This document shows, piece by piece, positions 1 through 64,000 of a stretch of DNA of 64,000 bases (its first letter is position 1; each line of letters starts with the position of its first letter). The stretch comes from an uncultured beta proteobacterium (lineage in GTDB: Bacteria; Pseudomonadota; Gammaproteobacteria; Burkholderiales; Gallionellaceae). The stretch covers positions 13,486-77,485 of the forward strand of contig CAWEYD010000015.1 of the NCBI GenBank assembly GCA_963813255.1. Reading direction: 5' to 3'. The notes under the pieces were generated by a model that was not told the DNA's origin, ran no database searches, and saw nothing but the letters and a program-made list of their open reading frames with translations. The position numbers were made by a program, and so were the translations under genes.

Positions 1-236
1 TGGCTGAGCCAGCGCCCATCCTGCATTGCGTAATGGAAGCCGCCGGACTTGGCAGCCAGCCAGATTTCGCGGTTGGGCACATGGCGGTTGACGATGAGTT
101 TGCCGCCATCGGCGAATTCCATCTCCAGTACCGAGCCGTTGCTGTCGTAATCGATGTCAGCCGCACAATTGTCCAGCACCTGTTCTATGCGTTGGAACAC
201 AGCATCTGCCTGTTCGCCGAATTCTCTCTCTGTCAT
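1..236 (-). CDS. cyaY: Iron donor protein CyaY (frataxin family), truncated by window edge
   Basis: Not in the ORF track. Manual minus-strand translation from ATG 236 gives MTEREFGEQADAVFQRIEQVLD...VLEMEFADGGKLIVNRHVPNREIWLAAKSGGFHY..., containing the canonical CyaY IWLAAKSGG motif. Lies near lysA as usual. Confidence 0.93.
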   Translation of the reverse strand, partial: MTEREFGEQADAVFQRIEQVLDNCAADIDYDSNGSVLEMEFADGGKLIVNRHVPNREIWLAAKSGGFHYAMQDGRWLS

Positions 237-248
237 TTCCTGTCCCTG

Positions 249-1565
249 TTAACGTCGCCCGATCAGCATGCCGCTGTCGCTCTGGCTCACTTGAAAATTA
301 CGCAGCACGTTCGCGCCGAGCAGGCTGGTCTCCATGTTCGGCATCACTGCGACGGTGATGTTCTCCAATACGAAATTGCCCAGCGTCATGCGCGGCACGA
401 GTGCGAGACAGCCCGTGGCCTGGCCGTTCGCGGTCTGGAACTGAACCTCCTTGCAGTTGTGGATGCCCGCCTGCCGCGCGATATTGCTGGAGATTGAAGT
501 GACCGTGGCGCCGGTGTCTACCATGAAGGTGACCGGAACATTGGCTACCGTGCCGGGCACGTAGAAATGCCCGTTGGCTTGGCGCGGCACCTCCATGCTG
601 CCGTCGCCGGAATAGATCGGCTGCGGCAACGCCACCTCGGGGGTGATGGTCTGGACGAACAGCTGGAAATCTTCCATGCCTGCACCGGAAGATTGCATTG
701 CGATTTGCATCGGTCTGTCCATCTCCACGGTCAGCGATTTGTCGAATCTCACCATATGTCCGTCGCTAAAACCACTGCGCGGGTTGCACCACACGCTGCC
801 GGTGCCGAACATCATGTCGTATTGCCCTGCGGGCAAATGCAGGGTGGTGCTTTGTTTTGCATGAAGCAGCACGGATAGTGACGGGATGACGGTGCCGGGG
901 GCGGTGAGGATCAGCAGCAGCGGATGAGCGTGATTGTTTCTGAGTGTGACCACGGGGTCGTTGGGCCCATCGGTACGCAGGCCCTCGGTGAAGATGGTAA
1001 TGCTGCCGTTGGGGGGGAATCCACCTTCGCATCGCCGGTCAGTACCAGCTGCATCGAGCGCCACGGTTTGGGCAGGCTGCGCTGCGTTGGTGTTGCCAGC
1101 TTCAGGGGCGCGGCTCAGTCGCAGCGCAGCCCAGAAGCCGATGGCTGCGGCCAGCAGCACGATGAGCACGTTACGCAGGCCGTGACTTTCTTTCACCTCG
1201 TAATAGATGACGGGTTCGGGGCGGATGGCCGGTGAGGTCAAAGTGCTGGGCGCGCGGGCGTTGATGGGGGTGCAGGCGATGGTCTGCTCGATGCTCTCGC
1301 GCAGCCTGGCAAAGAGTTCGCTCTGGTCATGCGCGAGCCAGGTTCCTTCGTGCTGGATGAACTCGAGGCCGCCGGAGCGCGTTGCCAGCCACACGTTGTG
1401 CGTTTGTGCATCGAAGTTGATGAGGATGCGCTGCCCATCGGCGAACTCCAGGCGCAACGCATTGCCGCTCAAGGTCTGACGGATGTCTACGCCGCGTTCG
1501 TTCACCATCTGCTGGATGCGGGCGAACAGCGTGCTGCCCGGTTCGTTGCCCAAGCCTTCAGTCAT
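249..1565 (-). CDS. CyaY-like domain + TM helix + periplasmic domain + retropepsin-like aspartic protease fusion
   Basis: N-terminus has LEFADGQRILIN...VWLATRSGGLEF (CyaY-like). A TM segment follows (VLIVLLAAAIGFWAAL). C-terminus has GHFYV..FMVDTGATVTSI..LLGANVL (clan AA protease). Start taken at ATG 1565. Confidence 0.85.
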   Translation of the reverse strand: MTEGLGNEPGSTLFARIQQMVNERGVDIRQTLSGNALRLEFADGQRILINFDAQTHNVWLATRSGGLEFIQHEGTWLAHDQSELFARLRESIEQTIACTPINARAPSTLTSPAIRPEPVIYYEVKESHGLRNVLIVLLAAAIGFWAALRLSRAPEAGNTNAAQPAQTVALDAAGTDRRCEGGFPPNGSITIFTEGLRTDGPNDPVVTLRNNHAHPLLLILTAPGTVIPSLSVLLHAKQSTTLHLPAGQYDMMFGTGSVWCNPRSGFSDGHMVRFDKSLTVEMDRPMQIAMQSSGAGMEDFQLFVQTITPEVALPQPIYSGDGSMEVPRQANGHFYVPGTVANVPVTFMVDTGATVTSISSNIARQAGIHNCKEVQFQTANGQATGCLALVPRMTLGNFVLENITVAVMPNMETSLLGANVLRNFQVSQSDSGMLIGRR

Positions 1566-1621
1566 ATGGTTCTTTCCGTCATATAATCCCGCCCGTTTTG
1601 TTTTCAAGAAAGAATGTGGCT

Positions 1622-1753
1622 ATGCGTATCGTTGGCATTATGTTGCTGTTGCTCGTTGCCTTGCAAGGATGCGGACGCAAAGGGCCGCTGTTCTTGCCAC
1701 ATCCATCCGCCAATCAACAGAGCACCTCCGATCAATCAGGACCAAACAAGTAA
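1622..1753 (+). CDS. lptM: Small outer-membrane lipoprotein LptM/YifL/LppL family
   Basis: 43 aa MRIVGIMLLLLVALQGCGRKGPLFLP...: lipobox plus the CGxKGPLxLP signature, directly upstream of lysA. Below the ORF-track cutoff. Confidence 0.88.
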   Translation: MRIVGIMLLLLVALQGCGRKGPLFLPHPSANQQSTSDQSGPNK

Positions 1754-1755
1754 CC

Positions 1756-3003
1756 ATGAGCCAATACTTCCACTACCAGCAAAATCAACTGTTTGCCGAG
1801 AACGTCGCACTGGGCGACATCGCGCAACGATTCGGTACGCCGAGCTATGTCTATTCGCGCGCCGCGTTGAGTGACGGCTACCGCCAGTTCGCCGAGGCGT
1901 TCAAGAGCCGCGAGCACTTGATCTGCTACGCGGTAAAGGCCAATTCCAATCTCGCCATCCTCAACCTCTTCGCACGACTCGGTGCGGGGTTTGACATCGT
2001 CTCCGGCGGCGAGCTGCAGCGCGTGCTGGCGGCAGGTGGTGCGGCGAACAAGGTGGTGTTCTCCGGTGTAGGCAAGAGCGAGGCCGAGATGCGGCTTGCC
2101 TTGGATGCGGGGATACTCTGCTTCAACGTCGAGTCGGCTCCCGAACTGGATAGGCTGAACGCGGTGGCGGGCAGCATGGGCAAGGTCGCGCCGATCAGCC
2201 TGCGTGTGAATCCCGATGTGGATGCCAAGACTCATCCCTACATCTCTACCGGACTCAAGCAGAACAAGTTCGGCGTGGCCTATACCGAAGCGCTGGCCTT
2301 GTATCGCAAGGCGGCAGCCTTGCCGCACCTGCGCGTGACCGGCATGGATTGCCACATCGGTTCGCAACTCACCGATACTAGCCCGTTCATCGCAGCAGCC
2401 GAGAAAGTGCTGGCGCTGGTAGACCAACTGGCGGCAGCAGGGATCGCGCTGGAACATCTCGATCTGGGCGGCGGCCTCGGCATCTGCTATGACGACGAGA
2501 CCCCGCCTTCCATCGCCGAATACGCGCAAGCCCTGCTGGGTGCGCTCAAAGGGCGCTCCGAGAAGATCATTGTTGAGCCAGGCAGGGTGTTGGTGGGTAA
2601 TGCCGGAGTGCTGCTGACGCGCATCGAATACCTGAAGCATGGCGAGGAGAAGAACTTCGCCATCGTCGATGCAGCGATGAACGACCTCATGCGTCCCGCG
2701 TTGTACGACGCTTACCATGCCATCCTGCCGCTGCAGAAACGGGAGGGGGCTTCTCATCAATATGAGGTGGTCGGGCCGATCTGCGAGACCGGGGATTTCA
2801 TAGGGCATGGTCGCGAACTGGCCGTAGATCAAGGCGATGCGCTGGCTGTGATGTCCGCGGGAGCGTACGGGATGAGCATGAGTTCCAACTACAACACGCG
2901 TCCGCGTGCCGCCGAAGTGATGGTCGATGGTGTGCAGATTCACCTTGTGCGTGAGCGCGAAACGGTGCGTCAGCTGTATGCCGGCGAGAAAATCATCGGA
3001 TGA
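1756..3003 (+). CDS. lysA: Diaminopimelate decarboxylase
   Basis: YAVKANSN PLP-lysine motif, HIGSQ, EPGR, GPICETGD, GAYG..MSSNYN. Start at MSQYFHY. Confidence 0.97.
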   Translation: MSQYFHYQQNQLFAENVALGDIAQRFGTPSYVYSRAALSDGYRQFAEAFKSREHLICYAVKANSNLAILNLFARLGAGFDIVSGGELQRVLAAGGAANKVVFSGVGKSEAEMRLALDAGILCFNVESAPELDRLNAVAGSMGKVAPISLRVNPDVDAKTHPYISTGLKQNKFGVAYTEALALYRKAAALPHLRVTGMDCHIGSQLTDTSPFIAAAEKVLALVDQLAAAGIALEHLDLGGGLGICYDDETPPSIAEYAQALLGALKGRSEKIIVEPGRVLVGNAGVLLTRIEYLKHGEEKNFAIVDAAMNDLMRPALYDAYHAILPLQKREGASHQYEVVGPICETGDFIGHGRELAVDQGDALAVMSAGAYGMSMSSNYNTRPRAAEVMVDGVQIHLVRERETVRQLYAGEKIIG

Positions 3004-3172
3004 CTTTTTCGCGCCAAACTGCACAAATCTATTGCGCTAAAAAAATAATCGCGCATAGAATGCGGCCACCGCGCGTGTTGTGTGATTTCAGCGAGTCGAG
3101 AGACGCATCGGGAGTGCAGTGGTTGCACGAATAAAGTAGTACCTGGTTAGTCCATCAAACTTTAATTAAGGA

Positions 3173-3721
3173 ATGAAAATGGCAACTGCCGATACCAAAG
3201 CAAAGAGCACCACTACCAAGAAGGCTGTCGCGAAGAAGCCCGCCGCTAAGAAAGTAGCCGCCAAGAAACCGGCAGCGAAAAAAGTGGCAGCAGCCAAGAA
3301 GCCCGCTGTGAAGAAAGCTGCCGCCGCGAAGAAGCCAGCCGCCGCCAAGAAAGTAGCCGCCAAGAAACCGGCAGCGAAAAAAGCGGTAGCAGCCAAGAAG
3401 CCGGCTGTGAAGAAAGCAGCGGTAAAGAAAGCCGTAGCAGCGAAGAAGCCAACTGCCGCCAAGAAAGTAGCTGCCAAGAAACCGGCAGCGAAGAAAGTCG
3501 TAGCGAAGAAGGTGGCAGCAGCCAAGAAGCCCGCTGTGAAGAAAGTCGTAGCAGCCAAGAAGCCAGCCGCCGCTAAGAAAGTAGCCGCCAAGAAACCGGC
3601 AGCGAAGAAAGTCGTAGCAGCCAAGAAGCCGGCTGTGAAGAAAGCAGCGGTAAAGAAACCTGCCAAGAAAGCCGTAGCGAAGTCCGCTCCTGCTGCAGGT
3701 AAAGGCATCCTCGGCGCCTAA
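3173..3721 (+). CDS. Histone H1-like Lys/Ala/Pro-rich nucleoid protein (Hc2/AlgP-like)
   Basis: Almost entirely AAKKPA/KKVAAKK repeats; AAGGA RBS upstream. Confidence 0.85.
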   Translation: MKMATADTKAKSTTTKKAVAKKPAAKKVAAKKPAAKKVAAAKKPAVKKAAAAKKPAAAKKVAAKKPAAKKAVAAKKPAVKKAAVKKAVAAKKPTAAKKVAAKKPAAKKVVAKKVAAAKKPAVKKVVAAKKPAAAKKVAAKKPAAKKVVAAKKPAVKKAAVKKPAKKAVAKSAPAAGKGILGA

Positions 3722-3916
3722 GCTTTGTGGATTGGGGCGGGCGCCGGGTCGTTGCGTTTCGCCCTTTCTGCAACCTCCGCAAGCGAGCGGGACGGTTTCT
3801 TGCTTGCTTCAAAGTTTGTTGAGTCCTTCAGCGAACAGCATTTCCTATATCTCCTATAATCTTCCACCTACGGCGATCTCGTCGCGGGCATATCTCTATC
3901 CTTTCAGGGCGGGCTC

Positions 3917-5005
3917 ATGAAAGCAAATCATCAGTTGATCGCGCTGTGTCTGTCGCTGCTGCTGTTGACGGCCTGCGGCAAGAAAGCCGAAGAAAAGAAG
4001 GCGGGTGTCCCTGCCATTCCAGTGACGGTGGCGCAGAGTGAACTGCGCAAGATGGAACTGATGGAAGAGTCGGTCGGAACACTGGAGAGCCGAGCGGATC
4101 CCGTGGTGTCCGCAGAGGTGGCAGGGCAGGTGGTGGAGGTGCGTGCGGTCGCCGGCAGCGAAGTAAAGGCTGGCCAGGTGCTGGCCGTGCTGGATAGGCG
4201 GGATACCGGCCTGACGCGCCAAGCAGCACAAGCGGAGGTGCGGCGCGTGGAAAACCTGAGCGCCAACCAGTTGCGCAATCTTGAGCGGATGAAGAAATTG
4301 CGCGAGCAGAACTTCATTTCCCATGCGGCACTGGACGATGCGATCGCGCAAAATGCCGCCATGCAAGATCAGCTGTCTGCCGCGCGTGCTCAGCTCGGGT
4401 TGGCTACGCGCAACGTCGGCAAGACCAACGTGCTGTCTCCGGTGGATGGGCGTGTAGAGAAACAGATCGCCGTTCTTGGGCAATACCTGAAACTGGGCGA
4501 TCCGATGTTCCAGGTGGTGGCGTTAAAAGCACTGCGCGCACGCCTGCCTTTCCCCGAGACTCTGTCCGGGCAAGTGCAGCGCGGCATGGAGGCACGTATC
4601 AGCGTGGCAGGGGACAACTTGTCGCTGACAGGCAGGATCACCGAGATACGTCCGATGGCCGGCGCGAACAACCGAGCGTTCGACGCCTTCGTCATGTTCG
4701 ACAACCCGGGGGATTGGCGTCCGGGGGCAACGGTGACGGCAGCGGTGGTGCTGGAAGAGCACAAGGATGCAGTGACGGTTCCAGAGCAAAGCGTGATCCT
4801 GCGTCCGGCGGGCAAGGTGGTGTATGTGGTGCAGGACGGCAAGGCGCTACAGCGTGTGGTCCAGGTCGGCATTTCGCAGAACGGGTGGACGGAGATCACC
4901 AATGGGTTGCAGTCTGGCGAGACCGTAGTGGTGGATGGTGCCGGTTTCCTCACCGACCAGGCACCGGTGACGGTGGCCAACGCTCAAGCTGCCGGGAAGC
5001 AGTGA
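3917..5005 (+). CDS. RND efflux periplasmic adaptor (MFP) lipoprotein
   Basis: Lipobox LTAC, lipoyl-like VSAEVAGQV, SPVDG, GLQSGETVVVDG. Confidence 0.93.
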   Translation: MKANHQLIALCLSLLLLTACGKKAEEKKAGVPAIPVTVAQSELRKMELMEESVGTLESRADPVVSAEVAGQVVEVRAVAGSEVKAGQVLAVLDRRDTGLTRQAAQAEVRRVENLSANQLRNLERMKKLREQNFISHAALDDAIAQNAAMQDQLSAARAQLGLATRNVGKTNVLSPVDGRVEKQIAVLGQYLKLGDPMFQVVALKALRARLPFPETLSGQVQRGMEARISVAGDNLSLTGRITEIRPMAGANNRAFDAFVMFDNPGDWRPGATVTAAVVLEEHKDAVTVPEQSVILRPAGKVVYVVQDGKALQRVVQVGISQNGWTEITNGLQSGETVVVDGAGFLTDQAPVTVANAQAAGKQ

Positions 5006-5032
5006 CGTTCTGATCGGTCAAGAGCACACTTC

Positions 5033-8000
5033 ATGAATCTGCCCGAGTTATCCATCAAGCGCCACGTGCTCGCTTTCATGCTGAGCGGCGTGCTGATGCT
5101 GACCGGTGTCATCGCCTATCAGCGCGTCGGCGTCGATCAATTCCCCAAGATCGAATTCCCCGTCATTTCGGTGACTACCACGCTACGTGGCGCGAACCCG
5201 GAAAGCGTGGATATGAGCGTCACCAACATCATCGAGACAGCGGTGAACAGCGTGCCCGGCATCGAACATGTGCAGTCCAGTTCTTCGCCCGGCGTGTCGG
5301 TGGTGGCGATCACCTTCAGTCTGGAAAAGAACGTGGATGTGGCGTTCAACGAGGTTCAGGCCAAGGTCAACCAGACCTTGCGCCGTTTGCCCAAGGATGC
5401 GGATCCGCCGGTGGTGGCCAAGCTGGACACCAGCTCCAGCCCTATCATGTGGCTGGCCCTGCAGGGCGACCGCACGCAGCAACAGCTCAACCAGTACGCG
5501 CTCAACGTCATCAAGAAGAAACTGGAGACGATCGACGGCGTGGGCGAGGTACGACTGGGCGGGCGCCGCGACCGTACCATCCGCGTCAATATCGATCCGG
5601 TGCGCATGGCGGCACTCGGACTGACGGCGCAGGACATTGCGGCTGCATTCAGCCGCGAACATGTGCAACTGCCTGGAGGCTTCCTCGTCGGCAACTATAG
5701 CGAGTACCTGCTCAAGCTCGATATGGAGTTCCATCAGCTGGACGAGTTGCGCCACATGACCGTCGCCTATCGCGATGGCGCAACGATACAGTTGCGCGAC
5801 ATCGCGCGCATCGAAGACGGGCTGTCCGATTACCGCCAGCTGGCGCGCTTCAACGGCAAACCGGCCGTGCTCATCGGTATGGTCAAGGTGTCCAACAGCA
5901 ACACGGTGGCGATCGTCGACGAGGTCAAGCGCCGACTCGATAAGGACCTCATCCCCACGCTGCCGCCCGGCATGACCCTGCGTATCGCCAGCAGCGACGG
6001 TACCTTCATCCAGGAGATGATCGATTCACTCAAGGAACACTTGCTGATGGGTATCCTGCTGGCGGCCATCGTGGTGTGGGTCTTCCTGCGCAGCCTGCGC
6101 TCCACGCTGATCATCGCGCTGGCGATCCCGGTGTCGCTGCTGGGCGCTATCGCAGTCATCTATTTCCTCGGTTATACCTTCAACGCCATGACCATGCTGG
6201 CGCTCTTGCTGCTGATCGGGGTGGTGGTGGACGACGCCATCGTGGTGCTGGAGAACATCTTCCGCCACCGCGAGGAGATCGATCCCGATCCCGTCAATGC
6301 GGCGATCAACGGCAGCAATGAAGTGGTGTTCGCGGTGATGGCGGCTACGCTGTCGCTGGTGTGCATCTTCGCACCGGTCGTCTTCATGAGCGGCATCATC
6401 GGTATGTTCTTCAAGTCGTTCGCCGTGGTAGTGAGCTTCGGCGTGCTGGTGTCGCTGTTCGTTTCGCTCACCCTCACTCCCATGCTGTGCTCGCGCTACC
6501 TCAGCGTGGAGAAGAAGCACGGCCGGTTGTATTACGCACTCGACAGCCTGTTCCACAAGCTCGACGATTTCTATCGCAGCATGCTGGCATGGGCGTTGCA
6601 GCATCGCTGGAAGGTGGTGCTGCTGACCGTGCTGATCGTGCTGTCCAGCGGCTTCTTTTTCGCCCAGGTCGGCAAAGCATTCCTGCCGGACGAGGATCAG
6701 GGCCGTTTCGTGGTGACCAGCAAAGTGCCGCTCGGTTCTTCCATCGAATACACCAATGCGAAACTGGCCGAGGTGGAAAAGATATTGGCGAAGCACCCAG
6801 AGGTGGCGACCAACTTCAGTGCCATCGGTCTCGGTTCGGCTGGGCAAGTGAATCAGGCATTCTCCAACGTGCGCATGACGCCACGGCGTGAGCGCACGCT
6901 GTCGCAGCAGGAGTTGCTGGTGCAATTGCGCCGGGAACTGGCAGGCATTCCCGGTATCCGCGCCTACCCAGCGCCAGTGGCGAACGTCGGCGGGCAGCGC
7001 GGCGAGCCGTTGCAGTTCGTGCTCACCGGCGACAACATCGACGAAGTGGCGCGGCTGGCGAAAGAATTGCAGCGCAAACTGGCGAAGGAAGTGCCGGAGT
7101 TGGGGCGCGTCGACCTCGACCTGCAGCTCGATCTGCCGCAACTGTCGGTGAACATCGATCGGGCCAAGGCTGCAGCGCTGGGGGTGTCGGCACAGGACGT
7201 GGCCAGCGCGATCAGCACGCTGACGGGCGGTGTGGATGTCGCGCAATACAATGACGAACCGGGGGACGGCGAGCGTTACTACATCCGCCTCAAGGCGGGC
7301 AATGGCGTCGTTCACCCAGCCGCTGGACATGCGGCGCATCTACCTGCGCGCACGCGACGGCAGCATGGTGCGCCTGGATAACGTGGCGACCTTCGGGCAG
7401 AAGCTGGGTGCGGCGGTGGTCGGGCGTTACGATCTGCAATACTCGGCCACCTTCTATGCCACGCCGACCATGCCGCTGGGCGACGCCACCGTCAAAGTGA
7501 AAGAAATCACCGAGGGCATGTTGCCGGCGGGTTATCGCGTCAAACTCATCGGCGCGGCGGAAGAGTTCGGCAAAACCGTGGGCTACATGCTGTTCGCCTT
7601 CGTGCTGGCCATCGTGCTGCTGTACATGGTGCTGGCCAGCCAGTTCAACTCCTTCATCCAGCCCTTCATCATCATGGTGGCGCAACCGCTGGCCATCATC
7701 GGCGGCATCGCCGCCCTGTGGCTGGCGGGACATACGCTGAACATCTACTCCATGGTGGGGCTGGTGCTGCTGATCGGCCTGGTGGCGAAGAACTCCATCC
7801 TGCTCATCGACCTCACCAACCAGCGTCGCGCACAAGGCATGCAGATCGATCAGGCGCTGAGCAACGCCTGCCCGATCCGTCTGCGGCCGGTGCTGATGAC
7901 CTCTGCCACCATCATCCTCGCCCTGTTGCCGGCCGCGACTGGGCTTCGGTGCGGGTTCCGAGACCAACGGCCCGCTGGCGGTTGCGGTCATCGGCGGCAT

Positions 8001-8106
8001 GATCTCTTCCACGCTGCTCACGCTGGTGGTCGTGCCATCGGTGTATTCACTGGTGGAAGGCGGCTTGCAGCGCTGGGCGCAACGGCATCCCAAGGCCGCG
8101 GACTGA
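5033..8106 (+). CDS. RND efflux permease (AcrB/MdtB family), frameshifted near 7300 and 7950
   Basis: GVVVDDAIVVLENI, AKNSILL and RLRPVLMTS motifs spread over ORFs 5033-7381 and 7230-8132. A third frame ends ...LVVVPSVYSLVEGGLQRWAQRHPKAAD* at 8106. Confidence 0.92.
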
Positions 8107-8128
8107 TGCGGGGTATGGGTTCGCCCGC

Positions 8129-9593
8129 CTAACGTATCAGGAAGATCGTCGCCAATCCCAGGAAGATGAAGAAGCCGCCGCTGTCGGTGATGGCGGTGAT
8201 CATCACGCTGGAGCCGATGGCGGGGTCGCGTCCCAGCTTGTGCATGACGAGCGGGATGGCCAGGCCGACGATGGCACCCACGGTCAGGTTGAGTACCATC
8301 GCGCTGGTCATCACGATGCCGAGCGGTACGCTGTGGTACAGGAGGTACGCGAACAGGCCGGCGATGCCGCCCCATACCAGGCCGTTCAAGCCGCTGATCG
8401 CCAGTTCCTTGAGCATCAGCCGGCGCGCGTTGCCTTGCGTGATCTGTCCCAGTGCCAGCGAGCGGATGATGATGGTGGTGGTCTGGTTGGCCGAGTTGCC
8501 CGCGATGCCGGCGACGATGGGCATCAGCGTGGCGAGCGCCACGAACTTCTCGATGGTGTCCCTCGAACTCGCCGATCACGCGCGAGGCGAAGAAGGCGGT
8601 GCACAGGTTCAGCGCCAGCCAGGTCCAGCGGTTCTGTGCCGATTTCCACACCGAGGCGAAGATGTCTTCCTCTTCGCGCAGACCGGCCTGGTTCAGCAAG
8701 TCGCTCTCTGATTCGGCACGGATGAAGTCCAGCACCACGTTCACCGTTACGCGTCCTACCAGTTTGCCGTCCTCGTCCACCACCGGTGCGGAGACCAGGT
8801 CATAGCGCTCGAACGCCTGTGCCGCCTGGTCCGCCTTGTCGTCCGGGTTCAGGCGGATGGTCTCGGTCAGCATCAGCTTGCCGACCTCCACCTCCGGCTC
8901 GTTGACCACGATCAGGTTGATCGGCAGCACGCCCTTGAAGCGGTCGTCGCGGTCCACCACGAACACCTGGTCGGTATGGTCGGGCAGCTCGTCGAAGCGG
9001 CGCAGATAGCGCGACACCACCTCCAGCGTCACATCCTCGCGCACATGCACCATGTTGAAATCCATCAGGGCGCCGACCGAGTCCTCCGAGTACGACATGG
9101 CCGCGCGCAGCTGTTCGCGTTCCTCGATGGATAGCGCCTTGAACACGTCGCGCATCACGTATTGCGGCAGGTCGGGCGCCAGGTCGGCGATCTCGTCGGT
9201 GTCGAGTTGTTCGGCTGCCGCGCGCAATTCCTCGCGGTTCATGGTGGCGATCAGCGATTCGCGCACCGCATCGGAGACTTCGATCAGGATCTCGCCATCG
9301 CGATCGGCTTTTACCAGGTCCCATACCAGCAGGCGCTGCTCGATGGGCAGGGCTTCCAGAATGTAGGCGATGTCGGCGGGGTGCAGTTCGTCCAGCTTTT
9401 CGCGCAGTTCCGCCAGGTGCCGCTTGTGCAGCATCTTGTCCAATAGCTCGTGCCGTTCATCGCGGGGCATTTCCTGCTGGCTCACCACCGCTTCCACCAA
9501 TGCCTGCTTTTCCAGCAAGTGTTGCACCTGTTGCAGGTGTTCCTGCACATTCTCGGTGTACTCGGTGTGGTGTTCGTGATCGTGTCTGTTCAT
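8129..9593 (-). CDS. mgtE: Magnesium transporter MgtE, frameshifted near 8560
   Basis: MgtE_N (LHPADIAYILE), two CBS domains, TM part with GIAGNSANQT and DPAIGSSVMITAITDSGGF. Confidence 0.93.
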
Positions 9594-9708
9594 TGCGAGC
9601 AATCCTACGAGTTACGGCACAAAATACGGCAGATATCAGGCTGTCAGAGGTGGAGGATAACTTATAATCCCAGCACCACTTCTGTTTTTACCACGGGGCG
9701 ACTTCGTC

Positions 9709-11047
9709 ATGCCAAACGATCCGAATACTGAACCCCAGACCCGCCAGCAGACGGTGCTAAATCTAATAAAAAAGCATAGGCTCGTCGAGGAATTCGTCCA
9801 CAAGCAGGACATGCCGCGCCATGATCTTGGTGGAGTCACTGGTGCGCAAACAGAATCTGGCGAAGTTGCGGGAGCTGCTGAACCAGCTGGCCCCGGCGGA
9901 AGTGTCGGAAATACTGGAAGGCTTGTCGCCCGACGACCAGCTGTTCGTCTGGGACCAGCTCAACGATGAGCGCAAGGAACTTATCCTGAAGGATGTGCCC
10001 ATCACGCTCATCCAGGCGCTGGGCAAGCGGGAATACAAGAACGAGAGATCTAGCATCAAGGCCTTCGAGCTGCATGAGGGGCGCCTGCGCGAGATCGTGA
10101 TCAGCACCAGGGAGGACCTGATCAAGGTCAAGCCTGTCTGGGTGGACATGGTCAATCCCACGTTCGAGGAGCGGGTCTGGGTAGGCGCCGTCTTCGGCAT
10201 GGAGCTGCCCGATCCGAACAAGCTGAACGATCTGGAGTCGAGCGCGCGGTTCTATATCGAGGACAGCGGAGCTGTCCATCTGCGCTCCGATTTCCTGCTG
10301 GACAAGGAGGATGTGTCGCGTAGCGTTCCGGTGGCATTCATCCTGTACCAGGACACGCTCATCTCACTGCGATCGGTCGATCTGCCGGTCTTTCGTCTGC
10401 AGCGTTTGCGCGCGATGATGCAACCGAACTACGTGCTCGACTCCAAGGATGTCTTGCTGGATCTGTATGCGGCCGACGCAGAGTATTCGGCCGATGCGCT
10501 GGAGGATGTCTACCAGGGGCTGCGCGTGGTGAGCAAACAGGTGCTCAGCAACAACAATATCGGCGAGAAGGCGGACGACACGCTGACGGCCATCGCTCAC
10601 GAGGAAGACCTGAACGGTCTGATACGCAGGAACGTACTGGATACCCGCCGCGCGGTTTCGTTCCTCATGCGCGGAAAGTTCCTGTCCAAACAACAGGCTG
10701 AGGATGCGCAGCAGATCCTGCGCGACATCGATTCCTTGGACGGGCACACCGCCTTCATCTTTGACAAGATCAACTTCCTGATGGATGCCACGGTCGGCTT
10801 CATCAACAACAACCAGAACAAGAACGTGAAGCGCCTGACCGTACTGAGCGTCGTGTTCATGCCGCTCAATGTGCTGGCCGGTATCGGCGGCATGTCGGAA
10901 TTCTCGACGTGGACACAGAGCATCCCGTGGCCCATCTCCTACGCGCTGTTCACCGCGGGGCTGTGCATCGTCGCCTGGCTGACCTACCTGTTGCTGCGTT
11001 TCTTTGAGCGGCGCGAAAAGTCCGGGCTGGGCGAAGCGCAGCTCTAA
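9709..11047 (+). CDS. corA: CorA-family Mg/Co transporter with N-terminal MgtE_N-like extension, frameshifted near 9825
   Basis: ESSARFY, FDKINFLMDATVGFINNNQN, two C-terminal TMs with GIGGMSEF loop. ORFs 9709 and 9821 join. Confidence 0.88.
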
Positions 11048-11053
11048 GCGGCG

Positions 11054-11744
11054 TCAGTTCACCGACACCAGCGGCCGGATGAACTGGTAACCGGCCCCGC
11101 TGATGGCCTGCAGGGGATTTCGGCCGTCATCCAGTTTGGGCAGCTTGCGGCGCAGGCGGCTGATGCTGGCCTCAAGGGCGCGCGGGTCATAAACAGCGGG
11201 ATCTTTGCCCAATGCGCGTATCAGGGCGTCTCGGCTCACCTTGTGCTGAGGTTCTCCGGCAAGCGTTTCCAGCAGTGACATTTCCCAGTTGCTCAGCGGA
11301 ACGGGCGTGCTATCCGGCGGCTGCAATTCGGAGCGGGCCGGGAACAACTTCCAGGCTTGTGCAGGCATCGTCGTCGGTTGAAGGCGCAGCAGCAGATTGT
11401 CGATCACGGCCAGCATCTCGTTGAAGTCGATGGGCTTGACCAGATAGTCGTCTGCACCGGCGCGACGACATTCGAGGCGGTCGGCCGATTGGCTGCGCGC
11501 CGTGACCATGACGATGCCCATCGTCAATCCGAACCTTTCCCGCAAACGCCCCGCCAGCGCTGCGCCATTTTCGCCTGGCAGATTGAAGTCGAGCAGCACG
11601 ATCTCGGGGGCGAATTGCCGCAGGTTATGGTCCAGAGCGCGTCCCGCTCTCGACACCTCGCGCTTCATGCCCGGCGTAAACGAGGAAGGAAACGATCTCT
11701 TCCTGCTGGGCAAGGTCATCTTCTACAACGATAATGCGCGCCAT
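11054..11744 (-). CDS. OmpR-family response regulator, frameshifted near 11645
   Basis: MARIIVVEDD start joined to IVLLDFNLPGENG, GADDYLVKP and a winged-helix end ISRLRRKL...GAGYQF. Confidence 0.9.
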
Positions 11745-11772
11745 CTGTTTCGATTCATGAGGGTTTGCCGCA

Positions 11773-13739
11773 ATGCCCAATTTACGCATGCAACTGTCCG
11801 GTGTGCAAGCCTTGCTGAACCGGATGAATCTGCAAAGCCGTTTTTTGCTGATCATCGGAACGTCGTCGCTGCTGTTGGCTCTGGTGATCTGGGCGGTATT
11901 CAACAGCGTCACGTCAAGAGTGATCGACCGCATCGGCGTACGTTTCGCCGAGAAGCAGGTGCTGTATGACAAGGCGCGCACCTTGCAACCTTTGATACGC
12001 GAGGTGGCGCTGGCGCAGCACATGGCGGACAGCGCCATCATCAAACGGTGGGCGGCGAACGAGCGCGATCCCAAATTGAGTGCAGCCGCGTTGGCAGAAA
12101 TGGAGGAGTTCCGGAAGAACTTCCAGGACCGCAGTTTCTTCCTGGCGCTCGCCGGATCGGGGCATTACTACTTCAACGATGCCAGCGGCCAATATCTCGG
12201 CCGCGAGTTGCGTTATACGCTGCGCGATACCAACCCGGGTGACGCGTGGTTCTACGCCACCATCAGGAGCGCGCAGGATTACCACATCAATGTGGACCCG
12301 GACGCCAAGCTGGGCGTGACCAAGGTGTGGATCAACGTGCTGCTGCGCGATGGTGACAAGGTGCTGGGGGTGATCGGCACCGGGCTGGATCTGAGCGACT
12401 TCATCCGCAATGTGGCGGACATCAACCAGCCCGGTATCACCAATCTGTTCGTGGATCAGGGATGGGGCGATCCAGATCTACCGCGATGTGCAATACATCG
12501 ACTTTTCCAGCATCGCCAAATCCGCGGACAAACGCAGATCGATAGATCAATTGCTGGAACGTCCCAACGACCAGGCGTGGGTGCGTCAGGCTGTTGCCGC
12601 GGCCGATGCGGGCAGCAGGACCGTGCCTACCGGCCTGGTGCAGATCAAAGGCAAGCGCTATCTGGCCGGCGTGGCCGCCTTGCCGGAGGTGGGCTGGTAC
12701 GACGTGACACTGCTCGACCTCGACGTGCTGTTGCCGCAGCGCGACTTTCTTGACATGGCGCTGGCTGTGGGCGCGGCCGTGCTGGGGATATTGCTCGTGC
12801 TGGCGTTCACTTTGCACCGGCTTGTACTCAGGCCGGTGGCGAAACTGACCGATGCCGCGGCGCGTGTAGCGCAGGGGGATTTCGCTCATGCCGGGAATGG
12901 AGCATGGCAGGTGGCGAGGTCGGGCAGCTTGCCACACAGTTCAACTCGATGACCGATTCCATCCAGAAAACACAGAACTGGCTGGAGGAGGCTGTCGCCA
13001 AACATACCCGCGAACTGCTCGATGCCAAGCGCATGCTGGAGATCTCACTGGAACAGGAGAAGGCCGGGCGGGAGGCGCAGGTCAATCTGCTGGCCTTGAT
13101 GGCGCATGAGGTGCGCAGTCCGGTCGCCGTGATAGGCAACACCGCGCAGATGTTGAAGGCGCTGGCCGCCAGCGAAAAGCCGGAATGGCTGCCACGCATC
13201 GACAAGATCATGGTTGCGGTGCGCCAACTGGCGCAGTTGATGGACGAAGTCCTGGCGGACGATCGCATCGGCTTGAAGAGCAGGGGGCTGGAGCGGCAGC
13301 GCGGGGACCTCAATGTCTTCTGCAACGAACTGCGCTTGAGTCAGATGGCGTTGCGCGGAAAGAGCTATCCGTTTTGAGCCCTGTGCCGGCGATGCAACCA
13401 TCTATGCCGACTGGCAGCTCATCAAGATCGCCGTCTCCAATCTGATCGACAACGCGGAAAAGTATTCGCCATCCGGGAGCGAGATAAGCTTGCGCGTGCG
13501 ACGTGCCGAGCCGCACGCCATGTCCATCGAAGTGACACGATCAGGGGAAGGCCATTTCTCCGGAACTGCGGGAGCGTATCTTCGAAAAATTCATTCGCGG
13601 TCAGCATAACGAAGACGTGCAGGGAATCGGGCTCGGCCTTTATCTGGTCAACTGGATAGTCCGGCTGCACGGCGGACACGCCGAAGTCGTGGCAACGGAA
13701 GAGGGCAACACCTTCCGTCTGGTACTGCCGCAACGCTAG
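11773..13739 (+). CDS. Sensor histidine kinase (TM-Cache-like-TM-HAMP-HisKA-HATPase), several frameshifts
   Basis: Fragments 11773, 12410 and 12904 give two TMs, HAMP and H-box MAHEVRSP. Downstream DNA encodes NLIDNAEKYS and GIGLGLYLV, with a stop at 13739. Exact start uncertain. Confidence 0.87.
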
Positions 13740-14122
13740 ATCTGCAATGGCGATCTGAGCGGAAGATGCTGCGGCTGCCCGGCACCGGCCAATTGTCAGG
13801 ATTTGTCAGCCTTCCTCGAAAGTCCATTGATATGATTCGGCCCGAAAATGGGGCAATGAAAATCATTCTCTGTTGTCAGGCCATTATCCAAAATTCAATT
13901 TCCTCGCGCAGTGACCTGCTTTTGCCGTCGCCTTGACGGCAAGAGCGCGCGGAACTTGAAGCGTGAAGCCTGAAGCTGTGTCTGCGGTCGCAACCTCTTA
14001 ACAGTGTCTGCCGCCTTTCCGACACCGGTGACGATTTACTCTCAGATTTGAATGTGCCTGTCGCCAGACAACATCGTCTGGCTGACTATATATGTGCTCG
14101 TTTTGGTGGCGTGATTGATGTG

Positions 14123-14135
14123 TAACGCGTTGATA
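14123..14135 (-). promoter_or_regulatory. IHF binding site
   Basis: Minus strand TATCAACGCGTTA matches WATCAANNNNTTR exactly, next to an AT-rich tract about 30 bp upstream of a sigma54 site. Confidence 0.6.
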
Positions 14136-14165
14136 TATTAATTGAATGTGGCATTTGAGGTTGGC

Positions 14166-14181
14166 TGGCATGGAGTGTGCT
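14166..14181 (+). promoter_or_regulatory. Sigma54 (-24/-12) promoter of the DUF11 operon
   Basis: TGGCATGGAGTGTGCT: GG-N10-GC spacing, close to TGGCAC-N5-TTGCW. Confidence 0.62.
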
Positions 14182-14337
14182 AGCTATGTGTCAGTGGATT
14201 AGCAGGTCAACTGATATGTTGATGTAGTGCCGACAAGAATAAACAGGTATAGCGAGGAAGAGTATTTGCCCGAGTGCAGAACCGAGCGGTGTGCCGAAAG
14301 GCGCGTCCGCCCGGCTGGAAGATAAATCCAAGTATGA

Positions 14338-15381
14338 GTGACATCCAACGGCAAAAAAATTGAGCTATTCACCCGCCTGGTCTGCGGGTGCGTATCCCTT
14401 TTGCTGCTATTTCCCGCAGTCCGGATGGGCGGTCGGTACCGCCGCAGGAACCGTCATCTCCAACGTCGCGACCGTGAGCTACGGACTGGGCGGCGTTGCC
14501 CAGCCGGCCATCACCAGCGCGGCGGCAACGATCAAGATCGACGAAGTCATACAGCCCACGCTGACCTGGCAGGACGGCACGCCGGTCATCGTCAACTCGC
14601 CGGGAACGAACGGTGCGCTGACCTTCCTGTTGACCAACAGCGGCAACGGCCAGGAAAGCTTCGGTTTGGTTCGCACCAATGGCCCGGCTCCGCTTCCCGC
14701 AGGGAATTACACGCCGCTGAACGGGACTGTCGGTTCGATGTATCTGGAAAACGGCTTGCTGGCCGGGTTCCAGGCTAGCGGCCCGAATGCGGACACGCTC
14801 TATGTGCCGGGGGTGAACGATCCCAAGCTGTCGGCGGATGCGGGGCAATTCATCTATGTGGTCAGCGATACGCCCGTGGTCACGCCGAACTACGCGCGGG
14901 GACGTATTGCTGCAAGTCGCATCCATGACCGCCGGCGCTAGCGGGTGCCGCACCGGGAACCAGTCTGGCCAATGCGGGGCAAGGCGGCGGCTTCGCCGTG
15001 GTGGGCAGTGGACGTGCCCAAGCGAGTGCGACCGGCAGCTATCTCAGCAACGGGCTGGGCTTTGCCATGACCAAGACCGTCACCAGCGTGCTCGATCGTA
15101 ATGGTACCGCGGTGCTGATGCCGGGCGCGGTGATGACCTATCAGATCCTCGCCACCCTGTCGGGTGTGGGCACTGCCAACAATCTTGTGATCGCCGATCC
15201 GCTGCCCGCCAATGTCACCTACGTGCCTGGCAGCATCATGGTGGATGGGGTCGCCAAGACCGACGTGGCCGATGCCGACAACGCCCAATTCATCAATGCC
15301 ACTCAAACCGTTTCTGTGTCGCTGGGGAATGTTGCCGCCCCGGCGAATGTCGTCATCACCTTGCGCGCAACGATCAATTGA
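14338..15381 (+). CDS. Secreted DUF11-domain protein (putative minor fibre subunit), frameshifted
   Basis: Signal peptide then GTAAGTVISNVATVSY. C-terminal domain MTKTV..PGAVMTY..IADPLP..VITLRATIN*. Pieces come from ORFs 14338, 14360 and 14998. Confidence 0.78.
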
Positions 15382-15392
15382 AGGAGGCTGTA

Positions 15393-15890
15393 ATGCGTAT
15401 TTCCCGTTTACTGTTCACCACCACGCTGCTCACCCTGCTGGGTGGATATTCGCTGGCTGCCCAGGCGGCAGACGGTGCCATCAAGGTGAGCAGCATCGCC
15501 GAAGTGGAAGTCGTCACGGTCGGCAAGGATGGCAACAAGACCGTCAAGCGCGCCTCTCCCGAAAAAGCCGTTCCCGGCACCGAGGTGATCTTTACCAACA
15601 GGTTCGAGAACGTCGGCAACAAGGCGGCGAGCGACATCGTAATCAACAATCCCGTCCCCAACGACACCACTTACAAGGCAGGCAGCGCCTTTGGCAAGGA
15701 CGCCGTCGTCGTCTTCTCCGCGGATGGTGGCAAGACCTTCGATACAGCCGACAAGCTGAAGGTCAAGGGCGCGGATGGAAGACAACGCAATGCGCTGCCT
15801 GGCGAATACACGCATATCCGCTGGACCTACAAGGGCCAACTGGCGCCAGGCAAATCCGGCGAAGTTGGCTTTAACGCGGTCATCAAATAA
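15393..15890 (+). CDS. Secreted single DUF11-like domain protein (putative chaperone or cap)
   Basis: AGGAGG RBS, signal peptide ..AAQA, AVPGTEVIFTNRFENVG..IVINNPVP..YKAGSA..HIRW..GEVGFNAVIK*. Confidence 0.85.
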   Translation: MRISRLLFTTTLLTLLGGYSLAAQAADGAIKVSSIAEVEVVTVGKDGNKTVKRASPEKAVPGTEVIFTNRFENVGNKAASDIVINNPVPNDTTYKAGSAFGKDAVVVFSADGGKTFDTADKLKVKGADGRQRNALPGEYTHIRWTYKGQLAPGKSGEVGFNAVIK

Positions 15891-16105
15891 CTGGGGCAGT
15901 CATGAACCACTCTTTTTCGAGTTATCCAGGGCGTTACGCAATGCCCGAAGCAATGACGGATCCGCCACGGATCTGTTTCCCTATTTCTGGGCACGGCCCG
16001 TTGAGCAGGAGGAACTTGCCATGAACAGAAAAAAATAAGCAGCAAGCATTTAGTAGTGACCAGTGGTTTAAGCAGTTTTTGGATGTGTTTAATAGGAGAA
16101 ATGAA

Positions 16106-17341
16106 ATGAAGCGAACTCATATGAGTAGAACTTCCAAACTCGCCGCCTTGTTGGCCGGTGCGACGATGTTTGGTCTGGTTACACAAAGCGCGTTGGCTGC
16201 CGGTACGGCATCCGGCACCTCCATCGGCAACCTGGCGACCCTGAGCTATACGGTCGGCGGCGTGACTCAGACCCCGATCGGTTCCTCGGCAACCGGCAAC
16301 ACAGTGGGGGCAGGTACCGCCACCACGTTCGTGGTCGACAACAAGGTCAATGTGACTGTCACTGAAGGCAACACGACGTTCACCACAGTCGTGCCCGGAC
16401 AACTGGCCGCTGTGACCACCTTTACCGTAACCAACGCCGGTAACACTACGCAAGACTTTGCCTTGGCCGCTGCGAACGCTGCAGCCGGTCAGACTCTGTT
16501 TGTCCCCCTGCTGACTGACAACTTCGATGCCACCAACGTGAAGGTGTTCGTTGAGTCGGGTGCAACTGCGGGTTTCCAGGCGGCGCAAGACACCGCGCTC
16601 TTTGTTGACGAACTGGCGGCTAACGGCACTGCGACGGTGTACGTCGTCACCGATATCCCGGTCGCGCAAATCAACAATGACGCTGCATTGGTCAGCCTGA
16701 CCGCCACCACCGAAGCTGGTGGTACTGCGGGCACGCAAGGTGCGGTAGTTGCCGAAACCACTACTGCCAACACTGCTGGTGTGGATGTGGTGTTCGCCGA
16801 CGCTGCGGGTTCCGATGAGATCGCAAGGGACGGCAAGCACTCCGCTCGCGACGCCTACAAGGTGGTTTCCGCCATCATCAGCGTAGCCAAGACGGTAGCG
16901 CTGCTGTGCGATCCGTTCAACGGCTCGACCAACCCGAAGAACATCCCGGGTGCGGCGGTACAGTACGCGATCACCATCGCCAACACCGGTGCGGCAGCAG
17001 CGACCTTGAGCCAAGTGACCGACAGCCTGAATGCGGCTCTGGCTTTTGACACCACACTGATCAGTGGTGCGGGCGCCGGTGCGAATTGCGTGGGCGGTGC
17101 AGGTACTCTGTCGGCCACGGGATTCGGTGCGGTGGCTGGCGTGGGTGCAACGACCTATGTTGCTCCCGGTCTGGCAGCGCAAGCGGTCACCGCAGGTGCC
17201 TCCGTAGCTGGCGCAGTGGGCGCGCAAACGGTCACCATCAACTACGGCACGTTGGCGAGCCCGGCGACTGCAGCTCTGGTGGGCGGTGTGTTGCCGGCAG
17301 GCGATTTCGTCACGGTTTATTTCAACGCGTTCGTGCAATAA
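16106..17341 (+). CDS. Secreted DUF11-domain protein (putative major fibre subunit)
   Basis: AGGAG RBS, signal peptide ..SALA, N-terminal GTASGTSIGNLATLSY, C-terminal VAKTV..DPFNGSTNPKNIPGA..VTDSL..YFNAFVQ*. Ala/Thr/Gly/Val-rich. Confidence 0.88.
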   Translation: MKRTHMSRTSKLAALLAGATMFGLVTQSALAAGTASGTSIGNLATLSYTVGGVTQTPIGSSATGNTVGAGTATTFVVDNKVNVTVTEGNTTFTTVVPGQLAAVTTFTVTNAGNTTQDFALAAANAAAGQTLFVPLLTDNFDATNVKVFVESGATAGFQAAQDTALFVDELAANGTATVYVVTDIPVAQINNDAALVSLTATTEAGGTAGTQGAVVAETTTANTAGVDVVFADAAGSDEIARDGKHSARDAYKVVSAIISVAKTVALLCDPFNGSTNPKNIPGAAVQYAITIANTGAAAATLSQVTDSLNAALAFDTTLISGAGAGANCVGGAGTLSATGFGAVAGVGATTYVAPGLAAQAVTAGASVAGAVGAQTVTINYGTLASPATAALVGGVLPAGDFVTVYFNAFVQ

Positions 17342-17356
17342 GCGACGAGATAAGCA

Positions 17357-20300
17357 GTGCTTGATTGTCTGACAATCAGTCCATCCCCGACCCGCACGGT
17401 ACGCCGTGCGGCAGGGGATGTGTTTGGCAGGTTGGCCGCAGGGCCAGCCCGCCTTTTGCTGCGCACTTCCCGTGTGCAGCAAAAGGCGTCTGTATTCGCA
17501 GCGGCGGTCGTGTTCAGTGCTGGCGCATGGGCGGTCACACCGGTCAATACGCCGATCACCAACACCGCCACCGCCACCTACAGCGTGGGTACAGGCACGG
17601 CACAGACCAATCTGTCGACCATCAGCACCTCGACGGTGAACACGGCAGCGTGCGTGACCTTGGGGGTGAAGGTCGATCTCATGCAATACATACCGCCCGG
17701 CCGTGCCGCACAGGCTCCGGCGAATGCCAGCTATGAAGTGGTGCATGCCAGTGCCTATTCCCCCAGCGGCGCACTCACCGGCCCGTTCACGCCTCTGGCC
17801 AACCCGACCCTGCTGGGAACGGCTATACCGGCCACTTTGCCGTCCAATCTGCTGCTGGCGCCGCTCAAGGATGCCGCCGGGAATACGGTCGCGACCTATT
17901 CGCGCAACGAGCCGATCTTCGTGCGCGTGGTCAGTTATGGCGCCAACACCAATGCCGCCGTGGCCGACACCATCGTGGTGACGCTGGCCACCAACCAGAG
18001 TGGCGACAGGGAAGTGCTGCAACTCACCGAGACTGGCCCTTCGACCGGGGTGTTCGTGGGGGCGATCTCGACCGTGTTCTCAGCGCTCGAGTCGGGTGCC
18101 ATCTCCAACGATGGGCACATCACCGTGACCCCCGACGAGGAGACCATCACCGGCATCTACATCCACACGGACTGCAATACCGGTGCGAGCATCGCCAGTT
18201 CCAGCAGCGGACTGATCGACCCTTACGGTGTGGTGTTCGATTCCGCAACGGGCGCACCGGTCAACGGCGCAAAGATCACCCTGATCGATACGGCGACCGG
18301 CTTGCCCGCTATCGTGTACTGCGACGACCAGGTCACCGTGTTGCCGCAGCCGCTCACCAGCGGCGCGCCCACCGCCTGCGATGCCACCATGGGCGCGGGG
18401 AGTTACCGCTTCCCGCAGGTCGCGGCAGGCAGTTACCGTCTGGTGGTCGTGCCGCCCGCAGGCCATGTGTTCCCCTCTGCCGTCGCATCAGCGAGCCTGC
18501 CGGCTGTAGTCGGCCTGCCAGCAGACGTACCTTCCGTCCTGGGCAATCCCGGCCTGACGCCCGGTGCCTCGTACGGTGGCGTATTCACGCTGTGGGGGCC
18601 GGCATTGAAAGTGGACATCCCGGTGGACTCGGGTTCGAACACGCTGACCATCCAGAAGACAGCGGACAAAGCCGTGGTCTCCACCGGCGAATATGTGCCT
18701 TACAACCTGAACATCAGCAACAACAGCGCCGTGGCCCTGACAGGCGTGCAGGTCGCCGACCATGTGCCGGTCGGTTTCCGCTACCAGAAGGGCTCGGTGA
18801 AGCTGGACGGGGTAGTCACCAACGAGCCTTTGATCTCGGCGGATGGCAGCACCCTGACCTTCACCCTGAATATGGCTGCAGCGGGCAAGGCGACGGTACG
18901 TTACGTACTGGAAGTGACCGCTGGTGCGCGCACCGGTACCGCGGAAAACACCGCGACCGCAGTGGGCGGCGTCACTTCCAACACCGGCCGCGCCAGCGTG
19001 CTGGTGCGCGAAGACTTGTACCGCAACAAGGCGATATTGATCGGCCGCGTGATCGATGTGTCGCGTCCGGACAACGAGGAGTTCGCCAACCCCAACGACA
19101 CGAAGAGCGTCTGCGACGACAAGGTGGACAACGATTTCCGCGGGCTGGCGAAAGCGCGCGTCGTGATGCAGGACGGCACTTATGTGCTGACCGACAGGGA
19201 AGGCCGCTGGCACATCGACAATCTGCGCGCCGGAACCCACGTGGTGCAGCTGGATCTGGATTCCCTGCCCAAGGATTATGAAGTGGTGGACTGCGAACAG
19301 AACGACCGCTTCGCCGGCCGCCTGTATTCGCAGTTCGTCAATCTGCAGGGCGGCAGCCTGTGGCGCGCCGATTTCCATGTGCGCAAGAAGCCGTCGCTTG
19401 CACGCCGCCTCACCCAGACTTTGAGCGCGCAAGCCGAAGTCGGACAACACCGTGGTGGGCTTGCGTGTGGAAGGCAGCACCGAAGTGACCGGCTACAGCG
19501 CCACCGTGATGCTGCCGGAATACGCGCTGTACGTGAATGGCAGCGCAAGGCTGAACGGCGAGCCGGTGGCCGATCCCGTCGTGGTCGGCAATGTGCTGAT
19601 CTTCCGCAGCCTGGCCAAGCCAGCCAAGTGGCAGGACCAGTACCAGTTCGAGTCGGAGAACATCGGGCCCAAGGCCACCATTCAATCCTCGGTGCGCTTC
19701 ACCCCGCCCGGACGTGCCGCACAGACCGCCCCCTTGGCGCAGATCGCCATGCTCAACCATGCTGCGACCAGCGGTCGACAGCTCGGCCGATGTGCTGGTC
19801 GAAGCCGCCGACAGCCGCCCCGCGAAAACGCCGATGGATGACGATCCGACCCGCCTGCTGGAAAAACTGCCCTACACCGAAACGTGGCTGGCTGCAGCGC
19901 AGCCGGGCGACGAATGGCTGCATCCGCAGTCCAGCTTCCACCCCAATCTGCCGGTGATGATGGTGGCGGTGAAGCACGACCCGAAACATAAATTGTCGCT
20001 GACGGTGAATGACGAGCCGGTCGATGCGCTGGCCTATCGACGGCATGCAACTGAACGCGACGCGCACGGTCGCCCTCAGCAACTGGCGCGGTGTGCAGGT
20101 GCATGAAGGCGACAACAAGTTCGAACTGGTGATACGCGATGCCGACGGCAAGGAGGTCAGCCGTGAAGTGCGCAGCGTCCACTACGCCTCGACCCCGGAC
20201 CACGTCGAACTGTTGCCGCTGCAATCGCGCCTGATCGCCGACGGCAAGACACGTTCCATCATCGCCGTGCGCTTCCTCGACAAGGACGGCGTGCCCGTGC

Positions 20301-23009
20301 GTCGCGGCATCAACGGCGAATTCCAGTTGAACGACCCCTATCGTTCGGCCCAGCGCCGCGAGGCTATCGAGCGCGAGCCGCTGGTCGGCAATGTGGGCGG
20401 CAAGGCACGTTTCGAGGTGGGGAACGACGGCATCGCCATGATCGAGCTGGAGCCCACCACGCAATCGGGCGAAGCCGTGCTCAGCTTCCAGTTCAACGAC
20501 ACCCGCATCCAGCTGCTGCGCGCTTGGCTGGAGCCTGGCCAGCGCGACTGGATACTGGTCGGTTTTGCCGAAGGCACGGCGGGACACAAGACGCTGTCCG
20601 GCAACATGCAGAACCTCAAGGCGACCGATGCGGACAACCAGTTGTTCGACGGCAACAAGCTGGCGTTCTACGCCAAGGGCAGTATCAAGGGCGATTACCT
20701 GCTGACCGTCGCCTACGACACCGCCAAGCAGACCAACGCCAAGCTGCTCAAGCAGGCAATCGATCCCACGCAGTATTACACCCTGTATGCCGATGCCACC
20801 CAGGCCCAGCATGACGCGGCCTCGTCCAGCAAGCTGTACCTGAAACTGGAGCGCAAGCAGTTCTATGCCATGTTCGGCGATTTCGACACCGGCCTCACCG
20901 TCACCGAGTTGTCGCGCTACAGCCGCACCGTGAACGGCGTGAAGAGCGAATACAAAGGCGAGCAACTGGGCTACAACGCCTTCGCCACCGTCACCGCGCA
21001 AGCATATGTGAAAGACGAGATCCAGGGCAACGGCACCTCCGGCCTATACAGGCTGTCGCGCAGCAACATCGTGATCAACTCCGACAAGATCCGCATCGAG
21101 ACCCGCGACCGCTTCCAGTCGCAGAACATCGTCAGCACGCACGTCCTGACCCGTTATCTGGATTACGACATCGATTACAACTTCGGCACCCTGAGCTTCC
21201 GCGAGCCCATCCAGAGCCGCGACGGCAGCTTCAACCCGACCTACATCGTGGCTGAATATGAATCGGCCGACCCGATAGACAGCAAGGCGACCTTCGGCGG
21301 ACGCGGCAGCTTCAAGCCCATCAAAGATCTCGAGATCGGCGCGACGGCGGTGCATGAGGGCACGGTCGGTGCGACCGGCAATCTGACCGGCTTCGATGCC
21401 ACCTACATGCTCAGCGAGCAGACCAAGGTGCGCGCAGAACTGGCCGGTACTGACCGCAACCGCATCGGCAACGTCGCCAGCGGCAACGCCTGGCTGGGCG
21501 AAGTGACCCACCACGAGGCAGCATGGGACAGCAAGGTGTATCTGCGCGAGCAGAGCGGCGGCTTCGGCTTCGGCCAGCAGGCCGCGTCGGAGATCGCCAC
21601 GCGCAAGGTGGGGTTCGATGGCCGCCTGAAGCTGGATGCCACTTCGCAGCTGAAGGGACAGGCCTACCAGCAGGACAACCTCACCACCGGGGCGAAGAAC
21701 ACCGTGCTGGAAGCGCGCGTCGACGAGAAGATCAGCGAAGCGTTGAACGCCTACTACGGCGCTCGCACCGCACGCGACACCAATGCCAATATCAACAGCC
21801 ACAGCGACCAGCTGCTGGCCGGTGCCGCCTATACTGCGCTGGACCGGAAGCTCACCCTGCGCGCCAGCGGGCGAGCTCAGTGCAGGCACGGCGGGCAGCG
21901 TCGCCATGCCGAACCGTTTGATCCTGGGTTCCGATTACAAGCTGACCGAACAGACCAAGGCCTTCGCCGAACAGGAATTCGCGCGCGGCGAAAAGATCTC
22001 CGCCAACACTACTCGCGTCGGTCTGCGTACCCAGCCCTGGATGGGCGCCGAGATGTCGGCTTCCGTGGCAGACAATTTCACCAACGACGCGGAGCGCCTG
22101 TACGCCAACATGGGCATGGTGCAGCGCTGGCAGATCACCGAGCACTGGCAGACCGATTTCAGCGTCGACCGCAGCCAGACCATGCGCAACACCGCGCCCC
22201 AGTTCAACCTGAACACGCCGCTCCCCTCCGGCACCACATCGCCTGCGGCAGGCTACACCGGCGACTTCACCGCCTTCGCGGTAGGCGGCGGCTATAACGA
22301 CAAACTGTGGAGCGGCAACGGCCGCGTCGAAGTGCGCAACGCCAGCTTGGGCAACCAGAAGAACCTGCTGCTCGGCATGCAGCGCAACCTGGAAGAAGGG
22401 CGCTCGATGGCCGTGGGCTACACCATGCGCCAGACGGACAGTCCGCTCGTCAATACCCGCAACAGCGATCTGCGCCTGTCGTTCGCGCATCGCCCGCATG
22501 ACAGCGAATGGGTCTGGCTGGATCGCGCCGACTTCATCACCCAGACATCGCAAGCGGCCGGCAGCACCCTCAAGGGCGACAAGCTGGTGAACAACTTCAA
22601 CGCCAACTGGATGCCCAGCCGCCATACCCAGGTCTCGCTGCAATACGGTTCCAAGTACGTGCTGGACACGATCGACAACACCGACTACAGCGGTTACACC
22701 GACCTCATCGGCGCGGAAGTGCGCCACGACCTGAACCAGGATTGGGATGTGGGCGCGTTCGGCTCGGTGCTGCGCTCGGTGAATGCCGGCGTGCGCAGCT
22801 ACGGTGTGGGCGCGTCGCTCGGTTACAAGCTGATGGAGAACATGTGGGTCTCCGGCGGCTACAACCTGCGCGGCATGGATGATCGCGATTTCGCCAATGC
22901 GGCCTATCGCGCAAAAGGACCGTTCATCACACTGCGCATGAAGGTCGACCAGGACACCTTCGGGTTGAACGATGGCGGCCAACGCAGCCGTCCGTTGAGT
23001 GGAGAGTAA
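17357..23009 (+). CDS. Large (~1,880 aa) outer-membrane protein: Ig-like and DUF11 domains plus C-terminal beta-barrel; 4 frameshifts
   Basis: Reconstructed from ORFs 17357, 19452, 19714, 20009 and 21783. Contains DPYGVVFDS (SdrD/CnaB-like), a full DUF11 (IQKTADK..VADHVP..AENTAT) and amphipathic beta-strand C-terminal ~700 aa ending ..GPFITLRMKVDQ.. Start uncertain. Confidence 0.8.
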
Positions 23010-23016
23010 AGTCTTT

Positions 23017-26000
23017 ATGAGCACCGCACACAAAATCAGGCAAACCGTTTTCGCTTCGGCACTGGCACTGCTGTTCGTGGCGCCGACTGCTCGCGCCGAC
23101 AGCGTGGGCCAGGTGCAGACTACCAAATACTTCGCGCCGGAAACGGTGGCGATGATCAAGCAGCGTGTGATCGATGTCGCGGCCGGCGTGCCGGGCGCGA
23201 CACTGGGCTTCAAGCAGGGCGATACGGTCAGCTACATCATCCAGTTCACGCCGATCGCCAACGGCTCCAACATCGGCGCCGGCGGCTATATCACCGACTA
23301 CATCCCCGCGGGCACACAGGTCACCGGTGCGTGGTTCGTTCAGCCGGATGGCATGGGCGGCTTCTATCAGACCACGCCGCCGGCACCGGCACAGATGGCG
23401 GACGGGTTCGGGGTGGGCGGTGCCGGTGCCTACACCGCAAACTGGACATCCGACCCTTACACCATCAGCACCTGCACCGCGGCTGCGCTGACGCTGGCCA
23501 AATGTACCGGCAACCTGGCACAACTCTACGCGGATACGGGGATCTTCTATTCCACCGACACGCGCACTGCAGTGTTCGTGGATCCCAGCATCGACGGTCG
23601 TACCTGCGCAATGGTCGGCACCGACCGGCAACGGCTATAACGTGTGCCCGACACGCGGCGCCCAACTGGTTCCCTTGATGGGGGGCTTGGTCACCACCTG
23701 TGCGGCTGGCGGATCTTCCACGCACAACTACTGGGATGCAGCCATGACCAGTGCCTATGGCACGTCTGCCGCATTCCTGACCACCCTCGGCACGCTGCCA
23801 CGCAATGCGGGCGTCGCTGCCGTCGACACGAATGGTGCGGGCTTAGCCCCCTTTCAATGCGGGTTCCCCTGTGGCCGGACCGGATACCGGATACCAGCTC
23901 GACTACACCGGCAACATCGGCCCCTGGCAGCGCATCAGCTATCCCGGCTCGATGGTGGGATCCAATGCCTTCACGCTGACCAATCCGGCCAAGGTCGCAG
24001 GAACCAACACCGTGTTGGCAACCTCGACTTCGGCTGGTACCAGCTTCCCGCTCCCGGCATCCACCAATGCCGTGCGCTGGGCGGCAGGGCGTCTGGTGGT
24101 GGGCATGCAAAGCTACGTCAAGATCAACCTCGTGCTGACGTGCAACGCCCCCGGCCAAGCGGCCTGGTCAATAACTCCGAAGTGTTCGGTGGTGACGGAA
24201 GTCCGGAGAGCACGACCGCTTCGACCGGCAACCGCGACAGCGCATGGGTGTATCACGTCCCCAGCGTGGCCAGCAACGTCTCGACCTTGTACATCCTGAA
24301 GGAAGTGGTCTGTGTCTATGACGCGACCGGGTACTTGCGTGCCTAACAACGGCGCGAACCTGCCGACTACCGGCACTCCCATAACGGTGGGTCCCAAGGT
24401 GCGTTACCGCATCGCATACATCAACACCAACAACGGTACGCAGCACAACGTGACGATCTGCGACCAGCTGCCCGCCACCGCAACTGCCATCGCGTTCGCC
24501 ACCGCGGTCAGCCAGATCAGTGCGACCCCCAACATCGGCACACCCACCAGCCCGGCTGCGGCGGCATGCGGATTCGCGGCCGGCGGTACGACGTTCAATT
24601 ACCCCACGATCCCGGTGATCGCGGGCGGCGGTGCCGGGATAATCGAATACGACGTGCAACTGCCCGTGCTCACGGCGGGTACCAGCATCTCGAATGCCGC
24701 GAAAGCAGTCAGTACCGAGATTCCGGCCGGCGTGACCTCGTATGCCCCGTCCAATGTGGTCGCTTCTGCTGCGGCCAATCTGATCATCAACAAGACTGTG
24801 TCGCCGACCACGCCGAACAAAGGTGACACGGTGACCTATACCGTGACCGTCTCCAATACCGGGAGTACGGCTGCGAGCCTGACCACCTTGGTCGATACCC
24901 TGCCGGGGTTAGCCACCGCAGTGGTGGCCAACCAGATACCCAGCCGCTTCAACTATGTGGCAACGAGTTCCCTCACCGTCAATGGAGCGCCCCTGTCCGG
25001 TGTGTCATCAGTGGTGACGCCACCCTTGACGCCGGCGACGATCAACAATGAGGTCGTTACCTGGACCTTTCCATCTGGCACGACCATTCCGGCTGGTGGG
25101 CAGTTGGTGGTGACATTCAGCGCGACGGCAGGCGGACCGTTGGCAACCAATTTGATGGTGTATGGGACAGCCTATAGCAACACGGCGACCATCAACTGTT
25201 CTGCCGCCTGTGTGCTCACACCGGTCGCACCGAATACCGCTACTTCCAAGACCACAGGCTTGACTGCTCCGGTGACACTGACCATCCCGCTCCTGCAGCT
25301 GACCAAGACCATCGATTGCGTATTCGTTGGCGGAGTCTGTACCTCAGGGTCTTACGTGACGGGCAGCAACATCCCGCCCCTGGCCATGCTGCGCTACAAG
25401 ATCGTCTATACGAATCCGGAAGCGGTCGCGCAGACCATTACACTGACCGACACCCTGCCTGCATCGGCCACGGCAGCGGGTAACCTGTATGTCGCCAGCG
25501 GCCCAGACATCCGACCCAGCACGCCCGTGTTGTCGGTGAACACGGCGGCCGCAGGCGCAGCACCTGGGCCGGATGTGGCGCTGACGACGATCGCGGCCAG
25601 CTCGTTGGTGAGCTTTACACCAGTAAGCTTGGCGGGCGGTAGTTCCGGTACCTTGTACATGGATGTGCAGACCAATGCGGCGGCGGCAGCAATAGTTACC
25701 AACACCGCCTCCATCAACAGCGCCGAGCGCATTGCTGCCGGCGGCGCCGGTCTTACAGCGGTGACCAGCCTGGTGAGCGCCACTGCGGCAGCCTTGACCA
25801 TCACCAAGACAGCTAACGTTTCCACGGTTGCACCGGGCGGGGCGGTGATCTACACCATCACCGTGACCAATCCCACTGCAGCGGCCGTGACGCTCACTAA
25901 CCTGGTCGATACTTTGCCCAAACCTTTGCCCAATGTGGCCGGACGGACGATACAGTGCGGTACAACGGCCGCGACCTGTCTGGCGGTGACTACGGTGACG

Positions 26001-29000
26001 CTGAATGGTGTTGCAGTTGTACCCACGATGACGTGGACGGCGGCAACTGCCACCGTCGGACAGAAGAACACATGGACGTTCCCGGCTGCGGCCAAAACTT
26101 TGAACGCCGGTGCGACACTGGTACTGACCTTTACCGCCACCTACAGCGCGACAGTGTTGCCCGGCAATACCTACCTCAATGCCGCCACGCTGACATATAC
26201 GGGGGGCACGGCGGCGACAGGGCCAGTGGCTCCGGTGACCGTGCCTTACAACTCCATCAGCGTGAGCAAGTCGGTGGTCACGCCCAATCCGGCTTCCATC
26301 GCGCCGAACAGCCCGGTGACCTACGCCATCACCGTCGCCAACACGGGCACGACACCGGTCCCGGTGACCAGCGTGGTGGATACATTACCGACAGCACCCT
26401 TGGGCACGGGAGCGATCGCCTACACTTCGACCACATCGGTGATGAATGGTGTGACACCGCTGGCCGTGGTCCCAACCTTGCTGCCGGCTACCGCCGTTGC
26501 AGGTACGGCGCAAGCGGTGACCTGGACACTTCCTGCGGCGACAACGATCCCGGTGGGCGGCTCCATCGTCATCACTTTCGTGGCGACCTATGGCGCTGTT
26601 CCGACTGGCGTGACTTATTACAACGATGTGAAGGTCAATTACACCGGAGGGCAGACAGCCAGCGTCACCATGCAGAACCTGGCACCGGTCACCGTGCCCG
26701 CGATCTCGAAGATCACCAAGACCATCGATTGCGTGTACGTGGGATTGGTCTGCACTCCCGGCAGCTACGTGGACGGGACGCCTATCCCGGTGAACGCCAA
26801 ACTGGGCTACAAGATCGTCTACGAGAACCTGTCCGCACTGGCAGCCAGCGGCATCACAATCACCGACATCCTGCCGACCCAGACCGCCGCCAATCCGATC
26901 AGCAACCTGATCGTGAACGGCGTGGCTGCGGTGGCACCCGCCGCGGCAGCGGGCGGTGCGACCGCGACCTTGCTGACCGCCGGGACGCTGACCGCAGCGA
27001 ATACGCCAGGTTCGACCGGCACCATCACCTTCGATGTACAGACAACGGCGACCGTGGGCGCAGGGGTGACCAACACCGGCAAGATGGTGAGCACTCAGGA
27101 CCCGATGGGCGCGACCAGCTCCGCTACGGCAGCGGCGGCAGGCGGCAACCTGACGGTGACCAAGGCGGTCACGTCGGGTACCTCTTCCACGGTGGCGCAG
27201 GGCGGCATCGCGTCGTACACCATCACCGTCGTCAACAACGGATCGGCGGCGGCCACCCTGAACACTCTGGCGGACACCTTGCCCGGCACGCCCGCTGTTG
27301 CACCGGGCACCACCAGCCGCTTCACTTACACTGCGACTGGCGCGATCACCCTCAACGGCGCACCTGTCGTTCCAGTCTATACGGCGGTGGTGACTGCGCC
27401 TGCAGCACCCGCCACGCTGAACAAAGAAATAGTAAGTTGGACATTCACAGGCGGTGTGGTCATCCCCGCCGGACAGACTTTCACGCTCACCTTTACGGCC
27501 ACGGTGGGAACGCTGGTGTCCAAAGGCTTGGCCGCACCCGGTGCGACCTACTACAACGATGTGACGGCGAATTACTCCGGCGGCGCATTCACCAGTGCGA
27601 TGGCGAATGGACAGGCCCCGGTGCTGGTACCGTTCTATACACTGACGATGAACAAGACCATCGATTGCGTGTATGACACTTTGGGGGTCTGCCAGCCATA
27701 CACCGGTATGCCTGTCCCGCCCAGTGCGAAACTGCGTTACCTGTTGTCGTACAGCAATCTGTCTTCATTGGCGCAAACCGTGACCGTCAAAGATACCCTG
27801 CCGGCATCGGCCACGGCGGCGGGCAACCTGTATGTGGGTAGCGGCCCGGATGTGCGCCCGAGCGTGCCGGCCTTGTCGGTGAATGCCGCTGCAGCCGGTG
27901 TCGCGCGCGGGCCGGATGTGGCGCTCACCACCCCCATCACACCTGCCACTCCCGTTGCCATGACTGCAGTCAGCTTGCCCGCGAACAGCTCCGGCAGTCT
28001 GTACATCGATGTGCAGACCAATGCGCTGGCGGGTACCTCCGTCGCCAACTGTGCCTCAATCAGTACCATTGCGACTGACACCTGTGCCACCGTGGGTTCG
28101 CTATCCATGGTGAGCAGCACCGCGACTGCGAGCGTGCAGAACGTGGCTGTGCTGAGCATCAGCAAGACCACCAGTACGCCCAGCGTCGTGCCAGGCGGGA
28201 CGGCGACCTACACCATCAGCATCACCAACACCGGCACTGCCCCCACCTCTACGCTCAAGGTGTACGACTTCCTGCCTTATAGCGGTTTTGCGGTGGATGC
28301 GACCAAGCGGCTCGTCTATGTGGCCAATTCCTCAACCTTTAGCGCAGGCTTGCCGGTGCCGACCATCACCACGTCAGTGGCACCGACCATCCCGCCCTAT
28401 GCCAGCAACATGAACCAGCAACAAGTGTTGTGGGACTTCGGCAACTACGCATTGGCAGTCGGCGCGACGGTGAGCATCACCTTCAATGCGACGGTGGGTT
28501 CCGCCATGCCGGCGGTGAGTTACTACAACAGCGCACGCTACGAGTACACCAGCGGCGGCATCTTCTTCAACGGCAACCTCAATACCGCTGCCCTGATCAC
28601 CGTGACAAATGCACAGCCCTCACTGATGTTCCTCAAGACGGTCATGGTGCATTCCGACCCGGTGAACGGAACGACCAATCCGAAATACATTCCGGGCGCG
28701 CTGGCGGGCTATACCCTGGTGGCGACCAACTCCGGGACAGGCTCGGTGGACAACAACTCGCTGGTGATCACCGATGCTGTTCCCGCCAACACAGCGCTGT
28801 TCGTGAAGGACCTTGGGGCTGCCGGCTCGGGGCCGGTATTGTTCACCCAGGGGGCGACCAGCAGCACGCTGAGCTACACCTACACTGCGCTGGGCGATGC
28901 GGCGGATGACATCGACTTCTACGGCGGTGCGACGCCGGCATGGGGCTACGTGCCCGTTCCGGGTGCGGACGGTTGCGACCCGCTGGTCAGCAACATCCGT

Positions 29001-29084
29001 ATCAATCCCAAGGGCACGTTTGTCGGTAATCCCACAGCGCCCAGCCCCAGTTTCAATTTGAATTTCCGTGTTTGTGTGAAGTAA
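23017..29084 (+). CDS. Giant (~2,020 aa) DUF11-repeat adhesin, frameshifted in the 5' part
   Basis: Signal peptide ..TARA. About 11 domains with K-T..PG..Y.I...N..D-T-L-P..N-x-A pattern. Pieces come from ORFs 22999, 23642, 23871 and 24312. Confidence 0.85.
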
Positions 29085-29105
29085 TTACTAAGCGAGGCAT
29101 CCACC

Positions 29106-30053
29106 ATGAATAAGCTGACCCTCTCACTTCTGACCGCTGCCCTGTTCGGCTGCATTGCATCCGCAGCCGCAGACGAGTTGCTGCCCAAGGATCTGCAGAA
29201 CATCGAAGCCCTGCAGCGCCGGGCCGACCAGATGGCATTCGGCGAGACAGGCTCGGACAATTATTACCTCGCCAAGGCGCGCACCTGGCTGGATATGGCG
29301 CTGAGCGAATACCACCAGAAGGACACTACTGGCACCGTACTCGCGGCGACCGCGCAGGCCGCGGGATTGCTCGATGCCCTGGAAAAGAACCAGACCGACA
29401 TCAGCCGCGATACGCCCAAGACCATCCAGGGCAGCGAAGTGGTGCGCACCGACCTGTGGGAAAAGATCGCCACGCTGAAGAGCCAGCCGAAATTCTCCTG
29501 TGGACAGACGCAGTTGGCCGAGGCCGAGGTGTATCTGGTGTGGACCGGGCATGAGAAGGTGGAATCCGGCTGGGCGCATGCGGAATCCTATGCACGCAGT
29601 GCAGAGAACCTGATCTATGAGGCGCAGGTCAAGATCGACAACTGTGCCCGTGTGCCCGAACAGCGCAAGACAGAGAAGTTCTCGCTCTCCGGCGATGCAC
29701 TGTTCGTCTTCGGCGGTGACAAGCTGACCAGCGGCGCGGAAGCCAGCCTGGACAAGCTGGCCGAGAACATCAAGGGCTGGACCTCCATCGAGCTGGTGGA
29801 CCTCGTCGGGCATACCGACCGCCTGCGCAGCGATCGAAACGAGAAGAAGAACAAGGAACTCTCTGTGCACCGCGCAGAGCGCATCAAACAATATCTGGTG
29901 AGCAAGGGCATCCCCGCAGACAAGATCCAGACGCACGGCGCCGGCTCGACCAAGCCCGTCGTGACTTGCCCAAGCAAGCTGGACAGGGAAGCGCTGGTGA
30001 GCTGCCTGCAACCGAACCGCCGCGTGGAGATCACGCTGCGCGGGGAGAAATAA
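29106..30053 (+). CDS. OmpA-C domain periplasmic peptidoglycan-binding protein
   Basis: Signal peptide, helical N-terminal domain, LSGDALF..GHTDR..N..LS..RA..C..C LQPNRRVEI. Confidence 0.9.
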   Translation: MNKLTLSLLTAALFGCIASAAADELLPKDLQNIEALQRRADQMAFGETGSDNYYLAKARTWLDMALSEYHQKDTTGTVLAATAQAAGLLDALEKNQTDISRDTPKTIQGSEVVRTDLWEKIATLKSQPKFSCGQTQLAEAEVYLVWTGHEKVESGWAHAESYARSAENLIYEAQVKIDNCARVPEQRKTEKFSLSGDALFVFGGDKLTSGAEASLDKLAENIKGWTSIELVDLVGHTDRLRSDRNEKKNKELSVHRAERIKQYLVSKGIPADKIQTHGAGSTKPVVTCPSKLDREALVSCLQPNRRVEITLRGEK

Positions 30054-30362
30054 CAACAAACACTCATCGATCAATGGCCAAACTGGGTCATTCCGGACAG
30101 CCCTCTTCCAACTTTCCCCCTGAGGAGGAAAGAGTAATCGCCTCCTCTCCCTCCAGGAGATAACCAGCGACTTGCCCGCTTGCGGGCTTAGTCGAATGGC
30201 TAGTAGTTCCATCAGGATTGAGGTGAGGGTCAGCCGGAATCCGGAATCAAAGGGGGCTGCGTCTCAATACTGCAGGCTAGGCTATGAACAGTTTCAGCTG
30301 CCTCATTTCCCCATAGACACTACAATCCCTCCACCTCGAACTTCACACCAAGAAGGATGCGC

Positions 30363-31667
30363 ATGAGATTCAGTTCGTTCCTGGCGTTGACGCTGTTCTG
30401 CGCCAACGCTTCGCTGGCAGCATCTGCCGAAGACATATCCGAATTACCTACGCCGTCCTCTTCCGCCCAACGTCTCTATTCGCAAGCCAAGGCCGATATC
30501 GTGCAGTTGCGTTCGCTGTTGAAGAACGGGCGCACGCAGTCGTCGGTGGGTTCGGGCTTTCTGATCGGAAAGGGCAATCTGGTGGTGACGAATTACCACG
30601 TGATGTCGCAGATCGCGCTGGAGCCGGATACCTATGTGGGCGAGTATGTAGATACTTACGGCAAGCGCGGGGCGGTGGAGTTGCTGGCGGTGGATGTGCT
30701 GCACGATCTGGCGGTGGTGCGCATCGAGCGCAACGGCGGCGGGTTTTTCAATGTGCCGGACAAGTTGCCAGAGCTGACACAGGGGCAGTATCTGTATTCG
30801 CTTGGCAATCCGCTCGATCTCGGCTTCGCAATCTCGGAAGGTGCCTATAACGGCGTCATCAAGCGCAGCTTCTATGGTGAGCTGATGTTCACCGGTCCCA
30901 TCAACGCGGGGATGAGCGGCGGCCCCGGGCTGACGGTGGATGGCCGCGTGGCGGGGGTGAACGTCTCGCACCGGCTGGATGGCGAACTGGTGAGTTTTCT
31001 GGTGCCGGTGCGTTATGTGCGCGACCTGTTGAAGAAGATCGCCGCGCAGAAAGAGACCCCCAAGGATTTCAAGCTGGTGGTGGGGCAGCAGTTGCTGGAG
31101 CATCAGGCGACGATGATGTCCAAGCTGGCTGAGACGCCGCTGACCTTCAAGGAATTGAATCCGTATCGCGTGCCGGTGTGGGAGTCGGATCAGGTGCGCT
31201 GCTGGGGTAGCGCCAACAGCAAGCAGAGCAAGTCGTATGCGTTCGATCAGGTGAACTGCGCGATGGAGTCGGCGCTGTATGTGTCCAACCAGACGCAGAC
31301 CGGGCATATCTCCATCCATCACAAGCTGCTGCAAAGCAGTGAGTTGGGGGAACTGCGTTTTGCTGCGTTGGCGAGCCGGATGTTCAACAACCAGGGCATC
31401 GGCGGACACAAGGACTCGCGCTACACGCCGCCGCGCTGTGTCGAGCAGTTCGTGAGCAACGGCAGACTGCCGATGCGCGCTGTGCTGTGCACGCGCGCCT
31501 ATCGCAAGTTCGCCGGGCTGTACGATTTCACGCTGCTCATCGCCAGCACGGATAGCGGGCAGACGAGTCTGCAGAGCCGCGTGGACATCAGCGGGGTGGA
31601 CTACGAGAACGGTTTGCGCATTTCGCGCATCTTCCTTGAGAAGACGGATCGGGAGGTGAAGCCATGA
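30363..31667 (+). CDS. Secreted trypsin-like (S1) serine protease with uncharacterised C-terminal domain
   Basis: Catalytic triad motifs TNYHV, HDLAV and GMSGGP; signal peptide; no PDZ domain. Confidence 0.9.
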   Translation: MRFSSFLALTLFCANASLAASAEDISELPTPSSSAQRLYSQAKADIVQLRSLLKNGRTQSSVGSGFLIGKGNLVVTNYHVMSQIALEPDTYVGEYVDTYGKRGAVELLAVDVLHDLAVVRIERNGGGFFNVPDKLPELTQGQYLYSLGNPLDLGFAISEGAYNGVIKRSFYGELMFTGPINAGMSGGPGLTVDGRVAGVNVSHRLDGELVSFLVPVRYVRDLLKKIAAQKETPKDFKLVVGQQLLEHQATMMSKLAETPLTFKELNPYRVPVWESDQVRCWGSANSKQSKSYAFDQVNCAMESALYVSNQTQTGHISIHHKLLQSSELGELRFAALASRMFNNQGIGGHKDSRYTPPRCVEQFVSNGRLPMRAVLCTRAYRKFAGLYDFTLLIASTDSGQTSLQSRVDISGVDYENGLRISRIFLEKTDREVKP

Positions 31668-32647
31668 ACGCGCCTTTCTTCGTCGAGATTCTGAACCGCA
31701 GCGGCGAGGTGCGCCATCGCCAGCGCGTGGAGAACCTGCCCATCCGCATCGGGCGCGGCTACGACAATGATGTCATCATCGACGACCGCCACACCTCGCC
31801 GCACCATGTGGTCGTCGACTGCAACGAGGCGGGCAGTCTGGATGTGCTCGATCTGGGCAGCCGCAACGGTGTGGTGCACAAGGGAAAGCGCACGGAACGC
31901 CTCGATATCGACGGCAACACGGTGTTCCGTTTGGGGCACACCAATCTGCGTGTACGCTCGGCGGTTTTTTCTGTGGCAGACGAGATGCGCGATACCACCT
32001 ACCACGGCTGGGAAGGCTGGCCGCCTGCCGTGGCCGGGCTGATGCTGCTGGCCTTGCTGTCGCTGTTCAGCAGCTGGCTGACCGATGTGGACAAGATGGA
32101 AGCCATCCGCTACGTCACTGCGATGGTGGGAGTCATCAGCCTCGGTCTGCTGTGGAGCGGCGGCTGGACGCTGGCCAACCGCATCTTTGCCGGGCAGACA
32201 CGCTTCGGTCGGCACCTCTTCATCGCCGGCTGCGGGGTGCTGGTGCTGGAACTGGCATCGCTGGTGCTGTCGCCGTTGGCGTATGCGCTGTCGCTGGAAG
32301 CGTTGTCCCGCTACGGCAACCATATCGTGATCGCCATCGCGGCGGGGGTGATGTATTTCCATCTCATCACCATCAGTCCCGCCAATGCCAGACGCCATGC
32401 GTTTACGGCCGGGTTCCTGCTGCTGTTGGGTTCCGGGTTGACGCTGGCATTCAATTACCAGAATCGCGGCGCTTTCTCGGAGGAGTTGTTCATGAGCGAA
32501 CTCTATCCGCCGTCACTGCGCCTGACTTCAGACCACACGGTGGACCAGTTCCTCGCAGCATCGCAGAAGCTCAAGGCGGGCATAGACGAAGAGCGCGCAG
32601 CCTTGCGCAGCGAAGACGGCGAAGAGGACGACGGTGAGTTTGACTGA
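31664..32647 (+). CDS. FHA domain-containing membrane protein
   Basis: IGRGYDND..S..H..DLGSRNG FHA signature, then about 5 TM segments. Overlaps the protease stop (ATGA). Confidence 0.88.
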   Translation: MNAPFFVEILNRSGEVRHRQRVENLPIRIGRGYDNDVIIDDRHTSPHHVVVDCNEAGSLDVLDLGSRNGVVHKGKRTERLDIDGNTVFRLGHTNLRVRSAVFSVADEMRDTTYHGWEGWPPAVAGLMLLALLSLFSSWLTDVDKMEAIRYVTAMVGVISLGLLWSGGWTLANRIFAGQTRFGRHLFIAGCGVLVLELASLVLSPLAYALSLEALSRYGNHIVIAIAAGVMYFHLITISPANARRHAFTAGFLLLLGSGLTLAFNYQNRGAFSEELFMSELYPPSLRLTSDHTVDQFLAASQKLKAGIDEERAALRSEDGEEDDGEFD

Positions 32648-32756
32648 CGCCAGGTCCCGCCCGAATGGCCGATGTCGCAAGATCAACAAACAATCGGAAA
32701 TAGACCACCTTTCCAGCTATCCGTAGCACCCCGCAATCTGACGAATCCCGATCGAC

Positions 32757-33452
32757 TCAGGGTATCTCCGCGTACGGCATGCGGTCGAGGATGACGATGG
32801 TCTTGGCGAGCATGCCGCGCGCTTCGCGGTGTTTGTCGTAGTAGCGCGGGTTGGGCACCATGGCGGCGAGCTTGGCGGCCTGTTCCTGAGAAAGCTGTGA
32901 GGCGCTGACGCCGAAGTAATGGCGCGCTGCTGCTTCTGCACCGAACACGCCGTTGCCCCATTCGATGACGTTCAGGTAGATCTCGAAGATGCGTTGCTTG
33001 TCCATCACCGCTTCCAGCATCAGGGTGATGATGACCTCTTCGCCCTTGCGCCACGGCGTGCGTTTGGTGGAGAGGAACAGGTTCTTGGCCAGTTGCTGGC
33101 TGATGGTGGAGCCGCCGGCGACGATCTTGCCTTTCTTCAGGTTCTTCTCATACGCCTTCTGGATGCCTTCCCAGTCGAAGCCCTCGTGATCGACGAACTT
33201 CGCGTCTTCGGAAGCGATGAGCGCGCGTTTGAGGTTGTTGGAGATCTTGGCGTAGGGAACCCATTTGTATTGCAGCTCGGCTTTGGGGTTCTTGTCCTGC
33301 ATCACTTCCAGCCGGTCTTCCATGAAGGCGCTGGTGGCGGGATTGAACTTGATCCACCAGCAGACATGCGCGAACAGCCACAGCTGGTAGAGCACCAGCA
33401 GCAGGAAGAGCGCGAGCAGCACGCGCCAGACCAGGCTCTTCACCCTTTTCAT
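32757..33452 (-). CDS. mtgA: Monofunctional biosynthetic peptidoglycan transglycosylase
   Basis: ASEDAKF..HEGFD, GGSTISQQLAKNLFL, RKGEE, EIYLN. Confidence 0.96.
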   Translation of the reverse strand: MKRVKSLVWRVLLALFLLLVLYQLWLFAHVCWWIKFNPATSAFMEDRLEVMQDKNPKAELQYKWVPYAKISNNLKRALIASEDAKFVDHEGFDWEGIQKAYEKNLKKGKIVAGGSTISQQLAKNLFLSTKRTPWRKGEEVIITLMLEAVMDKQRIFEIYLNVIEWGNGVFGAEAAARHYFGVSASQLSQEQAAKLAAMVPNPRYYDKHREARGMLAKTIVILDRMPYAEIP

Positions 33453-34255
33453 TTGCGCAACGCTTCAAGCACGGATTTGGTATCCGGGCGCACACCGCGC
33501 CACAAATCGAAGGCCACGGCGCCCTGTTCCACCAGCATGCCCAGGCCGTCGGCGACGACGGCCGCACCTTGCCTGCGGGCGTAGGCCATGAACGGTGTCT
33601 CGCGCCCGTACATCATGTCGTAGGCCAGCGCGCCCGGTTTGAACAAGCCTTCCGGCAGCGGCGGCAGTTCGTCGCGCAGCCCACTGGAAGTCGCGTTGAT
33701 GACGATGTCATAGCTGCGGCCCGGCAGGTCCTCATAGCGGCGCGTGCGGACCGAGCAGGGACCTTCGAACTCCCTGACCAGCGCCTGCGCCTTCTCCATG
33801 TTGCGGTTGGCGACCTCGATGCTGACGCCGGTATTGAACAAAGGCCACATCACGCCGGCGGCCGCACCGCCTGCGCCGAGCAGAAGCACGTCTTTCCACA
33901 TCATCTCGATGCCAAGATTCTGCTGGATGTCGAGCACAAGGCCCGGGCCGTCGGTGTTGGTGCCGAGTATCTTGCCGTCGCGGAAGATCAGGGTATTGAC
34001 GGCCTTGGCATCTACCGCACGCTGTCCCAGTTCGTCGCAGAGCTGATAGGCCTCGAACTTGAACGGCACGGTCACGTTGCAGCCCTTGTAGCCCTGGTCA
34101 CGCAGGCGTTTGACGGTTGCGGCGAAGCCGTCCAGTGGCGCTTCTATCGCTTCGTAGCTCATGTCCTGTCCGGTCTGTTCGGCGAACATCTTGTGGATGA
34201 GCGGCGATTTGCTGTGCGAGATGGGATTGCCGATCACGGCGTACTTGTCGGTCAT
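33449..34255 (-). CDS. aroE: Shikimate dehydrogenase
   Basis: GNPISHSKSP, NVTVPFK, AVNT, NTDG, GAGGAA, DGLGMLVEQ. Confidence 0.97.
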   Translation of the reverse strand: MTDKYAVIGNPISHSKSPLIHKMFAEQTGQDMSYEAIEAPLDGFAATVKRLRDQGYKGCNVTVPFKFEAYQLCDELGQRAVDAKAVNTLIFRDGKILGTNTDGPGLVLDIQQNLGIEMMWKDVLLLGAGGAAAGVMWPLFNTGVSIEVANRNMEKAQALVREFEGPCSVRTRRYEDLPGRSYDIVINATSSGLRDELPPLPEGLFKPGALAYDMMYGRETPFMAYARRQGAAVVADGLGMLVEQGAVAFDLWRGVRPDTKSVLEALRK

Positions 34256-34515
34256 GCTGGTACCAAAGGCGTTAAAAACAGAGAGCGCGGATTATAGCGG
34301 ATGCGTGCGTTTGCCTTGCGGTTAGCGGCAAACACGACCTCCGGCCCGCCGGGCGGATGGTTGGTCAGTCAGCACCCGCTTACTGTGGTGGTGGGAAAGC
34401 GGCGGCCCATACGAATCTGTACGGATTGTTCGCTGGCAGACATACACCTGATACATGTTGTGAGTTAAATGGGTGCTGTGCTTCGCGGCACGTTATTCAA
34501 CCTAGGAGAGCGATT

Positions 34516-34980
34516 ATGAACAAGGCATTGAACAAGACACTGAAGATGCTGTTGGCAGGCGTGGTTATGGCCGGACTGTCGGCGGGCGTATATGCGCGCG
34601 GCGGCGAGTGCGGGGACTACGGCTACGGTGAGCATGGCGTGATGATGGGCAAACACCCTGAGCGCATGGAAAAGATGCGGGATGAGCACATGACCGCGCT
34701 GCACGACAAGCTGAAGTTGACCGCCAAGCAGGAAGCCGCCTGGAAGAAGTACGCGGCAAGCAAGCCGATGCAGGATAAGTCATTGCGCATCGACCCGGCC
34801 GAGATGGACAAGCTGAATGCGCCGCAGCGCCTGGAGAAGGGGCTGGAGCATATGCGCGCGATGGAAGCGAAACTGACCGAGCATCTCGCAGCGCTGAAAG
34901 AGTTCTATGCGGTGCTGACTCCCGAACAGCAGAAGACATTCGATGACCAAATGCACAGCGGAAAACGCCGCGGCTGGTAA
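34516..34980 (+). CDS. Spy/CpxP family periplasmic chaperone
   Basis: Signal peptide, LKLTAKQ and VLTPEQQK (LTxxQ) motifs; AGGAG RBS. Confidence 0.85.
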   Translation: MNKALNKTLKMLLAGVVMAGLSAGVYARGGECGDYGYGEHGVMMGKHPERMEKMRDEHMTALHDKLKLTAKQEAAWKKYAASKPMQDKSLRIDPAEMDKLNAPQRLEKGLEHMRAMEAKLTEHLAALKEFYAVLTPEQQKTFDDQMHSGKRRGW

Positions 34981-34986
34981 GCCACT

Positions 34987-35742
34987 TCAGCTCGACTTGC
35001 GGGCAGGTGCGATCATGAACACGGTCGCACCTGTCAGCGCCATCGACCATACGATCGCCGCTCCTGAGGGCAGATCGAACCAGACGGATAGCAGCAGGCC
35101 TGTTGCATATCCGGTGACACCCACCGCGAAAGCGAACAAGTAGCGCCGTTGTGTGCGGCCGAACGTCACCAGCGCGGGCACGATCAGGCTGGAGAACACG
35201 AGGTAGATGCCGACCAGTTGCACCGAGGCGGTGACTGCGACCGCGAACAGGGCGTAGAAGGCGAACTGGTTCTGCCTGTGCTGGACGAAGTGCCATACGG
35301 TCAGCAGGGCTGCGCTCAGCAGGGCGGTGACGGCGAGTTGCGTGTGGCTGACCCACAATATCTGGCCGACCAGCAGGTCTTTCAGATGCTCACCCGCATG
35401 CACATCGCGGCTCATCAGCAGGATACCCAGGCAGGCGGCCAGCACGAAGGTCAGTCCGATGAAGGCTTCCTTCACTTCAGGTGCGCGCCGCTCGATCCAA
35501 GACAGCAGCGCCGCGCCACACAGCGCGCTGACGACTGCGACAAGCTGCACCAGCACCGGATGGTTGGCGAATTCCAGCAAGCTGCCGATGATCACGCCCA
35601 GCCCCGCGATCTGCGCCACCGCGATGTCGGCGAAGATCACGCCACGCTGCAGCACGCGCATGCCGAACGGGATGTGTGTGCTCAGCACGAGCAGGCCGGC
35701 GATGAAGGCGGGCAACAGGATGTCGAGTTCGAGTGTGTTCAT
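34987..35742 (-). CDS. Metal (Zn/Mn) ABC transporter permease
   Basis: Hydrophobic; F.DIAVAQIAGLG, LVGIYLVFSSLIVPA, DLPSGAAIV. Confidence 0.88.
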   Translation of the reverse strand: MNTLELDILLPAFIAGLLVLSTHIPFGMRVLQRGVIFADIAVAQIAGLGVIIGSLLEFANHPVLVQLVAVVSALCGAALLSWIERRAPEVKEAFIGLTFVLAACLGILLMSRDVHAGEHLKDLLVGQILWVSHTQLAVTALLSAALLTVWHFVQHRQNQFAFYALFAVAVTASVQLVGIYLVFSSLIVPALVTFGRTQRRYLFAFAVGVTGYATGLLLSVWFDLPSGAAIVWSMALTGATVFMIAPARKSS

Positions 35743-35762
35743 GGTGATCCCTTAAGCCGTTC

Positions 35763-35875
35763 GTCATTCCGGCGCAGGCCGGAATCCAGTATTAATAAAT
35801 TTCCCCGTAACGCGGGGACAAAACATAACGGCATTATTGATAGAAGCGCTGGATTCCGGCCTGCGCCGGAATGAC
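35763..35875. repeat. REP/dRS3-like inverted repeat doublet
   Basis: GTCATTCCGGCGCAGGCCGGAATCCAG (35763-35789) and its exact 27-bp reverse complement (35849-35875) flank an AT-rich spacer. Confidence 0.85.
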
Positions 35876-35880
35876 AGTGG

Positions 35881-36777
35881 TTACTTCATTCCTGCCAACA
35901 ACTTCGCAACAGTGTCATCGAACAGGCCGAACAGGTCCTTTGCAGCATCGCTGCCGCCCACGGTGAAGGGCAGCTCGACAGCGGTGATGTGAGCGCGCTG
36001 CGCGATCCACTCCGAGGGGCGTGCATCCTGATAGGCGGCGCGCAGCACCATCTTCGCCGGATGCTGCTGCAGCGTTCCCAGCACCTGCGACAGATGTGCG
36101 GCGCTGGGTTCCATGCCGGGCTTGGGCTCCAGCGTGGCTACCTGCTTCAGTCCCAGCCAGTCGTTCAGGTAGGGGAAGCCCTGGTGCTGCACCACGATGG
36201 GCACGCCTCTGAGCGGTGCGGCCTGCTGTTCCCACCTGGTGATCGCGGCGCGCCATTGCTGGGTGAAGGCGGCGAGACGCTGCTGGTAGTCGGCCGTGTT
36301 TTGCGGATCGAGTTGTATCAGGCGCTTGGCGAGCGCGTCGGCGATAGGCAGGAAGCTGCGCGGGTCGGTCTGGATGTGAGGATTGCCCCGGGCGTGCACA
36401 TCACCCTCGGCGCGATCCAGCCGAGTCGGCACTTCCAGCATGTGCACCACCGATGTCGCCTCGAAATATCCGGCGCTGCCGGGTTGTGCCACGTTGTTGC
36501 CGGACTCTCGCAGCACCACGGGCAGCCATGCCACCTCCAGTTCCGCGCCGGTGCACACCACCAGATCGGAGCGGCGTGCCTTGGCGATCAGGCTGGGACG
36601 TGCCTCGATGCGGTGCGGATCCTGCAACGCGCCGGTGGCGGTATAGATGCTCGCCTTGTCACCCGCCAGCTGTTGCGTGAGCGCGGCCCATTCCGGCTCG
36701 CAGGCGAACACGTTGAGCGCAGCTTGGGCGGCGCTGCTGAGCAGTGACAGCAAAAGTACAGAGATAATCCGGTTCAT
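35881..36777 (-). CDS. Metal ABC transporter substrate-binding protein (ZnuA/TroA family)
   Basis: QDPH, GAELE..WL, GDVHARGNPHIQTDP, EPKPG. Confidence 0.93.
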   Translation of the reverse strand: MNRIISVLLLSLLSSAAQAALNVFACEPEWAALTQQLAGDKASIYTATGALQDPHRIEARPSLIAKARRSDLVVCTGAELEVAWLPVVLRESGNNVAQPGSAGYFEATSVVHMLEVPTRLDRAEGDVHARGNPHIQTDPRSFLPIADALAKRLIQLDPQNTADYQQRLAAFTQQWRAAITRWEQQAAPLRGVPIVVQHQGFPYLNDWLGLKQVATLEPKPGMEPSAAHLSQVLGTLQQHPAKMVLRAAYQDARPSEWIAQRAHITAVELPFTVGGSDAAKDLFGLFDDTVAKLLAGMK

Positions 36778-36786
36778 GTTCTGCTC

Positions 36787-38001
36787 CTAGTAGCTGTGCG
36801 CGCCATGCGCGCCCAGGCTCATGATGTACTGCACGAAGATCTGGTTGTCAGCCAAGTTTTGCCGTGTCGCATCGCGCGCCAGTTGCAGTCGCAGGCGCGA
36901 GAATTCGCTGGGGCTGTAGTCCAGCATCCAGCTGATGCGCGACGGGTTGTAGGCATAGTCGCTGATGACATTCCGGATGTTCGCGACACCCACCTGTGCG
37001 ATGCCGGGAGCTAGCCTGTCATAGCGCAAGCCGCTGCGCCAGCGCGGCATGAACTGGTAAACGCTCTGCACATACCAGCCGCCTTGCTTCACGCTGAAGC
37101 TGCTAGGGGTGTTCGCCCCGCCGACCGTCGCGTTGTAGATCAGGTCGCCGCTTTCCTTGCGCTGGAAAAATTCCCCCTGCACTTTCAGGTAGCGCTCGCG
37201 GATGTTGCCGTTGGGGGCATATTTCCATATGAGATCCAGACCTGCGGTCCGGCTGTCGCCGCTGTAGCTGTTGCTCACGCCGCCCGCCGTATTGGGCAGG
37301 TCAGGGACAGCGGTGCTGACTCTGTCGACTGCGCGTGTCTGGTGCAGCGATGCGCCGATGCGCCAGCTCTGGTCGATGCCGATGTCGTCGCCGAGATGTG
37401 CGAACAGCACGCCTGCGCCGCTGCCGTTCTTCGCCGTATCCGTGCCGGGGAAGCTGCGTCCCTTGCCGACCTCACCGCCTACCTCGACGAACATGTCGGT
37501 AGGTGCCAGCCACTTCAGTTGCACGCCATCTTCGCCCAGCTGGTTGTTCCAAAGGGTGGCATACACTAGCGGCTGGTCGACGAAATCCCAGGCATGAGCG
37601 TGCTGCTCGTTGAGATAACCGAGGCCGGAAAAGAAACGGCCGAACTTGAGGTTGAGCCCGTCGCCCAGTGAGGTGGTTTGCACAAAGGCGTTCTCCACAC
37701 TGATGCCGCCGGCGGGGCTGAGTGCCAGCGTGGCGACGCCTCGATATTCCGGATCGATGTTGGCGGAGATGCCCATCTCCGATTCGCCCAAGTTGAAGCC
37801 CTGCGCATGTCCCGGATTGGGGTTCATGGCGAAACCGGTGGCGGGCAGCGCAGGGTCGCGCTGCAGGTTGCCATAGGTGCCTGACAGGATGAGGGAAAAG
37901 GCGGGATTGAAGGCGTTCTCGCTGCCTGTTTCGGCAGCGGCATGGACAGCGTGGCTCAGCATTACGGCGACGGCTGTTGTCGAACAGATATTCTTGAACA
38001 A
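36787..38001 (-). CDS. Outer-membrane beta-barrel metal-uptake protein
   Basis: TTG start with AGGAG RBS; NEQHAHAWDFVD, PSEFSRLRLQ, C-terminal LGAHGAHSY. Confidence 0.82.
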   Translation of the reverse strand: MFKNICSTTAVAVMLSHAVHAAAETGSENAFNPAFSLILSGTYGNLQRDPALPATGFAMNPNPGHAQGFNLGESEMGISANIDPEYRGVATLALSPAGGISVENAFVQTTSLGDGLNLKFGRFFSGLGYLNEQHAHAWDFVDQPLVYATLWNNQLGEDGVQLKWLAPTDMFVEVGGEVGKGRSFPGTDTAKNGSGAGVLFAHLGDDIGIDQSWRIGASLHQTRAVDRVSTAVPDLPNTAGGVSNSYSGDSRTAGLDLIWKYAPNGNIRERYLKVQGEFFQRKESGDLIYNATVGGANTPSSFSVKQGGWYVQSVYQFMPRWRSGLRYDRLAPGIAQVGVANIRNVISDYAYNPSRISWMLDYSPSEFSRLRLQLARDATRQNLADNQIFVQYIMSLGAHGAHSY

Positions 38002-38065
38002 GGGTTACTCCTGATGAAGCACACAAAACCACGCAGTGCGGAGATGTAGAAGACTAGCGAATACG

Positions 38066-38936
38066 CTATTCCGCCTCAAGCTGGTCATTAGTGGTGAACA
38101 TCCAGGTGCGGGTGATGCTCAGCACGTCGATCTCCTTGCGGATGTCCGGCGGGAAAGGGGGCATAAGGTGCGGCCAGTCTGACGATGCGCATGGCAGCGG
38201 CATCGAGGATGCGCTGCCCCGACGAGTTGTTGACCTCCACGCTCTCAACGCTGCCGTCCGCGCGGATATTCACGGTGAGCTGCAGCTTGCCGTGCAGCTT
38301 CTGGCGGCGCGCAACTTCCGGGTAGTTGAGGTTGCCGATGCGTTCCACCTTGCCGCGCCAGTCTTCCACGTATTGGGCGTAGCGGTATTCCTGGGTGCGT
38401 GCACCGATGAATTTGCGCTTGGGCATCTTTTCATACAACGAGAGGTTCTTGTTGATCTCGGCTTCCAGGCGGGCGATCTCCAGGGAGCGCTGCACCAGGT
38501 CCTGTCCGCTGAGCGTGCTGTCCACTTTCTGCGGGACATCGTCTCTCTGGTCGATGCGGTAAGTGCTGGTCTTTTGCGTGAGCAGGCGTTTGATCTCCTG
38601 CTCCAGCGATTTAACGCGTTGCGTGGCCTGTTCCGGCGTGAACCGGCTGTCATTGCCCAGCACGGGGAAGGGCGACCCGGCATGGCGATCCTCTTCGACG
38701 TTGCCGCCGCCATCCAGGTTGTTCTGCGCGTAGGCGCTGGCGGAACTGGGGCGCGAGCGCGATTTGGCGTTGACCAGGGTGACTTCCAGCGGCTCCAGCT
38801 TCTTCTGAAGATTGCGCGCGTCGGGCAGCGTGAAGCTGATGCCGAACAGCACGAAAGCGTGCAGCGCGACAGAGAATGCGGTCGCGAATGCGACGCGTTC
38901 TTTCATCAGCAGCGCTCCGACCAGAAGTCTTTTCAT
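38066..38936 (-). CDS. Energy transducer TonB family protein, frameshifted near 38160
   Basis: N-terminal TM SVALH, VERIGNLNYP, SSGQRILDAAA. C-terminus PFPPDIRKEIDVLSITRTW lies in an alternate frame ending at 38066. Confidence 0.87.
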
Positions 38937-40786
38937 GCGTCCTCTTGGGCGCTTGGCAGATAGCGCGAATCGAAGTTAAGGTCGAGCAGATCGATGGAGG
39001 CTATCTCCAATGTCACCTTGGTGTTGGGCTGTATCTCAGGCGGCAGCGAGGGGATGCGCCCGACCAGCGGGATGTCCACGAACTTGACCAGATTCTCGCG
39101 CAGTACCAGCGCCTCGGCCTGCTTCACGTCCTCCTGCAGCAGCCAGCGCAGGCACCAGTAGCGTTCCATGTTGCGCTGGAACTCGTTGTAAGTGGTGTAG
39201 GCAGTGTCGAAGTCGCGCAGGATGGCGAACAGCGCGGTGTCGTTCTTGGTATAGGCCGGCGTTTCTTCGCGCAACACGCTGATGAGCTGGCGCTGGTTCA
39301 CCAAGTCGACGTAGCGGCGCAGCGGCGAGCTGGACCAGGCGTAGTGAGATACGCCCAAGCCCTGGTGCGGTGCCGCGACGGTGCTCATCTTCACCTTGCC
39401 GTTGTTCTGGGTGCGGTAGATGCCGGACACCTTGTGGTCATCCAGCAGTTTTCCCCAGGTGCTGTTGGCGAGGATCATCAGTTCCGACACCACCTTGTCG
39501 ATGGGCGCGCCGCGCATGCGGTGGCCGATGGTGATGCGGTCGTCCTTGACGTCGAAGGTGTAGTCGATCTGCTGGGTACTGTTGTCGGCAGATTTGCCGC
39601 GCGCCGCTTCCAGCTTGTTCGCGAAGTCCCACAGCAGTCTGAGTTCGGGCGCGTAGGCGTAATCCAGCTTGCCCGCGGCCAGCGTCGCGTCGTTGAACAG
39701 CGGCTCCAGCGTGTCGTGTCGCAGGTTGGCGGCAATATGCAGGCGCTCGATGCGGCTCTCGCTGCCCAATACTGCCAACGTTTCCCCATCCACTTCCACG
39801 TACAGCGAGAGTGCAGGGCAGACCTTGTCGGCACACAGCGTGAAGGCTTGCACCACGTTGTCCGGCAGCATGGTGATCTTGTCTCCGGGCATGTACACTG
39901 TGGACATGCGCTGCGCCGCGATGGCGTCGATCGGCGTGTTCGGTGGAATGCACAAGGCAGGCGCTGCGATGTGGATGCCGACGCGCCAGTTGCCGCTTGC
40001 CAGTTTTTCCAGCGAGAACGCATCGTCGATCTCGGTGGTGTTGGCGTCGTCGATGCTGAAGGCGGTGACAGCGGCCAGCGGCAGCTCGGGATGCTCGTCC
40101 ACCGTCACTTCGGGGAAACCGGTGCCGCGCGGAAAGTTCTCGAACAGGAATTTGTTCAGGTGGTAATCGTGCGTGGAAGGCAGTGCGCCACAGCGTTCCA
40201 GCAGGTGCGCGGTCGACAGGTGCGTAGCGGCGCAGGCCGCTTCCAGCGCTTTGACCTCGATGGTGTTGCGGTCCGGCTGGTACAGGACCATGGTCAGTTT
40301 GTCGGCAAATTCGGCAGGCAGCTGGAAGCCGCTGAGCTGCTCCGTGTAACGCGCTTGCAGCTCTGCTTGCAGGCGCTTCTTTTCGGCGCTGGCGAGTGCC
40401 GATTTCAGCGCATCGGGGGGAGCCGCCTTGTAGCGGCCTTTGCCCTTCTTGTAGAAGTGCATGGGCGAGCCATGCAGGCGGATCAATGCCCCCGCTGCCT
40501 CTATGGGGGTGGGCGGATGGCCGAAATACTCCTGCGCCAGCGTGTCGAAGCCAAATTCTTCGGGCGGCGAGGCCTCCCACAGGAAATCCAGGTCGATACT
40601 GGCGGCGACCTGCTCTGCCTGCGTCATGAACTCGCTCAGGCCGGGCTGGGCGAAACGCAGCATCACGTTGGCCGATTTGATCTTGCTGCGCTTGCCGTGG
40701 GTGTTCTCGACCTGCAGGGAGGTGGTGTTGTCGGTGAGGATGCTGCCTACCTTGAAACCGCCGTCTTCTTCGTAAAATATGTTCAT
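38933..40786 (-). CDS. Ribonuclease II/RNB family exoribonuclease
   Basis: FSIDDANTTEIDDAFS, HIA, ELMILAN, SSPLRRYVDLVNQRQ. Confidence 0.93.
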   Translation of the reverse strand: MNIFYEEDGGFKVGSILTDNTTSLQVENTHGKRSKIKSANVMLRFAQPGLSEFMTQAEQVAASIDLDFLWEASPPEEFGFDTLAQEYFGHPPTPIEAAGALIRLHGSPMHFYKKGKGRYKAAPPDALKSALASAEKKRLQAELQARYTEQLSGFQLPAEFADKLTMVLYQPDRNTIEVKALEAACAATHLSTAHLLERCGALPSTHDYHLNKFLFENFPRGTGFPEVTVDEHPELPLAAVTAFSIDDANTTEIDDAFSLEKLASGNWRVGIHIAAPALCIPPNTPIDAIAAQRMSTVYMPGDKITMLPDNVVQAFTLCADKVCPALSLYVEVDGETLAVLGSESRIERLHIAANLRHDTLEPLFNDATLAAGKLDYAYAPELRLLWDFANKLEAARGKSADNSTQQIDYTFDVKDDRITIGHRMRGAPIDKVVSELMILANSTWGKLLDDHKVSGIYRTQNNGKVKMSTVAAPHQGLGVSHYAWSSSPLRRYVDLVNQRQLISVLREETPAYTKNDTALFAILRDFDTAYTTYNEFQRNMERYWCLRWLLQEDVKQAEALVLRENLVKFVDIPLVGRIPSLPPEIQPNTKVTLEIASIDLLDLNFDSRYLPSAQEDA

Positions 40787-40915
40787 TGGGTGGGACTGAA
40801 AAAAATCGGGCGGATTATAACCCGAGCATCTGATGCAGAACTTCGTTCATGTTAATCTGTCTGTGCACTCGCCCCGGGATAAAGGCGGGTACTTCAACCA
40901 TCAAGGAGAGAGACG

Positions 40916-41401
40916 ATGAAGGCATTTTCCAAACTGATCGTGGCAGGCTGCCTGCTATGCGCTGCACCGCTGGTGCAGGCTTGCGACGTCAAACATCGCG
41001 GCGAGTGCGCCGGCGGCATGTTCAAAGAGATGGACAAGAACGGCGACGGGGCGATCAGCAAGAAGGAGTTCGATGCGTTCCACAGTGCGCATTTCAAGGA
41101 GCTGGACACCAATAAAGACGGCAAGATCACTCAGGATGAGCTGGATGCCGTGCATGACAAGATGATGGAGCGGGGCAAGGAGCGCTTCCAGGACCGTTTC
41201 GATGCGACCGACATCAATCATGACGGCGCTTTGAGCAAGGACGAGGCCGAGATCGGCATGCCGATGCTGTTCGCGCATTTCGACGAGATCGACACGAACA
41301 AGGACGGCAAGATCAGCAAGGAAGAAGTGGCTGCCTACATGAAGACGATGCACGAAAGGATGCCGGGGAAACATGGCGCAGGGATGATGCCCCGCGAATA
41401 A
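40916..41401 (+). CDS. Secreted EF-hand protein
   Basis: Signal peptide and four DxNxDGxIS/T-type loops. Confidence 0.88.
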   Translation: MKAFSKLIVAGCLLCAAPLVQACDVKHRGECAGGMFKEMDKNGDGAISKKEFDAFHSAHFKELDTNKDGKITQDELDAVHDKMMERGKERFQDRFDATDINHDGALSKDEAEIGMPMLFAHFDEIDTNKDGKISKEEVAAYMKTMHERMPGKHGAGMMPRE

Positions 41402-41427
41402 ACCACGCTAGCAGTCAGCACAAACAA

Positions 41428-41453
41428 AACAGGCCAGCGTCAGCTGGCCTGTT
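41428..41453. terminator. Bidirectional intrinsic terminator
   Basis: AACAGGCCAGC-gtca-GCTGGCCTGTT between convergent genes. Confidence 0.7.
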
Positions 41454-41476
41454 GGTTTTCAACGACTACAAAACGC

Positions 41477-41794
41477 TTACTTGGTGGCGAGGATCGCGTC
41501 TACCATGGTCTTGATATCGCCGTCGTTGACCTTGGCGGGAGTGGCCGGCATCGCCATGGCGCCGAAGCTGCCGGAACCACCCTTGCGGACTTTTGCCGCC
41601 AGCTTGTCGGCGGCAGCTGCATCGCCCTTGTACTTCTCTGCGATCGCCTTCAGAGCCGGGCCGACGGTCTTCTTCTCGGTCTGGTGGCAAGTGCCGCAAT
41701 TGTGCTTCTTCAGCAATGCTGCGCCATCATCGGCGAGGGCGTTGCCTGCCAAAAGCATACTGGCAGCAAGGACGAACATAAAACGGGTACTCAT
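41477..41794 (-). CDS. Class I monoheme cytochrome c (c551/c552)
   Basis: Signal peptide ..ALA, CGTCH, KTVGP, distal Met in AMAMP. It is the C-terminal part of ORF 41477-42688. Confidence 0.93.
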   Translation of the reverse strand: MSTRFMFVLAASMLLAGNALADDGAALLKKHNCGTCHQTEKKTVGPALKAIAEKYKGDAAAADKLAAKVRKGGSGSFGAMAMPATPAKVNDGDIKTMVDAILATK

Positions 41795-41995
41795 GATGTG
41801 CTCCTTTAGGTTGAGAAAAATCGTTATGCCTGGATTGTGAAAAATTCGTGATGATTGGCTCGTGGTTGCAGATTGCTGCGTTTCGCGGAGTAAGTCAATT
41901 ACCCCATGGGATAGCTTGAGCGGATAGGGTGAGTATTTTGGTCCGGATGCACGGGATGGTAACATCGGCCTTATTTTGTATGGCAGGGAAGAATC

Positions 41996-42721
41996 ATGGC
42001 AGGACACAGTAAATGGGCGAACATCCAGCACCGCAAGGGGCGTCAGGATGCCAAGCGCGGTCAGATATTCACGCGCCTTATCAAAGAGATCACCGTTGCG
42101 GCCAAGCTGGGCGGCAGCGATCCAGACATCAATCCGCGCCTGCGCCTGGCGATGGAAAAGGCCTATGACCAGAACATGCCCAAGGACAACGTCGAGCGCG
42201 CTATCAAGCGCGGCGCTGGCGAGATGGAAGGCGTGGACTACATGGAGTTGCGTTACGAAGGCTACGGCATCAACGGCGCGGCGGTGATGGTGGATTGCCT
42301 GACCGACAACAAGACGCGCACTGTGGCAGATGTGCGCCATGCCTTTACCAAATACGGCGGCAACCTCGGCACCGACGGGTCGGTGTCGTTCCTGTTCAAA
42401 CATTGCGGCCAGATGATCTTCGCGCCCGGAACTGACGAGAACGCGCTGATGGAAGTGGCGCTGGACGCTGGGGCCGAAGACATTGTGAACAACGACGACG
42501 GCAGTATCGAAGTCATCACTGCGCCCAACGACTTTGTGACGGTGAAGCAGCGCCTGGAAGCGGCAGGCTTTAAGCCGGAGATGGGCGAAGTCACCATGAA
42601 GGCGGAGACAGAAGTGTCGTTCACCGGCGATGATGCGGTGAAGATGCAGAAGTTGTTGGATGCGCTGGAAGATGTGGGGGACGTGCAAGAGGTCTATACC
42701 ACGGCGGTGATCGAAGAGTAA
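41996..42721 (+). CDS. yebC: YebC/PmpR family protein
   Basis: [26 protein letters not shown]. Confidence 0.96.
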
Positions 42722-43239
42722 TGCGCATTCTCGGCATCGACCCCGGCCTGCGTATCACAGGGTTCGGTGTGCTCGACAAGGAAGGTCAGCAGTTGCACTA
42801 CGTTGCCAGCGGCTGCATCAAGACGCCGGATGGTGAATTGCCAGAACGCCTGAAGGTCATCCTGAGTTCGTTGGGCGAGGTCATCGCGCAGCACCAGCCC
42901 GAACTGGTGGCAGTGGAGAAAGTGTTCGTCAACGTGAACCCGCAATCCACTTTGCTTCTCGGCCAGGCGCGCGGCGCTGCCATTTGCGCGGCGGTGCAGG
43001 CCGATCTGCCGGTAGCGGAATACACTGCATTGCAGGTGAAGCAGGCGGTGGTCGGCAACGGCCACGCCGACAAGGAACAGGTGCAGGCGATGGTGCGGCG
43101 GCTGCTGCAACTGTCCGGGACGCCCAGTCCGGATGCTGCGGATGCCCTGGCCTGCGCCATCTGCCACGCGCATGGCGGCATGGGGCTGGGGGCGCTGGCG
43201 ACCAAAGGTTTTCGTGTACGAGGGGGAAGACTGGTATGA
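42721..43239 (+). CDS. ruvC: Holliday junction resolvase
   Basis: ILGIDPG, VEKVF, G.A.KEQV, DAADALA. Confidence 0.97.
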
Positions 43240-44174
43240 CGCAACCGATGGAACCGACACTCGCGGCATTCTCCAATCCAATCGCCCGCTACTTCGCTGC
43301 GACCCGTCCCGCCTTTCTTACGGCGGCGCTGATGGCCTGTATGGTCGGCTTCGCCAGTGCATGGCACGACGGCCTTGCCTTCGATGTTTCGCTGGTACTC
43401 GTCACTCTGTTGTTCGCACTGCTGGCACATGCCGGGGCGAACGTGCTCAATGATTACTACGATGCGCTCAACGGCACCGATGAGCGGAACACCGAGCGCG
43501 TCTTCCCGTTCACGGGCGGCAGCCGCTTCATCCAGAACGGCGTGTTGACGCGGGCGCAGACGCGCAACTTCGGTTTCGCACTGATGGCGTGCGTGGCCGC
43601 TGCAGGACTGTGGCTGATGGCGCGATCCGCGCCGCAGTTATTGTATGTGGGCCTGGCCGGCCTGTTCATCGGCTGGGCCTATTCCGCGCCGCCGTTCAGG
43701 CTCAACAGTCGCGGTTTGGGGGAACTGTGCGTGGCGGCAGGCTTCCTCGCCATCGTCGTCGGCACGGATTTCGTGCAGCGCAAAGGTTTTGCTGCTGCGC
43801 CCTTCATTGCCGGGCTGTCCTATGCGTTGCTGGCAACCAACCTGTTGTACATCAACCAGTTCCCGGACCGAACTGCGGACATGGCGGCGGGCAAGCTGCA
43901 TTGGGTGGCGCGGCTCTCCGTACGGCAGGCGCGCTGGGGCTATGTGCTGATAGTTGCGCTGGTTTATATGTGGGTGCTGGTGAGCGTGGCAGTAGGCTCG
44001 TTGCCGCTGCTCGCACTGATCGTGTGGTTCGCGCTGCCATTGAGTGTGCAAGCCGCGCGCCTGTTGTTGCGCCATGCGGTGCAGCCGCGACAATTGGGCG
44101 ATGCGATCAAGCTGACCATCGCTGCGATGCTGGCGCACGGGGCGCTGCTGTCGCTGGCGTTGATTATCAGTTAA
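43236..44174 (+). CDS. UbiA-family prenyltransferase (MenA-like)
   Basis: [39 protein letters not shown]; multiple TMs. Confidence 0.88.
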
Positions 44175-44180
44175 TTCCTT

Positions 44181-44567
44181 ATGGACGAGGATGCATCCTT
44201 TGACAAGCTGATAGAGATCATTCGGGAGTGTCAGGGTTTCTCGGCACAATATGAAATCTCTGCCGACATGTTGCTTGAGCGAGACTTGGGTATCACTGGT
44301 GACGATGGGTGTGAGCTGCTTGAAGCAATCGAACAGACCTTTGGCATGTCATTTTTGGGCACAGACGGAACGCTCAAAGAAACGTTCAAGCTAGCGGAGG
44401 GTGAATATCTATTTCACAGCGAGGGATTCTCACTATTTGGCTTCATTGCAACCTTGCTTGGAAAAGATACAGAAAAGGTAAAGCCGCTGACAGTAGGTCA
44501 ATTATATGAAGCAGTATTGGCATCGAAACTTAGAAACAACGACCAAATAACCAAGGGAAATACATGA
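44181..44567 (+). CDS. Hypothetical protein with ACP-like fold (DUF1493-like)
   Basis: [30 protein letters not shown]; visibly lower GC than its neighbours. Confidence 0.65.
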
Positions 44568-45145
44568 TAGGAAGACTGAGCGGCACGCTGCTGGAAAAGA
44601 ATCCGCCGCAGATATTGCTGGATGTGCAGGGCGTGGGCTACGAGGTGGATGTGCCGATGAGCACCTTCTACAACCTGCCTGCCTTGAATGAGAAAGTGGT
44701 GCTGCACACGCAGCTCATCGTGCGCGAGGATGCGCATCTGCTGTTCGGTTTCCTGACGCATGAAGAGCGCATCGCCTTCCGCCAGTTGCTGAAGATCAGC
44801 GGCGTCGGTCCCAAGCTAGCATTGTCTGTTCTGTCCGGCCTGAGCCTGGGCGATCTCGCAGTGGCGGTGGCGAACAAGGATGCAACGCGCCTGACCAAGA
44901 TCCCAGGCGTGGGCAAGAAGACCGCCGAGCGCTTGTTGCTGGAGCTGCAGGGCAAGTTCGAGGTGACAGGTGCCGGGACAGTACAAGGCGCTCACGCCGC
45001 ATCGTCCGGCAGCGACATCGTCAATGCTCTGCTGGCGCTGGGCTACAACGAGAAGGAAGCTGACTGGGCTGCCAAGCAGTTGCCAAAAGACGCTGGGGTC
45101 TCAGACGGCATCCGCCAGGCGCTTAAGTTATTATCCAAGGCATGA
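44564..45145 (+). CDS. ruvA: Holliday junction branch migration protein RuvA
   Basis: GVGYEV, VREDA..LFGF, two HhH motifs GVGPK and GVGKKTAER. Confidence 0.97.
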
Positions 45146-46194
45146 TACACAACGACGACCTTTCCGCCGCGCCCCGCATCATCTCCGCCGCACCCGCCTC
45201 GCAGCAGGAGGAGGCACTGGAGCGAGCACTGCGTCCCAAGCAGCTCGACGAGTATGTGGGGCAGGAGAAGATACGCGGGCAGCTGGAGATATTCATCCAG
45301 GCGGCGAAGCAGCGCAATGAGCCGCTGGACCACGTGCTGCTGTTCGGTCCTCCCGGCTTGGGCAAGACCACGCTGGCACAGATCATCGCGCGCGAGATGG
45401 GGGTCAACATCCGCCATACCTCAGGCCCGGTGCTGGAGCGCGCAGGCGACCTCGCCGCGTTGCTCACCAATCTGGAACCGAACGACGTGCTGTTCATCGA
45501 CGAGATACATCGGTTGTCGCCGGTGGTGGAAGAGATACTTTACCCGGCGCTGGAGGATTACCAGATCGACATCATGATCGGCGAAGGTCCGGGCGCGCGT
45601 TCGGTGAAGATAGACCTGCCGCCGTTCACGCTGGTTGGTGCGACAACCAGAGCCGGCATGCTGACCAATCCGCTGCGCGACCGTTTCGGTATCGTGGCGC
45701 GGCTGGAGTTCTATACGCCGGAAGAATTGCAGCGCATCGTGATGCGCTCGTCGGGGTTGCTGGAGATGAATCTGTCGCATGACGGTGCGCTGGAGATCGC
45801 CAAGCGTTCGCGCGGCACGCCGCGTATCGCCAATCGGTTGCTGCGCCGCGTGCGCGACTATGCGGACGTGAAAGCAGGCGGCGACGCGACGCGCGAAGTG
45901 GCGGACGCAGCGCTGACCATGCTGGATGTGGACTCGCGCGGGCTGGACTTGATGGACCGCAAGCTGTTGCAGACCGTGATCGACAAGTTCATGGGCGGGC
46001 CGGTCGGTGTGGATAACCTCGCCGCTGCCATCGGCGAAGAGCGCGACACCATCGAGGATGTGCTGGAGCCCTACCTGATCCAGCAAGGCTACCTGCAACG
46101 CACGCCACGCGGGCGTATGGCGACTGCGAATGCGTATCAGCATTTCGGTCTGATGCCGCACAACGGCAACAACAAGGAATTGTGGGATGAGTAA
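45142..46194 (+). CDS. ruvB: Holliday junction DNA helicase RuvB
   Basis: [28 protein letters not shown]. Confidence 0.98.
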
Positions 46195-46591
46195 GCACAA
46201 GGTCTTTTCCCTGCCGGTCCGAGTGTACTTCCAGGACACAGACGCGGGCGGCGTGGTGTATCACGCCGCCTATGTCAACTTCATGGAGCGGGCACGCACG
46301 GAATGGTTGCGCACCTTCGGCTACAGCAACGCGGGCCTGATGACTGAATTGGGCGTGATGTTCGTGGTGCGCTCGATGAAGCTGGATTATCTGAAACCGG
46401 CGCAGCTGGATGATCTGGTGAACGTGACAGCGCAGATCAAGGACATCGGGCGCAGCCGGATCACGCTGTGGCAGGAGGTGCGCCGCGGCGACGAGTTGCT
46501 GACCGAGGGCGAGGTACATCTGGTGTGCGTGAGTGTGCAGACGTTCAAGCCGGTCAGTGTGCCTGACGTATTACGTAAACAATGGGATTGA
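46187..46591 (+). CDS. ybgC: Tol-Pal-associated acyl-CoA thioesterase
   Basis: [22 protein letters not shown]. Confidence 0.94.
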
Positions 46592-46595
46592 ATAA

Positions 46596-47273
46596 ATGAA
46601 CCTGCTTCAGGATATGTCGTTCATACATCTGATCGCCAATGCCAGCCTGCTCGTGCAGCTGGTGATGGGCTTGCTGCTGCTGGTGTCCCTGATGTCGTGG
46701 TGGTACATCTTCATCAAGCTGTTCGCGGTGCGTGCGGCGGTGAAGCAGACGCGCGAGTTCGAGGATGCCTTCTGGGGAAATCCGGATCTGGTGGCGCTGT
46801 ATCAACAGTCCGAAGGCGCGTTGCGCCACAACCAAGGCGCGCTGGAGCGCATCTTTGCGGCGGGCTTCACTGAGTTCGTCAAACTGAAGAAAACGCACGG
46901 CGTGGACAGTGCGGCGGTGATGGATGGCACACGCCGCGCCATGAAAGCCCGTTATCAACGCGAGATGGACCATCTGGAATCGCATCTGTCCTTCCTGGCG
47001 ACGGTGGGTTCGGTAAGCCCTTATGTCGGCCTGCTCGGTACGGTGTGGGGCATCATGAATGCGTTCCGAGGCTTGTCCAGCGTGGGGCAGGCGACACTGG
47101 CGCAAGTCGCGCCCGGCATCGCCGAGGCGCTGGTGGCCACTGCGATGGGATTGTTCGCGGCGATTCCGGCTGTGGTCGCATACAACCGCTACGTGCACGA
47201 TGTGACGCGCCTGTCGTCGCGCTTCGAGAGTTTCATCGAAGAGTTCTCCAACGTACTGCAGAGGCAGCCCTGA
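46596..47273 (+). CDS. tolQ: TolQ
   Basis: SPYVGLLGTVWGIM, APGIAEALVATA. Confidence 0.96.
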   Translation: MNLLQDMSFIHLIANASLLVQLVMGLLLLVSLMSWWYIFIKLFAVRAAVKQTREFEDAFWGNPDLVALYQQSEGALRHNQGALERIFAAGFTEFVKLKKTHGVDSAAVMDGTRRAMKARYQREMDHLESHLSFLATVGSVSPYVGLLGTVWGIMNAFRGLSSVGQATLAQVAPGIAEALVATAMGLFAAIPAVVAYNRYVHDVTRLSSRFESFIEEFSNVLQRQP

Positions 47274-47689
47274 TGCAGAGCAGGCGCAGCGAACATCGGC
47301 CGATGAGCCAGATCAACGTCGTGCCTTACATCGACGTGATGCTGGTGCTGCTGGTCATCTTCATGGTCACTGCACCGATGATGAACCCCGGTCAGATTGA
47401 CCTCCCCAGCGTTGGGAAATCCTTGGCGCCACCGGTTGCGCCGCTCGAAGTCATCATCAAGAAGGACACCACGCTGGCACTGCGCGATCACAGCAAGGGC
47501 GCACAGGAGCTGCCGGTCTCGCGTGATGAGCTGGCTGCCCTGTTGAAACTGAAGTTGGCGAAGAACCCTGAGCAGTCGGTGGTGATCTCGGCAGACAAAA
47601 AGGTGCGCTACGAGGAAGTGGTTAACGTGATGGACATGCTGCAACAGCAACACATCAGCAAGATCGGGCTGCTCACCAAGACCCGATGA
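47273..47689 (+). CDS. tolR: TolR
   Basis: INVVPYIDVMLVLLVIFMVTAP. Confidence 0.95.
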   Translation: MQSRRSEHRPMSQINVVPYIDVMLVLLVIFMVTAPMMNPGQIDLPSVGKSLAPPVAPLEVIIKKDTTLALRDHSKGAQELPVSRDELAALLKLKLAKNPEQSVVISADKKVRYEEVVNVMDMLQQQHISKIGLLTKTR

Positions 47690-48417
47690 GTCACGCCTTG
47701 GATTATCACGAGCCATACAGATTATCGGCAGGCTTGCTTGCCTTGACGGTGCATGTCGCCTTCTTTGCGTTGCTGATGGTCGGGGTGCGCTGGCAGTCTC
47801 AAGCTCCCGAGGATTTTGTGGTGGAGTTGTGGAGCACGATGCCGACGGTGGCGGTGGTGCCGGAACAGGCACCTGCGCAGCCGGTCGTCGAGCCAGCTCC
47901 AGCGGTGAAGGTTGAGCCGCCGCAGCCCGTCAAGGCGGATATCGAACTGCGAGAGAGGAAGGTCAAGGATGCCGAGGCCAAAGAGAAGAAGCGCAAAAAG
48001 GATGAAGAGATAGCGAAAGCGGCTGCCGCCGCCGCCACGGCGAGGCAGGAGGCTGAACGGCGCGAGCTGGACGCATATGCGGCACGGCGCGCACAAGCTG
48101 TGCAGGCGAATGTTCGAGCGGAAGTGGCCGCTGCCACTGCGGCGGAAGTGGGACGTTATCAGGATATGATCCGCAGCAAGATACGGCGCAACATTGTGAT
48201 GCCGCCGGACGTGCCGGAAGGTGCCACGGCTGAATACAAGGTCACGTTATTGCCGGACGGCAGTGTGATGGAGGCGGAGTTGGTGAAAAGCAGTGGCAAT
48301 CCAGCGTACGACGATGCGGCCGAGCGTGCCATATACAAGGCGCAGCCGCTGCCGCTGCCGAAGGATGCAGGATTGCAGAAAATGTTCAGGGAATTGCGCC
48401 TGACTATCAGGCCGTAG
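47686..48417 (+). CDS. tolA: TolA
   Basis: N-terminal TM with His, Ala/Lys/Glu-rich linker, SSGNPAYDDAAERAI; operon position. Confidence 0.9.
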   Translation: MSHALDYHEPYRLSAGLLALTVHVAFFALLMVGVRWQSQAPEDFVVELWSTMPTVAVVPEQAPAQPVVEPAPAVKVEPPQPVKADIELRERKVKDAEAKEKKRKKDEEIAKAAAAAATARQEAERRELDAYAARRAQAVQANVRAEVAAATAAEVGRYQDMIRSKIRRNIVMPPDVPEGATAEYKVTLLPDGSVMEAELVKSSGNPAYDDAAERAIYKAQPLPLPKDAGLQKMFRELRLTIRP

Positions 48418-48427
48418 GGGATCGGAT

Positions 48428-49684
48428 ATGCGTCGTCTATTATTGCTTTGTCTGTGCTGTGTCGCGTGGTCGGCACAGGCTGAGCTCGACATCGAGATCA
48501 CGGGGGCGGGTGAGCATCAGACACCGATCTCCGTGGTGCGCTTTGCGGGTGACGCGCAAGCGGGGCAGGACATCGCCGGCGTGGTGGCGAACGACCTGAT
48601 GCGCACTGGGCTGTTCAAGCTCGTTGATCCGGCGGGCAGGGCTCCGCATGAGCCGAGCGAAGTGAAGTATGCGGACTGGCCCGGGGTGGAGGCGCTGCTG
48701 ATGGGCAGTGTCATGCCGCAGGACGGTGGCAACGTCGTCGTCAGGTTCCGCGTGCTCGATATGGTACGGCGCACCGAGCTGATCTCACAGACATTGATGG
48801 CGAAGAGCGACCAGATGCGTGCCATCGCGCATCGCATCGCCGATATGGCATACGAGAGACTGACCGGCAGCCCTGGAGTATTCAGCACGCGCATCGCCTA
48901 TGTGAACCGCGACAAGAAGAGCTACCGTCTGGTGGTGGCGGACAGCGACGGTTACGGCGAGCAGACCTTGCTGGCTTCCTCCGAGCCCATCATGTCCCCC
49001 GCATGGTCGCCGGATGGCAAGCAGATCGCCTATGTCAGTTTCGAGCAGCGGCGGGCGATGGTCTATGTGCAGTCACTGAGTACGCGGCAGCGACAATTGC
49101 TGGCTGATTTCCCCGGCAGTAACAGCTCACCAGCCTGGTCCCCGGACGGCAAGCACATAGCGCTGGTGCTGACGCACGAAGGCAATTCGCAACTCTATGT
49201 GATGGACAAGGATGGCAGCGATCTGCGCCGTATTACTTATAGCGACGGGATCGATACCGAGCCTGTATTTTCACCGGACGGGAAGTTCCTGCTGTTCACT
49301 TCCGATCGCGGTGGCAGCGCACAGATATACCGTGTGGCGCTGGACAGCGGCGGAGCGGAGCGCCTCACCTACGAGGGTAGCAGCAATTTCTCCCCGCGCT
49401 TCAGCCCGGATGGCAAAGGTTTCGTCTTTGCGCATTTCAATGGCGGCAAGTTCTATATCGCGACGCAGGATTTCGAGAGCAAGCAGATGCAGATATTGAC
49501 CGCGGGCGGATGGGAGAAGAAGCCCAGCTTTGCCCCCAACGGCAAGCTAGTCCTGTTTGGAGCCGAGTCGCAGGGTCGTGGTATATTGGCCACCGTTTCG
49601 AGCGACGGCAAAGTGAAGCAAAAGATGGTTGCGCAGTATGGAGACATACGCGAACCGACATGGGGACCTTTCCAGAAACAATGA
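48428..49684 (+). CDS. tolB: TolB
   Basis: TRIAYV and repeated P.WSPDG (PD40) motifs. Confidence 0.95.
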   Translation: MRRLLLLCLCCVAWSAQAELDIEITGAGEHQTPISVVRFAGDAQAGQDIAGVVANDLMRTGLFKLVDPAGRAPHEPSEVKYADWPGVEALLMGSVMPQDGGNVVVRFRVLDMVRRTELISQTLMAKSDQMRAIAHRIADMAYERLTGSPGVFSTRIAYVNRDKKSYRLVVADSDGYGEQTLLASSEPIMSPAWSPDGKQIAYVSFEQRRAMVYVQSLSTRQRQLLADFPGSNSSPAWSPDGKHIALVLTHEGNSQLYVMDKDGSDLRRITYSDGIDTEPVFSPDGKFLLFTSDRGGSAQIYRVALDSGGAERLTYEGSSNFSPRFSPDGKGFVFAHFNGGKFYIATQDFESKQMQILTAGGWEKKPSFAPNGKLVLFGAESQGRGILATVSSDGKVKQKMVAQYGDIREPTWGPFQKQ

Positions 49685-49703
49685 ATCTCAAGAGGTGATA
49701 GCG

Positions 49704-50372
49704 ATGAAGAAACTGATGATGAGCGTGCTGTTGGTCAACCTGTTGGCAGCTTGCGGTAGCAACCCGCCTAAAGCAGCGGTTACGGAAACCAAGCCCGCAC
49801 AGGCGGCTCCGGCTCCCGTCGTTTCCGCTCCAGCAGGCACGGCAGACTCTGGGCAGGTGGACGCCGATGCCAAGGCTGCAGCCGCGGCCGCAGCAGCTGC
49901 TGCAGCCGCGCGAACCCAGGCCGATGCCAACGCCTCCGAGGAGGCCAAGGCTCAGGCTGCAGCAGAATCCGAAGCGGCGGCTCGCGCAGCGGCAGAAGCG
50001 CAGGCGAGGGTAGGTGCCGGTGCAGCGGCTGATTTGTCCAATCGCAGCGTGTTTTTCCCATTCGACGTCGATGCAGTGCAGGCCGTAGACCGGGAAACCA
50101 TCCTGGCGCATGGCAAGAACCTGTCCGAGCACGCGAATCTGCGCGTGCGTGTCGAAGGCAATGCGGATGAGCGAGGCAGCAGCGAATACAACCTGGCGCT
50201 GGGACAACGTCGCGCCAATAACACCAAGAAGGCCTTGGTGCTTGGCGGTGCGCGTTCCTCCCAGGTCGAGACGGTCAGCTATGGCGAAGAGAAACCGCGT
50301 GCCACAGAGCATGACGAAGCAGCCTGGGCTCAGAACCGTCGCGCCGACATCGTGTACGCCTCCGGCAGGTAA
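49704..50372 (+). CDS. pal: Peptidoglycan-associated lipoprotein with long Ala-rich linker
   Basis: Lipobox LAAC, EGNADERGSSEYNLALGQRRA, SYGEEKP, NRRA. Confidence 0.94.
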   Translation: MKKLMMSVLLVNLLAACGSNPPKAAVTETKPAQAAPAPVVSAPAGTADSGQVDADAKAAAAAAAAAAAARTQADANASEEAKAQAAAESEAAARAAAEAQARVGAGAAADLSNRSVFFPFDVDAVQAVDRETILAHGKNLSEHANLRVRVEGNADERGSSEYNLALGQRRANNTKKALVLGGARSSQVETVSYGEEKPRATEHDEAAWAQNRRADIVYASGR

Positions 50373-50374
50373 TC

Positions 50375-51160
50375 GTGTCCAGGCTGCATCTGCTGTTGCT
50401 CGGTCTTTATCTGATGAGCAGCCCCGCTGCGGCGGGGCTGTTCGCGGATGACGATGCGCGCAAGCAGGTGCAGCAGCTGGAAGAGCGCATCATCAAGCTG
50501 GAGAATGCGCTAGCGAGCTCTGAAGAAGACAGCAGAATTCGTATCCGTTCCCTGTTGGACCTGCAGATGCAGTTGGAGGCGCAGGCCGCCGAGTTGCGCA
50601 AATTGCGCGGGCAGAACGAAGAGCTGGTGCACAGCTTGCAGGACGCAGAGAAGCGGCAAAAAGATTTCTACGTGGATCTTGATGCGCGCTTGCGCCGTTT
50701 TGAGTCCGTTGACACCGCATCGTCTCCGCCAAAGCCGCTGATCACGAAACAGGCCGATGGCCCCAAAGGTGCTGCCGAGAATCTGCTGGGAGAGGACAAG
50801 TCGTTCGAAGCTGCGTACGGATTCTATAAGGCGGAGAATTATCAGAATGCAGCGATCGCCTTCCGCGATTTCCTGCGCCAGTTTCCCCAGTCGGCGCACG
50901 AGGCGAACGTCCTGTACTGGATGGGCAACTCGTATTTCCTGTCCAAGGACTATGCCAATAGCCTGGACAGTTATCAGTCGCTGGTCAGCAAGTATGAAGA
51001 CCATCCGCGCGCTCCGGAGGCGATGCTGAACATCGCCGACTGCCAACTGGAATTGAAGAACAAGAACGCAGCCAAAAAGACCCTCAAGCAACTCATTTCG
51101 CAATTCCCGGGAAGCGATGCGGCGGATAAAGCCAAGAAGCGTCTCGCGACCATCAAGTAA
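50375..51160 (+). CDS. cpoB: Cell division coordinator CpoB (YbgF)
   Basis: Coiled coil LRGQNEE followed by TPRs; follows pal. Confidence 0.92.
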   Translation: MSRLHLLLLGLYLMSSPAAAGLFADDDARKQVQQLEERIIKLENALASSEEDSRIRIRSLLDLQMQLEAQAAELRKLRGQNEELVHSLQDAEKRQKDFYVDLDARLRRFESVDTASSPPKPLITKQADGPKGAAENLLGEDKSFEAAYGFYKAENYQNAAIAFRDFLRQFPQSAHEANVLYWMGNSYFLSKDYANSLDSYQSLVSKYEDHPRAPEAMLNIADCQLELKNKNAAKKTLKQLISQFPGSDAADKAKKRLATIK

Positions 51161-51175
51161 GTCGAACAGAAGTCC

Positions 51176-51832
51176 ATGACACACAAAACCAGCGAATCGT
51201 TGCGCATCAGCGAAATATTCTTTTCTTTGCAGGGGGAGACCAGCCGTGTGGGGCTGCCTACCGTGTTCGTGCGGCTAACCGGCTGTCCTTTGCGCTGCAC
51301 CTATTGCGATACGACCTATGCGTTCACGGGTGGGCAGACCATGGCGCTGCAGGCGATTTTGCAGGAGGTGGCGAAGTATTCCCCTCGTTTCGTGACCGTC
51401 ACCGGTGGAGAGCCGCTGGCGCAGAAGAATTGCCAGCTGTTGCTGCGTGCCTTGTGCGATGCGGGTTACGAGGTGTCGCTGGAGACGGGCGGCATGCTGG
51501 ACGTCTCAGGGGTGGATGCGCGTGTGGTGAAGGTGCTGGACATCAAGACTCCAGCCTCTGGCGAAATGGAAAAGAACCTGTGGGGCAATCTGGCGCATCT
51601 CAATCCGCAGGACGAGATCAAGTTCGTGCTGTGCAACGAAGCGGATTACCAATGGGCGAAGCAGGTGCTGACCGAGCACAAGCTGGCGCAGCGCTGCGCC
51701 GTGCTGTTCTCGCCCACGCAGGGGCAGCTTGCCCCCAAAGACCTTGCGGAATGGATATTGCGCGATCATTTACCGGTGCGCTTGCAGGTGCAGTTGCACA
51801 AATTGTTGTGGGGCAACGAGATTGGGCGCTGA
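51176..51832 (+). CDS. queE: 7-carboxy-7-deazaguanine synthase
   Basis: [15 protein letters not shown] radical SAM motif, TGGEP, QLHK. Confidence 0.95.
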
Positions 51833-51833
51833 T

Positions 51834-52508
51834 ATGAAACGTGCCGTGATATTGCTTTCGGGCGGGCTGGATTCGGCGACGGTGCTGGCGATGGCGCGAG
51901 CACAAGGTTTTGAATGCCATGCGTTGAGCGTGGATTACGGGCAGCGTCATCACACCGAATTGGCGGCGGCGCAGCGTGTGGCGCGCGAACTTGGAGCGCA
52001 GGAACACCGTGTCATCAACATCGACCTCACCGCGTTCGGCGGGTCGGCACTGACCGATGCCAACATTGCCGTGCCTGAACGCGCCAGCAGCGGTATTCCG
52101 ACGACCTATGTTCCGGCACGCAACACCATCATGTTGTCTTTGGCGCTGGCCTGGGCAGAGGTGCTGAAAGCGCAGGACATTTTCTTCGGCGTGAATGCAG
52201 TCGACTATTCCGGCTATCCGGACTGCCGCCCTGAATATGTCACCGCATTCGAGCATATGGCGAATCTGGCGACCAAGGCTGCGGTGGAAGGTAAGCCGCT
52301 CACCTTGCATGCTCCGTTGCAGCATCTGAGCAAGGCCGAGATCATTCGACAAGGCGTAAGCCTCGGCGTGGATTACGGCATCACCGTTTCCTGTTATCAG
52401 GCGGATGAAGCTGGTCGCGCCTGCGGTCGTTGCGATTCTTGCCGCCTGCGACGCGATGGATTCCGCGCTGCCGGCATACCTGATCCAACGCGCTATCGCG
52501 AGGCGTGA
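51834..52508 (+). CDS. queC: 7-cyano-7-deazaguanine synthase
   Basis: SGGLDS, YVPARN, YPDCR, CGRCDSC. Confidence 0.96.
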
Positions 52509-52525
52509 TTTTCTGTCCTGTTCGT

Positions 52526-52553
52526 TTGACACTCGAAGTCAAACCCGTATAAT
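52526..52553 (+). promoter_or_regulatory. Sigma70 promoter of tRNA operon
   Basis: Perfect TTGACA-16 bp-TATAAT followed by a GC-rich discriminator GCGCGC. Confidence 0.9.
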
Positions 52554-52570
52554 GCGCGCTCCCTTTTAGG

Positions 52571-52646
52571 GGGTCGGTAGCTCAGTCGGTAGAGCAGCGG
52601 ACTTTTAATCCGTTGGTCGCGAGTTCGAATCTCGCCCGACCCACCA
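52571..52646 (+). tRNA. tRNA-Lys(TTT)
   Basis: 76-nt cloverleaf, anticodon loop CT-TTT-AA, TTCGAAT T-loop, CCA end. Confidence 0.96.
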
Positions 52647-52654
52647 GTTTCACC

Positions 52655-52730
52655 GCCGCTTTAGCTCAGTTGGTAGAGCAACCGCCTTGTAAGCGGTAGG
52701 TCGTCAGTTCGAATCCGACAAGCGGCACCA
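52655..52730 (+). tRNA. tRNA-Thr(TGT)
   Basis: 76-nt cloverleaf, anticodon loop CT-TGT-AA, CCA end. Confidence 0.96.
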
Positions 52731-52736
52731 GTATCT

Positions 52737-52765
52737 AAAGGCTTGCAGAGATGCAGGCTTTTTTT
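52737..52765 (+). terminator. Intrinsic terminator
   Basis: AAAGGCTTGCA-gaga-TGCAGGCTTT followed by a T-run. Confidence 0.75.
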
Positions 52766-52833
52766 ATCGTCAGGCGGTGCGTCCATGTAGGCGCATTTTC
52801 CGGACCGTGGGCATCACGCCACGAACGTTTTTT

Positions 52834-52910
52834 GGAGTGGTAGTTCAGTTGGTTAGAATACCGGCCTGTCACGCCGGGGGTCGCGGGTTCGAGTCCCGTC
52901 CACTCCGCCA
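52834..52910 (+). tRNA. tRNA-Asp(GTC)
   Basis: 77-nt cloverleaf, anticodon loop CT-GTC-AC, CCA end. Confidence 0.96.
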
Positions 52911-52915
52911 ACATG

Positions 52916-52942
52916 AAGGCCTGCAGCGATGCAGGCCTTTTT
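52916..52942 (+). terminator. Intrinsic terminator
   Basis: AAGGCCTGCA-gcga-TGCAGGCCTT followed by a T-run. Confidence 0.78.
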
Positions 52943-53113
52943 ATCTCCTTCATTCTGATTTTCATGTAACCGTCTGCAGCCCGGACTTCTCGTGGGGGCG
53001 TTGCTTACGTCTTTATGCCCATTGCACTCGTGCACATCGTGGGGGTATGTTTGGCACCGGATTCCTGATGAATTTCATTTGCCAGCGTGTGAACCTGTTC
53101 CGGGAGAAACGAC

Positions 53114-53533
53114 ATGAAAAAGATCATTCTGTTATGCGCAGCTCTTTCTTTGGCATTGCCTGGTTGTGTGACGCAACGTATGAAAGAACGCCAGGCAAAG
53201 TTCGAGGCAAAGAATAATCAGTTAATCGGCAAGACGTATGATGATCTGATCAGAGGATCAGGTGTTCCGAGCGGGGAGGCAAAGCTGACGGATGGAGGCA
53301 GGATCGTCGAGTATCTGACCTCGCAGACCACAATATCCGGTGGCGGGTCTTACCCGGTTACTGTTTCAACCTATGTCCCCAATCAAAATGGGATGGGGGG
53401 ATTCTGGGTTTATAGCGAAGGGGAGCGCAGCATCCCGATCACTTCGAGCACCTATTACTGCAAGCTGGATTTCACCGTTTCAGCTCAGAACATCATTCAA
53501 AGCTGGAGGGCTGAAGGAAACCATTGCTACTAA
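53114..53533 (+). CDS. Hypothetical lipoprotein
   Basis: GGAG RBS; MKKIILLCAALSLALPGC lipobox. Confidence 0.72.
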   Translation: MKKIILLCAALSLALPGCVTQRMKERQAKFEAKNNQLIGKTYDDLIRGSGVPSGEAKLTDGGRIVEYLTSQTTISGGGSYPVTVSTYVPNQNGMGGFWVYSEGERSIPITSSTYYCKLDFTVSAQNIIQSWRAEGNHCY

Positions 53534-53552
53534 GCATTGGATTAGATGGACG

Positions 53553-53582
53553 GACGGTGCCGCCCACAGGGCACCGTCTTTT
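53553..53582. terminator. Intrinsic terminator between convergent genes
   Basis: GACGGTGCC..GGCACCGTC followed by TTTT. Confidence 0.65.
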
Positions 53583-53593
53583 CGTAACAGTCT

Positions 53594-54889
53594 TTACTCA
53601 GTCCCGAACTTGGTCTGCACCATCACCCCGATCTCCTTGAGGAACGGTGTGGGAAGGATGCCGCCTGCGCAGACGATGATCGCGTCGTTGGGGATCTCGA
53701 AGGTTTTACCGTCCTGCTCGAGGACGACCTTGTCTTTCTCCACCAGTTTGACGTTTGATTTCAGGCGCACGTCGATGCGGCCTTTATCAGTCATTTCCTT
53801 CAGGCGGTCCCGGTTCTTGGGCTTGCCGCGCCCGAAGGCCTCGCTGCGATATGACAGTGTGACGGTGGTCCCGGGTTGTTCGGCGATGGCGATGGCTGCC
53901 TCCAATGCGCTGTCGCCGCCCCCCACAACGACGACATGCTGGTCGCGGTATTGCTCCGGGTCGATCAGGCGATACACCACTTTGGGCAGATCTTCTCCGG
54001 GTACACCCAGTTTGCGCGGCGTGCCGCGACGGCCGATGGCGAGTAACACGGCACGCGTTTCATAAGTGCCCTTAGTGGTCTTTACGATGAAGCCCTTGTC
54101 GGTCCTGGTGATACCTTCCATGCGCTCGTTGTAGTTCAGCTTGATGCCGGTCTTGCTGATGATGCCGTGCCAGAACTCCAGCAGTTTTTCCTTGCTGACT
54201 TCCTTGAAGTGCATCTGTCCGATGACGGGCAATTTGACCGGTGCCGTCATGGCGACCTTGTTGCGCGGATATTGGAAGATGGCGCCGCCCAGCGACGTTT
54301 CCTGTTCGATGGTGACGTAGCGCAGTTTCTTTTCGATGGCGCCCAGGGAGGCCGCCAAGCCGGCAGGACCCGCGCCGATGATGACCACATCGTACTCGTT
54401 CGCGCTGCCCTTCAGTTTGGCGATGTTTTCCATCGCTTGACTGCCTTGGCTGGCAGCTTTGCGTATCAGGCCCATGCCACCCAGTTCGCCGGCAATGAAC
54501 ATGCCCGGTATGTTGGTCTCAAAATGCGGATCGACCTGCGGGATGTCCATGCCGCGTTTCTCGGTGCCGAATACTAGCGTGATGGCGTCGTGCGGGCAGG
54601 CAACGGCACAGGCACCGTGACCGATACACAAAGTCGGATTCACCAGTTGTGCTTTGCCGTTTATCATGCCGATAGCTTCTTCAGGGCAGGCGGTCACGCA
54701 GGCGCCCGCGCCGAGGCAGCGCACCGGATCGATGTAAGGATGCAGCGAGGGCGGTTCGGTCAAGCCGGCTTCGATAGACTCGTTCATCTGCTCAATGGCT
54801 GCGTTTTCCTTCTTCTTTCTGCCGCTCAGGTAGAAATAGATGATGATGATCAACGGAATCAGGTAAACGGCGAAATCGAAAATGTCCAT
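53594..54889 (-). CDS. Membrane-anchored ferredoxin domain + FAD/NAD(P)-dependent oxidoreductase (TrxB/YpdA-like)
   Basis: N-terminal TM; CLGAGACVTACP and CIGHGACAVACP; GAGPAG and GGGDSA Rossmann motifs. Confidence 0.88.
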   Translation of the reverse strand: MDIFDFAVYLIPLIIIIYFYLSGRKKKENAAIEQMNESIEAGLTEPPSLHPYIDPVRCLGAGACVTACPEEAIGMINGKAQLVNPTLCIGHGACAVACPHDAITLVFGTEKRGMDIPQVDPHFETNIPGMFIAGELGGMGLIRKAASQGSQAMENIAKLKGSANEYDVVIIGAGPAGLAASLGAIEKKLRYVTIEQETSLGGAIFQYPRNKVAMTAPVKLPVIGQMHFKEVSKEKLLEFWHGIISKTGIKLNYNERMEGITRTDKGFIVKTTKGTYETRAVLLAIGRRGTPRKLGVPGEDLPKVVYRLIDPEQYRDQHVVVVGGGDSALEAAIAIAEQPGTTVTLSYRSEAFGRGKPKNRDRLKEMTDKGRIDVRLKSNVKLVEKDKVVLEQDGKTFEIPNDAIIVCAGGILPTPFLKEIGVMVQTKFGTE

Positions 54890-55160
54890 GATGTAGTGTC
54901 AATAAAAATGAGGCATCAATAAAAAGTCCTTTTTAATCAGGACGTGCGGGCTGCGTCGAAAAAGGCTGGGGGTGGTTGGTGATCAGTTCTGGAACTTCCC
55001 CGAAAGCTGTCTGTCGCAAGCCGCGGCATTCTATGTTGCAGGGTGTAAAGAAGACAAATTTTTGGTTTGATGGGGCAGAGGTTCGCCGTTACAATGCGCC
55101 GCCCCAAAACTGTAACAATTGAGGCGCCCCCCGAAGAACATAATATATTTAGGAAGAGTG

Positions 55161-56057
55161 ATGAAGGCTAAGAATCAATCTGAGCATCTGCACTGGCTGA
55201 TATTCATCGGTATCGTGGGAGTCATCACGTTCGGTGGGTATTTTGTGGTTTACCCGCAGACGCTCTATAAGCCCGGAGAGGAGCTGTTCGATTTTGGCTA
55301 CAACCTCGGCTTGGCTGGTGGGTTGATGATGCTGACATTGCTGCTCTATCCCCTGCGCAAGCGCTGGAAGTTAATGGATAAAGTCGGCCCTCTGCCAGTC
55401 TGGTTCAGGTGGCACATGGTGTTGGGCATCCTGGGTCCGCTGACCATCATTTTTCACTCCACCTATCACGTCTATATCCCGTTCATACACCCGACGGGTT
55501 CCATCAACGCGGCAGTGGCGATGTATTGCATGCTGCTGGTGTCCGGCAGCGGTACCTTCGGACGCTTCTTCTATACCAAGATTCACCATGGCCTTTACGG
55601 CCGCCAGACTACGGTGAACGAACTGCGCTCCGAGATGGAGCAGACCGGCGACGTCAAATCGCTGTTCAACTTCGCGCCGAGCGTGGAGAAGGCGCTGGAA
55701 GAGTTTCGTGCCAAGGCCGAGAAATATTCAAAAGGCACCGGCTACGGCTTCTTGAACTTCATCAAGGTGGGGTTCGAGGCATCGTCGCTCTCGCGCTCCT
55801 TGTCCAAGGAAGTCCATCAGATCATGCATGCCCAGGCGCGCGAGAATAATTTCAATGCGCAGCAGCTGGCGAGCATGGAAACGATGTACAAGGATTATCA
55901 CGAAAAGATCATCGTCTACCTCCGGGCTGTGCGCGATGCCGCGCAGTTCCGCACCTATGAGCGCCTGTTCTCGTGGTGGCACATTTTCCACATTCCGCTG
56001 GTGTACATGATGGTGTTCAGCGCGATCTATCACGTGTATGCCGTGCACGCCTATTAA
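55161..56057 (+). CDS. Inner-membrane protein of PCC3-type cluster (ferric-reductase/cytochrome b-like TM His pairs)
   Basis: Several TMs with WFRWHMVLG..IIFHS and WHIFHIP..IYHV; directly upstream of the multiheme cytochromes. Confidence 0.78.
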   Translation: MKAKNQSEHLHWLIFIGIVGVITFGGYFVVYPQTLYKPGEELFDFGYNLGLAGGLMMLTLLLYPLRKRWKLMDKVGPLPVWFRWHMVLGILGPLTIIFHSTYHVYIPFIHPTGSINAAVAMYCMLLVSGSGTFGRFFYTKIHHGLYGRQTTVNELRSEMEQTGDVKSLFNFAPSVEKALEEFRAKAEKYSKGTGYGFLNFIKVGFEASSLSRSLSKEVHQIMHAQARENNFNAQQLASMETMYKDYHEKIIVYLRAVRDAAQFRTYERLFSWWHIFHIPLVYMMVFSAIYHVYAVHAY

Positions 56058-56073
56058 TTCCAGAATCTAGACT

Positions 56074-57893
56074 ATGGACATGCTTCTTCGTACCTTCGCT
56101 TTCGCCTGCCTCCTGTTTGCGCTTCCCATGGCGGCGCAGGCAAACAAGTTATTGATGCCGGGAGATGTCATCAAGGGGCACGCCAAGGAAGAAGAGGCCT
56201 GCGAGAAGTGCCACAAGAAGTTCGATAAGGCCGCGCAGTCGCGCTTGTGCATGGATTGCCACAAGGAAATCGGCAAGGATGTAGCGGACAAGACCGGATA
56301 TCACGGTCGCATGGAGCAGGGCAAGGAGTGCAAGGAGTGTCACACCGAGCACAAAGGGCGTGATGCCAAGATTGCCGAGTTCGATCATGATAAGTTCGAT
56401 CACAAGCTGACCGACTTTGAACTCAAGAACGGGCACAAAGAAGGGGTAAAGGAAGAACGTAAAGGCCAGAAGGTCAAGTGTGAGAGTTGCCACAAGGCAG
56501 GCAAGAAATTCCGCGAAGCTCCAGGCACTTGCGTTAGCTGCCACAAGAAGGACGACAAGCACAAAGGCGGCCTGGGGGACAATTGCTCCAAATGTCACGT
56601 TGACAAGGGCTGGAAAGAGGTGGAGTTCGATCACGACAAGACGCACTTCCCGCTGCTGGGCAAGCACATCGATGTGAAGTGTGAGAAGTGCCATATCGAC
56701 AACAAGTTCAAGGACACGCCCAAGACCTGCGTCGCCTGCCACAAGAAGGATGATGACAAGGCGCACAAAGGCAAGCTGGGCAATCAGTGCGAGAAGTGCC
56801 ACAGCGAAAAAGACTGGAAGACGACCAAGTTCGATCACGACAAGACCAATTTCCCGCTGCTGGGCAAGCATGAGGAAGTGAAGTGCGACAAGTGCCACAT
56901 CGACAAGAAATACAAGGACACGCCCAAACTGTGCAATTCGTGTCACAAGAAGGAGGACGACAAGGCACACAAGGGTAAATTCGGCACCGAAGTGCGAGAC
57001 TTGCCACTCCGAAAAAGACTGGAAAGAGATCATCTTCGATCACGACGAAGAAGACCAAATTCCCGTTGCTGGGCAAGCACCGTGCGCCTCTGAAATGCGT
57101 GAGCTGCCACAAGGGCGATCTGTATAAAGACAAGCTGCTGATGACTTGCGTGTCTTGTCACAAGAAGGACGACGACAAGGTGCACAAGGGCAATTTCGGG
57201 CTGAAGTGTGAGACCTGCCACGTGGAAAACGAGTGGAAAGAGATCAAGTTCGATCACGGCAAGCAGACCAAGTACCCGTTGCTGGGCAAGCACGCCAAAG
57301 CCAAGTGTGTGTCGTGCCACAAGGGCGATCTGTACAAGGACAAGCTGTCCACTGTCTGCTTCTCCTGCCATGAGAAGGACGACAAGCACAAAGGCCAGGA
57401 AGGCAAGAAGTGCGAGACCTGCCACGTCGAAGAAACCTGGACTAAAGCCGACAAATTCAACCACCAGCGTATGTCGGTGTTCCCCTTGCTGGGGCGTCAC
57501 GCGCTGGTGACGTGCAAGAAGTGCCATGCCGGTCCGACCTTCAAGGATGCGAGCAAGGAGTGCTTCGGTTGCCACGAAAAGGACGACGTGCACAAACGCA
57601 AGCTGGGAACCGAATGCCAGACTTGCCACTCTACGCGTGCATGGCAAGCGTGGGATTTTGACCACAATAAGACTGGGTTCAAGTTGGACGGCGCACACAA
57701 AAAAATAGCCAACAAGTGCTACTATTGCCACAAGAAACCGATGTCCAAGAAGGTCGTGCAATCACCGGCATGCGGTAGCTGCCATGACCGGGATGATGTG
57801 CACAACGGCAGCTTTGGCGATCGATGTGATCGTTGCCACGACGGCGATAACTGGAAGCAAGTGAAGATGGGTGTTATGGTGCCGCGCAAGTAG
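56074..57893 (+). CDS. Periplasmic multiheme cytochrome c, 24 CxxCH motifs (frameshifted near 56985 and 57050)
   Basis: 11 CxxCH in ORF 56074, one (CETCH) in the bridging frame and 12 in ORF 57066; signal peptide; Lys-rich FDHDKT.FPLLGKH repeats. Confidence 0.92.
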
Positions 57894-57941
57894 GTAATCT
57901 GTCAAGCGCCATAGAGAGGCAATCACTAAGGGAGGTGGATC

Positions 57942-59343
57942 ATGAAACGACTAGGACGAGTATTGGGCAACTTGCTTGCCGTAGCGCTAACGGTGTTTTC
58001 GATGCAGACGCTGGCTGAAACTCAGCAGGGTGGGCGCGACTTCAACCACATGACCACCGGCTTCCCGCTTTCCGGCGGACATGCCACCGTCGCATGCGAG
58101 ACTTGCCATATGGGGGGCGTGTTCAAGGGCACTGCCCAGGACTTGCGATGGTTGTCACCAAGCGGGGCAGCGTATCGTAGCTACGCCGAAATCGAACAGC
58201 CACATCGTCACCGATGCACCGTGCGAGACCTGTCACTTCAATACTTCTACATGGCTGGGGGCGCGCTTTAACCACGGAACGGCAAAGGTTGGTCAGTGTT
58301 CCACTTGTCACAACGGGAGGATATCAACCGGCAAGCCAGCACGTACTGCGATTGGCGTGCACCCGGTCACCACGGAGTCGTGCGACAGATGCCACCGCTC
58401 CAGCGCCTGGGTGCCAGCAAGCTGGAATCATAACGGTGTCACCGGGGATTGCTCAGGATGTCACAGAGCAGCGGGTCCGGGGCGTAGCTTTAACGCTCTC
58501 ACGCACATGAGCCAAGCGACCATGTCGGCAATGAACATTGCCACCTGTGGGGCCTGCCACAAGAGCTTCTACTCTTTCCTTGGGGCATACTATGACCACG
58601 CTGGGGCTGTTACTTGCCAGAATTGCCATGGCCCGGTAACTACCTTCGTCGGTGTCGCGAAGATCCAGCAGACGGCGACTGCGCACGCAAATTTTGCCAG
58701 TGCCGGCATTAGTCAGTGCAGTTCCTGCCACAAGAGTTTTGCTCTCGGTAGTTTCCCGTCGGGGAGGTTCGATCATGCGGGGGCGTCTCTTTGCCAGAAT
58801 TGTCACAAAGGCAATCCCGGTTGGGCTGTAGGAATCACCCAGATATCGGCCGCGCGAACGACGGCGCATAACAACTACATGACGGCCGGGATCATCAATT
58901 GCCAGTCCTGCCACAAGAGCACCGTAGCCTGGGCGGGATCGAAGTATGACCACGTTGGGGTTTCGCCAGTCTGCTCAAGCTGCCACAACGGCACTCTTTT
59001 TGTTGGAAAGCCTGCCGGGCATATAGCCACAATTGATGAGTGCAGTCAGTGCCACTACGCGACCTCGGGTTGGTTGCCGGCATTGGGTGCGAAGCCGGCT
59101 AACCACATTCCTTACAATGCAGGAGTGGCGTGCACTAATTGCCATGTGGGGTTGGGCCTGGTTAATGCCGTTACTCTGCACACCTATAGTGTTGCAACTT
59201 ATACCTGTGCTACTTGTCACATCAAGCCGAATGCCTATACGGGTAATAACCAGAAGACCAAGAGTCCGCATGATGGTAGCAGCGGTAACAACTGCACGGG
59301 ATGCCATGAGCATTCAAGCGCTGGTAATTACGGCAAGTGGTAA
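57942..59343 (+). CDS. Multiheme cytochrome c, 16 CxxCH motifs (putative extracellular; frameshifted near 58130)
   Basis: Signal peptide + FNHMTTGFPLSGGH..CETCH, continuing in ORF 58081 with 15 more motifs; Ser/Thr/Gly-rich. Confidence 0.9.
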
Positions 59344-59361
59344 TCGAGTGATGCTTTGATT

Positions 59362-59391
59362 TGGAGGCTGCGTCACGCGGCCTCCATTTTT
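59362..59391 (+). terminator. Intrinsic terminator between cytochrome and porin genes
   Basis: TGGAGGCTGCG-tca-CGCGGCCTCCA followed by TTTTT. Confidence 0.68.
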
Positions 59392-59463
59392 CTGTCAGGG
59401 AATAATTTCTAGCCCGCTTCAGGGGATGGCGGCAGACATATAACGGTAGGTTCAGGAGTTGAG

Positions 59464-61734
59464 ATGAAAGTTACCCTTTTCTTTAAGCGGTATTGGCGCG
59501 CTTGCGGGCTGCTGTTGCTGCCCGCAATTTCAAGTACTGCGGTCGCCCAGCCGCTGGATGACATCAGGCTCGAATATCAGAACCAAGGAGTCGTCGCCAC
59601 TATCAGTCTGACCGGGCCGGTGCAGTATCTGCGGCATTTCCCGGAAAGCCACGGCAAGACGCTGGAGATCTATTACGACCGAGTAATGGATGCGACAAGC
59701 AGCGAAACCTGGTTGGATAACGAGACGCGCAAGTCGCCGCCGTCCGGCCTCATCCCCAGCTTCACGGTAACAACGCGCAATCAGCAGATAAAGTGCGATC
59801 AAGGGTCGCCGCTCGATCAGCAGGCGCAGCACAATCTGCAGGTTCAGCAGGGTAAACTGGGTCAGGAGGTTCAGTTGCCTACATGTGATCAGGCGAGCAA
59901 GCCGAAGTTGGTGATCGAGTTCTCGCGTGAAGCGGAATATAGCGTTTCCCCGGGTAAGGACAATCGCAGCTTGGTGATCACCATTCGTCCAGACAAAAAG
60001 CCGGTGAGCACCGGTCCCTTGCCTTTCCTGCCTACCATCAAGCCCGCAACGGCGGCTGCGGCGGGCGTGGCGTTGACGGCGGATGAGGCAGCGATAGCCG
60101 AGACGAGCACGCAGGCGCGCGACTTGTTGGTACAGGCGCGTGAGGCGTTGGCTGCCAAAAAAGATACTGTAGCGGTAGATACGTTGAACAAATTGCTGTT
60201 GTTGCCTCCCAACGATTTCACTCAGGATGCGCAGGAGTGGGTGGGGGTCGCTCGTGAACGTGCCGGGCAGATCGACAAGGCCAAGACGGAATATGACCTT
60301 TACTTGCGCTTATACCCTGACGGCGATGGTGCCGGACGTGTCGCGCAGCGTATGGCCGGCTTAGGGAAGGTGGCAGCACCCGTTGCGGTTGCGGAGAAGG
60401 GACAGGAAAAGAAGAAGGCTGCCCGTTGGATGTCATTCGGCAGTGTGTCTTCGCGTTACTACTTTGGCAGCAGCAAGATCGACTCGACTTCCACGTTCAA
60501 CAATACGCTCGAAACCCGGTCGTTCTCGATGACGGATCAATCCATGCTCATCAGCACCGTGGATGCGTCCGAGCGTTACGTGAGCGATGAGTATGATGCT
60601 CGCATCGTGTTTCGCGACGTGAACACCAAAAACTTTCTTTCCAGCCAGCCGAGCTTGAACCGAGTGAACGCGGCCTATGGTGAGATAAAGAATCGCAAGC
60701 AGGATTATATGGTGCGCGTTGGGCGTCAGTCGTCAGCAGGGGGCGGAGTGTTGGGGCGTTTCGACGGCGTCTCTGCTTCCTATGGCGATGTACAGGAGTT
60801 GCGTGTCAATGGCGTAGTAGGATCTTTGGCGGACTCTTCGATAGGAACGGCCACCAAACCATTCTTCTTCGGCGCTGGATACGATTTCGGGCCATATTCC
60901 ATCTATGCCATCAATCAAAGTGCGGATGGCGTGCTGGATCGCCGTGCGGTCGGCACCGAGTGGCGCTATTTTGACGATAAAACGACCGCCTTTGCCTTGG
61001 TGGACTACGACACTTATTTCAAGGCGTTGAACGCAGCCCAGTTCATGGGGACGGTAAGTGTGTCGGGCGTTAATTTGAATTTTATGGTGGATCGCCGTAA
61101 AGCGCCTTCTTTGAGTATCCGCAATGCATTGAATGGCGCCTCCACCTCTTCCATAAATGCGTTATTGCAGACCATGTCGGCGAGTAGTCTGAAAGATCTG
61201 GCACTGGCACGTACCGCTACTTCTACCATGGCACAAGCTGGTGTCTCTATTCCTTTCATGCAAAAGTGGCAGATAGGTGGTGATGTGCGGCTGTCCAACA
61301 CGACAGGCTTGGCGGCGAGCGGAACCCACGCTTTGGAAGGCATTTTGGCAGCCACGTCAGGGCGAGGCACGGAAAGAGGTGTTTCCGGAAATATCATCGG
61401 CAACAGCCTGTACAAGGATGGTGATATCTGGTCAGCCAATACATCCTTTACCACCGGCGCCTTAGTCAGCGGTCGCAGCGTCTTTTTCTACAACCATTTC
61501 CCGCTCAAGAGCAATTGGATGATGGACACCTCGCTGCAGCTGTATAGCCAGACCGACCAGTTCGGCGGAACGACCAAGCGCACATCGCCCATGGTGCGTG
61601 GTTCCTATCGCATCAGAGATATGATCACCTTCGATGCCGATGTGGGATACGAGAGCGCCAACTACAACGGCCCCAACCAGAGCGTGAAGACCACTCGCTT
61701 CTTCTATTCAGTCGGATTGCGCGGCGATTTCTGA
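59464..61734 (+). CDS. Outer-membrane porin with N-terminal periplasmic/TPR domain (PCC3-type)
   Basis: Signal peptide, TPR-like helices (A.E..GVARER.G..DKAK.EY..YL..YP), beta-strand-rich C-terminus ending ..YSVGLRGDF. Confidence 0.85.
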   Translation: MKVTLFFKRYWRACGLLLLPAISSTAVAQPLDDIRLEYQNQGVVATISLTGPVQYLRHFPESHGKTLEIYYDRVMDATSSETWLDNETRKSPPSGLIPSFTVTTRNQQIKCDQGSPLDQQAQHNLQVQQGKLGQEVQLPTCDQASKPKLVIEFSREAEYSVSPGKDNRSLVITIRPDKKPVSTGPLPFLPTIKPATAAAAGVALTADEAAIAETSTQARDLLVQAREALAAKKDTVAVDTLNKLLLLPPNDFTQDAQEWVGVARERAGQIDKAKTEYDLYLRLYPDGDGAGRVAQRMAGLGKVAAPVAVAEKGQEKKKAARWMSFGSVSSRYYFGSSKIDSTSTFNNTLETRSFSMTDQSMLISTVDASERYVSDEYDARIVFRDVNTKNFLSSQPSLNRVNAAYGEIKNRKQDYMVRVGRQSSAGGGVLGRFDGVSASYGDVQELRVNGVVGSLADSSIGTATKPFFFGAGYDFGPYSIYAINQSADGVLDRRAVGTEWRYFDDKTTAFALVDYDTYFKALNAAQFMGTVSVSGVNLNFMVDRRKAPSLSIRNALNGASTSSINALLQTMSASSLKDLALARTATSTMAQAGVSIPFMQKWQIGGDVRLSNTTGLAASGTHALEGILAATSGRGTERGVSGNIIGNSLYKDGDIWSANTSFTTGALVSGRSVFFYNHFPLKSNWMMDTSLQLYSQTDQFGGTTKRTSPMVRGSYRIRDMITFDADVGYESANYNGPNQSVKTTRFFYSVGLRGDF

Positions 61735-61756
61735 TTCGCTTTGTTGCCCAAGTTTG

Positions 61757-61789
61757 ACGGGGTCATCGGTTAATTCCCGATGACCCCGT
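61757..61789. terminator. Strong hairpin after porin gene
   Basis: 13-bp perfect stem ACGGGGTCATCGG / CCGATGACCCCGT. Confidence 0.6.
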
Positions 61790-61857
61790 TGTATATAGAT
61801 ACAGCGTATTTGTTGGCAGTCTGGTAAATTCCACTCATTCCAAACTAAGTGTTCGTC

Positions 61858-63027
61858 ATGAAAATTCACGAGTATCAGGGAAAAGAAATCTTGCGCGAAT
61901 TTGGCGTGCCGACGCCCCGCGGAATGGCGTGTTTCAGCGTCGAGGAGGCGGTTGCCACAGCGCAGCAGCTGGGCGGCAGGGTCTGGGTGGTGAAGGCGCA
62001 GATCCATGCGGGTGGTCGCGGCAAAGGCGGCGGCGTGAAGGTGGCGAAGTCGCTCGACGAAGTGCGCCAGTACGCGCAACAGATTCTCGGCATGCAGTTG
62101 GTCACGCATCAGACCGGGCCGGAGGGGCAGAAGGTGCGCCGCCTGCTGATCGAAGAGGGCGCGCAGATTGTCAAAGAGTTCTACGTCGGCATGGTGGTGG
62201 ACCGCGGCTCGCAGCGTGTCGCCCTGCTGGCTTCCAGCGAAGGCGGCATGGAGATCGAAGAGGTCGCCAAGCATACGCCTGAGAAGATACGCACCGTGCG
62301 TGTCAATCCTGCAACTGGGCTGACGGCGGAGGAAGCATCGCAGGCCGCGTGTGCCATCGGCATCCCCGATGCCGCGAGCGCGGAGGCGGTCAAAGTGCTG
62401 CAAGGCCTGTACCGCGCCTTTGTCGAGAAAGATGCGATGCTGGCCGAAATCAATCCCCTGATTCTGACGGCAGACAATCGCGTGGTGGCACTGGATGCGA
62501 AATTCAATTTCGATTCCAACGCGCTATACCGTCATCCCGAGATTGTGGCGTATCGCGATCTGGACGAAGAAGACCCGGCAGAGATCGAGGCGTCGAAGTT
62601 CGAGCTGAGCTACATCCAACTCGATGGCGACATCGGCTGTCTGGTGAATGGCGCTGGCTTGGCAATGGCGACCATGGACATCATCAAGCTGTATGGCGGC
62701 AGCCCGGCTAACTTCCTCGACGTGGGCGGCGGCGCATCCAAAGAGAAGGTGACCGAGGCATTCAAGCTGATGCTGAAGAACCCTCACCTCAAGGCGATCC
62801 TGGTCAATATCTTCGGCGGCATCATGAAATGCGACGTGATCGCCGAAGGCGTGGTCGCGGCGGCGCGCGAAGTGAGCCTGAACGTGCCGCTGGTGGTGCG
62901 TCTGGAAGGTACCAACGTCGAACTCGGCAAGAAGATACTGGCGGAATCCGGCTTGCCTATCATCTCCGGCAATGACATGGCGGACGCGGCACAAAGAGTT
63001 GTTGCGGCAGCGAAGGGGGCGAAATGA
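61858..63027 (+). CDS. sucC: Succinyl-CoA synthetase beta subunit
   Basis: [40 protein letters not shown]. Confidence 0.98.
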
Positions 63028-63905
63028 GCATCCTCATCAACAAAGACACCAAAGTCATCACGCAAGGCATGACCGGCAAGGTCGGCCAGTTCCACACGTT
63101 TCACTGCAAGCAATACGCGAATGGCGCGAACTGTTTCGTTGCTGGCGTGAATCCGAAGAAGGCGGGCGAAGAGTTCGAAGGTATTCCGGTATATGCCTCG
63201 GTGCGCGATGCGAAACAGGCGACCGGCGCGACCGTGTCGGTGATCTACGTGCCGCCGTCAGGTGCGGCTGCGGCTATCGACGAGGCGGTGGATGCCGATC
63301 TCGATCTGGTGATCTGTATTACCGAAGGCATTCCGGTGCACGACATGATCAGGACGCGCTACAAGATGCAAGGCAAGCGCACGCTGCTCATCGGGCCGAA
63401 CTGCCCTGGTCTCATCACGCCGGACGAGATCAAGATCGGCATCATGCCCGGCCACATCCACAAGAAGGGGCGCATCGGTGTGGTGTCGCGCTCCGGCACG
63501 CTGACTTATGAAGCAGTGGGGCAGCTCACTGCGTTGGGCTACGGGCAATCCTCCTGTGTCGGCATCGGCGGTGACCCGATCAATGGCCTCAAACATATCG
63601 ATGTAATGAAGCTGTTCAACGACGATCCCGAGACCGATGCAGTGATCATGGTCGGCGAGATCGGTGGCAGCGACGAGGAAGAATGCGCGCGCTGGATCAA
63701 GGCCAACATGCAGAAGCCGGTGGTCGGTTTCATCGCGGGTGTCACCGCGCCGGAAGGCAAGCGCATGGGCCACGCCGGGGCGATCATCTCCGGCGGGCAG
63801 GGTGGTGCCAACGAGAAGCTGGCAGTGATGGAAGAATGCGGCATCCATATCACGCGCAATCCAGCGGAGATGGGGCGCACGATGCAGAAAATTTTGAAGG
63901 GATAA
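63024..63905 (+). CDS. sucD: Succinyl-CoA synthetase alpha subunit
   Basis: [21 protein letters not shown]. Confidence 0.98.
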
Positions 63906-63909
63906 GCTG

Positions 63910-64000
63910 ATGCTGGAAATGTTGTCGAGCGCCCAGTTCTGGGTGGATGTATTCAAGATCATCATGATCGACTTGCTGCTGTCCGGCGACAACGCGGTGG
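63910..64000 (+). CDS. TerC/YjbE family membrane protein, truncated by window edge
   Basis: MLEMLSSAQFWVDVFKIIMIDLLLSGDNAV contains the TerC family LSGDNA motif. Confidence 0.85.
   Translation, partial: MLEMLSSAQFWVDVFKIIMIDLLLSGDNAV

Follow-up and report, generated by a model that had tools for sequence, protein, structure and literature searches.

The locus raises the question of how secreted proteins that each carry only part of a self-crosslinking adhesin domain are put together at the cell surface. In the window, the 64,000-nucleotide stretch of DNA analysed here, an iron-oxidiser-like betaproteobacterium encodes six adjacent genes in which this known domain, CLIPPER (DUF11), is halved across separate secreted proteins (Table 1). 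Since the halves lie on different proteins, these probably plug together head to tail, and probably covalently. We consider it somewhat probable that the genes form a conserved operon for a surface adhesin chain in which one part completes the CLIPPER domain of another and a Lys-Asn lock closes each joint.

Table 1. Features of the six-gene locus, with positions counted along the window
Feature	Position	Strand	Size or residues	Composition, key codons and ends
Subunit A	14338..15381	+	~350 aa	signal peptide, donor hairpin, middle Ig-like part, C-terminal cut-short CLIPPER acceptor; frameshifts near 14415 and 14908-14959
Subunit A, donor hairpin	14435-14482			GTAAGTVISNVATVSY; starts at 14435; Asn codon 14462-14464
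Subunit A, acceptor				Lys codon 15073-15075; Asp codon 15196-15198; C-terminus ..VITLRATIN* at 15381
Small secreted protein	15378..15890	+	170 aa	one CLIPPER-like domain; cut-short end ..GFNAVIK*
Subunit B	16106..17341	+	411 aa	intact; signal peptide
Subunit B, donor hairpin	16202-16249		residues 32-72	GTASGTSIGNLATLSY; Asn42 codon 16229-16231
Subunit B, Ig-like domain D1			residues ~78-255	
Subunit B, acceptor domain			residues 256-411	Lys262 codon 16889-16891; Asp306 codon 17021-17023; C-terminus ..VYFNAFVQ* at 17341
Giant outer-membrane protein	17357..23009	+	~1880 aa	frameshifts near 19435, 19771, 20036 and 21870
Giant, donor hairpin	17534-17581 onward			follows signal peptide; VTPVNTPITNTATATY; Asn69 codon 17561-17563
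Giant, middle				Ig-like domains, including a CarboxypepD_reg domain and one complete CLIPPER domain
Giant, C-terminal barrel	roughly 20560-23006		~30 or more strands	
Tip adhesin	22999..29084	+	~2000 aa	signal peptide, tandem complete CLIPPER-type repeats, acceptor-only C-terminal domain, no donor hairpin; frameshifts near 23605 and within 23850-24331
Tip adhesin, end domain	28587-29081			Lys codon 28635-28637; Asp codon 28773-28775; C-terminus ..LNFRVCVK* at 29084
OmpA-family protein	29106..30053	+		lipobox-like signal peptide (..LFGC..); Pfam OmpA E 1.1e-15

The internal repeats of the adhesin carry the Lys, the Asp (within xDTLP) and a late Asn all on one chain, as a preliminary description of this DNA had noted, with coordinates and peptides that match. 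The same agreement extends to its two further claims, namely that (i) the C-termini of A, B and the adhesin are a CLIPPER/DUF11 domain with Lys and Asp that ends before the Asn strand, an exact match, and (ii) A, B and the giant outer-membrane protein carry the missing segment directly after the signal peptide, where coordinates and peptides again correspond. The missing piece is present at these N-termini with its Asn, but takes the form of a two-strand hairpin and not of a single strand. An HMM derived from the complete internal repeats comprises 155 positions, with the Asn at 127; in related loci, all 61 C-terminal CLIPPER-like domains end at positions 95-115 (53 of them at 113-115), and the N-terminal hairpins align to positions ~113-152. 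Within the first 110 residues of the open reading frames of the loci the hairpin motif is found 77 times, against two occurrences in the other 120,299 residues, a roughly 100-fold enrichment near the N-terminus. In A, B, the tip and the small protein, the terminal domain is not a complete nine-strand domain and lacks the Asn segment.

Profile comparisons place these parts in one family. Against PF01345 (cut-off 24.6 bits) the adhesin scores 87.5 bits and the giant 36.9 bits, and against TIGR01451 (cut-off 24 bits) the giant reaches 39.9 bits, the small protein 32.3 bits and the C-terminus of A 31.7 bits; the acceptor of B stays under the cut-offs of both profiles (16.6 and 20.8 bits), and hhalign relates it to the tip end domain with a probability of 98.8%. 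The sole internal CLIPPER domain of the giant is complete, with its own Lys, Asp and Asn, and its N-terminal hairpin is therefore an orphan; an acceptor is absent, making the protein a donor only. As orphan halves, the giant hairpin and the tip acceptor can be completed only by another chain.

The polarity noted in the preliminary description recurs in a survey of 45 related loci, in which A and B are donor and acceptor, the giant is donor only and the tip is acceptor only, and the five-part set is found in Beta-, Gamma- and Alphaproteobacteria, Zixibacteria, Nitrospirae and Sulfurovum. The Asn, Lys and Asp are likewise retained in homologues, being invariant in alignments of 80 to 130 sequences from several phyla: N42, K262 and D306 in the B family (130 sequences), K17 and D63 in the tip end-domain family (126 sequences) and N69 in the giant family (80 sequences); the A family, with 27 sequences, shows no variation at K259 and D299. 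The giant family holds 3405 clusters at 50% identity, and B has more than 1000 relatives. Longer giants have extra internal repeats, with the hairpin still at the start. A search for natural fusions of two subunits at the joint came out weakly negative, with no B-like region in longer proteins and no B-like fusion at the N-terminus of 150 giants, which counts slightly against joining between chains.

Because A and B carry both halves on one polypeptide, as neither the tip nor the giant does, the hairpin of each could complete its own C-terminal domain, which would be circularly permuted, with a domain inserted and an internal isopeptide bond. Joining between chains would in that case be confined to the tip and the giant, a two-part system that displays cargo covalently on an anchor in the outer membrane, with A and B being closed accessories. 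RrgA D2 gives a natural example, its domain being in two pieces that are stapled within the same chain and have other domains inserted (PMC5333627), and the numbers of donors and acceptors balance on this arrangement too. In the AlphaFold2 model of B as a single chain, the hairpin is predicted with confidence (pLDDT 87-96) and the domains take up a fixed arrangement (overall pTM 0.77); the model fits a docking of the hairpin into its own end domain and is ambiguous between docking in the chain and between chains. Contacts that are naturally made between chains can appear as in-chain signals in single-chain models. By Foldseek and VIA-align the B model returns only generic Ig-like matches (integrin legs, macroglobulin domains, antigen I/II), and the matches of its D1 and acceptor are generic Ig-like sandwiches that do not distinguish the two kinds of docking; neither the B profile nor the adhesin matched any solved structure by sequence. 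A three-chain prediction (tip end domain, giant residues 60-285 and, as partner, mature B) scored no lower with an unrelated protein as the second chain, so that it weighs neither for nor against binding.

The pattern of residue loss argues against in-chain closure. In four A-type subunits the hairpin Asn is replaced (by Gly in L007, Ser in L009, Gly in L020 and Thr in L066) and their own Lys and Asp are kept, a retention that is old, since L007 and L009 share only 44% identity; reciprocally, L024 and L026 have Glu in place of Lys and keep their own Asn, and none of 123 subunits has lost both. Hairpin and acceptor of the same protein thus evolve uncoupled, in few cases that amount to ~5 independent events. 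In addition, closure within the chain would leave A and B without a role, although they are the most conserved members of the operon, and the A/B hairpins are homologous to the orphan hairpin of the giant, as the A/B acceptors are to the orphan acceptor of the tip. The conserved dead-acceptor protein described below also implies that free hairpins exist. We therefore regard in-chain closure as unlikely, and joining between chains as the preferred reading.

The small secreted protein encoded between A and B has a homologue in 43 related loci; it lacks a donor hairpin, and its catalytic set is dead. Of 44 sequences, only 18 have K at the Lys site and 37 have N at the Asp site, so the CLIPPER fold tolerates loss of the catalytic residues, which some ordinary CLIPPER domains lack as well (PMC12617251). 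The probable role of the small protein is to hold hairpins non-covalently, as chaperone or cap, which could act in the periplasm; alternatively it could be a non-covalent terminator. This conserved fourth cut-short protein had been missed or understated in the preliminary description.

The dead domain also bears on a reading in which chains complement one another but form no covalent lock; Lys, Asp and Asn would then serve folding or packing, and the joints would be as in chaperone-usher pili. In favour of such joints, some subunits that lack Asn or Lys are retained, BsaA oligomers with a mutated Asn are still stable (PMC11580942), and some CLIPPER domains lack the isopeptide bond (PMC12617251). 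Yet the three residues are invariant over 80-130 diverse sequences per family, the fold does not require them, as the small protein indicates, and the identical Lys-Asp-Asn triad forms an isopeptide bond in the solved CLIPPER domain 9IFR from Acinetobacter silvestris (PMC12617251), so that we consider a purely non-covalent chain quite improbable and a covalent one the better account.

The barrel and the end domain invite a third reading. A model of the C-terminal 1000 aa of a homologous giant (pLDDT 83, pTM 0.80), when compared with solved barrels, ranks FimD at the top (Z 17.1, rmsd 10.6 Å, 388 aligned), only 2-3 Z units above unrelated porins, as unrelated barrels reach Z 14.6 and 13-14; Foldseek TM-scores stay below 0.3 for all barrels, with the type IX translocon SprA among the weak matches. 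The end domain could be mainly a secretion or sorting tag like the Ig-like C-terminal domain of type IX substrates, with the giant as translocon and the hairpins serving targeting. The very large barrel of the giant and the weak SprA match suit this proposal, as does the presence of the end domain on many unrelated cargos (CLIPPER repeats, Ice_binding, DUF7933 and G8), always at the extreme C-terminus; 120 of 120 relatives of the adhesin end domain terminate at the identical residue, whatever the cargo. It leaves unexplained, however, why the cut falls exactly before the Asn strand and why the missing hairpin, with an invariant Asn, opens three other proteins of the operon, and no type IX secretion components are seen in the operon. 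We judge a tag function very unlikely.

On the preferred reading of a covalent chain, we infer insertion between chains, the covalent bond, the order of the subunits and the outer-membrane route as follows. The nine-strand CLIPPER domain would be divided after its seventh strand into (i) a seven-strand piece with the reactive Lys and the catalytic Asp, forming the C-terminus of the tip adhesin, A and B, and (ii) a two-strand hairpin with the reactive Asn, forming the N-terminus of A, B and the giant once the signal peptide is cleaved. All parts would be exported by the Sec pathway, after which the hairpin of one protein would enter the unfinished end domain of the protein ahead, restoring a complete domain and uniting Asn, Lys and Asp, and a Lys-Asn isopeptide bond would then arise without an enzyme. 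The predicted product is a chain running from the tip through A/B to the giant, with a barrel of ~30 or more strands at its end and with exchangeable tips; its N-to-C layout would be that of a single-chain CLIPPER-stalk adhesin. Such chemistry between chains is feasible, as separated halves of RrgA D2 ligate spontaneously (PMC5333627) and BsaA combines strand exchange with an Asn-Lys lock (PMC11580942). The giant barrel may double as export pore. The OmpA-family protein may tie the system to peptidoglycan; its gene is not beside the core genes in the related loci L001 and L003 that were examined.

The preliminary description had read the locus as a self-cross-linking fibre with a polymerised shaft. 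Its split-domain logic, the polarity and the conservation of Asn, Lys and Asp across phyla stand, and the long polymerised shaft is unsupported: with three donors and three covalent acceptors in this genome, a defined chain of tip, A/B and giant fits the parts list equally well. Its statement that sortase, usher and PapD are absent from the operon agrees with our searches, which found none of them in the bacterium's own genome (81% complete) either. No Usher (PF00577) match was obtained for the intact giant of L003 at E values up to 1, and a PapD-like chaperone (PF00345) was found neither in the operon nor in the bacterium's own genome. No LPXTG sorting signal is present at the ends ..RATIN*, ..NAFVQ* and ..RVCVK*, which are cut-short domains instead.

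Frameshifts break four of the six operon genes in the window; that of A near 14415, which lies in the signal peptide, had likewise been missed or understated. Genes upstream have similar frame breaks, ~8 in 7.5 kb, and a 653-aa protein at 11773-13736 is spread over five frames, which rules out gene decay specific to the operon. Being present across the whole window, the frameshifts are probably assembly errors.

If the joints are made between chains and are covalent, the locus would represent a new route to surface appendages in bacteria with two membranes, one that needs no sortase, usher-chaperone pair or ATP and for which one halved domain suffices. It would assign a function to the very large uncharacterised family of giants and B relatives, and offer protein engineers naturally occurring, orthogonal ligation pairs made of split domains. 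Among the carriers are iron and sulfur oxidisers, methylotrophs and sphingomonads, for which attachment to minerals, ice or plant surfaces is relevant; Ramlibacter paludis XY19 and Sphingomonas sp. CROZ-RG-20F-R02-07 are carriers in culture. For the broader claim of a widespread, undescribed Gram-negative class of fibre or display system, a natural Tag/Catcher, the considerations for and against are in our view evenly balanced; in that class split CLIPPER domains would, by ligation without an enzyme, weld exchangeable tips such as adhesins and ice-binding-like domains via adaptors to a giant barrel of ~30 or more strands that is last subunit, anchor and perhaps export pore, with the dead acceptor as chaperone.

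Literature searches yielded no published description of such a system. The novelty put forward in the preliminary description narrows in one respect, since the principle of exchange plus lock is already published for BsaA (PMC11580942), and holds for the fold, the multi-protein design and the giant barrel. BsaA, a TasA-family protein of Clostridium perfringens, polymerises by donor-strand exchange, and Glu56 then catalyses an Asn35-Lys74 lock (PMC11580942). In both systems an N-terminal Asn segment inserts into the sheet of a neighbour, at least as predicted here, and the Asn-Lys lock, also predicted in the present case, involves an acidic acceptor residue and no sortase; the corresponding residue set is conserved, with a donor Asn (N42, N69) and an acceptor Lys and acidic residue (K262 and D306; K17 and D63; K259 and D299). 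On the other hand, BsaA has a TasA-like fold without CLIPPER and forms a Gram-positive homopolymer of one protein, without an outer-membrane component or exchangeable tips, whereas Pfam and NCBIfam give only CLIPPER-type and Ig-like families in the present operon, with no TasA-like fold. The archaeal thread of Saci_0406 also combines donor-strand complementation with a proposed covalent inter-subunit bond and no sortase, the bond joining the N-terminal amine to Asn57 of subunit n+2, but has another fold and is a homopolymer with no outer membrane (PMC9715654).

Chaperone-usher pili (type 1, P and archaic Csu/CupE) are similarly Gram-negative and built from Sec-exported Ig-like subunits with an unfinished fold that the N-terminal extension of the next subunit completes, as sequence complementarity and the orphan halves suggest here; they share a tip adhesin without donor, and an operon that also encodes a large outer-membrane barrel and a small Ig-like helper, periplasmic in the pili and putatively so here. 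They differ in that the present operon has no Usher or PapD match and its donor is a two-strand hairpin with a reactive Asn, while its helper is CLIPPER-like and resembles the acceptor, not a strand donor, and its barrel protein would be the last subunit.

The closest relatives by sequence are the CLIPPER/DUF11 (PF01345) adhesins, with the same domain family by Pfam and TIGR01451 matches, the same order of Lys, Asp and Asn, and the same N-to-C layout of adhesive head, CLIPPER stalk and membrane anchor; the internal repeats of the adhesin and the internal domain of the giant are ordinary complete members. The published bond connects residues of a single domain on a single chain, whereas the present terminal domains end after strand 7 and leave the Asn hairpin to the N-termini of other proteins; split domains and the present operon are not described in the published survey (PMC12617251). 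The design finally resembles RrgA D2 'Jo/In' and SpyTag/SpyCatcher, two-piece isopeptide domains that reassemble and ligate spontaneously (PMC5333627); their separate pieces are engineered, whereas the split described here is natural, lies between gene products and is conserved across phyla.

Six genes share one orientation on the + strand between positions 14338 and 30053, and the families matched in them by Pfam and NCBIfam comprise only CLIPPER/DUF11-type and other Ig-like domains, with OmpA in the last gene. DUF11 (PF01345) has been named CLIPPER since 2025, and crystal structure 9IFR displays an in-chain isopeptide bond, Lys715-Asn806, with Asp748 as the catalyst (PMC12617251). The coordinates and peptides of the preliminary description, which reported C-terminal domains cut short before the Asn strand and N-terminal segments supplying it, proved exact on re-check in every case, and the Lys, Asp and late Asn of the adhesin internal repeats all lie within one chain. 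An HMM of 155 positions, derived from complete internal repeats and with the Asn at 127, was applied to every ORF of the related loci. In 61/61 CLIPPER-like domains located at a protein C-terminus, the match ends between positions 95 and 115, and in 53 of these at 113-115, just past the strand that comes before the Asn strand. The N-terminal donor segments correspond to positions ~113-152. The donor is therefore a hairpin made of the domain's last two strands, not a single strand, and its motif is enriched about 100-fold within residues 1-110 of the locus ORFs (77 matches) relative to the remainder (2). Each subunit resembles one slice of a tandem repeat array that has been divided out of register.

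The gene set recurs across 45 fetched loci from Beta-, Gamma- and Alphaproteobacteria, Zixibacteria, Nitrospirae and Sulfurovum, two of them from cultured strains (Ramlibacter paludis XY19 and a Sphingomonas), and preserves the polarity of donors and acceptors first noted in the window. The residues at stake are invariant: N42, K262 and D306 in B (n=130), which has more than 1000 relatives; K259 and D299 in A (n=27); N69 in the giant outer-membrane protein (n=80); and K17 and D63 in the tip end domain (n=126). The latter is a homologue of the B acceptor (hhalign probability 98.8%), Lys matching Lys and Asp matching Asp, and 120/120 of its relatives terminate exactly where the adhesin of the window does. 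The cargo it carries varies, including CLIPPER repeats, Ice_binding, DUF7933, G8 and others. Small tips of ~380 aa, in L001 and many other relatives, combine an Ice_binding-like domain (PF11999) with the acceptor end domain, suggesting ice or surface binding as one displayed function.

The single internal CLIPPER domain of the giant is complete, Lys, Asp and Asn included, which leaves the N-terminal hairpin unpaired within that chain. For the last 1000 residues of the homologue in L003, which is intact, a confident fold is predicted (pLDDT 83, pTM 0.80), modelled as Ig-like domains followed by ~30 or more long strands. A very highly conserved short-strand stretch early in the barrel region (residues ~1000-1125, model residues 284-409), with motifs GDGTSGLYRLSR and ETRDRF, could represent a plug-like domain, as in ushers. 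Foldseek returns only weak matches to the large barrels SlpA, MtrB, TonB-dependent receptors, LptD, PapC and SprA (TM-scores below 0.3). In VIA-align the top place goes to the FimD usher (Z 17.1, rmsd 10.6 Å, 388 residues aligned), which leads unrelated porins by only 2-3 Z units. The family comprises 3405 clusters at 50% identity (E up to 0.001).

Since the giant has a hairpin without acceptor and the tips an acceptor without hairpin, at least one joint must lie between chains if the half-domains are ever completed. A and B each carry both halves, and their hairpin might instead dock into the end domain of the same chain, as a two-piece domain can do in RrgA D2 (PMC5333627); the AlphaFold2 model of B (own hairpin pLDDT 87-96, pTM 0.77) fits such docking, but models of this type are unable to tell contacts within a chain from those between homologous partner chains. 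Among 123 A/B-type subunits, 108 hold Asn, Lys and Asp. Against closure within one chain, four A-type proteins have lost the hairpin Asn while keeping their own Lys and Asp (those of L007 and L009 share only 44% identity), L024 and L026 have Glu for the acceptor Lys while keeping their Asn, and 0/123 have lost both. Because these losses are uncoupled, the hairpin and acceptor of one protein seem, in this small sample, to serve different joints; in-chain closure, the main rival, is unlikely, and is kept at that weight because the sample is small.

The small protein, found in 43 loci, retains the Lys in only 18/44 sequences, and Asn replaces Asp in 37/44. Its residues mark it as a catalytically dead acceptor, which would hold hairpins non-covalently. 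The L007 and L009 small proteins have Asp (VIDNP) where most have Asn.

Frame breaks were mapped against the intact operon of L004, a metagenome-assembled Sideroxydans genome (protein identity 78-92%). Upstream genes syntenic with L004 are broken equally often, about once per kb, and a 653-aa HisKA-domain protein is spread over five frames. Operon-specific decay is rejected on this ground, and the breaks look like error-prone assembly. The whole assembly is probably unpolished, which makes pseudogene calls anywhere in this genome suspect.

Features of the operon and of related loci (L-numbers, with positions within each locus); frame breaks by comparison with L004
Feature	Position	Strand	Remark	Frame breaks
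Upstream syntenic genes	6188-13740			~7307, 8558, 11644
HisKA-domain protein	11773-13736			
Subunit A	14338-15381	+	donor + acceptor (45 loci)	near 14415; 14908-14959
Small secreted protein	15378-15890	+	acceptor-like end only (43 loci)	
Subunit B	16106-17341	+	411 aa, intact; donor + acceptor (45 loci)	
Giant outer-membrane protein	17357-23009	+	~1880 aa; donor only (45 loci)	near 19435, 19771, 20036, 21870
Conserved stretch of giant	~20860-21235			
Tip adhesin	22999-29084	+	~2000 aa; downstream tip often present, acceptor only (45 loci)	near 23605; within 23850-24331
OmpA-family lipoprotein	29106-30053	+		
Trypsin_2 protease, FHA-domain protein	30357-32647	+		
Asn-less A-type subunits	L007:2609-3745; L009:8047-9264; L020:8279-9334; L066:6-989		Gly, Ser or Thr for Asn	
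Longer A-like subunit	L024:2399-3838; L026:7794-9245		479-483 aa; Cys pair just after hairpin Asn strand (..LLQCNFC..)	
Small Ice_binding-like tip	L001:16383-17516			
Chaperone-usher cluster	L003:18857-21239	-	SCPU, Usher, PapC_C	

A secreted trypsin-like protease and an FHA-domain membrane protein adjoin the operon downstream; neither was found next to the core genes of L001 or L003. The operon was described as lacking sortase, usher and PapD genes, which holds and extends to the whole genome (2.6 Mb, 81% complete), where none was found; one tip, three donors and three covalent acceptors are present. In L003, a classical chaperone-usher cluster adjoins the split-CLIPPER operon, so the two systems coexist and are distinct.

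The simplest and most likely reading is that tip, A/B and giant join head to tail in a chain, in which each hairpin would complete the domain of the protein ahead, placing Asn beside Lys and Asp, a proximity that would lead to a spontaneous bond. Nothing found supports a long homopolymeric shaft. The literature search returned no paper on this operon, on any splitting of CLIPPER domains or on the family of the giant barrel; the principle itself is already known, with strand exchange and spontaneous locking published for BsaA, which establishes feasibility in a natural fibre (PMC11580942), and in a different form for archaeal threads (PMC9715654), and with the chemical feasibility of ligating separated RrgA D2 halves established (PMC5333627). 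From N to C, the proposed chain is laid out like a CLIPPER adhesin made as one polypeptide and anchored at its C-terminus, and by this analogy the system reads as a split, modular adhesin.
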